The notes under the pieces are model-generated. The model was given only the letters and a program-made list of their open reading frames with translations, had not been told where the DNA came from and did not search any database. A stretch of DNA of 64,000 nucleotides from assembly GCA_002269645.1 (NCBI GenBank), contig NIVC01002739.1:1-64000 (forward strand), written 5' to 3'. Origin of the DNA: Macrostomum lignano. Its lineage: Eukaryota. The translations under genes were made by a program, and so were the position numbers. Of this stretch, positions 1-64,000 are shown one piece after another. Within the stretch, counting starts at the first letter, position 1; each line of letters opens with the position of its first letter.

Positions 1-283
1 CGAAGCTTTCAAACTAGGCTTATAGAGTTTCATTCTAAGAATTTAGGGGTCGGCAATATAAAAGCTGTCGTAGCGTAAAGTTCGATCGTACGTCGGAACT
101 TTTACACTACGGAGATGGGAGCTAAAACGATCTTATCTTACGATGTTCTGCATTAGGGCTTTTCAAATCCGGCCATATCCTCATACAAAATCATAACACT
201 ATAGGCGACTTCCACGAATCTTAGAAAACAAAAATTAAATACAAGAGCTCAATATAGGTTCTCTAAGGTTCCGCAAGAAAACT

Positions 284-584
284 GTGGCTGGCAAATCTCG
301 GCAAGCAAAGTTCTGCAAGCAAAATTCGGCAAGCAAAGTTCGGCAAGCAAACTTCGGCAAGCAAAGCTGCGGCAAGCAAAGCTCGGCAAGCAAACTTCGG
401 CAGGCAAAATTCCGCAAGCAAAGTTCGGCAAGCAGACTTCGGCAAGTAAAATTCTGCAAGCAAAGTTCGGCAAGCAAAGTTCGGCAAGCAAAATTCGGCA
501 GGCAAAGTTCGGCAAGCAGACTTCGGCAAGCAAATTTCCGCAAGCAAAAGTCCCGCAAGCAAACTTCTCGCAAGCAAATTTCAT
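284..584. repeat. Minisatellite, ~14-15-bp unit (GCAAGCAAAGTTCG-like), intronic in the M13-like gene
   Basis: Directly visible degenerate tandem unit; it explains the four overlapping ORFs at 235-586. Confidence 0.9.
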
Positions 585-754
585 AGACCCAAAATGCTTC
601 TGTTTAACTTACTACTGAACTGAAAGTATATAACACGCAAATTAGTTATTCTAGTATCTGTGGTTGTATCCTAATAGACAAATAGTCGATACCGAATTAT
701 AAGCTGAATTAATTGTCCCCATAAATATTCTACTGATCCATTCTGACTTTGCAG

Positions 755-2689
755 TTACCTAAAATTTGGCATCATCGGCTCCGCCATAGCAGCGCAAATG
801 ACTAAAGCGTTTGACGCAATCGGTGAGTGAGTCAGCGAACGAATTGGCGCATATCGTTCAGCTGTTGTAGGAAATATACAAGTGCATTTTTATCCTATGC
901 ACATACCATTGTCCCAGCGCCACTGCAGTTCTGTCACCCCAACCCAACCCCTAGCCTACTGTAAAGTGCTTCCTTTATTGGCGGCATCAAGCCCCGTTCC
1001 ATGCACCTTTTCATCCTGACAGCTTCCTGCACTGTTCTGCCATTCCTGCTGCGCAGTACGGACGTCAGTAGATATTTTTTTTGGGGGGGGGCGTCTGCAT
1101 GACATGCTCAATGCAAAACTGACAACTCAAGCCTCCATTTGTCACCTCTCTCTGCGTCCTTCAAGCCTCGTCTGTGTCTCCCCGTGTTTCTCTGGCGCAG
1201 TTCACATTTTCGACAGAGAATGAGTCGGTTTTTTTCCAGACTGGAGTCAATTTTTCTGATTAGGTTTTTTGTATTATTTTCTTGCACTAGAAATTCACTG
1301 CATGATAGGAGCATTATTTTTCTGACAGGTTTTAAAAGCTTTGGCAAACTTTCGTTTCTATTTGCATATTCAATGTTTTCTTCTTGCAATCAATTAGGAA
1401 TAGGATCAAGACTGAGAGACATGTGCAGAGAAAATAGATTGACAAAAACTCTCCAAAATAACTCAAATTTATGTTTGGGGTGAACTTTTCTCCAACAAAA
1501 ATGCTACTCTTTATTAATTAACATTTTCAGGCTCTCTGTGGACGGGCTTAGAAGATTTAGCTGTCAACGAGCAGCCTCTACTGCTCAGCTCAGAAGCTGA
1601 GAATTGCTACGCATCGTTACAGGCTACTGTTGATGTGAGTAGAATAGTCAGCCTTGAAAGCGACTTTTATAATTTAACAAAACTAATAGAATACGCTGTC
1701 AAAAAGCGTCGAAACGGTCTCAACCACAATTGGGACTGTATTAATGCAATGTATAATAGAGGAATGCATACGCTATTTTAAAAGATATAGGCAGCTGAAA
1801 TGACTTTGATAAGCTTAGAAGCCCAAGCTTGCAGGCGTAAACAACTTGCTAATTGGTTCAGCAATAATGTACATTAGCCAGTCCACTGAAATGTACATAC
1901 ATATAACAGCTTTTTGGCTGGAATTCCGAGAAAGACAATAAAAATTGGGTGGGGAGGGGTGTGAAAAGGCGCGGTTGGAGGGTTTAAGCCGGGGTAAGAG
2001 CCAATAAATGAGCCTTGGCTTTAAAAACACATTAAAATGCTTCCGTTTAACTTGCTACTGAACTGAAAGTAGCTTACACGCAAATGTGCTGAGTGGCTCA
2101 TCTAGTTATTCTAGTATCTGTGGTGCAAACAGTCAAAACCCACAATTTTTTCCAATGCATCCACGTTAAAAACAACAAACTGCAGACGACATCCAAGGCG
2201 ACAATTCGTTTAGCTTTCGCCACAGCCTGGGGCCTGCGAGTGGCCCAACTGGCTCACGAGATGCACCTGATGAGGCGAACAGACAAGCAGCTGGGCCTGC
2301 CAACCTTGAGTTATTCAGCAGACCAGTTGCTGTTTATGGCTTTTGCGCAGGTAAGAAAAATCTTTATTTAATATGAAATTTCATAGCAGTATTATTGGCT
2401 TAACAAAATAATTGACAATGGAATTTTAGACTCACTGCGGCACCGAACGAGCGAAGTATAAACTTCGTCTCAGAGACAGTTATTTTCCGATGAAAAACAG
2501 GTATGAGATATGTGGATTTATTTGTTATTCAATGTTTGCTGCTCAAAGATCCATGATTTGCAGTACTGCAACTGCAACTTGTACATTTCCAGGGTTGAAT
2601 TTGCTGTCCAAGGTTCGCCAGTGTTCAACAGAGCATTCTCATGCCACGAAAATCAAATGCCGGAAACTGCGTGGACGTGCAGCCCTTGA
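755..2689 (+). CDS. Neprilysin/M13 peptidase-like protein, C-terminal exons, predicted non-catalytic (5' part lies outside the window)
   Basis: Exons 755-822, 1531-1634, 2186-2350, 2430-2500 and 2593-2689 have AG/GT ends and consistent phases. Translation: YLKFGIIGSAIAAQMTKAFDAIG ... LAFATAWGLRVA ... LGLPTLSYSADQLLFMAFAQ-THCGT ... RVEFAVQGSPVFNRAFSC. This aligns with the M13 C-terminal domain ([47 protein letters not shown]; EAFHC). Confidence 0.85.
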
Positions 2690-3780
2690 TGCTGGGTTTC
2701 TTCCGACTATAACTATAATTCCATTGTTAATTTTTAAACTGATGGTTACTGTTGTTCCTATCTTATGCTTTGCTAACTCTGCAATGAAGCTAATGTATAA
2801 TAGTGCTATAGCAATGCAACTAGAGCTATTATCTTGTCCCCTCCATAATTATCTGATATTCGGATTTGTTTATCAAATAAAGCCGGAAACTTTTGTACAC
2901 ACGAGCTATCGATACATCAAGTGATGTTTTAAACCATGGAAAACCAAAGCACGAGATGTCAGTTTAACACTAAGAAGAATACTGAAAGGCACCTCATCAA
3001 ACGTAGAGCAGTTTATGCTGCTACTCGAGTACAACGAATACAAAATCATTCAGCCACGTCTTTGCAGTTGACAGGATACTGTACTTCTGTACGCTTCATT
3101 GAATAAAACAAAAGAAAACAGCATCTGCTGTGTTTGGGAACCCATGCGATACATTTCTGACAACCAGCTGATGCACAGTAGTCACTTATCCTAGCAGCTG
3201 TTCTGCTCAATTGAGCTGCAAAACATCATCTTCTAGCTTTGAGTTGCTAATATGTTTCGGTATTCACGCCTAGCTTATGCAAAAAATGTTGCTCAACCAA
3301 TCGAGACGGTAAATTTTCTCCCCTAAAAAAATTCTGCCATTTGGCTTTTCTGAAGCGTCACTTTGCTGAGCCAAAGCTTACCGTGTAGGTTTCTTTTGTT
3401 GAGAAGATAACATTATATATACATGCAGCGGCGATGGGATTAAGATGTGTCTGCAAGCGAATCAACAGACACTTTTCCTGATCTCGCAGAAGAAACTCGC
3501 TGAAATGCGATCCAACTTTCTAATAAACAGCTTTATTAGTTTTATAGGTAAGTGCAATTTCGGCAAAACAGTCGGGATTCTAGGAATCGAGATACGTCTG
3601 GCCGCCCGTAAAATGACAGCCAAGTACCATGTACTTTTACTGCTTGTACGGTGCTGGCAACCCTATGTCCGTGTGTTGAGGTGCGACTAACCATGGCCAA
3701 CGGTGCTTAACTTACTATCGTGTTAATCCTACTAGCTAGCAACACAATAACGCCTGGAAATCTTAGCCTTCCTCCCGCAG

Positions 3781-5589
3781 GCGCTCACTAGCTGCAGTCA
3801 ATTTGTCCGCTCCTCCGGGCCAATCCAGCTCGACCCGACCGTCAGTAGTTTCTTCATCAGCGAGCCCGGCTCAGCCTCCATCCAAGACTGCCTGCTCAGC
3901 TGCCGGTCGAAGGGGTGTGTCGCAGTCAGCCTGCTGCGGGCCAGCCGCATCTGCCAGCTGCTCTTCGTCGAGGACGCCTCGCGGACTGCCGGATCGCCGC
4001 GCAGCCACGCGTGGAGGTCACTGGGATCCGAGGCTGGCGCCGAGGTGTGGAAGGCGGTCGACATCGACAGCATCATCGACTCCAGGAGGCTCAACATCAC
4101 GCTGGAGTTTTCAAGTGAGTCGCCTGATTAATTCAATAAAGTTTAAAGCAATGAAGGCGTTTTAGAAAAGTGAGTTGGCGGATTCGACGTCCTAACACTC
4201 GAGCGAGTTAAGCAGGATTGGCTGCTGGCCTTGCAAGCTTGTTGGTGCATTTTATTCGATTTTGGGAGCCTGCGAATCTTCTAAGAAACACTAGGGATGC
4301 CAGCTACAAAGAGGATACCAGCTACAGAGGAGGCGCCAGCTACAGAGGGTACAGAGGGGGCGCCAGCTACAGAGGGGGCGCCAGCTACAGAGGGGGCGCC
4401 AGCTACAGAGGGGGCGCCAGCTACAGAGGGGGCGCCAGCTACAGAGGGGGCGCCAGCTACAGATGGGGCGCCAGCTACAGAGGGGGCGCCAGCTACAGAG
4501 GGGGCGCCAGCTACAGAGGGGGCGCCAGCTACAGAAGAGGCGCCAGCTACAGAGGGATGCCAGCTACAGAGAAGATGCCAGCTACAGAGAGGATGCCAGC
4601 TACAGAGGGGGGCGCCAGCTACAGAGGAGGCGCCAGCTACAGAGGGGGCGCCAGCTACAGAGGGGACTGCAAAACTGCAAAACCCGCAGACTCGAGCACA
4701 GGTACGAACGGCTCCATCCTGCAGCTGTCAATCAACGTGACAGGCTGCTATCGAATTAAGGCAGCAGGAGCCGCTGGCGGGTTCAACAGTTTCCACAATC
4801 GAGTCGGCGGCAGAGGCGCCTTCGCAGCTGGACGCTTCAAACTCGCTGCCGGAGCGCGACTGTCAATCGTGGTGGGCCAGGCTGGCGGCCCGACAACGCT
4901 TGGCAACGCTGGTGCTGGCGGAGGCGGTGGTAGCTTCGTGTACATGACTGGGAACGGCCAGCTGCTGCTGGCGGCAGGCGGCGGTGGCGGCGCCTCATCC
5001 TGGGCTTCAGGTGAGAAGCGGGTCTTATCTTCGAAAACTATAGCCAGGGTCATAAAAAGCATTTTCTCTTCTTTCGGCAACAACAGGCTGTCAAGGACTG
5101 GCCGCCAGCACTGGTGGCGACTCGAACGGCGGTAACAAGCTGAACACTGGCTACGGCGGCAAAAACGGCCAGCCTGGCAACAACGGCAACGGCAGCAATC
5201 CGGACTTCGACGGCGGCTGCGGCGCCGGCTGGCTGGGCATGGCGCCCCGACGAACCAATGCCGGGCACGGAGACTCTGGCGGTGATCGCAGCGTCGGTTG
5301 GATCGGCGGCGCGGCTGGCAGCGGCGGCGGCGGTGGCGGCGACGGCGGGTTTGGCGGCGGCGGCGGAGGTGGACGCTCAGTTGGCGCGGCTGGCGCTGGT
5401 GGCGGCTACAGCGGCGGAGGCGCCGGGACCGGCGCTTATCACTCCGGCGGCGGAGGCGGCTCTGTCTGCGGCGACGGTGTCACCGGTGGCAGCGACTGCA
5501 TCCTCATGGATGGCGACGTCATGGACGGCTCAACCGTTCAAGGCCGGGTGACGCTTCAGCTTCTGCCAGACGCTGAGTCAGCCTGCTGA
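3781..5589 (+). CDS. PAN/apple-like domain plus ALK/LTK-type glycine-rich domain protein (no TM or kinase); first exon uncertain
   Basis: Exons 3781-4114, 4690-5010 and 5087-5589 join in phase 1/1. The first encodes CLLSCRSKGCVAVSLLRASRIC (PAN-like Cys spacing). The later exons encode YRIKAAGAAGG..LSIVVGQAG..GGGGGSFV..LLLAAGGGGG..GGFGGGGGG..GGGYSGGG, the motif order of the ALK/LTK Gly-rich domain. Stop at 5587-5589. A candidate signal exon (MTAKYHVLLLLV...) lies near 3613-3670 but its donor is unclear. Confidence 0.8.
4306..4665 (+). repeat. 18-bp minisatellite GCCAGCTACAGAGGGGGC in intron
   Basis: Tandem unit inside intron 4115-4689; the same family occurs at 19548-19690 and 27868-29110. 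Confidence 0.95.
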
Positions 5590-6510
5590 GCTGCACCTCT
5601 TTAAACAAAGAAAAAGTTTTTTCATGTTTGACCACATTAACTCTGGACTATTATCAATATAGTGGAAAATATTATTAAACCATCGTTTTTTAATCAAAAT
5701 TAAGGACGCAATCCATAAATATGTTGCTTTGGTCTTTTCGTTCTCGGTCTTGATTAATTTGGATCAATTTGTAGCTGTGCAATAATAGAGCATGGTTTCC
5801 GAGGTCTTTAATACATGATAGCGCTCTCTGGCTTTCCCATTATCGCCCGCAAAGCCTGGGTAATACTGTGATTGATTAATATGTGCCATGGGGTGTGGGT
5901 GTCAACCATAGACAATGATTTAATGAGTAACTATACAGTTACTCTACAGCCTTGTCGGGCGGGCCGATATAATCGTCTATGGCAATAATCAAATATCCGC
6001 CACGTAGTCATGGTACAATTGTAGTTTCGACAATACCTTGACAAGAATCTTTGGTTACTAGCGGGAGTGGCCGGATTCTAAGAATCTTAAAGTAGCTCTG
6101 GCTTTGCAGAGAAGCTTTATAATTTAACTGTCTAAGGTACAGATAGGCAGTTTGGTTTATCACAAACACTGCAAACGCAGACAACACATTAAGCATTTTA
6201 CTGTACTACTAATAGTAATAAAATAACTCCAATTTCCATGACTTTAAACGCGTAGTATATCTTTATTTTACGATTATAAAGCGATTCTTCAAAGGAAGTC
6301 CTTGATTTTGTACGAATATATAGATGACGCAGCAGAGCTTCAAACGCAGTCTGTGTTTTTGTTTACTTCTTCGGCGCCTTGAACTTCGGCTTGCCCTGCG
6401 GTCGGATGTGTTGAAGCGAGTCAGCGGCCCCGGGTTGTCTGGAAAATAGTTTAAAGGATGACAGAGGTTGAGGGAAGTCTGCTGATGGGATTTTTGAGAT
6501 TCTTTTACAG

Positions 6511-7026
6511 TAGGGATGCCAACCGGTTTAAACGGTTTTTGGCCCGGTTTGACGGTTTCCAACTCCTAATCCTAATTAGGTCACAATTATCAGAGAGGCA
6601 GACTCAAGGGGGCAGAGAGGCAGACTCAAGGGGGCAGAGAGGCAGACTCAAGGGGGCAGAGAGGCAGACTCAAGGGGGCAGAGAGGCAGACTCAAGGGGG
6701 CAGAGAGGCAGACTCAAGGAAGCAGAGAGGCAGACTCAAGGGGGCAGAGAGGCAGACTCAAGGAAGCAGAGAGGCAGACTCAAGGGGGGCAGAGAGATGC
6801 AATGTAAATGACGAGTTTTCTATAAAAAGCTTTCAGTAAACTCAATCTAAGAGTACATGTAGACTAAGACTAAGAGTTTGTCCATACTATTCGTGTTGTC
6901 ATTAACTCTGTCAAACTTTTGAACAATTGATGCACAAAATAGTTTTTAAAACCGGTTTTCTTTAAAAAAGACTGTTTTTAAACCGGTGAACAGGTTCTCA
7001 AAAAGGCGCGGTTTTTGGCATCACAA
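6511..7026. mobile_element. Non-autonomous hAT-type element (MITE-like) carrying a 22-bp minisatellite
   Basis: Left end TAGGGATGCC and right end GGCATCACAA form an imperfect TIR. The 8-bp flanks are TTTTACAG and CTTTACAG (7/8 TSD). Subterminal AAACCGG/AAACGG repeats occur at both ends. Confidence 0.6.
6591..6792. repeat. 22-bp minisatellite CAGAGAGGCAGACTCAAGGGGG (~9 copies)
   Basis: Directly visible tandem array. Confidence 0.95.
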
Positions 7027-7331
7027 CTTTACAGCGTGTTTCTGAAAAAATATCTTGATTAACTTGCGAATGTACCCTAAATAAAACACATGCTTGCTTC
7101 AGTTGCAACTTGGAATTAGTGAGCATTTGGTGTTTAAAAAACTGAAGACATCCAGCTACATCTCGCCAATGCATTTTGCACAGGCTGCTGCATATAGCAA
7201 ACGTACTATTACAACATATGCGCTGATTTCTTCAATGGAAAACAGATTTTCAGCTTGTGGAGCTAGAAGAAGAAGGTTCATCAGAAGACTTGGTAGTGTT
7301 TTCCTCCTAGTACAGGTTTAGCGAAGAAAGT

Positions 7332-9324
7332 TCACTCTGGCTCCACAGTGACAGCAGCTGTCAGTTCGCTGTTGCTGGGGTTATACACTCCCCCCGCTGG
7401 TTCCCACTGCGGACATGCGGTTCTGCGCGTGGGTGATGAGAGAAGCAAAGAAATAAAAAAGAAGGAAGATGGACAGACAAAGTGCATTAGCGCTTTCGAT
7501 AGGTGCACACTAGCTTTGCCTGTAACTTGACCTTAGCTTCACATTGACCTGAAGGCTTAAAATAACTTCGTTAGCAACCGTCGGAAAAAACTCACTTCAC
7601 AACGATTAGGGTTAGTGAATTCCCAGACTCCTTGATGAGGCTGGATGCTTGGGCGTGGCTCAACTGACGGGTTTTCTGACCGTTCACCGACTGGATGGCG
7701 TCTCCAGAGTGCAGCTTGCCGAAGGCTGCGGATTCGGGCTCGACCTGGCACAGTGCGGGCGGCTCTGGGCATTTAGAACAGAACTGTAGGGAAAGACAGG
7801 CAGACACTGAGACAGACACTGAGACAGACACTGAGACAGACACTGAGACAGACACTGAGACAGACACTGAGACAGACACTGAGACAGACACTGAGACAGA
7901 CACTGAGACAGACACTGAGACAGACACTGAGACAGACACTGAGATAGACACTGAGACAGACACTGAGACAGACACTGAGACAGACACTGAGACAGACACT
8001 GAGACAGACACTGAGACAGACACTGAGACAGACACTGAGACAGACACTGAGACAGACACTGAGACAGACACTGAGACAGACACTGAGACAGACACTGAGA
8101 CAGACACTGAGACAGACACTGAGACAGACACTGAGACGGACACCGAGACAGACACTGAGACAGACACTGAGACAGACACTGAGACAGACACTGAGACAGA
8201 CACTGAGACAGACACTGAGACAGACACTGAGACAGACACTGAGACAGACACTGAGACAGACACTGAGACAGACACTGAGACAGACACTGAGACAGACACT
8301 GAGACAGACACTGAGACAGACACTAAGACAGACACTGAGACAGACACTGAGACAGACACTGAGACAGACAATGAGACAGACACTGAGACAGACACTGAGA
8401 CAGACACTGAGACAGACACTGAGACAGACACTGAGACAGACACTGAGACAGACACTGAGACAGACACTGAGACAGACACTGAGACAGACACTGAGACAGA
8501 CACTGAGACAGACACTGAGACAGACACTGAGACGGACACCGAGACAGACACTGAGACAGACACTGAGACAGACACTGAGACAGACACTGAGACAGACACT
8601 GAGACAGACACTGAGACAGACACTGAGACAGACACTGAGACAGACACTGAGACAGACACTGAGACAGACACTGAGACAGACACTGAGACAGACACTGAGA
8701 CAGACACTGAGACAGACACTAAGACAGACACTGAGACAGACACTGAGACAGACACTGAGACAGACAATGAGACAGACACTGAGACAGACACTGAGACAGA
8801 CACTGAGACAGACACTGAGACAGACACTGAGACAGACACTGAGACAGACACTGAGACAGACACTGAGACAGACACTGAGACAGACACTGAGACAGACACT
8901 GAGACAGACACTGAGACAGACACTGAGACAGACACTGAGACAGACACTGAGACAGACACTGAGACAGACACTGAGACAGACAGTGAGACAGACACTGAGA
9001 CAGACACTGAGACAGACACTGAGACGGACACTGAGACAGACACTGAGACATACACTGAGACATTTCAACTCAGTAAAAAATCGAATTCACCTTCATAACG
9101 GTCAGCTGAGTCCTGTAGTCAGCTCCGCCTTGCAGCCGGAAGCCCCACATCTGATTAGCCGAACGTTGCAGCGACACCTGCACAGGGGCTTGCGGATCTG
9201 CTTCCGGGTGTTCCTGGTGCTGCTGGTGCTGCTGGTGAGGCTGATAAGGCTGGTGCTGATGCCCTGGTCCGTGAAATTTGGAAGAGACTGCTGACACAGG
9301 TCTGGCTGCAACCGCGTATAGCAT
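7332..9324 (-). CDS. PDZ-domain protein of Zasp/PDLIM (ALP/Enigma) type; 5' end uncertain
   Basis: Exons ~9324-9091, 7744-7596 and 7422-7332 (phases 0, 2) give VQVSLQRSANQMWGFRLQGGADYRTQLTVMK-VEPESAAFGKLHSGDAIQSVNG..LSHAQASSLIKESGNSLTLIVVK. WGFRLQGGxD is the PDLIM-type carboxylate-binding loop. Stop TGA at 7334-7332. Confidence 0.8.
7797..9062. repeat. 12-bp minisatellite GACAGACACTGA (~105 copies) in the PDZ gene intron
   Basis: Near-perfect tandem array; source of the SVSV/DTET/CLSV ORFs. Confidence 0.97.
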
Positions 9325-9963
9325 ATTTTTAATATTTAGTGCTGTCCCTAGACACTCAGCTGCGCAATCGAAAATTCAAGCAGAACCAGTATAGCAATGA
9401 TCCTATACAACCTGACCATATCGCTTTTATGGACGATTCTCTTTGTTTTTCTGCTTCACAGTTGTTGCATTTTCTCTTCCCCTCTTCTTCCCAAATGATC
9501 CGGTTTTTCTGTTGGATAGCCAATGACTTTGCCCCTGTCAAGGATGCTGTGCGGTAGCTCGCAAGCATTTCTTGACTAGACACTGGTTCTGGCTCTCCAA
9601 GGTCATTATCTGAATTTATGGATTGGTGCGATGTGCTTTCAAAAATTGGTTAGTCAAAAGATGCACAAGTATTGGCGTCGTTACTTCCACTGTACGAGCG
9701 GAGTTGGACAAATTTTTACATGCCTAATTTACACTTGAAGGTTCATTCAGGGCGGCTTGGGGTTTGGTTCTGCAGGGCAGCGGAGGTCTGTGATGCATCA
9801 GACTGTCCTAAACGTAGTGGTCATTTATTCGTTTAATAGATTAGGCAGGACCTTCTAGGTGAAGTCATTATTCAAAACTGAACGTTGCTTTCGACTTGAA
9901 GAACCGATACCAAACTGCAGGAATTCACTTCACAGATTAATGGCAGAACTGTATCCCTGAAGC

Positions 9964-10116
<153 letters not shown>

Positions 10117-10443
10117 TACGATCGTAGATCTATCCGGATCAGAATTCATCCCATATTTTAAGGACACAGCTTGATAGGCAATCTGGTTTAGCGGAGCCCG
10201 AGAATCAGCCCTGCACAAGCAATCTGTTAGGTCCTTATTTGGTCATTGGAGAAAAGTACGTGCGAGCTAAAACGCTATTTAGCCCGATACGATGCGCAAA
10301 TGTGAAGGCCATTGCATGGGCAAATATAGGCGAACTTAGATTTGTCTGGGATCAGCCTGAGGTCAGTGGCTTTGTTGCTAATCTTTTTCCGCAACCAAAT
10401 CTCACGCCAAAAATTTCTTTTTAAGTCCAAATTGACGACGTTC

Positions 10444-11722
10444 CCGTGAGATAAAGGCAGATTGGAGTGAGATAACGGCAGACTGGAGTGAGATAATGGC
10501 AGACTGGAGTGAGATAAAGGCAGCTTGGAGTGAGATAAAGGCAGCTTAGAGTGAGATAAAGGCAGATTAGAGTGAGATAAAGGCATCTTGGAGTGAGATA
10601 AAGGCAGCTTAGAGTGAGATAATGGCAGACTGGAGTGAGATAAAGGCAGACTGGAGTGAGATAAAGGCAGACTGGAGTGAGATAAAGGCAGCTTAGAGTG
10701 AGATAAAGGCAGCTTGGAGTGAGATAATGGCAGACTGGAGTGAGATAAAGGCAGCTTAGAGTGAGATAATGGCAGACTGGAGTGAGATAAAGGCAGAATG
10801 GAGTGAGATAAAGGCAGGATGGAGTGAGATAAAGGCAGATTGGAGTGAGATAAAGGCAGATTGGAGTGAGATAACGGCAGAATGGAGTGAGATAAAGGCA
10901 GATTGGAGTGAGATAACGGCAGAATAGAGTGAGATAAAGGCAGCTTGGAGTGAGATAACGGCAGAATGGAGTGAGATAAAGGCAGCTTGGAGTGAGATAA
11001 CGGCAGAATGGAGTGAGATAAAGGCAGATTGGAGTGAGATAACGGCAGATTGGAGTGAGATAAAGGCAGATTGGAGTGAGATAAAGGCAGCTTGGAGTGA
11101 GATAAGGGCAGAATGTAGTGAGATAAAGGCAGCTTGGAGTGAGATAACGGCAGAATAGAGTGAGATAAAGGCAGCTTGGAGTGAGATAAAGGCAGATTGG
11201 AGTGAGATAAAGGCAGATTGGAGTGAGATAACGGCAGAATGGAGTGAGATAACGGCAGATTGGAGTGAGATAACGGCAGAATAGAGTGAGATAAAGGCAG
11301 CTTGGAGTGAGATAACGGCAGAATGGAGTGAGATAAAGGCAGATTGGAGTGAGATAACGGCAGATTGGAGTGAGATAAATGCAGATTGGAGTGAGATAAA
11401 GGCAGCTTGGAGTGAGATAAGGGCAGAATGGAGTGAGATAAAGGCAGCTTGGAGTGAGATAACGGCAGAATAGAGTGAGATAAAGGCAGCTTGGAGTGAG
11501 ATAAAGGCAGATTGGAGTGAGATAAAGGCAGATTGGAGTGAGATAACGGCAGAATGGAGTGAGATAACGGCAGATTGGAGTGAGATAACGGCAGAATAGA
11601 GTGAGATAAAGGCAGATTTGAGTGAGACAACGGCAGATTGGAGTGAGATAAGGGCAGAATGGAGTGAGATAAAGGCAGGATGGAGTGAGATACTGGTAAA
11701 GGCAGATTGGAGTGAGATAAGG
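10444..11722. repeat. 21-bp minisatellite GGAGTGAGATAAAGGCAGATT (~60 copies)
   Basis: Direct; 7-aa periodicity in the overlapping ORFs. Confidence 0.97.
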
Positions 11723-12205
11723 GTGTTAAAAGACAGCTTATTATTTATTGCAGCAAATATCAACTGTTTAGTGTTTTTGTTTGACACGACTGAAAATGCT
11801 TGTTAGAAAAAGCAACTAAGATTTAAGAAAAAAGCATACAGAAAAACGTGGTTATTTGTTCCTACAGCAAGATTCATTAAGAATTTCTCATGTTTCTTTG
11901 ATTTGCGGATCGTTAAAAATAAAAATTATTTTTTTCGGAAGACTTTGAATAAAATTTGAGTAGCTTTAATTGAAACACATAGTGATAAGTTTTTTTTACA
12001 TTTATTTGAGGTTGAATGCGTCGAAAACTGACTTATTTAAATTTAAATATTTTTACACCCAATAACTACCATAGACTATTCTCATAGCTTTATATTTGTA
12101 TACTTCAGTAAATAAACCTCAGAAATTTCCCGCCAGTTAATGACCATAGAGTTTTGGCCATAGACTAAGCCAAATGACTTCAGCTCGTAGATAGACCGTA
12201 GCTCC

Positions 12206-12518
12206 TTAGCCTTCGCCGAACTTGTCCATAATGCAATGGTACTCCAAGTGAGCCCGACCAATAACCCGAGCTCCATGGCAAACCAGGCCTTTGCAGCACT
12301 GTACAGTAAAGAATGGAGTGCGACAGGGTTCCTCTGCCTTAGCGCACCTAAATGGTAGACATGCGCGTGTTTTCACTTGTTTACAGTGTATATGGAGTCT
12401 GTCATGACAGGAAGCGCGATGCTTACTTGACAGTTCGAACTGCAGCTGCGATATGGGTGCCGGAGACAAGCAGGAGCAGCAGAACTTGAAGGATGATCAG
12501 TTTCTTAAGAACTTGCAT
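12206..12518 (-). CDS. Secreted knottin (ICK)-like peptide 1, 77-aa precursor
   Basis: Exon 1 12518-12427 (MQVLKKLIILQVLLLLLVSGTHIAAAVRTV, signal-peptide-like, donor GTAAGC), 79-bp phase-2 intron, exon 2 12347-12206 (K-CAKAEEPCRTPFFTVQCCKGLVCHGARVIGRAHLEYHCIMDKFGEG*). Cys pattern C-x6-C-x8-CC-x4-C-x14-C. Confidence 0.8.
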
Positions 12519-12749
12519 GATCACAGACCCTGAGACACTTATCTGTGCTTTCTGGCTGAGAATCGGTATCCAAGTGAAAACTTCTTGCGGCTCAAAAGTA
12601 TTTGAAACCAGGAAATTTATAGAAATTCCTTTGCCAAATTCGAATTCTAAATAGTAAATACATTTTTTTAATTCCTGAGCATTCCGTGCCTGGCTTGAAA
12701 ATAATTTTAATTCTTTTTTTCATTTAGAACGAAGAAAGTTTATAGAATT

Positions 12750-13329
<580 letters not shown>

Positions 13330-13954
13330 TAGTTAAAAGCGGCATTTACCTTTTAAAGTTGTATTTCAATCAAAAGTTCTGCATTTACTACTTATAGTAC
13401 ACAAATAAGATTATGCTAGTAATTAACGAAAAACAATATCCTTCCTAGTCAGCCGTGTGCCATATGCTCCGCTATCAGAGACAGCTTATGCCTCACTATC
13501 AGCTCATTGATCTGTATCTGTGCCCGGCATCTCTGAAGCTGAGCCCACTTCATTGCGCAACCTTTGATCAATCGATCTGACAGATGAAATCTTGGGCTCT
13601 TAGAATTTGAAACGCTGACTGGGTTCAAATGAATTGTTGCGCTTTCGTTTTGATAATATTATACTTGACTGAGAATTGTCTTTGCTTCAATTTCTAGTTT
13701 TTCGCAATCAGTTTTTGCTTGAATGCATCTCCGTTTCCATTCTGGAAGACTGGCTGGGGGGAAGAGGTCATGACCCGATTAAGACGGTCGTATCTCACAT
13801 ATCTCATATCTGGCAATGGCGGTTCTGGCTTAAATAGAGAAAACAAAAAAGTTTCAACTTTATCACGAAACTGTTGCTAAAGGATCTGTTGCGTTGACTG
13901 TCAGTCATGTAAATGTGTCAGGAGCTTAATTTATGTGCGTCAGGAGCATAAATG

Positions 13955-15212
13955 GTGTGTGTCAGGATCTGCATGTATTGTGTCAGGATCTCGAAGTATT
14001 GTGTGTCAGAATCTCAATGTGTGTGTCAGGATCTCGATTTATTGTGTGTCAGGATCTCGATTTATTGTATGTCAGGATCTCGATGTATTGTGTGTCAGGA
14101 TCTCGAAGCAATGTGTGTCAGTATCTCAAAGTATTGTGTGTCAGGATCTCAAAGTATGTGTGTCAGGATCTCGAAGCATGTGTCAGTACTCAAAAAATTG
14201 TGTGTCAGGATCTCAAAGTATGTGTCAGGATCTCGAAGCATGTGTTTCAGGATCTCAAAGCATGTGTGTCAGGATCTCAAAGTATTGTGTGTCAGGATCT
14301 CAAAGCATGTATGTCAGGATCTCAAAGTATTGTGTGTAAGGATCTCAAAGTATTGTGTGTCAGGATCTCAAAGTATGTGTGTCAGTATCTCGAAGTATGT
14401 GTGTCAGGATCTCGAAGCAGTGTGTGTCAGGATCTCAAAGTATTGTGTGTCAGGATCTCAAAATATTTTGTGTCAGGATCTCAAAATATTTTATGTCAGG
14501 ATCTCGAAGCAGTGTGTGTCGGGATCTCAAAGTATTGTGTGTCAGGATCTCAAAGCATGTATGTCAGGATCTCAAAGTATTGTGTGTCAGGATCTCAAAG
14601 TATTGTGTGTCAGGATCTCAAAGTATGTGTGTCAGTATCTCGAAGTATGTGTGTCAGGATCTCAAAAATTGTGTGTCAGGATATCGAAGCATGTGTGTCA
14701 GGATCTCAAAATATTGTGTGTCAGGATCTCGAAGCAATGTGTGTCAGGATCTCAAAGTATGTGCGTCAGGATCTTGAAGCATGTGTGTGTCAGGATCTCA
14801 AAGTATTGTGTGTCAGGATCTCAAAGCATGTGTGTCAGTATCTCAAAGTATGTGTCAGGATCTCAAAGAATGTGTGTCAGGATCTCAAAGAATGTGTGTC
14901 AGGATCTCAAAGCATGTGTGTCAGGATCTCAAAGTATGTGTGTCAGGATCTCAAAGCATGTGTGTCAGTATCTCAAAGTATGTGTGTCAGGATCTCAAAA
15001 TATTGTGTGTCACGATCTTGAAGCAGTGTGTGTCAGGATCTCAAAGTATTGTGTGTCAGGATCTTGAAGCATGTGTGTCAGGATCCCGATTTATTGTGTG
15101 TCAGGATCCCGATGTATTGTGTGTCAGTATCTCGAAGTATGTGTGTCCGGATCCCGAAGTATGTGTGTCCGGATCTCGAAGCAATGTGTGTCAGGATCCC
15201 GAGTGTGTGTCA
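13955..15212. repeat. Degenerate ~21-24-bp minisatellite (GTGTGTCAGGATCTCAAAGTAT)
   Basis: Direct; explains the Cys/Val-rich ORFs in three frames. Confidence 0.95.
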
Positions 15213-16011
15213 GAGCTAGGTGCCTGACTACATTGAGCCATACAAAAAATTGACCCTTGGCTATACAACTAAAATGATAAAATTTGTATTCATTTTTAAT
15301 TTCAAAGCCAACGCCAAAAGTCTCAAGGGAGCAGCGCGAGTCGCAAGAGATGGACTCAGCGAGGAAAATCTCGCTCGTAAAAATCTTAGGGAAATGAAAA
15401 AGTTACCCGGACTTGACGTCACGTTTCGCTGTCTCGATCGCTACTTTCCCCCAAAGGCGATTCTTAATTTATGAGTGACGCAACATCTAGCCCGAAATTA
15501 CGTAATCTTTGTCTTGAAATAACTGAAGAAATCTCTAAATGAAAACGAGAGACTTGAAAACTAAAAGCAAAGGAATTAAGAGGCATATCTCAAGTGCTCC
15601 CAATGCGGTGCTTGAAACCTCTCGGCAAATATTCTACCTACACGGGGCCAGTCTAGTAAAGTGAAGAGGGACTCGTGACTTTGTAACCATTATAGCATTT
15701 CACCTTGCAGCCCGGAATGAACAGTCCCTGTTTTGTTTGGGTCAATCACGAGAGAAAAAGTGATTGGCACAATTTTCACCAGAATTCGATTTCTGAACAG
15801 ATATGAGAAAAAAATTGCGTGATTAAAGAGAACTCAGATTTTATTTTAATAATTGTGATTCTCCGAGCAGACGGATGTGTAATTGATTGATGGGATTTTT
15901 GTTATGCTGCTTGGTTGCACAGTTGTGAAAAGCATTAAGCAATTATTTTCTAATCTGGCACTGTGACTGACAGAACTCAGAAGCGAGAATGTTAAGAATA
16001 TATTTTACTTG

Positions 16012-16712
16012 TCTTGGCGCCACTTTGTTACTTGTTTTGGCGCCACTTTGACATCTGCTTTGGCGCCACTTTGTTACTTGTTTTGGCGCCACTTTGACAT
16101 CTGTTTTGGCGCCACTTTGTTACCTGTTTTGGCGCCACTCTGACATCTGTTTTGGCGCCACTTTGTTACTTGTTTTGGCGCCACTCCGACATCTGTTTTG
16201 GCGCCACTTTGTTACCTGTTTTGGCGCCACTCTGACATATGTTTTGGCGCCACTTTGTTACCTGTTTTGGCGCCACTCTGACATCTAATTTGGCGCCACT
16301 TTGTTACCTGTTTTGGCGCCACTCTGACATCTGTTTTGGCGCCACTCTGACATCTGTTTTGGCGCCACTTTGTTACCTGTTTTGGCTCCACTCTGACATC
16401 TGTTTTGATGCCACTGTGTTACCTGTTTGGCGCCACTTTGACATCTGTTTTGGCGCCACTTTGACATCTGTTTTGGCGCCACTCTGACACCTGTTTTGAT
16501 GCCACTTTGCTACCTGTTTGGCGCCACTCTGACATCTGTTTTGGCGCCACTTTGTTACCTGTTTTGGCGCCACTCTGACATCTGTTTTGATGCCACTTTG
16601 TTACCTGTTTGGCGCCACTCTGACATCTGTTTTGATGCCACTTTGTTACCTGTTTGGCGCCACTCTGACATCTGTTTTGGCGCCACACCGACATCTATTT
16701 TAGGCGCCACTC
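16012..16712. repeat. Minisatellite of alternating ~22-24-bp units, core TTTTGGCGCCACT
   Basis: Direct. Confidence 0.93.
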
Positions 16713-17198
16713 TGACGGTTTTAGCGCCTTACTGTCAGCTATTTCGGCTAGTTTAATATAGTCCACTTGTTTCAGTAGGCACTGCTCACTACACAGAACA
16801 GAGTGTAAGGGATTTTAGCAAAAGCGGTGATTCACATCCATGTTTCCAATCCGAAACAGATTTGTTTTGAAACTGTCTACCCTTATAATCAGATAAGCTG
16901 CATCTCGTAGACAAATTCCGTATTCGAAATTGCTTAAACCGCACGCACACCCTAGCAACCGATAATTACAGAAGAGAATTTTGTTAGAAAATATTAGAAT
17001 ATAGTCTTTGTCTGCAATAGTTGCACCCTGTAGAGAGCGTCTGCGTTCCCAGTTTTCTAGTTCGCCGTCGAGTTTCCGGGAAAACTATTTCTTAGATAAC
17101 GCTCCGTCTCTGTCTGCTGTGTTTATCAGACTGGAAACGGTTATAAGCCTCTCCAGAATCTTCGCTCTGCTTCATCAATATTCTCATGATGACAGCTC

Positions 17199-17259
<61 letters not shown>

Positions 17260-17452
17260 ATAACAGTCTGTTACCTTCAGTCTTCCAGAAACACTTTTAC
17301 GACCTTCCACTGACCTTTGTTGACCCTTAGCTGCGTCGATCGCTTGAATAAGAAGATTGATTAATTAGTCAATTTGGCCAAGTTGGTAAGCTGATTGCGT
17401 CATGGATGGCTGTTTGAATCAGAAAAAACCTGCGTCCTGAATCTGGAATAAC

Positions 17453-17722
17453 GTGATCCCTGGTTGATCCCTGCTTGATCCCTGCTTGATCCCCGATTGA
17501 TCCCTGCTTGATCCCAGCTTCTTGATCCCTGCTGGATCCCTGCTCGATCCCCGATTGATCCCTGCTTGATCCCAGCTTCTTGATCCCTGCTTGATCCCTG
17601 CTTGATCCCTGCTTGATCCCCGATTGATCCCTGCTTGATCCCTGCTTGATCCCCGATTGATCCCTGCTTGATCCCTGCTTGATCCCTGCTTGATCCCTGC
17701 TTGATCCTAGCTTGATCCCTGC
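17453..17722. repeat. 11-bp minisatellite GATCCCTGCTT
   Basis: Direct; a short (TC)n tract lies nearby at ~17208-17257. Confidence 0.93.
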
Positions 17723-18057
17723 CGGTTGCCTGCATAAAATAACAACTAAATTCTGTAAAACACTGGCCTAAGTAAGTCTCTGTAAAATGATTCACAATGG
17801 ACAAATTCACTTTTGCCTTCAGCTTGTAGCAACTAAATTCATAACCATATCGAAACCTGTACCCCCAGGTAGAAATAGACAATATATAGTAACATAAAAG
17901 TCATCTACAGACATCCCAGAATTTTTATTACCTTGTGTAGTAGACGGCAATGACTTACAGAATGCTGCATTCAAATGAATGGTCGCTAAAAATATTGCAG
18001 ACATTGGCATTCACGATAAAAGAAACGAAGTACTAAAATGTAATTTTGAAAGAAGAC

Positions 18058-18280
18058 ACATTGGCGCCCACTTCAGCACACAGTGGCGCCCACCGCTTCA
18101 GCACACGATGGCGCCCACCGCTTCAGCACACAGTGGCGCCCAGTTCAGGACACAGTGGCGCCCACCGCTTCAGCACACAGTGGCGCCCAGTTCAGGACAC
18201 AGTGGCGCCCACTTCAGCACACGATGGCGCCCACCGCTTCAGCACACAGTGGCGCCCAGTTCAGGACACAGTGGCGCCCA
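18058..18280. repeat. Minisatellite TTCAGCACACAGTGGCGCCCAC (same family as 25520-25760)
   Basis: Direct. Confidence 0.9.
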
Positions 18281-18755
18281 AAAAGACCAAGCCAAAAGCT
18301 AAAAAAACTGCAGTAATACCTTCTGCTCAGTAGATAAACTCTTCGCAGGAAATTTTAGAAGCATTAGCAATAAAACTTTGCGACTTTCACTGGCGCTTTG
18401 AATCAGTTTTCCTCTGTGAGTTAAAAATGACATTTCTTCATTGTCAACACCTTATCATTAACTGACTATTTTCTTACCATGCAAAACAAACTGTCAAAAC
18501 TGATTAGAACAGGAAAAACTCAAAGAGAAAAAAGTTTCTCGATAAAAAAGACGCCCACTCACACGCGGACTTGGGGCTTCTCAGCGGGTCTTTCTTTGGC
18601 AGCCAGGAAAATATAAACGGGCCAATAGCAATACAGCTAGTGTTTCATTGGCCCCAGGTCCGAGAACTGTCAACCCAACATTAACGTAACGTTGCAGGCA
18701 TTTTTAAGAGACAAGAAAAAAGGTAGAATTTCTAAGAAAATCTTTAACACTAACC

Positions 18756-21004
18756 ATGACGGCACTTTTTCTGCTTTTAGAATTATTGCTGCTTTTAGGC
18801 AGCAGCAAACTTGCAGTAGGCGCTGACAGTCTCTGCTCTGGGCGGCCTGGCTCGCAGTTCTGTCGGGTTGGCGGCGCTCTGGACGTCTCCTGCTCACCCG
18901 ACACCGCCTCTCTGGTGCTCAAATTCCAGAGCGTCGCCTCCTGGCCAGCGTCTCCCGCCTCTCCCGGTCGGGGCCTCGTTGGCTGCGACTCGGTTGACCA
19001 CTTGAAGGTCACCGGCTGGCAAGGCCCCGAGCTTGAGTCCGGGCACACTGCTCAGCTACCGAACCTGTCATCGATGGAGATTCTCGACGGAAATTTAACG
19101 ACCGTTGGGCCCGACGTGTGCGGCAAACGGCTGCGGCAGCTCAGTCTGGCCAGGAATCGAGTTCGGGACCTCAGCCAGCGAGCTCTGATCGGCTGCGGCA
19201 GTCTCGAGTCGCTCGACCTCAGCGACAACCGCATCGAGAGGCTGCCGGACGGCCTGCTGGCCGCCTGCGGATCGCTGAGAACGCTGAAGCTGAGCGGCAA
19301 CCGGCTGAGTCAGCTGGGACCCCGGGCTCTGCAGGTGACTGGCTCAGGCTGCCATTTAACTCGTGTTGCTAGGGGGTGCTGGGACCCCGGGCTCTGCAGG
19401 TGACTGGCTCAGGCTGCCATTTAACTCGTGTTGCTAGGGGGTGCTGGGAGCCCGGGCTCTGCAGGTGACTGGCTCAGGCTGCCATTTAACTCGTGTTGCT
19501 AGGGGGTGCTGGGAGCCCAACTGTGCAATTTCTCATTTTCAAAGAGAGGGGGCACCAGCTACAGAGGGGGTGCCAGCTACAGAGGGGATGCCAGCTACAG
19601 AGGGGGTGCCAGCTACAGAGGGGATGCCAGCTACAGAGGGGGCACCAGCTACAGAGGGGGCACCAGCTACAGAGGGGTGCCAGCTAAAGGGGGGTAGGAT
19701 AAAATCTTAATAGAAGGTTGCCATTCATGCAACTCATGCAACTGAGGCTACTTCACCCAGCCAATTTAAAGCCAAAACTCTGGACATTCAAGCCCCAATC
19801 CAATCTGGTTGAACTCCCGCAGGGCGCCGTCAGCCTCTTCGAGCTGCACGCCCTCGGCAACCAGTTCCGCACGCTGGGCAGCCTCGAACGGGCCTTCGCC
19901 TCCAACCAGAGGCTCAGCCTCATCGACCTGCGCAACAACGAGCTGTTCGCGTACCTACCCGCCTCCGACGACGGCCTCTGTGGTCCCGAGAACGTCACCG
20001 TGCGGCTGCACTTCGCCGGGTGTCCACCGGCTCCAGCGACTGACGCGGCCGTCTGTGAGACGGTGCGGCGACACCGCTGCTTGGGCAGCTCGGCGCACCT
20101 GCTGGTCACCTTCACCAGCTGTCAGGTGAGTCAAGGAATGATTTTGGAGGGACAGAGTAACTCGATGGTAAACTCGCAACGCCCCCGGAGACTTTGTCCC
20201 ACAACGAGTGATGACGGCAATTCTGCGCATTCCTCTGACTCTGAGCACAAGCGCGTCAATACACAGGGTTTACAGCGGCCCTGACTTTCTAATCCTGCTA
20301 GGCGTGTACACTCTCACGGCCCCTCGCGGAATCGATCTGATTGAGACTTATTTTCTCCTCTCACACAGGTTCCCATAGCAACCAAGTGCTCAGTCGTCGT
20401 TTCCGAAGTCCGACCTCCAGCGGTGGTCGCTCAACAACAGCCGGAACCAACTTCGGTTAACGCAACAGCAGCCACACCGACTACCCCAGCCTGTCCCAGC
20501 GTTGTCACGGCAACAGTCGCATCCGACTGTCGATTTTTCACTCGCCTCAGCGAAGCGGCCGTCGCAGCCAAGTCGGATCCAGCCGTGTGGCTGCTGATTG
20601 CCCTGGCCGGCACTGTGCTCTTCGCTCTGCTTCAACTACTCGTCTCTCTTGCCGTCTGTCATCGGTTGAAGCTTCGCTTGGCTCGCCTGCAAGTGCGCGC
20701 CGAGCAGCTGGCCAGAGAGTGCTCCAGCCACCAGTCCTTCTGTCACAACCATCGATCGTCCATGCTGTGTAGTCGGCAGTCCGGTCTCAGCGGAGGTCGC
20801 ATGACCCCTAGCGGTCGGGGACCTTCGTCTCATTGCGGCGGCATCTCGGAGTTCGGCGACTCGACCGTGCCAACCTTTGCGACACTGACGGCGGTGCACA
20901 CGACGCCGCAACAGCCGCTACTGACTGAGAAGCAGGGAGAACCGGACTCTGGCAGCAGCGGCCTGCCCGACTCAGAGGAAGTCCCTCATGGAGATCAGGA
21001 CTGA
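18756..21004 (+). CDS. Single-pass leucine-rich-repeat membrane protein, paralog 1 (~505 aa)
   Basis: Exons 18756-19334, 19823-20125 and 20369-21004, all phase 0. Hydrophobic signal peptide; LRRs (LRQLSLARNRV, LESLDLSDNRIERL, LRTLKLSGNRL, LSLIDLRNNEL); Cys-rich cap; Thr/Ala stalk; TM (VWLLIALAGTVLFALLQLLVSLAVC); low-complexity tail with no TIR domain. Confidence 0.85.
19312..19520 (+). repeat. Three tandem 65-bp copies of the exon 1/intron 1 junction, each with a CAG|GTGACT donor
   Basis: GT donors at 19335, 19400 and 19465, spaced exactly 65 bp. Confidence 0.92.
19548..19690 (+). repeat. 18-bp minisatellite (GCCAGCTACAGAGGGG family) in LRR paralog 1 intron
   Basis: Direct. Confidence 0.93.
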
Positions 21005-21112
21005 GTCCTTGGAGTACTTCAATGGTGATTTTGCTTTGAATGATAAGATTTTGGACAGTTTTTTTCTGTGTCTGATTTCTTCATTGCTGCGTCCGAATGC
21101 AAAAACATTATC

Positions 21113-21875
21113 TGATAAAGTGTCAGATCAAGTATCAGATCAAGTGTCAGATCAAGTGTCAGATCAAGTGTCAGATCAAGTGTCAGATCAAGTGTCAGAT
21201 CAAGTGTCAGATCAAGTGTCAGATCAAGTGTCAGATCAAGTGTCAGATTAAGTGTCAGATTAAGTGTCAGATCAAGTGTCAGATCAAGTGTCAGATCAAG
21301 TGTCAGATCAAGTGTCAGATTAAGTGTCAGATCAAGTGTCAGATCAAGTGTCAGATCAAGAGTCAGACAGAGTGTCAGACAGGTTGTCAGACAGGGTGTC
21401 AGAAATAGTGTCAGATAAAGTGTCAGATATAGTGTCAGATCAAGTGTCAGATAGAGTGTCAAATAAAGTGTCAGATCAAGTGTCAGACAGAGTGTCAGAT
21501 CAAGTGTCAAACAGAGTGTCAGATCAAGTGTCAGACAGAGTGTCAGACAGGGTGTCTGAAATAGTGTTAGGTAAAGTGTCAGATCAAGTGTCAGATCAAG
21601 TGTCAGACAGAGTGTCAGATCAAGTGTCAAACAGAGTGTCAGATCAAGTGTCAGACAGAGTGTCAGACAGGGTGTCAGATCAAGTGTCAGATCAAGTGTC
21701 AGATCAAGTGTCAGATCAAGTGTCAGATCAAGTGTCAGATCAAGTGTCAGATCAAGTGTCAGATCAAGTGTCAGATCAAGTGTCAGATCAAGTGTCAGAT
21801 CAAGTGTCAGATCAAGTGTCAGATCAAGTGTCAGATCAAGTGTCAGATCAAGTGTCAGATCAAGTGTCAGATCAT
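21113..21875. repeat. 12-bp minisatellite AGTGTCAGATCA
   Basis: Direct; degenerate tail to ~21995. Confidence 0.96.
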
Positions 21876-22511
21876 ATCAATTAGAGTATCATGTAGTGTC
21901 AGATAGTGTCAGACAGATTGTCAGATAGACAGTTTGATAAAAGTGTCAGGTAGTGTGTCAGGCGGGGTCAGTATTCAGTCATACAGTGTCAGATAATTTT
22001 TTTCATGATTTTTCTCTGGCTTGCTCTGAAACAAATATCTTAGCCAATTCATGACTAACATAGCATGTAATGTCTCCCTGGATATCAATGTAAATCATGT
22101 ACATCATGTATTCATACTTAGGCGGCCAGCTCGATGCTGTAAAACGTTATAAATGTTTTTTCTCACTACGATTAAGCATGTATTGTCACGCGAAATAGCC
22201 GATGCAACTGCGTATTTAATGCTTTAATAACTTGCAACTTGGATTATTTGATTTTTTTATGAACTGAATAATACCTAGTCGGAATGAATAGTTTCAAATT
22301 TGATGCAACATTAACTTGTTTCTGTTACTTGCAGCGAAAATCGGTTTGCTAGCTTATTGAAACATTGCGATTGTCAACGTTTTTATGTAGAAAGAAAATA
22401 GATCCTTTAGTATTTGCTCCGACTACCAAAGTGCATCAAGGACTTTAAAGATGATCATACAGATAATAGATCAGATGGGTCTCATTTGTGTCTGTCAGTG
22501 TCTGTATGGAG

Positions 22512-23070
22512 CTTGTCTGGTGTCTGTCTGGTGTCTGTCTGGTGTCTGTCTGGTGTCTGTCTGGTGTCTGTCTGTCTGTCTGTCTGGTGTCTGTCTGGTG
22601 TCTGTCTTCGTGTCTTCCAGATGTCTGTCTGGTGTCTGTCTGGTGTCTGTCTGGTGTCTGTCTGGTGTCTGTCTGGTGTCTGTCTTCGTGTCTTCCAGAT
22701 GTCTGTCTAGTGTCTTCCAGGTGTCTGTCTGGTGTCTGTCTGGTGTCTGTCTGGTGTCTGTCTGGTGTCTGTCTTGGTGTCTTCCAGGTGTCTTTCTTGG
22801 TGTCTTCCAGGTGTCTGTCTGGTGTCTTCCAGGTGTCTGTCTGGTGTCTTCCAGGTATCTGTCTGGTGTCTTCCAGGTGTCTGTCTGGTGTCTGTCTTGT
22901 GTCTGTCTGGTGTCTGTCTGGTGTCTATCTGGTGTCTTCCAGGTATCTGTCTGGTGTCTGTCTGGTGTCCTTCAGGTATCTGTCTGGTGTCTGTCTGGTG
23001 TCTGTCTGGTGTCTTCTTGTGTCTGTCTGGTGTCTGTCTGGTGTCTGTCTGGTGTCTTCCAGGTGTCTGC
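22512..23070. repeat. 11-bp minisatellite GTCTGTCTGGT
   Basis: Direct. Confidence 0.93.
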
Positions 23071-23569
23071 CTGGTTCATCTCCGGTATATGTCTAGCGTT
23101 TTCTCTTGTTTTGATACTGTCATCATTTGAAAATGTGTTGAAATCAAAGAAAATTTCTTATTAATTTTCTCAACGTTAGTTTACACCAAGCTGACATAAC
23201 AAATTAATTCTAAAATTATCACTGATGCGTCTAGTTTAACCAAAAACACCGCTCCATATCACTGACAAATCGTGATAAATTTTGATGTTATTAAAAATGC
23301 TTGAATTACGAAGAAATCACTGGCGCCATCGGCTGTCTGGAAGCTGGTAAAATTTTTCTAAACAATGTTTTGACAGCAAAAGTAGCCGCGCGTGTTGTGC
23401 AGGGCTTGAAAAAAAGCGGAGGCATCGAACTGCCACACACGAAGCTGCGGCATGGCTGATAAGTAGAGAGAGCGGCTTGACTTCCGTGCACTGCGGCTTC
23501 GTAAACACAAGCGATCCGTGTACCATCTGGCTGGTGTAAGGGTTTCTGAATGTAGCATCTGGGCAGGGT

Positions 23570-24160
<591 letters not shown>

Positions 24161-24726
24161 AAGTTTCCCAATGTCAGGCTTTCCAGGTATCCAGCTATGA
24201 AATCCATGACACTGGGTCTGCAGATTGGTCAGGTTTATACACTGGGCTGAAGTGTCGCACTGGGTATTTCTTATCTGCACAGGGACTGAATTCGGTGTAA
24301 GCGCAGGTAGTTTTTGTTTTTAGGTTTCAACTATGTGGCTTTTTTACTTCAAACAGTGACTGGTCGCTTAGCCTCAGCGTGACAGTCAAATTGTAATAAA
24401 CTTGGCTTGGGCTAGCTAGATAAGAAATCGTTGCCCAGGCTAAAGTTAAAGCTGACTTCAACCTATATAGTGCTTATGAGCTGTGTTCCCTATCTATACC
24501 AGTGCATACTGAATTCGGCCATGTAAACTTTGTTATTCAATGCCTAGATAAATAATTTTCACAGACTGCACTGACTGAAGGGAAGTGTTTTGTACCGGAT
24601 ATCAACTAGGATAAGGATGCATTCCTCTTGTGATTGTCCCGGGTTCGAAAATCCTTGATCCAAGCTAGCTAGGAATTTGAGTTAACGTTTAGTTTCAAAT
24701 TAGGGGCATTTTCATTGCTAAACTAA

Positions 24727-25030
24727 TTGAGTCATTGTGGTGCCAAACTAATTGAGTCATTTGTGGCGACAAACTATTTGAGTCATTGTGGCGCCAAACT
24801 ATTTGAGTCATTGTGGCACCAAACAAATTGAGTCATTGTGACGCCAAACTAATTGAGTCATTGTGGCGCCAAACTATTTGAGTCATTTGTGGCGCCAAAC
24901 TAATTGAGTCATTGTGACGCCAAACTAACTGGGTCATTGTGATACCAAACTAATTCAGTCATTTTGGCGCCAAACTAATAGGGTCATTGTGGCGCCAAAC
25001 TAACTGGGTCATTGTGGCGCCACACTAATG
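24727..25030. repeat. 25-bp minisatellite GAGTCATTGTGGCGCCAAACTAATT (~12 copies)
   Basis: Direct. Confidence 0.93.
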
Positions 25031-25519
25031 TACCTTCATACGCCAAACTTTAAGCATCTGAAAGCAATAAATATTATGATTTTTTTAAAAAACTATTTGG
25101 TTTATCAAGTTTCACAACTCTGAAGCGTCAGTTTGCAGCTAATTTTGCAAATGCTATTTATTAGTTCCGAGACCAGGTTCAAACGTTCAGACGATTAGCG
25201 CAAACTCAACCGGGTAAGGCGTGTGTCACCGGGTCAAGGTCAGGTGACTTGGCGGTTTATAGCCGTTACAAAAGAGCAGCAATTGAGCAGCTGTTTCACT
25301 ATCCCGGCATTTCCCTTTACCTGGCTTGCGTGACCCAGCGCTTCGGTTGAAGCACATTGAGCAGAACAGGCAATATATGGCACTGATTGATTTATTACCC
25401 GATTCTCTGTAATGCTTTGGCTTAGCATTTTTCATTACTGAACAGGGCATTATTCTTGGCCTGCGTTGCTTGCTGGAGTAGTCTGTGAGTTACAGAGCCC
25501 ACCTCATCAGTGACTCCAC

Positions 25520-25760
25520 TTAGCACACAGTGGCGCCCAATTCAGCACACAGTGGCGCCCACCACTTCAGCACACAGTGGCGCCCACCACTTCAGCACAC
25601 AGTGGCTCCCACCACTTCAGCACACAGTGGCGCCCACAGCTTCAGCACACAGTGGCGCCCACCACTTCAGCACACAGTGGCGCCCACCACTTCAGCACAC
25701 AGTGGCTCCCACCACTTCAGCACACAGTGGCGCACAGGACAGCACAGGACAGCACAGGAC
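25520..25760. repeat. Minisatellite TTCAGCACACAGTGGCGCCCACCAC
   Basis: Direct; same unit family and orientation as 18058-18280. Confidence 0.9.
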
Positions 25761-26835
25761 AGATACATGAATACTAGAAAAAGAAGCAGGTTTGTTTAAA
25801 CAGAGGCAACGGTTTTCAAAAATGAACATTTATATAATTTTAGCAGCTTTAGCTAGACGAGAAAAAACTGCCTATGCAACAAGGCACTAAAGGGGAAATA
25901 GTTTTGACTTCTATAAACTTCATGGTTTGTTGCAGAAATTGCGCAGTCTACGAGTATTAGGCTTCTTTTAGAAGCGCTAGAATAGACCAGATTATACATT
26001 TTTGCTTTCTCTATTGCTCTCTTCCACTCTCACTGGTTGGTAAAGTTGAAATACTCGTCTAAAAAGTTTTCAGTCTTGCAGAAGTTCTGCGTCGCTGCCA
26101 CTTGTCTGCAGAAATTGAGCCGAAAACTGTCTGGTAGAAGTACAGTTTATTATGCAAATATAGCATTCTAGAACTGACAGGCAAGAGTTACACCTTGACC
26201 TTCTTCATTAATATTCAGTCATTTATAATAAGCCAAAAAACCTACTCAGTAGTCAAGTCTCAAACAGAATTTTTGCTTAAGTATTGAAATCAGGGTGCTC
26301 TCTTTCATTTATTTTTTCGAGATAAAAATGACTTGAAAAATAATAGGCACTGCAGATTGATCAGCTGCTATGCAAAGCACATAGATTGAATGATTTGAAC
26401 GTATAAACTGGTCGCTGTTTAAATACACTCGCTTAGTATAGTGGCGCCGATTCAAACTCAATAATGTCTACATGTTATAGCAGTTTCCAAGCCAGAAAAT
26501 TTGCAATCATCCTTAGCGGGAGAATCAAGCATTTAGTAGTCCTTGTTGAAGAGTTGCTTTTCACTGTCTATGGCCCAAACTGGGGTCTGTGGAGCAGCCA
26601 ATTTGGAAATTCATGTAGACAAACACACGGATATGACAGACGATAAGAGTTCAGTGACCTACCGCAGACCCCAATTTGGGCCATAAACAATTAATAGCAA
26701 GTCTTCAAGTGCGCCAAGTGCTTCTGGGGTTGAATAGGCTTGGAAAATGCATTTATTTCAATTATACCTAAAAACCACGTGAATAAAATGAGACTAGTCT
26801 ACAACATGTGACGCAATCAACTCCAACTCAATCGA

Positions 26836-29800
26836 TTATTGCAACTGAGTTTCATACCGCCGACCACGTGACTCGGCGTCATCCTCGATAAACAACTCCA
26901 GCTGTTGAACTTCAACGTGATTCGGGTCGTCGCAATCTGAGGCGCCTTCGACAACAGAGCGGCACCTGCTGTTGCAGCCTGTTCGGCAGTGTGGCGGCAA
27001 GCTTGCTGTCGGCGCTAGAAGCGAGTCCCGACTGTACAGAGTCTGGAAGCGTTTCAGTTGCAGGTCGGCTGCATCAATTCCAGAGCCTAGTAGCGGCTCT
27101 CGGCACACCTGCAGTCGGGCCATCTGCAGCTTCAGCCGATGACAAACCGCCAAGGAGGTGATCAGAATGACTAGACAGAGGGCCACACTGCCAGCAAGGC
27201 TGTACAGCAGCCACACGCCGTCAGGGTAGAGGCCGAATCTGCGGAGTAGCAACGATTCGATGGAGGATACGTCGGTACCGACTTGAAGACTGTTCAAAGT
27301 TGGACAGACAGCAGGCGGTGTTGAGGCCGCAGTCTCTGACTCTTTTCTTGCCGTTGTTGACGCTTTGCCAGTTGGTGAACAGCTTGATTGGTGCATGGAA
27401 TCCAGCGACACCTGACAGCTGGTGAAGGTGACCAGCAGGTGCGCCGAGCTGCCCAAGCAGCGGTGTCGCCGCACCGTCTCGCAGATGGCCGCGTCAGTCG
27501 CCGGAGCCGGTGGACACCCGGCGAAGTGCAGCCGCACGGTGACGTTCTCGGGGCCGCAGAGGCCGTCGGCGGAGGCGGGCAGGTACGCGAACAGCTTGTT
27601 GTCGCGCAGGTCGATGAGGCTGAGCTGCCGGTTGGAGGCGAAGGCCCGTTCGAGCCTGCCCAGCGTGCGGAACTGGTTGTCGAGGGCGTACAGCTCGAAG
27701 AGGCTGACGGCGCCCTGCGGGAGTTCAACCAACGAGATTGGGGCTTTAATGTCCAGAGTCTTGGCTTTGAAATGGATGGGTGAAGTAGCCTCAGTTGCAT
27801 TAGTTGCGTGATTGGCAAACTTTTAGTACATCTTGAATTTTGTCAGGAGCTGCTGTTTAACTGGTGCCACCTGTGTAGCTGGCACCCTCTGTAGCTGGCA
27901 TCCCCTCTGTAGCTGGCGCCCCCTCTGTAGCTGGCGCCCCTCTGTAGCTGGCGCCCCTCTGTAGCTGGCGCCCCTCTGTAGCTGGCACCCTCTGTAGCTG
28001 GCACCCTCTGTAGCTGGCACCCTCTGTAGCTGGCACCCTCTGTAGCTGGCACCCTCTGTAGCTGGCATCCCCTCTGTAGCTGGCGCCCCTCTGTAGCTGG
28101 CGCCCCTCTGTAGCTGGCACCCTCTGTAGCTGGCATCCCCTCTGTAGCTGGCACCCTCTGTAGCTGGCATCCCGTCTGTAGCTGGCATCCCCTCTGTAGC
28201 TGGCGCCCCTCTGTAGCTGGCGCCCCTCTGTAGCTGGCACCCTCTGTAGCTGGCACCCTCTGTAGCTGGCATCCCCTCTGTAGCTGGCGCCCCTCTGTAG
28301 CTGGCATCCCCTCTGTAGCTGGCATCCCCTCTGTAGCTGGCATCCCCTCTGTAGCTGGCATCCCCTCTGTAGCTGGCATCCCCTCTGTAGCTGGCATCCC
28401 CTCTGTAGCTGGCGCCCCTCTGTAGCTGGCATCCCCTCTGTAGCTGGCGCCCCTCTGTAGCTGGCATCCCCTCTGTTGCTGGCACCCTTTGTAGCTGGCA
28501 TCCCCTCTGTATCTGGCACCCTCTGTTGCTGGCACCCTCTGTAGCTGGCATCCCCTCTGTAGCTGGCGCCTCTCTGTAGCTGGCATCCCCTCTGTAGCTG
28601 GCACCCTCTGTAGCTGGCATCCCCTCTGTAGCTGGCATCCCCTCTGTAGCTGGCGCCCCTCTGTAGCTGGCATCCCCTCTGTAGCTGGCATCCCCTCTGT
28701 AGCTGGCATCCCCTCTGTAGCTGGCATCCCCTCTGTAGCTGGCATCCCCTCTGTAGCTGGCATCCCCTCTGTAGCTGGCGCCCCTCTGTAGCTGGCGCCC
28801 CTCTGTAGCTGGCATCCCCTCTGTTGCTGGCACCCTTTGTAGCTGGCATCCCCTCTGTATCTGGCACCCTCTGTTGCTGGCCCCCTCTGTAGCTGGCATC
28901 CCCTCTGTAGCTGGCGCCTCTCTGTAGCTGGCATCCCCTCTGTAGCTGGCACCCTCTGTAGCTGGCATCCCCTCTGTAGCTGGCGCCCCTCTGTAGCTGG
29001 CATCCCCTCTGTTGCTGGCACCCTCTGTAGCTGGCATCCCCTCTGTAGCTGGCATCCCCTCTGTAGCTGGTGCCCCCCTCTGTTGCTGGTGCCCCTCTCT
29101 GTTGCTGGTGCCCCTCTCTTCCTCAGGAGAAATTGCACCGTTGGGCTCCCAGCACCCCCTAGCAACACGGGAAGAATGGCAGCCTGAGCCAGTCACCTGC
29201 AGAGCCCGGGGTCCCAGCACCCCCTAGCAACACGAGGCAAATGGCAGCCTGAGCCAGTCACCTGCAGAGCCCGGGGTCCCAGCTGACTCAGCTGGTTGCC
29301 GCTCAGCTTCAGCGTCCTCAGCGATCCGCAGGCGGCCAGCAGGCCGTCCGGCAGCCTCTCGATGCGGTTGTCGCTGAGGTCGAGCGACTCGAGACTGCCG
29401 CAGCCGATCAGAGCTCGCTGGCTGAGGTCCCGAACTCGATTCCTGGCCAGACTGAGCTGCCGCAGCCGTTTGTCGCACACGTCGGGCCCAACGGTCGTTA
29501 AATTTCCGTCGAGAATCTCCATCGATGACAGGTTCGGTAGCTGAGCAGCGTGTCCGGACTCGAGCTCGGGACCTTGCCAGCCGATGACCTTCAAGTGTTC
29601 AACCGAGTCGCAGCCAACGAGGCCCCGACCGGGAGAGGCGGCCGACGCTGGCCAGGAGGCGGCACTCTGGAAGTTGAGCACCAGAGAGGCGGTGTCGGGT
29701 GAGCAGGAGACGTCCAGAGCGCCGCCAACCGGACAGAACTGCAAGCCAGTCCAATTGTAGCAAGTCATCTTCGCCTCAACCGATTGGCTACCGCTAAACA

Positions 29801-29852
29801 CCAGGGTCAGCAGCAGCATAAACTGAATCAGCTTTCGCAATAGTCCGGCCAT
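26836..29852 (-). CDS. Single-pass leucine-rich-repeat membrane protein, paralog 2 (~489 aa)
   Basis: Exons 29852-29262 and 27714-26836, phase 0. The LRR core is near-identical to paralog 1; TM VWLLYSLAGSVALCLVILITSLAVC. The frame stays open through the position of paralog 1's second intron. Confidence 0.85.
27868..29110 (-). repeat. Expanded 16/18-bp minisatellite (GCCAGCTACAGAGGG family) in LRR paralog 2 intron
   Basis: Direct; contains an internal block duplication (variant block near 28470 repeated near 28820). Confidence 0.95.
29140..29285 (-). repeat. Two tandem 65-bp copies of the exon 1 donor junction in paralog 2
   Basis: Minus-strand GT donors at 29261-29260 and 29196-29195. Confidence 0.9.
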
Positions 29853-31164
29853 TGACAGCTATCAAGTTCGAGGAAATTCGAATGCGTCTAAAGCACGCAA
29901 TTAGTCATACGGTAGTTGGAAGTTCTGCTTTCTATTGAATATCGCACAATATGAGCGTTGGCGAGCTGTTTTTTAGAGTCTGCTCTTCCGTCTTGTTTAC
30001 TTTCTTTTTTGGATGCCCCTGGATATTCGGTCCCGAGCGCTGTATTCTATGTACACCCTTGGGCCTCTGTCTCTCATCTCTACCCCTCCCGACCTCTCTC
30101 TCCGTTTCTGCTTCTCGGCGTTTCGCATCCAATAGGAAACTGCATTGAGGTTGTGGGTGAGAAGAAAATCTGCTTTCCTTCCAAAGGCGGTTGTGTGTGT
30201 TGGTGTCAGTTTTCGTTGACACTAAATACAATGCCCCCTAATACTGAGGCACTTTTATATTGCATATAGTGGCGAGTGAGAGAGAAAAAGCAGAGTATTC
30301 TTTTAGTAGCTAATAAAACAAGAAATAAAACTTACTTGCCTCCAGGGTCAGGCAGAGAATCCAGCGCACGACTGGGGGCCAGTCGAGTGAAGAGAGGAGG
30401 GGGAATGTAAGCTAGAGAAAAGGAGAGAGAGGTGAGAGGAGAGGAGAGAAGAGATGAGATACCTTGAGTCGGCCGGATTGCTATTGTGAAGTTTCAAAGT
30501 ACCCCCGAGGATCGAAGTTTGCCGAACCTTAAGCTAATATAAGTATATTTTCTGTTATTATATTGTAACTCTCTGTATTCTTAAAATTGATAATTGGTGA
30601 GTTTGCGTTTCCGGAGGGATATCAAGCAAAAGATAACTTGCAAAAGAACTATTTAGGCTAGCTAAAAAGCAATGAAGATCCTAAGGATAAAAAATGGAAG
30701 ATTTTTTGTCAAAAAAATTTATCCAATTTAAATGATCAGTTATCACATGACTCACGAATTTATTAAAGCTTAAAAAGATAAAAATGCAACTGTTCTTTTT
30801 TAATTTTGCACAAATTTCTGCTTTTTGCATTGTGCTCAATCGAATTTGGCCATAGAAAACTCTGTCGAGACAGTAAAACGTCACCAAAGCTATGCTTGAA
30901 GAATATTTTAGAATTTTTCCTGATTCTACCTGAATTCTACCTTTGCATGCTTGGAATTTCTGGGACAGAAATTTGCGATTGTGACCGCGGGTCATTTTGG
31001 TAAACATGCACTCGATTTATGATTTTCAATTCAATCGTATTGGCATGCACAAAATTTTCTTGCTTTGATAAGAAAAAACAGCGAAATTCGACGTTATCAA
31101 TGATTTATTACCGCACAATAAAGTTTACATCTTTCAAATTAGCAATATAAGTAGTATCGCATGT

Positions 31165-31399
<235 letters not shown>

Positions 31400-31704
31400 C
31401 CCTCTTTAGGTCCGCAGTCATGCGCCAGGTTCTCTATCTGGCTCTTGACGTAAAAAAAATTGCTGACCTCTGGCTAAAAGCATCAGAAACTTTCAACTGT
31501 TGCTAGTTTTATCCCGGAACTAACAGTTCATCTGTTTATCCAAGAATTATCCCCGCTAAATACTAGCAATTAGCGCTTAGCGTCACCAATTTTAATCCCA
31601 TACTATGCAATACAAAAAATACTATATAATCGGCTGCTATCAGCTGGATCTGTTTGAAAACTGTTTCTCTGTTTCTCAGCAAGACTCAAATCTAAATTTA
31701 AACA

Positions 31705-33462
31705 ATGCGTCTAGGATGCTTGATGTTGGTTTTTCTGCTTCTGGCGACCAAAGCGATGGGAACTTCCGAGGTAAGCAATTAGGTGAGGAGAGGAGAGGAG
31801 AGGAGAGGAGAGGAGAGGAGAGGAGAGGAGAGGAGGGGAGAGGAGAGGAGAGGAGGAGAGAGGAGGGGAGGGGAGAGGAGAGTAGAGGAGAGGAGAGAAG
31901 AGGAGAAGAGACCAGACCAAAAGCAGAATATGTAGCTGTGAACACTGCAGGCGGAGTTCGAATCGCGGTACAGAGACTGCATCCTGCAGGACACGAACTG
32001 CCCGAATAACAGTAGCGTATACAGCTACCAGCGACTCCTGCCAACTCTGCAGCTGATGCAGCGAAAGAAGCCACCAAGAGAGTGCGACTGCAACATCCAA
32101 AGTGAGGGCTGTGTCAGACGGTGCTTCTATGCCTTCCGACTCCAGCTGGACATTTTGGCTGCGGAGTTCAGGGCTGGCAATGATATGGCTAGGCGTGAGG
32201 TGAGTTCGACCCTGTCCTGAAGTGTTCGACCCCATCCTGAAGTGTTCGACCCTATCCTGAAGTGTTCGACCCTATCCTGAAGTGTTCGAACCCATCCTGA
32301 AGTGTTCGACCCTATCCAGAAGTGTTCGACCCCATCCTGAAGTGTTCGACCCTATCCTGAAGTGTTCGACCCCATCCTGAAGTGTTTGACCCTGTCCTGA
32401 AGTGTTCGACCCTATCCTGAAGTGTTCGACCCTATCCTGAAGTGTTCGACCCTATCCTGAAGTGTTTGACCCTGTCCTGAAGTGTTCGACCCTATCCTGA
32501 AGTGTTCGACCCCATCCTGAAGTGTTCGACCCTATCCTGAAGTGTTCGACCCCATCCTGAAGTGTTCGACCCTATCCTGAAGTGTTCGACCCTATCCTGA
32601 AGTGTTCGACCCCATCCTGAAGTGTTCGACCCTATCCAGAAGTGTTCGACCCCATCCTGAAGTGTTCGACCCTATCCTGAAGTGTTCGACCCCATCCTGA
32701 AGTGTTCGACCCCATCCTGAAGTGTTCGACCCTATCCTGAAGTGTTCGACCCTATCCTGAAGTGTTTGACCCTGTCCTGAAGTGTTCGACCCTATCCTGA
32801 AGTGTTCGACCCTATCCTGAAGTGTTCGACCCTATCCTGAAGTGTTCGAACCCATCCTGAAGTGTTCGACCCTATCCTGAAGTGTTTGACCCTGTCCTGA
32901 AGTGTTCGACCCTATCCTGAAGTGTTCGACCCCATCCTGAAGTGTTCGACCCTATCCTGAAGTGTTCGACCCCATCCTGAAGTGTTCGACCCTATCCTGA
33001 AGTGTTCGACCCTATCCTGAAGTGTTCGACCCCATCCTGAAGTGTTCGACCCTATCCTGAAGTGTTCGACCCCATCCTGAAGTGTTCGACCCTATCCTGA
33101 AGTGTTCGACCCTATCCTGAAGTGTTCGACCCTATCCTGAAGTGTTCAACCCCATCCTGAAGTGTTTGGCTCTTTCGTAAAGTTCCAGTGCTGGCTTTGA
33201 TAAACAAAAATAACGAACTCCCCAAAATTTGCAGCAGTTTACTAATTTCGCCCGTAGCAACATGAATCGCCTTAGGCCTTGCATCCTCGAGGGCAGGAAC
33301 TGTCAGCAAGTGTATGGCCCGTCGCTCAACTACATGTCCGACTGGTTGCGCTACGAGCTCCGGATTAACTACATGCCTCCGGTGTGTAACTGCGACGTGA
33401 ACAATGAAAACTGCGGCAGGCCGTGCATGTACGCCATCCTAAAGTCTGAGGCCGGATTTTGA
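31705..33462 (+). CDS. Secreted protein (~180 aa) with two tandem 6-cysteine domains, family not recognised
   Basis: Exons 31705-31770 (signal MRLGCLMLVFLLLATKAMG, donor GTAAGC), 31951-32199 and 33235/33238-33462, all phase 0. Each of exons 2 and 3 has C-x6-C-x27-C-x-C-x6-C-x3-C. Intron 1 contains a (GAGAG)n tract at ~31785-31910. Confidence 0.8.
32203..33167. repeat. 20-bp minisatellite CCTGAAGTGTTCGACCC(T/C)AT (~48 copies) filling intron 2
   Basis: Direct; begins within the splice donor GTGAGTTCGACCC. Confidence 0.97.
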
Positions 33463-33749
33463 GGCTCTGCAACTCGATGAAAACTTATAATAACCATGCA
33501 GTAATTGGTGTATTAACAATCGATGGGAATATTTGGATCGGGTAATAAAATATTCCTTTAAAAATCCTAAAATGCTATGTATAATTCCTTTTTGCAACCT
33601 AGTTGGTATGCAAGCTTTTAAATTAATCATGGATACGGAAATCAGACTTGCGAGACTGAAGATTTTCTCGTTGGCATAGCCGAGTTTAATTTAATCCCTG
33701 GGGGCATCAATTTGATCATTTGACGCCATCAGGTACATCACTACGACTC

Positions 33750-34135
33750 GTCACGCTTTGCACCAGATTATTGATGAACGTCTGGAACCTGGCTGCCGTC
33801 TAGCCTTCTTGCCCCTTCTGCTGCGACCTTGAGTCCAGATTTTAAAGCCTGTCTTGTCGATGAAAATCAAGTGAATCTCAGGGGCACAATCCAGTCAACC
33901 GCAGTGATGAGCTGCTTGACCAAAACATTCGGCTTACTGTTGACTCACAAACTTGCAACTCCGGATCGGCTTAACGAAGCTTAGGCTTCATTTCTTGCAA
34001 AGTTAGCAGTGGGTTTTCTTTGATCCATTCCAGTAGGTGCTGCACATGAGCGTCAGTAAGTTTCACTTGACGAGCACCTCCTCGACTTGGTCGGTTCCGG
34101 CGATCAGTGGGCGAGTTTGTACCGCATTCGAATCG
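33750..34135 (-). mobile_element. Degenerate Tc1/IS630-like transposase remnant
   Basis: Minus strand reads RGGARQVKLTDAHVQHLLEWIKENPLLTLQEM..ESTVSRM (HTH region), then LIFIDKTGFKIWT (first DDE motif, IFIDETGF-like); contains a stop and a frameshift. Confidence 0.65.
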
Positions 34136-34645
34136 AGTAAACATTAGGAGATGGCTTCAATCACCATTTTTGTGGCGATGCGGAGCAGCGTTGTCTTGCA
34201 GCAGCTGATTGGGCCCTGTGAGTGCAAGCTGGGCCTTTTGTCGCGAATGGCTCTTTGCACCTTGCGCAGCACTTCCAAATAATAGTCACCATTGACTGTC
34301 TGGCCGGCAGGAACAGCCTGATCGAAGATGATGCCCTCGCGATCAAAGAAAGTCACATGCATGATTTTCAGCTGAGCAATTCTCCTTGCAGCCTTCACTG
34401 GCCTCGGAGAGCCAGGCTGGCACCAAGATGCGCTCTGCCGCTTCAGTTTCAAGCCACGATTCTCTGAAGAAACTGAAGTCCCTCGTGCCTGTGTCTTTGC
34501 AGATGAGCTGCGCTGAGAGTTGTGAGACCTTCAGCTCCTCTGACGACAGGATGTGAGGCACCCACTTTGCGCAAATCTTCCTGACTCCAAGATCTTCAGT
34601 CAGAACTTTATGGATTTTGTCATGAGACACGCCAGTATACTCAGC

Positions 34646-34700
34646 GGGGGCTTACGGCCGACCTTCAAGAGGTGCCCCTGTTCTTAACTAACGGACCGTA
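34646..34700 (+). ncRNA. Predicted HDV-like (CPEB3/Pr77-type) self-cleaving ribozyme at the LINE 5' end
   Basis: P1 GGGGGC/GCCCCU with G1-U wobble; P2 UACGGCCG/CGG(A)CCGUA; P3 ACC/GGU; 7-nt L3 UUCAAGA; G after P1 available for P1.1; J4/2 CUAA. G1 is the first base after the TSD. Confidence 0.72.
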
Positions 34701-37700
34701 CCACCACCGAGCCTGCGAAGAAGACCAAGAGAACGCGTCGAACTCCGAAAACCTTCTATCCGTCATGCGACTCCGCGGCGGCAATAGTGACATTTCAGTC
34801 CACCGCCGCCGGCCGCGCAGGAGACACAGGAGAGCAGCGTCGCGCAAAGCCGAGCCGGACCAAGAGCTCCTTGTGCAGTTTAACTGCAATGGCATCAAAA
34901 GCCGTAATACGGAGCTGGCCCACAGGCTGGCCTCCCTGCGCCCCGCCGCTATACTCCTTCAGGAAACCAAGCTTAAGAAAGAAGAAGATTATAACCCGCC
35001 GCGGGGATACGTGGTGGCCTCCAGGGAAGATGGAGTACATAACGCCGGCCCCGATGACCGCGCTGTCGTGACACCTGCTCACCCAAATCGGCCACCCGAC
35101 GCTAACGGTACAGGCGCCGCCGGGACACGACGCCGTACCAACCCGCGCTGCCGGCTGAGATTCCCAGGACTCCGCGAAAACTGGTGCGCCGGATGTCGCA
35201 GCGGCCGTACCGCCTGTAGCGTCCGTTTCACACCATGGCATGGCGCAGACAACCAATCTGTTCAAACCAGTGCACCCGGACGAGAAATCACCAGCACGCC
35301 ACCAAGGACTACTTAAACGATACTTAAGTAGTCCTTGCACGCCACCGCCAGCCCAGTCCACTATCCCAAAAACCAACAAAAAAATTACAGGACGGGGAGG
35401 TACTATGGTGCTTGTCCGCGATGACGTCCAGTACGACAGACTCAAAGTCGATAGAGAACACGACCTCCTGGACGTTGCCGCCTGCCGCATCCGCCTCAAA
35501 GGACAGCAGCCGATCGTGATAGCATCTATCTATGCACCGCCATCCAGCTGCCAACGCCCCGATAACACCTGGCAACCCAGCTTCACCAATCTCCCGACTA
35601 CCGGTAGAGTCATCCTCGGAGGCGACTACAACGCACACGGAAGCTGGGACCGCCACATTGATGAAGATCTCAGAGGCCAGACCGTCGACGAGTGGGTCGC
35701 CCGCAATGGGCTCGTCATCTGCAATACCACCTGCCACACACGCACCTGCCCCAGTACTGGCCGCCTCAGTAGCCCAGACGTGACCATCTGTAGTAGCACC
35801 ATTGCCGGATCCATCACGGACTCCTGGAAGACGCTACCAGACTGGGGAAGCGATCACCTGCCGATCGTTTTCGGCCTCCCAGCCTCTAACGCCGGAAAGA
35901 CCCGTCACTGCGGGCAAAAACGCTGGATCTATAAGAAGGCAGACTGGGGAGCCTTCAGGGAGTCGCTAAATACCTGGGCAGAATCCGAACGCAACGACAC
36001 CACCTTAAACACAGAGGCCACACGCCTTGCCGAAGCCATCCTGAACGCAGCAAGACTTGCCATCCCGCGCAGCTCCGGGAAAAAGACGAGACGCCTGCCG
36101 TTCTGGAACGACGCCTGCGAGGAGGCCTCCAAAGCTACACGTTCCGCGAGACAATCCGCAGAAAAAGAACCGACACCAGAAAATATTATTGCCGCAAACA
36201 GAGCCCGCCACAACGCCTCAGGCTGCCTCCGGAGGGAGAAAGAAGCCTTCCTGCTCGACAAAGCGGCAAATTTCAGCCAGGACTCGGACATTTTTGGCTT
36301 ACTCCGCGCTATGAGAGGCGATGGTTTTAAAACTCCGGACCCGGCTGCCATTGTCAGGGCCGCCTCCCCAGACTCGCCGGAGCGCACCGCACGCACTAAC
36401 AAAGAGAAGGCCGAACTCTTTTGCCAACTCTACGCCGAAGTTAGCCGAGTCCCCAGACGAAAAAATGACTCGGCCATCAGATACGAAGCGAACGAGGCCA
36501 CTACGCCTATGGGTGACCCCCAAACAGACGGCCCGGACGCCCCTTTCGAGATCGACGAGCTCCGCGCCGCTATCCGATGTCTCAAATCAGGGAAGGCTGT
36601 GGGAACCGACGGTGTCTCCAACGAGATGCTTAAACGCCTCCCGCCGGCCGCTGACAAAGCCTTACTCAGCCTCATCAACCGCACCTAGCGGGAGGGCAAA
36701 ACACCTACCAGCTGGCGAATTGGCACCATTATACCGATCCAGAAAAAAGGGAAAGACGCCGCATCACCGGGCAACTACCGCCCCGTCGCACTTACCAGCT
36801 GCATCGCCAAGTGCGCGGAGCGCATGGTTCTGGCTCGTCTTAACTATGACCTGGAGAGCCGTGGCGGTCTCTCGCTCACTCAAGCTGGTTTTCGTCGCGG
36901 TCGTAGCACCGAGGAACAGCTCGCGCGAGTCTGCCAAGCCATTTTTGACGGCCTCGAGAGTCTACCGGCGCTACGCAGCATCCTCTGCCTCCTCGACTTC
37001 TGCCGAGCGTATGACAGAGTATGGCGCCTGGCCCTGTATGCCAAAATGCACCGCATGGGCATCCCCAAGCGCATCATCCGCTGGATCCGCGGCTTCCTGT
37101 CGGACCGTCACAACGCAGTCCGCTGGGTTAACGCCACGAGCCGCAACAGAGTTTTCCGCGAAGGTCTGCCACAGGGCAGTGTGCTAGCGCCCACGCTGTG
37201 GAATATCTATGTCAACGATTTAGCCCAAGCAGTCGCCGAGGCGAACCCTTTGGTCAACCTCAGTCTCTACGCCGATGACTCGGCCTTACTGGCGACCGCT
37301 CGCACACTCGACATCTGTGCCAGAGAACTCCAACCAGCCCTGGATGCAGTGGCCGACTGGTGCCGAGATTGGAAAGTCTCCATTAGCACTGGGAAATGCT
37401 GCTACTCCACCTTCACTCTAGCGGCAAATGAAAACAACGGCAAACGGAGAGTGAACCTCCAGATCAACGGCGACAAGCTTGCCTTCGATCCAACTCCGAC
37501 CTTCCTGGGACTCAGTCTTGACGACAGCCTAAGTTTCAGCCACCATGCATCAAAGATCCGTAAAAAGATGGCCGCCCGCAGAAGACCTCTCACTGCCCTC
37601 GCTACCAGATCGGCCGGTGCGGACAGTCAGATCCTCCGCATGGCTTACATCGCCACCGTTCGCTCTGTTGCCGACTACGCGTGCGGGGTCTGGGGGTCCT

Positions 37701-39037
37701 TCACTGCAGCCAGCTCTAAGCTGCTGATCGACCGCCAACAGCACAGCTGTGCGCGGATCATCACTGGGTGCCTCCAACTTACTCACATCCGGGACCTGCT
37801 TGCGGTGGCGAACCTGTCGCCTTTCAGCCATCTGGTGCTACAGCGCAGTGCGACACTCAGAGAAAGAATCCTACGTCTCCCGCAGGACACCCCAGCACTT
37901 CAGGTCGCCATAATGGACACCCGACCACGACTGAAGAATCGAGCCTTTGAGAGCCACCAGAGAACACCGAGAGACCCAAAGGACATCGTCACCGTTCTCC
38001 ACGACTACCAGCGAGAACACCGTGGTTGCTGGCGCCGCGTTAGCCAAGAGCTCGACAGACAGGGGTTGCTCAACGGCCCCACCAGGGAGCCCGCTCCGCA
38101 GCCCCAGCCGCCGTGGACGGTCCACGAAGCGATCACCTTCGACCTCAGTTTGGCTACGCAGTGCAGCCGCAGCCAGCCCCAGAGCCTCCGCAGCGATACT
38201 GCACTGAGGTACCTCGAGGAGCGCGGCTCCCACCCGGTCAGCGTTTGGACTGACGGCTCGGCCGCCGGCGGCACATCGGACGGCACCAGCGCAGCGGTGA
38301 TCATCACCCCATGCTGGGGTCGGGTCGTCACCAGCGCTGCAGGGAACATCTGCAGCAGCACCCAGGCGGAACTTCAAGCCATACTGCTTGCCATCCAGAA
38401 TACCAGAGAGCATCAATGTATCGACATCTTTACTGACTCCCAGGCGGCCATTTACAGCATCATGGCGGGCCAGCGCAGCAACAGCAGAATCGTCTCCGAA
38501 ATTTGGAACCAGAGTAACGATCACTCCATCCGCATCACCTGGAAACCGGCTCACTGCGGCATCCCCATGAACGAACGCGCAGATAGGGCGGCTAGATTGG
38601 CGACCGCAGATCAGAGCGACCATGGTGCCCCCATCATGGCAGCCAGCGCTTACCTCTGCCGGAAAAGACGTGATCTAGACCTCGAGCTTTGGGGCCGTAA
38701 GGCGCCATGGCCAAGACTCCCAACCTTGCCGAGGAAACTTGAGGTCCTGGTCAACCAGCTCCGCGCCGGCTGCAGCAACCTTGCCGCCGCCACCAGACTC
38801 CGACTCGGCCTGTCCGACTCCGACGTGTGCCCGGACTGCGGAGCTCGCGACACCGAGCAACACATTCTTTTCGACTGCCCACGAGGGTCTGCGGCCCGCC
38901 CCGGCGAACAAGACGCACTCCTGGTTGACGCGAGCCTCACCATCAACCTTCTTCGCAGGCTGGGGCGCATCTAGCGCCCCCGTCCCTTGCAGCCCAGCTG
39001 ACATCGAGACGTGCGGTGCAGAGAGAGAGAGAGAGAG
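34646..39037 (+). mobile_element. Full-length but mutated non-LTR retrotransposon, Ingi/I-group type (single ORF APE-RT-RNaseH-zinc knuckle), (GA)n tail
   Basis: 12-bp TSD AGTATACTCAGC (34634-34645) / AGTAGACTCAGC (39038-39049). APE motifs: QFNCNG, LQETKL, GGDYNAH, SPDVT, SDHLPI. RT motifs: YRPVALTS, LDFCRAYDRV, GLPQGSVLAP, YADD. RNase H motifs: WTDGS, AELQAI, FTDSQA, WKPAHCG..NERAD. C-terminal CPDC..HILFDC. One frameshift (~35240-35316) and one TGG>TAG stop (36686-36688). Confidence 0.93.
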
Positions 39038-40515
39038 AGTAGACTCAGCCAGCTGACGAGTGGTGACACGGCGATCCTCTTGCAGAGCAGCTTCCACCTT
39101 CTGCACCAACTGTGTTGTTCGCGCTGAACAGGGCCTTCCACTTCGAGGTTCGTCTTGAACACCCTCTTTGCCGTCAAGAACACTTGCCATCCAGTGACGA
39201 ACAGTGTCATATGACGGGCAAGAGTCTGCCATGGCTCGATGCATGATTGCATACGTGTCTCTGTTGGAGACAGCCCAAAAGCAAGGCGTGGAACTTGATG
39301 ATGGTTCGTTTGTCTTCTTTAGAGAAGCTTTTTATGTAAAAGCTTAAAAGCTTTTTATGTAGAAGCTTTTTATGTATTTTATGTAACAGGCACTTTATAT
39401 ACCAGGCAGTGGCCTGGGTTTAGCCGCATTTTGTTACGTAACTTACAAAAATATATATTGGTCAATAAGCAAAGCTTTTCTGACAGCCCTCGTACGGACC
39501 TTCACTTGTAGCCACTGAGAAATTTTCATCGGCCTATCGCCGCGCTGGTGTGCTCCCAGCTGATAAAATTGAACTCCGCTAAAATAGAACGAGTGTCGAC
39601 CATAAGACAGAAAATTTTCGGTATCCATGAAATTCATGAAAATCAGTATTCAGTGATTTCCGTATCCATAATGATTAAATTGAAAGCTTGCAGTACCAAA
39701 ACTGGGCCGCAAAAAGTAAAATAACTGAAGCCGAAAATCCCAAATCCTATGGCCGCTCCTACACATTTTTACCATAAACAGAAGTCTGAAACTAAAATCT
39801 GACTAAAATTATCGCTGGCATGCTTATAAACAGCCTCAGAGCCGCAGACTATATAAAATACGATTGCTTATTTAATCGTTGAAAAATTTTACTATTCTGA
39901 GCCGGGAATGTGTTGTCTATGGTAATTTTGACAAAAACTAGGATACTAAATCATATAATCTCCTCAAAATCAGGAGCAATCGAAGTTCATATGTGATAAA
40001 CGCCGTTTAATTAATCATAGTCTATGGTTAGAATATCCGAGGCTGCATTTTAACCACAGAATGTGAATTAAACGGCGTTTATTATTTACTTAATATATTA
40101 TTAAACCATACAATCCATTTCTAGTTGTAAGCTTTTGTCTATGGTCGGAAAGGTAGGAGCCCGTTTGCCCGATTGCCTGATACAAATTTCTGGATTAAAC
40201 TTAGAGTTACAGATGCACTTGTGCTTGTAAATTGAATTTAATGTAGTTCAATTGAGTATGTATGCATACGAGTAAGTGGTCAGTTTTTGACCATAGCAAC
40301 ACGCAGTTAATATTTTTCTAGTATAATATGCTTAATTAAACCAGAAACACAAGGTTTCGAAAGTTTTGCAGTTTCGAAGTTGAAGTTTATTATATTTGAA
40401 ATTTTCAAAAATTTAACTGTACCTTAACTAATAACAGGTTTTGTCAATCAGACTAAAGTTTTGAAAACTGTAACATTTGCAACACTGTCTGTCGGTCGGG
40501 TTGCTAAGAATTGCG

Positions 40516-41004
<489 letters not shown>

Positions 41005-41614
41005 AGTCTAATTGATTGAATTCAGCAGTGCAGTGCGGACTTGTAGGAGCTGCATATGGGTCTAATGCATCTATCACCACCATTTTATAGGCAGCCGATG
41101 GCTTCCGACCATAGACATCGGTTTTTCATGCAAATACAGTCTGTAAAGTTCTTGTACGTATAGTAAAATCATTTGCCATTGCTTTGTGCCATAGACCATT
41201 CAAGTGTTTTTTGACCTGTTCTGAGCTCGCTAGATTTTCAATCGCTCAAGTTTGCTTCATCGAGAGAGGCGAATTAAGTATTGATGACTACATGTAGTGC
41301 GTCAGTTTAAATTTACAAAGGCAGGCAGAAAGTTCAGAAAGGCAGAATGCCCATGAGGTACTCGCGTGATTCTATGGCTATTACCAGTGTCTGCTCTTGT
41401 CTGACCTTTACTTGTTATTACAAACTGTTATTGTACTATAGAAATCGTGCCGGGTTGTACGATAGACATCGCTGTCGAGTAGTAGGTAGGGGCTTGTTTG
41501 ACTGGAATGAATTTGAATATAGTACTATAGTTTATTTATTGTGAAGCTTGTGAATAGCCAATTTTAAACCTCTTAAGTCTAACGATTGTAAGATAATTAG
41601 CAACACTTTAATTT

Positions 41615-42452
41615 CGGCGGGAAACCCTCCTCCTGCGAAAAACCCTCCTACGGGAAACCCTCCTGCGGGAAACCCTCCTGCGGGAAACCCTCCTCCTGCG
41701 GGAAACCCTCCTGTGGGAAACCCTCCTGCGGGAAACCCTCCTCCTGCGGGAAATCCTCCTGCGGGAAACCCTCCTCCTGCGGGAAACCCTCCTCCTGCGG
41801 GAAACCCTCCTCCTGCGGGAAACCCTCCTCCTGCGGGAAACCCTCCTCCTGCGGGAAACCCTCCTCCTGCGGGAAACCCTCCTCCTGCGGGAAACCCTCC
41901 TCCTGCGGAAAACCCTCCTGCGGGAAACCTAACAGGAGGGAAACCCTCCTCCTGCGGGAAACCCTCCTCCTGCGGGAAACCCTCCTCCTGCGGGAAACCC
42001 TCCTCCTGCGGGAAACCCTCCTCCTGCGGGAAACCCTCCTCCTGCGGGAAACCCTCCTGCGGGAAACCTAACAGGAGGGACACCTCCTCCTGCGGGAAAC
42101 CCTCCTCCTGCGGGAAACCCTCCTCCTGCGGGAAACCCTCCTCCTGCGGGAAACCCTCCTCCTGCGGGAAACCCTCCTCCTGCGGGAAACCCTCCTGCGG
42201 GAAACCTAACAGGAGGGACACCTCCTCCTGCGGGAAACCCTCCTCCTGCGGGAAACCCTCCTCCTGCGGGAAACCCTCCTCCTGCGGGAAACCCTCCTGC
42301 GGGAAACCTAACAGGAGGGAAACCCTCCTCCTGCGGGAAACCCAACAGGAGGGAAACCGAACCCTCTTCCTGCGGGAAACCCTCCTGCGGGAAACCCTCC
42401 TGCGGGAAACCCAACAGGAGGGAAACCCAACCCTCCTCCTGCGGGAAACCCT
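41615..42452. repeat. 15/18-bp minisatellite GCGGGAAACCCTCCT(CCT)
   Basis: Direct. Confidence 0.95.
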
Positions 42453-42589
42453 AAAAAACCAGTTATTTTTAATCAGCTTTGAAGGTCTCTTCAAAGATTA
42501 AACAGCTAGAGGTGCTCCAGGAGACGTTTTAGCCAGCAGTGAACCATGATGGATAAGCTGACAAGATCCTGTCCATACACATGGTGCTC

Positions 42590-42738
42590 CTAACCATTGG
42601 AGCGCTTTTGTGCACAACTGCACAATTGCATCTGATAAACACCTGAATGAAATGTGTCAGAAAACTACTTTGGAATATCGCAAGCGATTAGAGCAACTTA
42701 TCGAGAATAACGGAGGCCATGTTGAAGTGTACAACTGA
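42590..42738 (+). mobile_element. Short Tc1/mariner-superfamily transposase C-terminal remnant
   Basis: Reads ..EYRKRLEQLIENNGGHVEVYN*, resembling the conserved RL..CI...GG..E tail of Tc1/mariner transposases. Confidence 0.45.
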
Positions 42739-42920
42739 GATGGAATTGAACCGATTTAGATAAGACTACAGACTGCAATAAAATCCAATATGCGTACCAT
42801 CTTTGAGTAAAATTTCAATGCTACGAGCGTATTTGGTATTTGGTAGATTACCACTACTAGTGATGGAATCTGATGGATCAGAATTTCATGGAAGAAAGAA
42901 ATAAGAGTTGTATAGCCATA

Positions 42921-43107
42921 TGGGTTGTAGCCTAGTGGGCAGAGCGTCGGACTCACGACTGGAAGGTCGGGAGTTCGATTCTCGACCCACTCGGAACAAC
43001 CCCTCCTTGGACTGAACAGCCGTACGCAGGCAGCCTTCAGATGCGCCGCGCAATAGCTGCGGCTGAGCTGTCGGTTGCACATCTGGTCATTAGAGCAGGT
43101 GTAACGA

Positions 43108-43139
<32 letters not shown>

Positions 43140-43165
43140 TACTACTATTATTATAATCATTATTA
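42921..43165 (+). mobile_element. tRNA-derived SINE-like element with (ATT)n tail
   Basis: A-box TAGCCTAGTGG (42928-42938) and B-box GTTCGATTC (42973-42981) at tRNA spacing; stems degenerate; non-tRNA body; (ATT)n tail at ~43109-43165. No clear TSD. Confidence 0.65.
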
Positions 43166-43649
43166 TGGTGATGACATACTCTTCGCATAGGTGCTAGAAA
43201 ACGGAGAGATTTCTATCTTGTTTTTGCAGCGAAGTCTGCATAGCATCCATTGAAATTCATAAGTTCAAAATCAACAAGATAATGGCATAGAAAACATCAA
43301 AGCTATGCAATGTGAACAATGTGAACCCAATATACAAAATTTGATTATCAATTTAGCCCATACCCTGATATTGTAGTGACCTTGTACTAAACCTTCGCGA
43401 ACCTTCTCACCATGTAGTAAACATTTCAATATAGAAATCTCCGCGATAAATACATGTATAGTTCTAAATATAGTAACTATTTCAAAAACATTCTTTCTTT
43501 CAGAGTGTTCCATCAAAAATCATAAATACGTGCATAAAGCACCCGCAATCAAACGGTTGCAGACCTTTGGCTCATTATTATCTCGTTCTCAATAATATTA
43601 ATAACCAAGAACCACCGCCTTCTGTCTCATTTATTTAAACCGTTACAAT

Positions 43650-44927
43650 ATGAAAGGATATCATTTCGAAATATTCGTCAAAGACCTCATCGACGAAGGT
43701 TTCCTCAGTAATGATATTAGCATATCTGCCTACTTGAATGATCCAGTGTGAGCCAGACTTTGCTTTCCAACTGGCAATGGCTTCTTGGCGGCAGTCCATC
43801 CAATATTGAGTCGCTTTTGTGCGTTGGAATAAAGAGCTTCGCGTGCAAAGCAAGCTACATTTCCTTGTTCCCAGCGGTGGAGGAGGTGAAGATGGCGTTC
43901 AATATTGTGTTTGCAGTCGCCAACCTCCTGACTCTGGCGATCTGGTGCCGTTTCAAGGAGCCGAAGCAGCAGACGCCAACTAGACCAGAGGTTGGCATTC
44001 AATTGCTGCTCCTTCGGTTTTTCAGCGCTTATAGTCTAGCAGCTTGCATCGTGTACATTTTTTTGGTTCATCGCCAGTTACGACCGTCAACTCGGTCGCG
44101 AGTGCCGTGATTATGAGCGTAGCGCGTTGGATCGTCGTGGTCGTGGACACTGCCAAGATATTTATGGCCTTTACCAAAAGGAGCGCCGCATTCAGTCTCT
44201 AATGACTGCCGCCTTTTTAATTGAGTACTCGCATCCGCGACAGAAACTGCTGCTTTTCACTACCAAAAAGAGGGCCCTGGTTTCACTTTTTGTATTGTTC
44301 CTTACTTTGCTGCTGCTGTCGTTTGCGATGTCCACAATTTATGGCTACATTTACTGTCCAAACGAAGATTCACTGCTCAAAATGAAACTAAGAATTTCGC
44401 ATCGGTTACATGAAATTCTCTACGACCGGATGAACATCCTACACGCTGTCCTATTGGTGCTCAGCGTCATTTTGCTCATCGTGTTCGCCTCCAAGCGTTG
44501 CTGCGCGTGCTGCCGCTGTGATGGCAGTTACATGCATAGCGAGTCGCGTGCCAGTGAATCTGTAGCTTATCTGACTCAAATGGAAGATGGTGAGCAGTCT
44601 GAAAGCGAGGCTAACGAATCCGCGGTTGTACTGCAGGCGGGCAATTCTTCAGAACTGCTGGCAAACGAACTGAGGCGACTGATATTCTGGCAACAGGTGG
44701 TGCTGGTGCTTCCTCAATTAGTTTTTATCGTCAAATTACACTCTCTTAGACTAGTTGAGCATAGCTATGGTAAGTTCCAACTTATTGGCTATGGTTCAAT
44801 TGCTGCCGAAGCACTGTTCGTTGCCGCGATGCCAGTCGTGACTCCAATTGTCAGTCCGAGATTTCGCAGAGGTTTGGTTTCTGCTACGAACGAAGTGAAA
44901 AATTATTTGCCTTGTCGTCTGCCATAG
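43650..44927 (+). pseudogene. Intronless 7-TM (rhodopsin-like/chemoreceptor-type) receptor interrupted by frameshifts
   Basis: About seven hydrophobic segments spread across three frames; ends MPVVTPIVSPRFRRGL (NPxxY..FR-like position). Three apparent single-base deletions (~43745, ~44060, ~44200) would restore one ~426-aa ORF; this could be assembly error. Confidence 0.6.
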
Positions 44928-45427
44928 TGGATCGAGTGTCGGCTAATGCTTCGACGGAACTGTGTTAACAATTTGAATTGAACTTTAATAGTTCAATAGT
45001 GATCGATGAACATTAATAATTATTGCAATTATGTGCAACACTGTTAACTATATATTCAGAAAGTTATACCATTACATCTGATCTTTTTTCCTGAAATTGA
45101 ATCTTCATTTTTTCTCTTTTTTTTCCATAAACGATTCTTTGTCTCGTGTTTTATTACGCTCGTATGAGATGAAAAATATGTTTTTTTTATATTCGGCACA
45201 TTACACTGCATGAATTTTAATTTTTAACAGCCTGTTTAAATACAGAGAAAAACAAAAAATACTGATTTTAAATATTGCTAAATTTGGTTGTTTGAGTACT
45301 ATTCAGCTCTTGAGTTTTTTGTGTTAGAGCTAATTAATTACACTGGCGTATTATTGTGATCATGAGTTGGCGATAAGAAGCAATAAAAAGTCACAAGTTG
45401 CAAAGCTCAAGGCAGTAAAAGGTGACA

Positions 45428-45725
45428 TTAAGCTCGGGGGGCGCTAGAATGGCGCTAGTAGACTCGGGGTGCTAATTGGCGCTAGTGGACTCGGGGGCTC
45501 TAGAATGGCGCTGGTGGACTAGAAGGGGCGCTAGAATGGCGCTAGTAGACTCGGGGCGCTAGAATGGCGCTAGTGGACTCGGGGCTCTAGAATGGCGCTA
45601 GTGGACTCGGGGGCTCTAGAATGGCGCTGGTGGACTAGAAGGGGCGCTAGAATGGCGCTAGTAGACTCGGGGGCGCTAGAATGGCGCTAGTGGACTAGAA
45701 GGGGCGCTAGTGGACTCGGGGGCTC
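45428..45725. repeat. Minisatellite with GGCGCTAG(T/A) and GGACTCGGGG subunits
   Basis: Direct; followed by a pyrimidine-rich CTCTCCCCTCTT-type tract at 45762-45895. Confidence 0.9.
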
Positions 45726-45897
45726 CAGAATGTCGTCAGTGGACTTACTAGTGGACCCGATCTATTCTCCCCTCTTCTCTCCCCTATTCTCTCCCCTCTT
45801 CTCTCCCCTCTTCTCTCCCCTCTTCTCTCCCCTCTTCTCTTCCCTCTTCTCTCCCCACCTCTTTTCCCGTCTTCTATCCCCTCCTCTCTCTCTCCCA

Positions 45898-47010
45898 AAG
45901 CATCTGCCTTCGAAGTTGTTCAACTGGGTGCTGTTGTCGCGGTTGTAGCCGGTGCTGGAGATCCGTACCTGTGTCCTGAGCAGAACGGCTTCCGGTCCCA
46001 TCGCGGCACAGTGACGCAGATCCTGGCTCTTCGGCGAGTCATCGAGGAGGTGCGGACACGCCAATCGATCCTGATTGTCATCTTCATAGATTTCAAGAAG
46101 GCATTCAACTCGGTCGTCAGGTCGGTGCTTTCAAAAGTGCTCCGTGCATACAACGTACCAGAGCAGCTGATTTCCGCCATCATGGCGATGCGCCGTGATC
46201 CGAAAGCTGCTGTTGCAACACCGGACGGCCTATCGGACTTCTTTGAGACATCCTCCGGGGTGCTTCAGGGAGATACGCTTACGCTTGCTTGCGTTCGTTC
46301 TGGTGCTTGACTGGGTGCTCCGGATCGCTCTTCCTACCAACGACGACGGTTTTCTGTTGCGGCGACGCTTGGGTCCACGTCAACCGGAGAGACTGTTCAA
46401 CGTACTTGGCTACGCCGACTATCTCGCCCTGCTGTCTTCAACTGTCGAAAGCGCCCAGCGACAACTGGGTAAGCTAGTTGCTGTTGCGGCGAGTGTCGGC
46501 CTGGTGGTCAACACGCAGAAAACCGTCGTGCTCTGCGTGCCGGATGACATCGAGGCTGCGATTTAGTGACGAGGCGCTGATGGACAGGCGACAGAGCTTC
46601 AGCTGTTCTGTGAGGGCTGCCTTTCGTTCTGTGAGGGCTGCCTTTCGTTCTGTGAGGGCAGTTCTGCAGTCCGAGGCCCTACCTGACCGCCAGGGGGCGG
46701 CGTTGTTCCAGGCAGTGATCGAGACCGTCCTGCTGTACAAAACCGAGATCTGGACGCTGGTGGAGTCGCTCGAGCAACAAGTTGACGCGGCGCACGCTGG
46801 CCTGCTGCGTGCCGCCTTCAAGATCGGCTACGAGCGAGTGACCAACGCAGCATTGTATCACCGCACCGGCCTGGCCCATCCAAGCGACCTGTTGCGCCGT
46901 CGGCGACTCCAGCTGGCAGGCCACATCATCCGCGCCGAGACGTACTGCCCACACCGGTGCAGGAGGTGCTACTGCCAACGCTGCAAACACCCTGAGCTGC
47001 TGAGTTAATT
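45898..47010 (+). mobile_element. 5'-truncated, degenerate RTE-like non-LTR retrotransposon RT fragment
   Basis: QILALRRVIEE, IFIDFKKAFNSV, GVLQGDTL, LGYADYLALL, GLVVNTQKT, VLLYKTEIWTL, RRLQLAGHIIR, with frameshifts, stops and an internal deletion. Confidence 0.85.
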
Positions 47011-47229
47011 CAATTGGACCAATTCAACTGTCGGGTCTTTCTTTCAGCGTCCTCCAGAATCTCCAGGCAGCGTTATGACGGACAGTCCGACCCAAAGAAC
47101 TGAAGTTGATGCGAGCGCATAATATTAAGCTATCAATTGACAAATTCTCGTAAAAAATAATCTCAATCATTTCAAGTACAGCTGACCTTGAAATGATTAG
47201 GCGCTGCACCTAAATGTGGTCATAAAAAG

Positions 47230-47868
47230 ATCTATTTAACACTTCGAAGATCCAGGACTTCGGCAGGGGAATTATAGTTCCGATAGAAGTGCTTTTATAG
47301 TTCTCAGTATCCGCTGAAAAAAAGCCACCTAATTCCTTTCTAAAAGTAGTCCTCATTTTTGTGATTACGTTGTATATGCGCATACGATAAGCAAACTTCA
47401 TCAAGGAACAGTTTGCGCTCCAAAAAAATGATGCGCTCACCGAGAAAGTCCTCCCAGATAGGAGAACAGATTTCGCAGCGGGTAGGCGAATGACTCGGTG
47501 AAGAGGCTGGTTTCGACAGATTCGGGGCAGAGGTCCAGCGCCGCTTTCGCATAGTTTTGCAGAATTACCTTAGCCTGTAGCGCGTCTTGCGGCCACGAAT
47601 TCGTGGTTGTGATGACCCTATACTTGATTGCTGCAACGGCGCTGGCAACTGTTTTCTGACCCCAACCCTGTGTCTTCTGGCGTGTCAGCACTCGATGGTA
47701 ACACTGAAGCAGCTCCCTGGTGCCATTAAATGAGGCCCAATTTTCGAGAATGTAGTCTATTGGAGGATGAATATAAAGGATGAATTCCTCCACGATTGTG
47801 TACTCAACCAGGCCGTACTTGTTAGTTCGGCCATACCAAATGTTCATTGACATTAGCAATATCTGAAA
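47230..47868 (-). pseudogene. Possible divergent endonuclease/exonuclease/phosphatase (EEP) family exon or pseudogene
   Basis: After a TTCTTTTCAG acceptor it reads ILLMSMNIWYG..ILYIHPPIDYILE..AIKYRVI..ALQAKVILQN, reminiscent of the EEP N-terminus (MTFNIW..PDIVALQE); a downstream frameshifted NYNSP resembles GDFNSP. Weak similarity only. Confidence 0.35.
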
Positions 47869-49309
47869 AGAATTCGAATGAATTGCCACCCGTGCTATCG
47901 ATGAGTTACAGAAAAGCAGATGAAGATTTATGTTGCATATTCTAGTACTGATGCGGCTTAGTTGTTCTGTTAGCCTATGGGCATGGCACACATCTGTGTC
48001 GTTAAATAAGTCGGTCGGTAATGGCAGACACCCGCAGGTGCGCTTGAACGATCTTGCTGTACTGTATGACTTGAATCAAACAATCCTGATTTGAGCCGAA
48101 GAATTGTTCCGGTTCTTAAAGTTACCGGGCCACGAGAAGTCCATCGTGCAGGTGACATCCGGCAGGTTGTCACTGCATGGTGCGGATTCGCGGTTCACCA
48201 GCTTTGCTACGGTTTCAGTGGTCACCCTGGCTGAGGATGTGGCCGTGCGGAGCCAGGAAGCCGGAGGTGATGTCTGGCCTGTAGCAGCTGTTTTGGTACC
48301 GAAGTGGAGCAGGAAAGTGCAAAGGTAGCGACTGGTTTTCCAGTGTTTGGTTGCCTAAATGCAGTTTCAATTAGGGAGGTCTGAGCGGTTCATTGTTGAC
48401 CATGGGATGCGAGAACGCCAGTACATGCACTACAGAACTTGCTGGACCGCGGTTGGACCTAGTGTCTGCGAATGCGCAATTCCTCAAACCACGGCCCAAC
48501 CGCCTCGTCACCTTTGTGGGTTTGTAATGGAAGGCGGCGAAATGTACCATGGGCGCCTTGGCCGGTATACAAGTTGACCCCGGCAGGCAGGACGGCGGTT
48601 CCAACAGACCCGAGGGTGAAGTCCCTGAAAAAGCGGCAAAGCAGTTCAAAGGGATGCTAGAAATTAAGCTTCCGAGGATTTTTTAGCGGCAAAACCCCCC
48701 AGTGTATATGGGACAACGGCTCAAAATCTTCCTTTAAAGGTCGTTTCCATAGCAAGGTCGTTTTTTGATTTAGTCACCATCGGTCCGACCTAATGTTTTA
48801 TGATGTGGGCCTACTGTGACAGTGTCGTTTGTTAAAGGCATGTATCATATCGTATTCATTATTTCGCACGCATACCGTACTACTTGTAATCATTAATTCA
48901 TTTTTAACAATATTCTATACGTATTAATTTTGCGCTTATGTTATTTTTGTATTTGTATTTATCTATAGTATAGCGTTCTTTCTTCTTAATCTTCTATATT
49001 TCTTCTTCTATTAACTATCTATAGTATCTGTAGTTATTTGTAGCCTCGCATGTATTTATTATATTATTTTTGTATTTCCTGCATATCGTGTTTACTTCCC
49101 GTGAAGTAGTTCCTATTTATGTACATGCATTTACATGCAGTAATTCTAGCACGATATGTTATCTCTACCTATAAAAATCAAAACTCTGTGTGTCTGTGTA
49201 CAAATTACTTCGCTATGGACTCCCAAACCGCTCCACCAATTCACACCAAATTTTGCACCCACCCTATATTCACTACGGAAACTGCTCAAAATGCGCGATT
49301 TTTTCACTA

Positions 49310-49517
49310 AAGATGGAGATAGAAGAGGGGAGAGAAGTGACAGAGGATCGATGAGAGAGGAGAGTAGAGAAGTTTGAGAAGAGATGAGAGATGAGAGAAC
49401 AGAGAGGTAGATGAGAGAGGATCGAGAGGAGAGATTAGAAAGGATAGAGAAGAGAGGAGATAAGAGGGGGAGAGTGGGAGGGAGAGGAGTGAGAAGAGGA
49501 GATAAGAGATAAGAGAT

Positions 49518-49573
<56 letters not shown>

Positions 49574-49600
49574 GAGAGAGAGAGAGAGAGAGAGAGGGGG

Positions 49601-49637
<37 letters not shown>

Positions 49638-50705
49638 AAGAAAGAAGAGATGAGGTAGAGGTAAAGGGAAGAGGAGGAGAGAGGAAAGAGATGAGATTGT
49701 AGAGATGAGAGAGATGAAAGAAAAGATGATCGAGAGAGTAAAGATGAAAGATGAAGGAAGAGAGAGCAGAGTGCAGAGAGACGAGAGAAGAGAATAGAGG
49801 GGAGAGAGTATAGAAGAGGGAAAAGAAGAGAGGAGTAAGGAAAGAGAGGAGTCAGAAGAGGGGAAAGAGAAGAGTACATAGTAGAGAGGAGAGTAGAGAT
49901 GACAGAAAAGAGAGGGGAATGATAAGCGAAGATGAGAGTGAACAGACGATATAAGAGAGGAGAGAGGAGAGTGAGAGAGAAGAGAGAAGACAAGAGAGGG
50001 AGAGAGTATAGGAGAGAAGAGAAGAGACGAGAAGAAAAAAGAAAGGATCGAGTCCTCCTGAGTCAAAAAGGGAAAAGAGAGGAGTACAAGGGGAGAGAGG
50101 TGAGAGAACATATGAGAGTAAAGAAGACAGATGAGAGAGGGGAGATGAGAGAGCAGAAACGAGAGTGAATAGACGAGAGATGGGAGAGTAGAGAGAAAAG
50201 AGGAGAGATAAGAAACAAGAGATGAGAGGTGGAGACAAGGGAGAGATGAGAAGTGAGTGAGGAGAGAGGAGGGGAAGGGAGAGAATAGAGATAGGACAGG
50301 AGAGAGCAGAGAGGTGAGAAGAGAGAGAGAGAGAGGGGGGAGAGGAGAGAGCAGAGAGAAATGAGAAAAGATAAGAGAGAGAGAAGATAAAAGAATAGAA
50401 ATGAGAGATTAGAGAGCAAAGACGAGAGAGAAGGGAGGTGAGGGAAGAGAGAGCAGTGAGAAATGAGAAGAGATAAAAGAGGAGAAAGGAGATATGAGAG
50501 ACCAGAGACCAGAGAGAAGAGAGGAGAGGAGAGAGAAAATAATAGAGGGGAGAGGGAAGAGACGAGTGAAGGGACGAGAGATGAGAGAGGACAGAGGAGA
50601 GAGGAAAGAAGAGATGAGAGGAGAGAGAGAAGAGACGAGAGAGAAGATAGGAAACAGAAAAGAAGATGGAAGTTTCAAAGGATGCAAAGGACATAGGAGA
50701 GGCAG
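49310..50705 (+). repeat. ~1.4-kb polypurine (GA-rich) low-complexity tract
   Basis: Plus strand almost entirely A/G; includes (GA)n cores at ~49525-49635. Confidence 0.93.
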
Positions 50706-53700
50706 AGGTAGAGGCCACAGTTTGCCTGACATTCTGCGCAGCACCCCAGCTAACAATATCAATGCTTGCCTCAAATCCTAATTTTGCATGAATATACACT
50801 ATTTTATGTTTAACTCTATCCTAACTATGAACAAGTTTTTGTTTGAGTTTGACCTCAGATTTTAGAATACATGCAAAAATAATTCCGGGGAATGGAGTTC
50901 CCCGGGTTTAAAATCCGCGGGTTTCAACAGCTTGTCGATTATAATTTGTACATTGCGCTTGCATATGGGGGTTTGTCTCTGATTATCTAGGCTTGTTTAT
51001 CAATTTTTATCATATTTACATGCTTATTATAGATATACGCTTGCAGTCAACGGCCGCAATTTCTTACTTCTCTGCTCGCGGCCTCTTAGACATCTCATGC
51101 TGGCTTTCCTCGCCCTCACAATTAAATAATTAAGTTTACCATTCCGTCGCTTGGCTTGGCCCACCAATAGACAGGGTCCCAACCGCGGCCTTCGCAAGGC
51201 GCAACCAGAGCCCATTGCATTAAAGTGCATCTCATCAAATTACATTACGCTAGTGTGAAATCGCGGCTGCTGATCTGGATCGTTGACTCTCTATCAAATT
51301 AAATTACAATGTAAATTATCTGCTACGCAAAGTCTTCCGCCTTACTCGTCACACTAATCTTGCATAAATATGCGTCGCAAAATTATGAAATTATTGATAA
51401 TTACTTACTTTTGTCACGTCAGTCCTTAATCGGTGTTCTGAGGTGGTAGGGGCAATAGCAAATGGCCGCCGCCAGCGGAGGAGTTCCTTACCAACGGAAA
51501 TAGTTAAAAAAGGCAAAAAAGTATGTTACTTTTAAAAAAAAAAATAGTTAATTTTATACTACTTACTTTTTAAAATTGAAGTTAACTTGGTTCCTGGTCT
51601 TTTACGATGTAAAAAATCAACCATTATAAGTATTTTTGTTCTTTAAAAAAAGGAACATTTTTCAAACTTCAACCTTTCCAAGAAACAAATAACAACGCCC
51701 TCAACGCCGACTAACAAAAAAACGCATGACGCGTGGCCATGCCTAAATTTTTAAGATACTAATTTTTAGATAATGTGTTAGTATTGACATTTTGTTACTG
51801 TTTATTAATAATTCTCACTGAGCACTGAGCTCTTGCCGATTGTGAGTTACCACAGAAGGAAGAGCTTAGTCTTGGTAGATAAAATAGGCCTACTTTTTTG
51901 TTACTATTCTATCTTTCACTTGCATAAAAAGTTATGTGAAAACTCAGCATTGCATTGCAAAGCTATGATAGAAATTTTGGAAAGTTTTGGGATTAACCTC
52001 AATTGTAGCATAGGCCTAGTCTATAAGTGATAGCAGGCCTAGCTAGCTACTATGTCCATAGCACACTGATCTATACTAAGGATACCTTAGCCCTTAAGAT
52101 GCTTCACCAGTCTTCTTACCAAGAGCATTTCAAAGATTTAGGGTGTATTTAGGTGAATACACTTCTCTAATAAGCTCTCAGTTGAGCACACACCCAAGTG
52201 CTGCTCTTGCCACAGATCTAAAAACATATGCCCAATACCCATTTGACCCATCCAAACCAGATGGGTAAAATGGCCATTGGCCAAGGTAAGTTGCAAAATC
52301 AAAAATGCAAAAAATGGTAAATTGGGAGAAGAAGAGAAAAGGAAAAAAATGAGAGAGAAAAAAGAGAGGGTAAAGAAGAGAAAGAAAGAGAAAGAGAAAA
52401 AAAGGCAAGAAAAATCATTTACAAAGTTGAAATTAAATAGCAATTGGGGGAACTAAGTTGCAATCAGGAGGAACTAAATTGCAATCGGGAGGAACTAAGT
52501 TGCAATTGGGAGGAGCTAGGTCGCAAATCTGGACAAAACTAAGTTGCACTGGATGTGTGAAATTTTGAGGTTAGGCATGTATGTCTAAAAATATGCAGCT
52601 GTGCTTTCGCTATGCTTTGTGCTAAAATTTTTGCAACTGTCCCTGTGCCATCAGCTGAGCATCAACAGTGATGAGTCACCTTTTCTCGTGCAATAGTCGG
52701 ATGAGAATGTTATAATTGAATTGACATGACTCAATTGATTTTCTCTTTAGAGTTTGTTGAGAGAAAGTGAAAATGGCCTTCTGGGTCGCTGGCTAGTTTG
52801 ACTTTATTTATTTAGATAAAGCAAAGAGAAATTGATGTGTGGGGGGTGGGGGCACGAAGTGTATGAGCAGATATACATTGCACAATAGGGGGAGTGGGGT
52901 AAAAGGAGAATCAGCTTTTTCTTAATATAAAGAAAACCATTTGGGCTAAATAAATATAAACTTTTTTATTAGATAAAACTGCCACCACATTTCAACAGCT
53001 AGAAGAAATGCTAGGGCCATGAGCTTTCTGCAGAAGGCCTGAATTTATAGATTTATATGCAAGTTAATTAGTTAGCTAAATTCCCCCTCTATAAGTTTGA
53101 GATTTAGTTTAGAAAATTGAACTCCAAGTATATTTGTGGCTAGGACATTAGAGCTTGATCACTCAGGAATACACCGTGCCTAGATATTCATTGATTTCCC
53201 TGAAATCAATATGGCACATACATGCACAACAGTTGGCCGAGTCGGCAATGATTTGGCAGCCAACCAAGGTAAGTCGCAAAAATTGCCACCCCAAAATACA
53301 GATATAGTACTAATTAGATGACGAGGCATTTAGCCCTTATAAGACAGTCATAGTTACTCCTGCCATTTACCCAAAATTGCATTAATTTGCTTTAGGGTTT
53401 CTTTCACAGGTAAGTCGCATTTTTGGCCAAAAACTACATCACATTTTTTGTTCAAACTAAGTCGCACGGCCAATCGAATTTTGGAGTTTGCGCATGTATG
53501 ATATGGCATATGTATAATATAGACATGTATATAATAGCTAATGTCAATCTTATCATGTTTAATTACATGCAACATTAGAAACTTATACTTGATACAATGA
53601 GTTACACCTGGTTTGTAGGACAATATAGATATACATTAGGCCTTGAAGAAAAGATCAATTAGCCATGAAGATTGTTTTGACTTTCAACCATTTCAGAATT

Positions 53701-54835
53701 TGCAGACAAATGCATAGCACATACACCCATGCTTTTCATTACTTTCTGAAATAGGTTAAGATAAACACATTTTTAGCAATTTTGAAAAGTATCTCAACTA
53801 CTAATATCAAGGTTTTTCTTATTTTCTGGCAGCCTTGGAAATCTATAAACTGTGGTCACTTAACTATCTATAGCATAGTTACTCTTATAGTTCAACACAT
53901 TTCTATAGTGATTTGGCAATCTATTATAAGTATTAGTTAACTTAAAAAGGATAGTAGGATAACTACCAGGACAACAAACTGCTGCCATTGGATTTTATCT
54001 TTTTTTATATTAACATAATAGATATTTTTAATCTGAATTGATAATGAACATTGCATTATAATAATTGTTATAGCAAAATATAAATATTCTAGAAATTAAA
54101 GTGTTTTAAAAGTAACAGAATGTTAAAATGAATAAATGAACCTTTTGATTGGAAAGTTATATCCTCAATTAAATTTAGACAGTATACTATATAATGAAAT
54201 AGAGTAGCAATTAACAACATATGGGTAACTTCATATTAATTTCTCGACAAATGATTAATTAAGCACTAATGTAATAAGTGAGTATTATTTTCATATAGTC
54301 ACATTATGTTGTTATTATATAACAAAACAACAACAGGTTGTTATTATATGATAGGATTAGTAGCCTGGATTAGGATTAGTAGACCTGTCTAAAGAATTAA
54401 TTGACCTCCAATCCAATATTATTCTTCATACTTGTATCGTTTTTGACACAAAAGTTATAAAACAAAAAATTCAGCTAGACATAATGCTACTTTGAGTTTT
54501 TACAACTTTGGGCTATTTTATTGAAATAAAAAAACTATATAAAATGGAGATTTCACTATGCATATATATAAACTACTATAGAGAGACACGCTGTGCATGC
54601 TAAATTAAAAGAATGCTAATCTTCACTGCCTTAGATCAAATGCAATCATTGTTTTTGGTACATTCTTACAGGAAATTGGCCTCCAAAAATACACAATCTT
54701 TGAGTGTAGCATCCTGATACACTGCTAGTGGTCCTCAATAGAATTTTAATTAAAAGATGACAATAACTAGCAGTTTAATTTTATTCTTGGCCAATTTGTT
54801 GACTTTAAAATTAATTCTTCAGTTTAAACAAAGTG

Positions 54836-56770
54836 ATGAGCAGCCGAGCCAGCAAGCGGCAGTCAGTTGTGCAGGCAGATCAGCCTGAACTGGATCGTCA
54901 AGTTGCCGCGCTGCAGCACTTGGACACTTGCTGCAAAGAGATCTGCTCCGGCTGCAAAACTGCTTGTCAATCGTTGAAGAAATGTGCCCCAGCCGAGTGG
55001 GAGCTGGTCATGGGCCTGATGCAGCATTCTGATCAGTTTCCGGAACTGCAAGCCTGCTTGGACCAATGGCAGGGCTTGGTTCGGGCTAAAGAGTTGGCTT
55101 ATGACCAACTGGCCAACCATATCACTAGATTTGTGGCTAAGCCCATGGCTCAACTGCAGAGAATTCAACCGTGCGTTGCTCGACAGGTCAGCTAAGATAA
55201 TTCATTAATTCTTCAATTGTGGGATATTTTTGCTTTGGAATTTTTCAGTGGATTTGTTGATGTTGAGATCTGTGAATGTTTGGATTTTTAATAATAGGAT
55301 CAGTGAATGTTTGATTTTTCATAGGATCTGTGAATTTTGGGATTTTCAATGGGATTTGTGAATGTTGGGATTTTTAATGGGATCTGTGAACGATGGGATT
55401 TTTAATGGGATCTGTGAATGTTGGGATTTTTAATGGGATCTGTGAATGTTGGGATTTTTAATGGGATCTGTGAATGTTGGGATTTTTAATGGGATCTGTG
55501 AATGTTGGGATTTTTAATGGGATCTGTGAATGTTGGGATTTTTAATAAGATCTGTGAATGTTGTTATTTTTAATGAGATCTGTGAATGTTGGGATTTTTA
55601 ATAATGGGATCAGTGAATGTTTGATTTTTCATAGGATCTGTGAATTTTGGGATTTTCAATGAGATTTGTGAATGTTGGGATTTTTAATGGGATATGTGAA
55701 TGATAAGATTTTTAATGGGATATATTAATTTTTTTAATGGGATCTGTCTCTGTGAATTCTGGGATTTTAAATAGGATCTGTGAATGTGGGTATTAAAAAA
55801 GAATATAATTCAACGAACCCGACTCAGGTAAAGCGACGGGAGCGGAAGCAGAGCGAGGAGGCCAGCCTGGAGAGCAACCTGGCTAAGGAGGAGGCCAAGA
55901 GCGGCACTGCCGGCAGTCGAACCGGGAAACGCTTAGCGACTCTGGCTTATCTGCGCCGGGATTTGGAATCCACAAAATCTCAGCTGGCTCAGCTTAATGA
56001 GGCATTGCTTACCGATCTGCAAGCTTTGCAGGTAAACGCGTCTGACTCATCCTTACTCACCCCTGGTTCGAATCCGTGCGCGGCAATAATTAAGGCTTGT
56101 GCACAGAGATACAAGTGTCAGATGTGATTGTCAGACAAGTGTCAGATATGATTGTCAGACAAGTGTCAGATGTGATTGTCAGACAAGTGTCAGACAAGAG
56201 AAACTAGTGTCAAAGATGATTGTCAGACAAGTGTCAAGAGAAACTAGTGTCAAAGATGATTGTCAGACAAGTGTCAGATGTGATTGTCAGACAAGTGTCA
56301 GACAAGAGAAACTAGTGTCAAAGATGATTGTCAGACAAGTGTCAAGAGAAACTAGTGTCAGATGTGATTGTCAGACAAGTGTCAAGAGAAACTAGTGTCA
56401 GAGATGATTGTCAGACAAGTGTCAAGAGAAACAAGTGCCAGAGATGATTGTCAGACAAGTGTCAAGAGAAACTAGTGTCAGAGATGATTGTCAGACACGT
56501 GTCAAGAGAAACTAGTGCCAGAGATTGCCAAATGCAATCCACCCGCAGGCCGCTCGTCCCGACTACGCGAGGCCCTGCGTCAGAGCCCTGGCCCAGGCGG
56601 AGGCTCAGCACTTCGACCAGCTGGCTCAGCTGTGCGCTCGCGTCAGCGACTGTTTCGCTGCCGAAGAAGATTTTATTTGTTTAACCGCCGACTCTTACGC
56701 TGAGATGACCAAGGATCGATTGAAACAGATTCGGGCGCTAAGTATTGTGGCCGATACAACCGATTCTTAG
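54836..56770 (+). CDS. BIN3: Bridging integrator 3-like BAR-domain protein (258 aa)
   Basis: Exons 54836-55186, 55828-56031 and 56549-56770, all phase 0. VKRRE, RPDYARP and the terminal IRALSIVAD match BIN3 (AVKRREQ, RLDYFQP, LRALSIVADD); length is similar. Confidence 0.85.
55250..55780. repeat. 28-bp minisatellite GGGATCTGTGAATGTTGGGATTTTTAAT in BIN3 intron 1
   Basis: Direct. Confidence 0.92.
56113..56525. repeat. Composite minisatellite (GATTGTCAGACAAGTGTCAAGAGAAACTAGTGTCA) in BIN3 intron 2
   Basis: Direct. Confidence 0.92.
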
Positions 56771-56914
56771 GCCTTTGTTTAGCCTTTTTCAATCAGAAAA
56801 AACGACTCCTTTGTCTTGAGTGAGATTTTCTTTCATTATTGAAAGGCAGTAATTTGTCTGTAATTTATGTCACTGAGTCTTTGATACTTAATGTCCCGAG
56901 TAATTAAATCTGAG

Positions 56915-57232
56915 TTGTTTGTACTTTAATCCCAGAGTTGTAGATGCTTTAATCCCAGAGCAGTTTGTACTTTAATCCCAGAGCAGTTTGTACTTTAATC
57001 CCAGAGCAGTTTGTACTTTAATCCCAGAGCAGTTTGTACTTTAATCCCAGAGTTGTAGATGCTTTAATCCCAAAGCAGTTTGTACTTTAATCCCAGAGTT
57101 GTAGATGCTTTAATCCCAGAGCAGTTTGTACTTTAATCCCAGAGTTGTGGATAATTTAATCCCAGAGTTGTGGATAATTTAATCCCAGAGTTGTGGATAA
57201 TTTAATCCCAGAGTTGTGGATAATTTAATCCG
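56915..57232. repeat. 23-bp minisatellite TTTAATCCCAGAGCAGTTTGTAC
   Basis: Direct. Confidence 0.92.
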
Positions 57233-58354
57233 CGGTATTTAGTTGTTTGTACTTTAATACCATTGTTGGCACCTGGGATTAAATTATCGATATGTTAGAG
57301 TTGTGGATGCCTAAATGCTTTAATGAACTATTAGGCGATTTTAAAAATTGATTGATTGAACATCATTATACTCGTGCGTTTGTATCTCAAAATAAATATA
57401 TTTAAAATTTTATTCAATATGAATGAGACTATGGTATGAATAAGCAGTTGTACAGTTTTTTATTTAAGTTAACGAATTTTTGTAATTTTTGACAAAATTT
57501 CAGTTTTTGCTACTACGAGTAAATTTGTTTCACTATTGCTAACAACGTGATCTACATGTATGTATTTTTTTTGTTATATTCCGTCAGTATCTATCTACCC
57601 AGATAACACATGTGTCTTTATACTCCAAGTAAACAGATTTTATACAATATATTAGTTTGATTTTATTTGCTAGTTTTAAAGAATAATATAACAAACTTTC
57701 TATTGTTGATTTTGCTCAAAGTTGACTAAAACAAAGCCGAAAAGTTAAAACGGTTTTAATTTAAAAAAAATATTCGATATCTTCGTTCGTTAACGATCGA
57801 AAGTTTAAGTTAATGGTGGATTTTGCAAGCACGATTGACTTAAGTGTCTGAAATGTTTTTCGTATTTAGAGAAGACGATACATATAAAACATGTTACATA
57901 ACATTATATTACGTAATGTCGTGAATGTTGAGGGTGTTATACATAGATTTTAAGAATTATAATAGTTTGTACTTCTCACTTATATGAAGCGTAAAAGGGA
58001 ATTAAATCAGTAAAAAATATTTGGGCCAAAAATTCATACAAATATGAGTTGTCAGCCAATATCCACAAGTATGCATATTAGTACATGCGAAACTACAGTT
58101 AAATCTGCTGAGTAGTTTATATACTACTAAAAAGCTAGAGTCGGATAAAGCAAATAAATAAAGCTTCCATGCTATGCATGTTAAAACAAAATAAAAAAAT
58201 CGATTGTGCCCTGATCGCACAAATAAAAAATCATTTAACGTTTGTCATAAACTAGCTACTATACTAGTACTTTTTCTAATTTGGGAGGAAAATGAGTGAT
58301 TTGAGGTCGTCGATAGAAAATTGCAACTCGTATTAATCCTACCGCGCACAGCAG

Positions 58355-58825
58355 TGATAACGGCTTGCGCTGCAGGGGGTAGGAAAATGTGGGGTTTAGC
58401 AAGCGATAAATGGGGCTTGCGCTGCAGGGGGTAGGAAATTGGGGTCGGGCGCAGCAGCGATAAAATGGGGCTTGCGCTGCAGGGGGTAGGAAAAAGTGGG
58501 GTTTAGCAAGCGATAAAATGGGGCTTGCGCTGCAGGGGGTAGGAAATTGGGGTCGGGCGCAGCAGCGATAAAATGGGGCTTGCGCTGCAGGGGGTAGGAA
58601 AATGGGGTGGGGCTCAGCAGCGATAAAATGGGGCTTGCGGTGCAGAGCGTAGGAAAATGGGGTGGGGCTCAGTAGCGATAAAATGGGGCTTGCGGTGCAG
58701 AGCGTAGGAAAATGGGGTGGGGCTCAGCAGCGATAAAATGGGGCTTGCGGTGCAGGGGTAGGAAAATGGGGTGGAGCTCAGCAGCGATAAAATTGGGCTT
58801 GCGCTGCAGGGGGTATGAAATTAGG
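58355..58825. repeat. ~55-bp G-run minisatellite (~9 copies)
   Basis: Unit GCGATAAAATGGGGCTTGCGCTGCAGGGGGTAGGAAAATGGGGTGGGGCTCAGCA. Confidence 0.92.
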
Positions 58826-58982
58826 GGTGGTTTTGACGTTGATAGAAAATCACTTGGTCGATAAAAGCCTTATACGAAGAAATAGTTTGTTATAATAAAA
58901 TAGACTATAAAATTGTCCGGTGCGGCTTCTCTAGTCTTGTGTATACTGTTCCACTTTGATATTGACTATCAAAATAAAAGAC

Positions 58983-61900
58983 CTATTCATCCTTGTTTCT
59001 GCCGCGCTGTTTCCGTCGCGCCGCCCGCCGCGTCACGGCGTCCAAACCGGCGCCGAACCTTTTTGCGGCCAAGCCGGCAAAAGCGGCATTCAAGCCGGAG
59101 AAAGCTGCCAACGCTAGCCAAGATGTGGCCAACCAGAATATCGATGTCGCTACAAAGACTAGCCAAGCTATTAAAACAATAATTAGCCAAATTCGACAGG
59201 CAAAAGTAGGCGAGCAAGCCTCGGTTGGCTCTAGGCTTTGATCTCCGCTAGCCAGATCCGAAGATTGATAAATGTTATTACAAAGACTTAAGTCTTTGTC
59301 GCGCCACAATTTTCGTAACCAATCGGCTGCTCGTTCGGCGTCCATCGGCACCAAGCTAGCCGGATGTCGGCGAACTCGCCACGCGATGCCGGCTGGAAGT
59401 TGACCGCGCAGAAATTTCAGCTCGCTACTCGGCGGCGGAGACGAATTGGCATCGATGAAGTCTTGCGTCAGATCGTACACGGCGTCTAGACGGTCTGCGA
59501 TGCCAGGTTAAGCAGGTTTGACTGCGGTTAGTACAAGCCTATAGGTTAAATATGTGGTAGCTTCAGAGTACATGTACAAGGCAACGTACGATGTACCCTC
59601 ACAGCAGATTTAACGCCACCTTCACAGCAGATTCGGCGCCACTTTCACAGAAGAGTTGGCGCCAACTTCACAACAGAGTTGGCGCCACCCCAAACAGCAG
59701 ATTTGGCGCCACCCCTAACAGAAGATTTGGCGCCACCACTAACAGAAGATTTGGCGCCACTTTCACAGCTGATTCGGCGCCACCCTCAGCAGCAGATTCG
59801 GCGCCATCCTCACAACAGATATGGAAGCAGCTGTTGAGATACCATCTTAATCCCAATCCCTCACTGTCAGTTATTTATACTAAGTCAAAGCTATACACAT
59901 ATACATGTACCTCCTAGTTGCTGTCGCAGATGCACGAAGCCAAGGGTTCGCGGCTGAAGTACCCGCTTTAAAGGCGCCAGGCCCTCTTTCTCGGCGTAAG
60001 CGTCGCTTTGAGCTTTCGTCTGTGGCGTAAAATTCGTGCCCTCTGGGAAGATTAGAATCTGTAAATTTGGCGAAGAAACAACTTTTCTGCATTCTCTACT
60101 CTTGTTTTTCACTTTCGTTCTTCTCTTAAACTACTTCAGCGCTGACTTATTCATTTAACTACTGTCTTGTCTACTCTATTACTGTCTTGTCTACTCTACT
60201 ACTGTCTTGTCTACTCTACTACTGTCTTGTCTACTCTACTACTGTCTTGTCTACTCTACTACTGTCTTGTCTACTCTACTACTGTCTTGTCTACTCTACT
60301 ACTGTCTTGTCTACTCTACTACTGTCTTGTCTACTCTACTACTGTCTTGTCTACTCTACTACTGTCTTGTCTACTCTACTACTGTCTTGTCTACTCTACT
60401 ACTGTCTTGTCTACTCTACTACTGTCTTGTCTACTCTACTACTGTCTTGTCTACTCTACTACTGTCTTGTCTACTCTACCGCTGTCTTGTCTGCTCTACT
60501 ACTGTCTTGTCTACTCTATCGCTGTCTTGTCTACTCTATCGCTGTCTTGTCTACTCTACTACTGTCTTGTCTACTCTACCGCTGTCTTGTCTACTCTATC
60601 GCTGTCTTGTCTACTCTACTACTGGCTTGTCTACTCTACTACTGTCTTGTCTACTCTACCGCTGTCTTGTCTACTCTACTACTGTTTTGTCTACTCTACT
60701 ACTGTCTTGTCTACTCTACTACTGTCTTGTCTACTCTACTACTGTCTTGTCTACTCTACTACTGTCTTGTCTACTCTACTACTGGCTTGTCTACTCTACT
60801 ACTGTCTTGTCTACTCTACTACTGTCTTGTCTACTCTACTACTGTCTTGTCTACTCTACTACTGTCTTGCCTACTCTACTACTGTCTTGTCTACTCTACC
60901 GCTGTCTTGTCTACTTTACTACTGGCTTGTCTACTCTACTACTGTCTTGTCTACTCTACTACTGTCTTGTCTACTCTACTACTGTCTTGTCTACTCTACT
61001 ACTGTCTTGTCTACTCTACTACTGTCTTGTCTACTCTACTACTGTCTTGTCTACTCTACTACTGTCTTGTCTACTCTACTACTGTCTTGTCTACTCTACT
61101 ACTGTCTTGTCTACTCTACTACTGTCTTGTCTACTCTACCGCTGTCTTGTCTACTCTACCGCTGTCTTGTCTACTCTACTACTGGCTTGTCTACTCTACT
61201 ACTGTCTTGTCTACTCTACCGCTGTCTTGTCTACTCTATCGCTGTCTTGTCTACTCTACTACTGTCTTGTCTACTCTACTACTGTCTTGTCTACTCTACT
61301 ACTGTCTTGTCTACTCTACTACTGTCTTGTCTACTCTACTACTGTCTTGTCTACTCTACTACTGTCTTGTCTACTCTACTACTGGCTTGTCTACTCTACT
61401 ACTGTCTTGTCTACTCTACTACTGGCTTGTCTACTCTACTACTGTCTTGTCTACTCTACTACTGTCTTGTCTACTCTACTACTGTCTTGTCTACTCTACT
61501 ACTGTCTTGTCTACTCTACTACTGTCTTGTCTACTCTACTACTGTCTTGTCTACTCTACTACTGTCTTGTCTACTCTACTACTGTCTTGTCTACTCTACT
61601 ACTGTCTTGTCTACTCTACTACTGTCTTGTCTACTCTACTACTGTCTTGTCTACTCTACCGCTGTCTTGTCTGCTCTACTACTGTCTTGTCTACTCTATC
61701 GCTGTCTTGTCTACTCTATCGCTGTCTTGTCTACTCTACTACTGTCTTGTCTACTCTACCGCTGTCTTGTCTACTCTATCGCTGTCTTGTCTACTCTACT
61801 ACTGTCTTGTCTACTCTACTACTGTCTTGTCTACTCTACCGCTGTCTTGTCTACTCTACTACTGTTTTGTCTACTCTACTACTGTCTTGTCTACTCTACT

Positions 61901-64000
61901 ACTGTCTTGTCTACTCTACTACTGTCTTGTCTACTCTACTACTGTCTTGTCTACTCTACTACTGGCTTGTCTACTCTACTACTGTCTTGTCTACTCTACT
62001 ACTGTCTTGTCTACTCTACTACTGTCTTGTCTACTCTACTACTGTCTTGCCTACTCTACTACTGTCTTGTCTACTCTACCGCTGTCTTGTCTACTTTACT
62101 ACTGGCTTGTCTACTCTACTACTGTCTTGTCTACTCTACTACTGTCTTGTCTACTCTACTACTGTCTTGTCTGCTCTACTACTGTCTTGTCTACTCTACT
62201 ACTGTCTTGTCTACTCTACTACTGTCTTGTCTACTCTACTACTGTCTTGTCTACTCTACTACTGTCTTGTCTACTCTACTACTGTCTTGTCTACTCTACC
62301 GCTGTCTTGTCTACTCTACTACTGTCTTGTCTACTCTACCGCTGTCTTGTCTACTCTACTACTGGCTTGTCTACTCTACTACTGTCTTGTCTACTCTACC
62401 GCTGTCTTGTCTACTCTATCGCTGTCTTGTCTACTCTACTACTGTCTTGTCTACTCTACTACTGTCTTGTCTACTCTACTACTGTCTTGTCTACTCTACT
62501 ACTGTCTTGTCTACTCTACTACTGTCTTGTCTACTCTACTACTGTCTTGTCTACTCTACTACTGGCTTGTCTACTCTACTACTGTCTTGTCTACTCTACT
62601 ACTGGCTTGTCTACTCTACTACTGTCTTGTCTACTCTACTACTGTCTTGTCTACTCTACTACTGTCTTGTCTACTCTACTACTGTCTTGCCTACTCTACT
62701 ACTGTCTTGTCTACTCTACCGCTGTCTTGTCTACTCTACTACTGGCTTGTCTACTCTACTACTGTCTTGTCTACTCTACTACTGTCTTGTCTACTCTACT
62801 ACTGTTTTGTCTACTCTACTACTGTCTTGTCTACTCTACTACTGTCTTGTCTACTCTACTACTGTCTTGTCTACTCTACTACTGTCTTGCCTACTCTACT
62901 ACTGTCTTGTTTACTCTACCGCTGTCTTGTCTACTCTACTACTGGCTTGTCTACTCTACTACTGTCTTGTCTACTCTACTACTGTCTTGTCTATTCAATT
63001 ACTGTCTTGTCTACTCTACTACTGTCTTGTCTACTCTACTACTGTCTTGTCTACTCTACTACTGTCTCGCCTACTCTACCGCTGTCTTGTCTACTCTACT
63101 ACTGTCTTGCCTACTCTACTACTGTCTTGTCTACTCTACTACTGTCTTGTCTACTCTACTACTGTCTTGTCTACTCTACTACTGTCTTGTCTACTCTACT
63201 ACTGTCTTGCCTACTCTACTACTGTCTTGTCTACTCTACCGCTGTCTTGTCTACTCTACTACTGGCTTGTCTACTCTACTACTGTCTTGTCTACTCTACT
63301 ACTGTCTTGTCTACTCTACTACTGTCTTGTCTACTCTACTACTGTCTTGTCTACTCTACCGCTGTCTTGTCTACTCTACTACTGTCTTGTCTACTCTACC
63401 GCTGTCTTGTCTACTCTACTACTGTCTTGTCTACTCTACTACTGTCTTGTCTACTCTACCGCTGTCCTGCCTACTCTGCTATTGCAATGTCTGCTCCACC
63501 GCTGTCTTTTCTATCTTGCCACTAATTTGTCCACTCTGCTACTGTCGTATCTACTCTACCTACTCTACCCTTGTGTACTTTTAACGTAACAGTTTAAGGT
63601 ATATACTTTACCAGTCTAACAGATGTAATCTACCCACGTCAATGTCATTTACCCCTGACCAGCTCTTGGACGAATTTATCTCATCCAAAACTGACATAAT
63701 TTAATTATCAAATGTGCCACAATTTCACCTACCGAATTCAACGCACCTGAGTTTTACAGCCAACGATATTAAAATAATCAACGCATTCCGTAATGTAAGG
63801 CTGGTCATGGTCCCAGGCCCGATGCAGAAACATGTAGTGCGCTGCCTGCATGGCCCAGCCAGGGCCTGGCAAATTCTTCAACTCGTGTTTCATTATAATC
63901 TTCAACGTAGATAGGCAGCCAAATCGCATTAACAAATACCAGATGTACATCCAGTCCAATCGACTTGGATGATTCATAATTATGATTGCACAATCGCGTT
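58983..64000 (-). CDS. LCLAT1: Lysocardiolipin acyltransferase 1-like (AGPAT family), 3' exons; 5' end lies beyond the window
   Basis: Exons >64000-63747, 60058-59911 and 59494-58983 (phases 0, 1). Motifs IIMNHPSRLDW (NHX4D), GWAMQAAHYMFLHRAW, LIFPEGT, VLQPRTLGF and LDAVYDLT match LCLAT1. Confidence 0.9.
59598..59815. repeat. Degenerate minisatellite with (T)TGGCGCCAC core in LCLAT1 intron
   Basis: Direct. Confidence 0.85.
60160..63560. repeat. 20-bp minisatellite ACTGTCTTGTCTACTCTACT (~170 copies) in LCLAT1 intron
   Basis: Direct; source of the three >1100-aa ORFs. Confidence 0.98.

Follow-up and report, generated by a model that had tools for sequence, protein, structure and literature searches.

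A 64-kb stretch of Macrostomum lignano DNA (64,000 nucleotides of contig NIVC01002739.1, referred to here as the window, in which window and record coordinates coincide) carries on its minus strand a small two-exon gene that we have identified as Mlig023297.g1, the source of the transcript Mlig-pro48. Its product is best explained as a secretory mini-protein of the prostate, most likely a component of the seminal fluid by which the donor would be modestly favoured in sperm competition. The gene itself is already known, as it has been annotated, named and localised by in situ hybridisation, and RNAi has been applied to a sister transcript. What is new is solely that a seminal-fluid candidate filed under 'No Blast Hit' has a six-cysteine framework resembling that of inhibitor cystine knot (ICK) peptides. 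This offers a concrete and cheap hypothesis for research on sexual conflict in Macrostomum, with a peptide that is small enough for synthesis and folding.

Gene structure, transcript identity and genomic copies

The gene extends from 12518 to 12206 and its joined CDS of 234 nt is in frame, yielding a 77-residue precursor (MQVLKKLIILQVLLLLLVSGTHIAAAVRTVKCAKAEEPCRTPFFTVQCCKGLVCHGARVIGRAHLEYHCIMDKFGEG, followed by the stop codon). The locus comprises the following features.

12616..12621, minus strand: TATAAA box, directly upstream of the annotated transcript start and kept in the homeologous copy
12519..12602, minus strand: 5' leader (5'UTR), open in frame in the window copy, with the translation NTFEPQEV...
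12427..12518, minus strand: coding part of exon 1, 92 nt, from the ATG at 12518; Met1 up to the second base of the Lys31 codon, covering the predicted signal peptide and a short linker
12441..12518, minus strand: predicted signal peptide coding region, residues 1-26, if the cut follows AAA
12348..12426, minus strand: intron, 79 nt, GT..AG (GTAAGC...TTTAG), interrupting codon 31 past its second base
12206..12347, minus strand: coding part of exon 2, 142 nt including the TAA at 12208-12206; Cys-rich domain and tail ...IMDKFGEG
12233..12346, minus strand: six-cysteine core CAKAEEPC...EYHC, spaced C-x6-C-x8-CC-x4-C-x14-C; sequence CAKAEEPCRTPFFTVQCCKGLVCHGARVIGRAHLEYHC
12125..12536, minus strand: Mlig-pro48 in situ probe region (RNA815_29684.2), bounded by exact matches of the primers given in Table S11 of Brand et al. 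2020
12001..12205, minus strand: 3'UTR as far as the AATAAA at 12006-12001, the first canonical poly(A) signal; another one, ATTAAA, follows at 11970-11965

The two-exon layout with its 12427/12347 junction, which the first-pass annotation had read from the letters of the DNA, has proved exact, as seen from the reading frame of the CDS, from the join annotated for the GenBank protein PAA55534.1 and from the length of the Mlig-pro48 probe. PAA55534.1 (BOX15_Mlig023297g1, Mlig023297.g1; labelled 'partial', 105 aa, contig positions 12206-12602) consists of the exact 77-aa protein of the window preceded by 28 residues translated from the leader 12602-12519. Since the GenBank annotation of this assembly has no other source than genome-guided RNA-seq assemblies (StringTie/TACO, TBONE) combined with TransDecoder ORFs (Wudarski et al. 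2017, PMC5730564), the annotated join across the intron constitutes transcript evidence. The 'partial' label and the 28 extra residues are explained by the leader being open in frame in the window copy; in the homeologue g2 the leader is closed by an in-frame TAA and lacks 3 bp, and for this reason the ATG at 12518 is taken as the true start.

The link to the published transcript has been established at the level of the primers. In Table S11 of Brand et al. 2020 (PMC7336406), Mlig023297.g1 corresponds to two transcripts from an older de novo transcriptome, RNA815_29684.2 (Mlig-pro48) and RNA815_29684.1 (Mlig-pro54), both of which are labelled 'prostate' there, after Weber et al. 2018. Each of the two in situ primers of Mlig-pro48 has an exact match in the window, one at 12536-12515 and the other at 12125-12145, and their spacing amounts to 412 nt in the genome versus 333 nt in the published cDNA probe. 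As this gap equals exactly the 79-nt intron (412 - 79 = 333), the removal of the intron is confirmed independently of the genome. The gene of the window is Mlig-pro48, the same gene without any difference, and the exact primers, the fit of the probe length and the Table S11 mapping place it by sequence within the prostate-limited series Mlig-pro1-76 of putative seminal fluid proteins. Regarding the sister transcript, the forward primer of Mlig-pro54 falls at 12247-12226 with 1 mismatch, which corresponds to the M71V variant of the UniProt entry A0A1I8GX63, and the reverse primer can be aligned, near 11894-11912, only if indels are allowed. Because of this mismatch and these indels, Mlig-pro54 is assigned to a third, slightly diverged but near-identical copy in a recently duplicated genome. 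Since the reverse primer of Mlig-pro54 (661 nt) is collinear with about 11894-11912, at least one other copy has a form with a longer 3'UTR.

The gene had been described as hidden, being too short and too split for most automated annotation. This description is wrong, as the gene is represented by PAA55534.1, by PAA93352.1, by A0A1I8GX63 and by the published Mlig-pro48. These three proteins form the single cluster returned by the protein search, all of them from Macrostomum lignano. The homeologue PAA93352.1 (BOX15_Mlig023297g2) has 77 aa and is located on a 1.39-Mb scaffold, and the third variant, A0A1I8GX63, which carries M71V, has been named 'Secreted protein' in UniProt. The window and g2 loci are collinear with ~94% identity over 20 kb and ~99% around the peptide gene, in exons, intron and flanks alike, and the two coding sequences differ at 2 positions (1 synonymous, 1 leading to P38A). 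As exons, intron and flanks are equally conserved and the coding differences are only two, the comparison of g1 with g2 is uninformative on selection. Among the three protein variants (P38A, I60F, M71V) every replacement lies in the mature part and none in the signal peptide, which hints at fast evolution, with differences too few for a test.

A tBLASTn search had been proposed as well. Within the window, tblastn of the precursor has returned the gene alone, with the self-match for exon 2 at 12349-12209 and no paralogue elsewhere in this stretch; a weak match at 29843-29763 has been rejected as a paralogue, as it corresponds only to the signal peptide of a leucine-rich repeat (LRR) protein. 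Likewise, no orthologue has been found: a word-indexed search of 5.8 billion proteins returned the gene's own cluster only, and an exhaustive phmmer search of 1.84 billion representatives returned this cluster and one spurious tandem-repeat protein. The latter (E = 1e-6) has been rejected as a distant homologue, being a translated tandem repeat in which one 18-residue stretch is matched seven times and the Cys framework is not conserved. As no orthologue has appeared in any database searched, the function receives no comparative support. An Rfam scan of the window gave no match.

The precursor and its cysteine framework

The N-terminus of the precursor displays the three regions of a signal peptide, with an n-region of basic character (MQVLKK), 12 hydrophobic residues as the core (LIILQVLLLLLV) and a c-region (SGTHIAAA) that has small residues at -3/-1. 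The Kyte-Doolittle maximum reaches 2.85 at residues 9-19, and the -3/-1 rule permits cleavage by signal peptidase after residues 19-26. No membrane anchor or retention motif has been found in the precursor sequence. The n-, h- and c-regions, the -3/-1 sites and the UniProt name 'Secreted protein' agree in predicting secretion, for which the sequence argues strongly. The signal peptide, the spacing C-x6-C-x8-CC-x4-C-x14-C and the terminal Gly are thus present as claimed in the first-pass annotation. The start of the mature peptide at Cys32, which it had likewise assumed, is unsupported: no dibasic site precedes Cys32, and the permitted cleavage sites all fall after residues 19-26, so that the secreted form probably keeps part or all of ...VRTVK ahead of this residue. 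The product predicted on this basis has ~50 residues, ~5.7 kDa, six cysteines and a basic character (predicted pI ~8.7). The precursor ends in ...FGEG directly before the stop, where the Gly is a potential amide donor for processing by peptidylglycine alpha-amidating monooxygenase.

Whether this framework belongs to the knottins has been addressed by cysteine order, by sequence and profile searches and by structure prediction. The order C-C-CC-C-C within a peptide of ~30-50 residues is found at 12346-12233, and a relaxed version of the pattern turns up a single time in the six frames of the 64-kb window, at the peptide gene, with 0.06 +/- 0.24 occurrences per window expected from block-shuffled windows. 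The classical ICK consensus is CX3-7CX3-6CX0-5CX1-4CX4-13C, and knottin collections allow wider ranges. With loops of 6, 8, 0, 4 and 14 residues, the peptide fits this consensus in loops 1, 3 and 4 and exceeds it by 2 residues in loop 2 and by 1 residue in loop 5.

Searches for similarity to an established knottin or toxin family, in Pfam, in PDB sequences and among the 1.84 billion representatives searched with HMMER, have returned none. In Pfam, neither the precursor nor the mature part matches a family at E <= 10. In the PDB sequence search nothing was significant (all E > 0.9); the weak matches include two O-superfamily conotoxins, aptotoxin, a Ly6/uPAR protein and an unrelated enzyme, with the best knottin matches at E = 1.2-3.8. 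Two single-sequence AlphaFold2 (AF2) models have been computed, of the precursor (pLDDT 68) and of residues 27-77 (pLDDT 74.5), both of moderate confidence. The model of the mature part is all-beta with four strands, and Cys V and Cys VI are placed on a long C-terminal hairpin, an arrangement that is compatible with an ICK fold and also with other small disulfide-rich folds. Two Foldseek searches of the PDB with these models, whose confidence makes a negative outcome less than decisive, gave no match at E <= 0.001; the lowest value, E = 2.6, was obtained for a sea-anemone beta-hairpin peptide, followed by three-finger, EGF-like and tachystatin A structures at E = 6.3-9.9.

The proposal of an ICK peptide has therefore been borne out in its cysteine order, and a significant knottin match in sequence or fold searches is what it lacks. 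Like conotoxins of framework VI/VII and spider ICK toxins, Mlig-pro48 is small, has six cysteines in the order C-C-CC-C-C and a signal peptide followed by a Cys domain, and is predicted to adopt a beta-rich fold with Cys V/VI on a C-terminal hairpin. Unlike them, it shows no significant sequence, profile or fold similarity to the group, its loops 2 and 5, of 8 and 14 residues, exceed the lengths of the classical consensus, and it is produced in a male accessory gland instead of venom or immune tissue. We thus describe the framework as ICK-like, with a putative knot connectivity of I-IV, II-V and III-VI in which the last bond would pass through the ring; a disulfide-rich fold is suggested by the models, and the assignment to the knottins, which derives from the cysteine spacing, is unproven. 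Full-text searches found no literature linking Macrostomum lignano with knottins, and the few matches to knottins combined with seminal fluid proteins, or to inhibitor cystine knot combined with flatworms, were not on this topic as far as their titles and abstracts tell.

Prostate expression and the probable role in the ejaculate

The expression data are those of Weber et al. 2018 (PMC5977470, BMC Evol Biol 18:81), in which candidates were transcripts that positional RNA-seq had shown to be restricted to the tail and that responded to the size of the social group; the name Mlig-pro1-76 denotes those that whole-mount in situ hybridisation has found expressed exclusively in prostate gland cells. 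The Mlig-pro48 transcript has been reported from prostate gland cells only, as tail-limited and up-regulated under sperm competition. The same paper names 29684.1 and 29684.2 as probable forms of one protein, both with 'No Blast Hit', and notes that prostate-limited transcripts may represent production machinery and not ejaculate. The word 'cysteine' is absent from PMC5977470, and the Cys framework is unmentioned in Weber et al. 2018 and 2019. In the literature search, 'Mlig023297' and 'Mlig-pro48' were absent from main texts, and no entry for the gene exists in the supplementary material of Wudarski 2017, Grudniewska 2018 and Brand 2022.

Functional data are available for the sister transcript. 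Weber et al. 2019 (PMC6953679, Ecol Evol 9:13889) have applied RNAi to 18 prostate transcripts including Mlig-pro54, all with bioinformatic evidence of secretion. For Mlig-pro54 the paternity share of the second donor (offensive paternity, P2) dropped from 0.67 to 0.57, a weak effect that lost its significance on FDR correction (z = -2.08, unadjusted p =.04, FDR-adjusted p =.24), with fertility and defensive paternity (P1) unaltered, and the authors regard pro46 and pro54, the latter termed 'unannotated', as candidates in need of confirmation. The region covered by the pro54 dsRNA is collinear with the window from 12247 to about 11894, which comprises the last coding bases and the 3'UTR. Because of this collinearity, and because the two assembled copies are ~99% identical there, the pro54 dsRNA would be expected to silence the window copy as well. 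A preprint on mating behaviour under RNAi (10.1101/734301) concerns pro46 and pro63 only.

Taking these data together with the predicted properties of the peptide, the following course may be proposed. The gene is transcribed in prostate gland cells, probably from a TATA-type promoter, and the single intron is spliced out, giving the 77-aa precursor, whose signal peptide would direct it co-translationally into the ER and thus into the secretory pathway of these cells. Oxidation would then lead to a ~5.7 kDa beta-rich mini-protein, probably with three disulfides and possibly amidated at the C-terminus, which would be stored in the prostate secretion and delivered together with sperm via the stylet at copulation. 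In the female antrum of the partner it might act on the antrum itself, on sperm, whether stored or of a rival, or on the behaviour of the recipient, and a small gain in the offensive sperm competitiveness of the donor could result. In this scheme the gene, the transcript and the tissue are established, and the transfer, the target and the effect on paternity are hypothetical. Small disulfide-bonded seminal peptides that alter the physiology of the partner are represented by the Drosophila sex peptide and by the allohormones of hermaphroditic snails. The likeness of Mlig-pro48 to them is a functional analogy only, as all are short peptides secreted from male accessory glands, are restricted in their taxonomic range, lack detectable homologues and have a proposed action in the recipient, and the influence on competitive paternity that is hinted at for pro54 agrees with this analogy. 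Mlig-pro48 differs from these peptides in that it has no sequence relationship to them and in that its own transfer, receptor and phenotype are putative.

A more specific version of the seminal-fluid reading would make Mlig-pro48/54 a lineage-restricted true cystine-knot mini-protein, recruited to or arisen in the male accessory gland and transferred to the partner, where it would bias sperm use as a venom-type ligand of an ion channel or receptor in the antrum or nervous system. We consider this improbable; it would, if true, amount to a 'knottin allohormone' in the ejaculate of a hermaphrodite, convergent with venom peptides. The ICK-like framework could explain the hinted second-donor paternity effect.

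Among the readings that compete with a seminal-fluid component, a toxin-like or defence peptide had been put forward in the first-pass annotation. It would be a genuine ICK peptide of gland cells, employed in prey capture, predator deterrence or immunity and acting on ion channels or microbes, and it draws on the C-C-CC-C-C order, the signal peptide, the one-intron layout of signal and mature parts, two to three ICK peptides among the non-significant PDB matches (E = 1.2-3.8) and the all-beta AF2 model with Cys V/VI on the C-terminal hairpin, as in ICK folds. The published expression data do not support it: the in situ signal is confined to the prostate, with none from the pharynx or from rhabdite, epidermal or adhesive glands, and expression increases with the size of the mating group. 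Because this localisation is exclusive to prostate gland cells, and because such socially plastic expression is typical of seminal fluid genes, a reproductive role is preferred over venom or immunity. Moreover, no significant knottin or toxin match has emerged from Pfam, PDB sequences, Foldseek or the 1.84 billion representatives, and loops 2 and 5 lie beyond the classical ICK ranges, so that we judge a toxin or defence peptide highly unlikely. Another reading is that of a protective seminal component, an antimicrobial or protease inhibitor guarding sperm and ejaculate in the antrum of the partner. The ejaculates of insects and mammals commonly contain small antimicrobials and protease inhibitors rich in cysteine, and the peptide is small, basic (pI ~8.7), disulfide-rich, secreted by prediction and prostate-expressed, with a weak Foldseek match (E = 9.9) to tachystatin A, an antimicrobial ICK-type peptide. 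However, it has no homology to a defensin or inhibitor family, and the sole hinted phenotype concerns competitive paternity and not fertility, which leaves a protective function as an unlikely explanation.

The caution of Weber et al. 2018 about production machinery, together with the weakness of the RNAi effects, speaks for a product of the prostate cell that would not be passed on as an active factor, for instance a packing or structural constituent of the secretory granules. As the clear signal peptide, the lack of an anchor or retention motif and the very small size suit a released product better, we assign such a role a low probability. A chance ORF with fortuitous splice sites is suggested by nothing beyond the small size of the gene. 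It is excluded by the RNA-seq-derived annotation at two loci, the independent de novo transcript with the intron removed, the published in situ signal, the intact ORF in three sequence variants and the rarity of the pattern in shuffled sequence.

The repeat-rich surroundings of the gene

The peptide gene is situated on a unique island of ~1 kb, bordered by a minisatellite of a 21-mer in 60 copies (10446-11720) and by a (TGTC)n microsatellite of ~145 copies (12749-13329). From this microsatellite to the TATAAA at 12616-12621, which we infer to act as a promoter element, the distance is ~130 bp only. The prostate-specific promoter may thus occupy very little sequence, or it may include the repeats, and a compact promoter might serve as a prostate-specific driver for transgenesis.

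Large and regular minisatellites have further been observed at 60158-63564 (20-mer, 170 copies, 93% identity), 7801-9062 (12-mer, 105 copies, 98%), 13914-15198 (23/45-mer, 57 copies) and 32204-33166 (20-mer, 48 copies), and they yield long spurious ORFs in several frames. A GGCGCC core is common to several arrays, at 16010-16716, 18056-18280, 24720-25029, 25516-25733 and 59595-59824. Two copies of an LRR_8 gene with a signal peptide are inverted relative to each other and lie ~8 kb apart, at 18756-21004 on the plus strand and at 29852-26836 on the minus strand. Both copies contain internal 18-mer minisatellites (GCCAGCTACAGAGGGGGC; 19545-19695 and 27861-29119), the same repeat recurs at 4299-4665, and the homeologous locus has an LRR gene (505 aa) at the equivalent relative position.

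A non-LTR retrotransposon occupies 35240-38974 on the plus strand, with an Exo_endo_phos_2 endonuclease ORF at 35240-36688 and a reverse transcriptase and RNase H ORF at 36824-38974, and a HTH_32 transposase-like fragment is located at 38675-39244 on the opposite strand. At 4218-5589 on the plus strand, ORFs preceded by the 18-mer repeat weakly resemble the glycine-rich domain of ALK/LTK (PF12810, E = 1.2e-5) and may represent an exon of a receptor-type gene. Towards the other end of the window, an ORF at 58983-59480 on the minus strand matches the C-terminus of an acyltransferase (PF16076, E = 6.7e-7) and probably represents the final exon of a gene resembling those for lysophospholipid acyltransferases.
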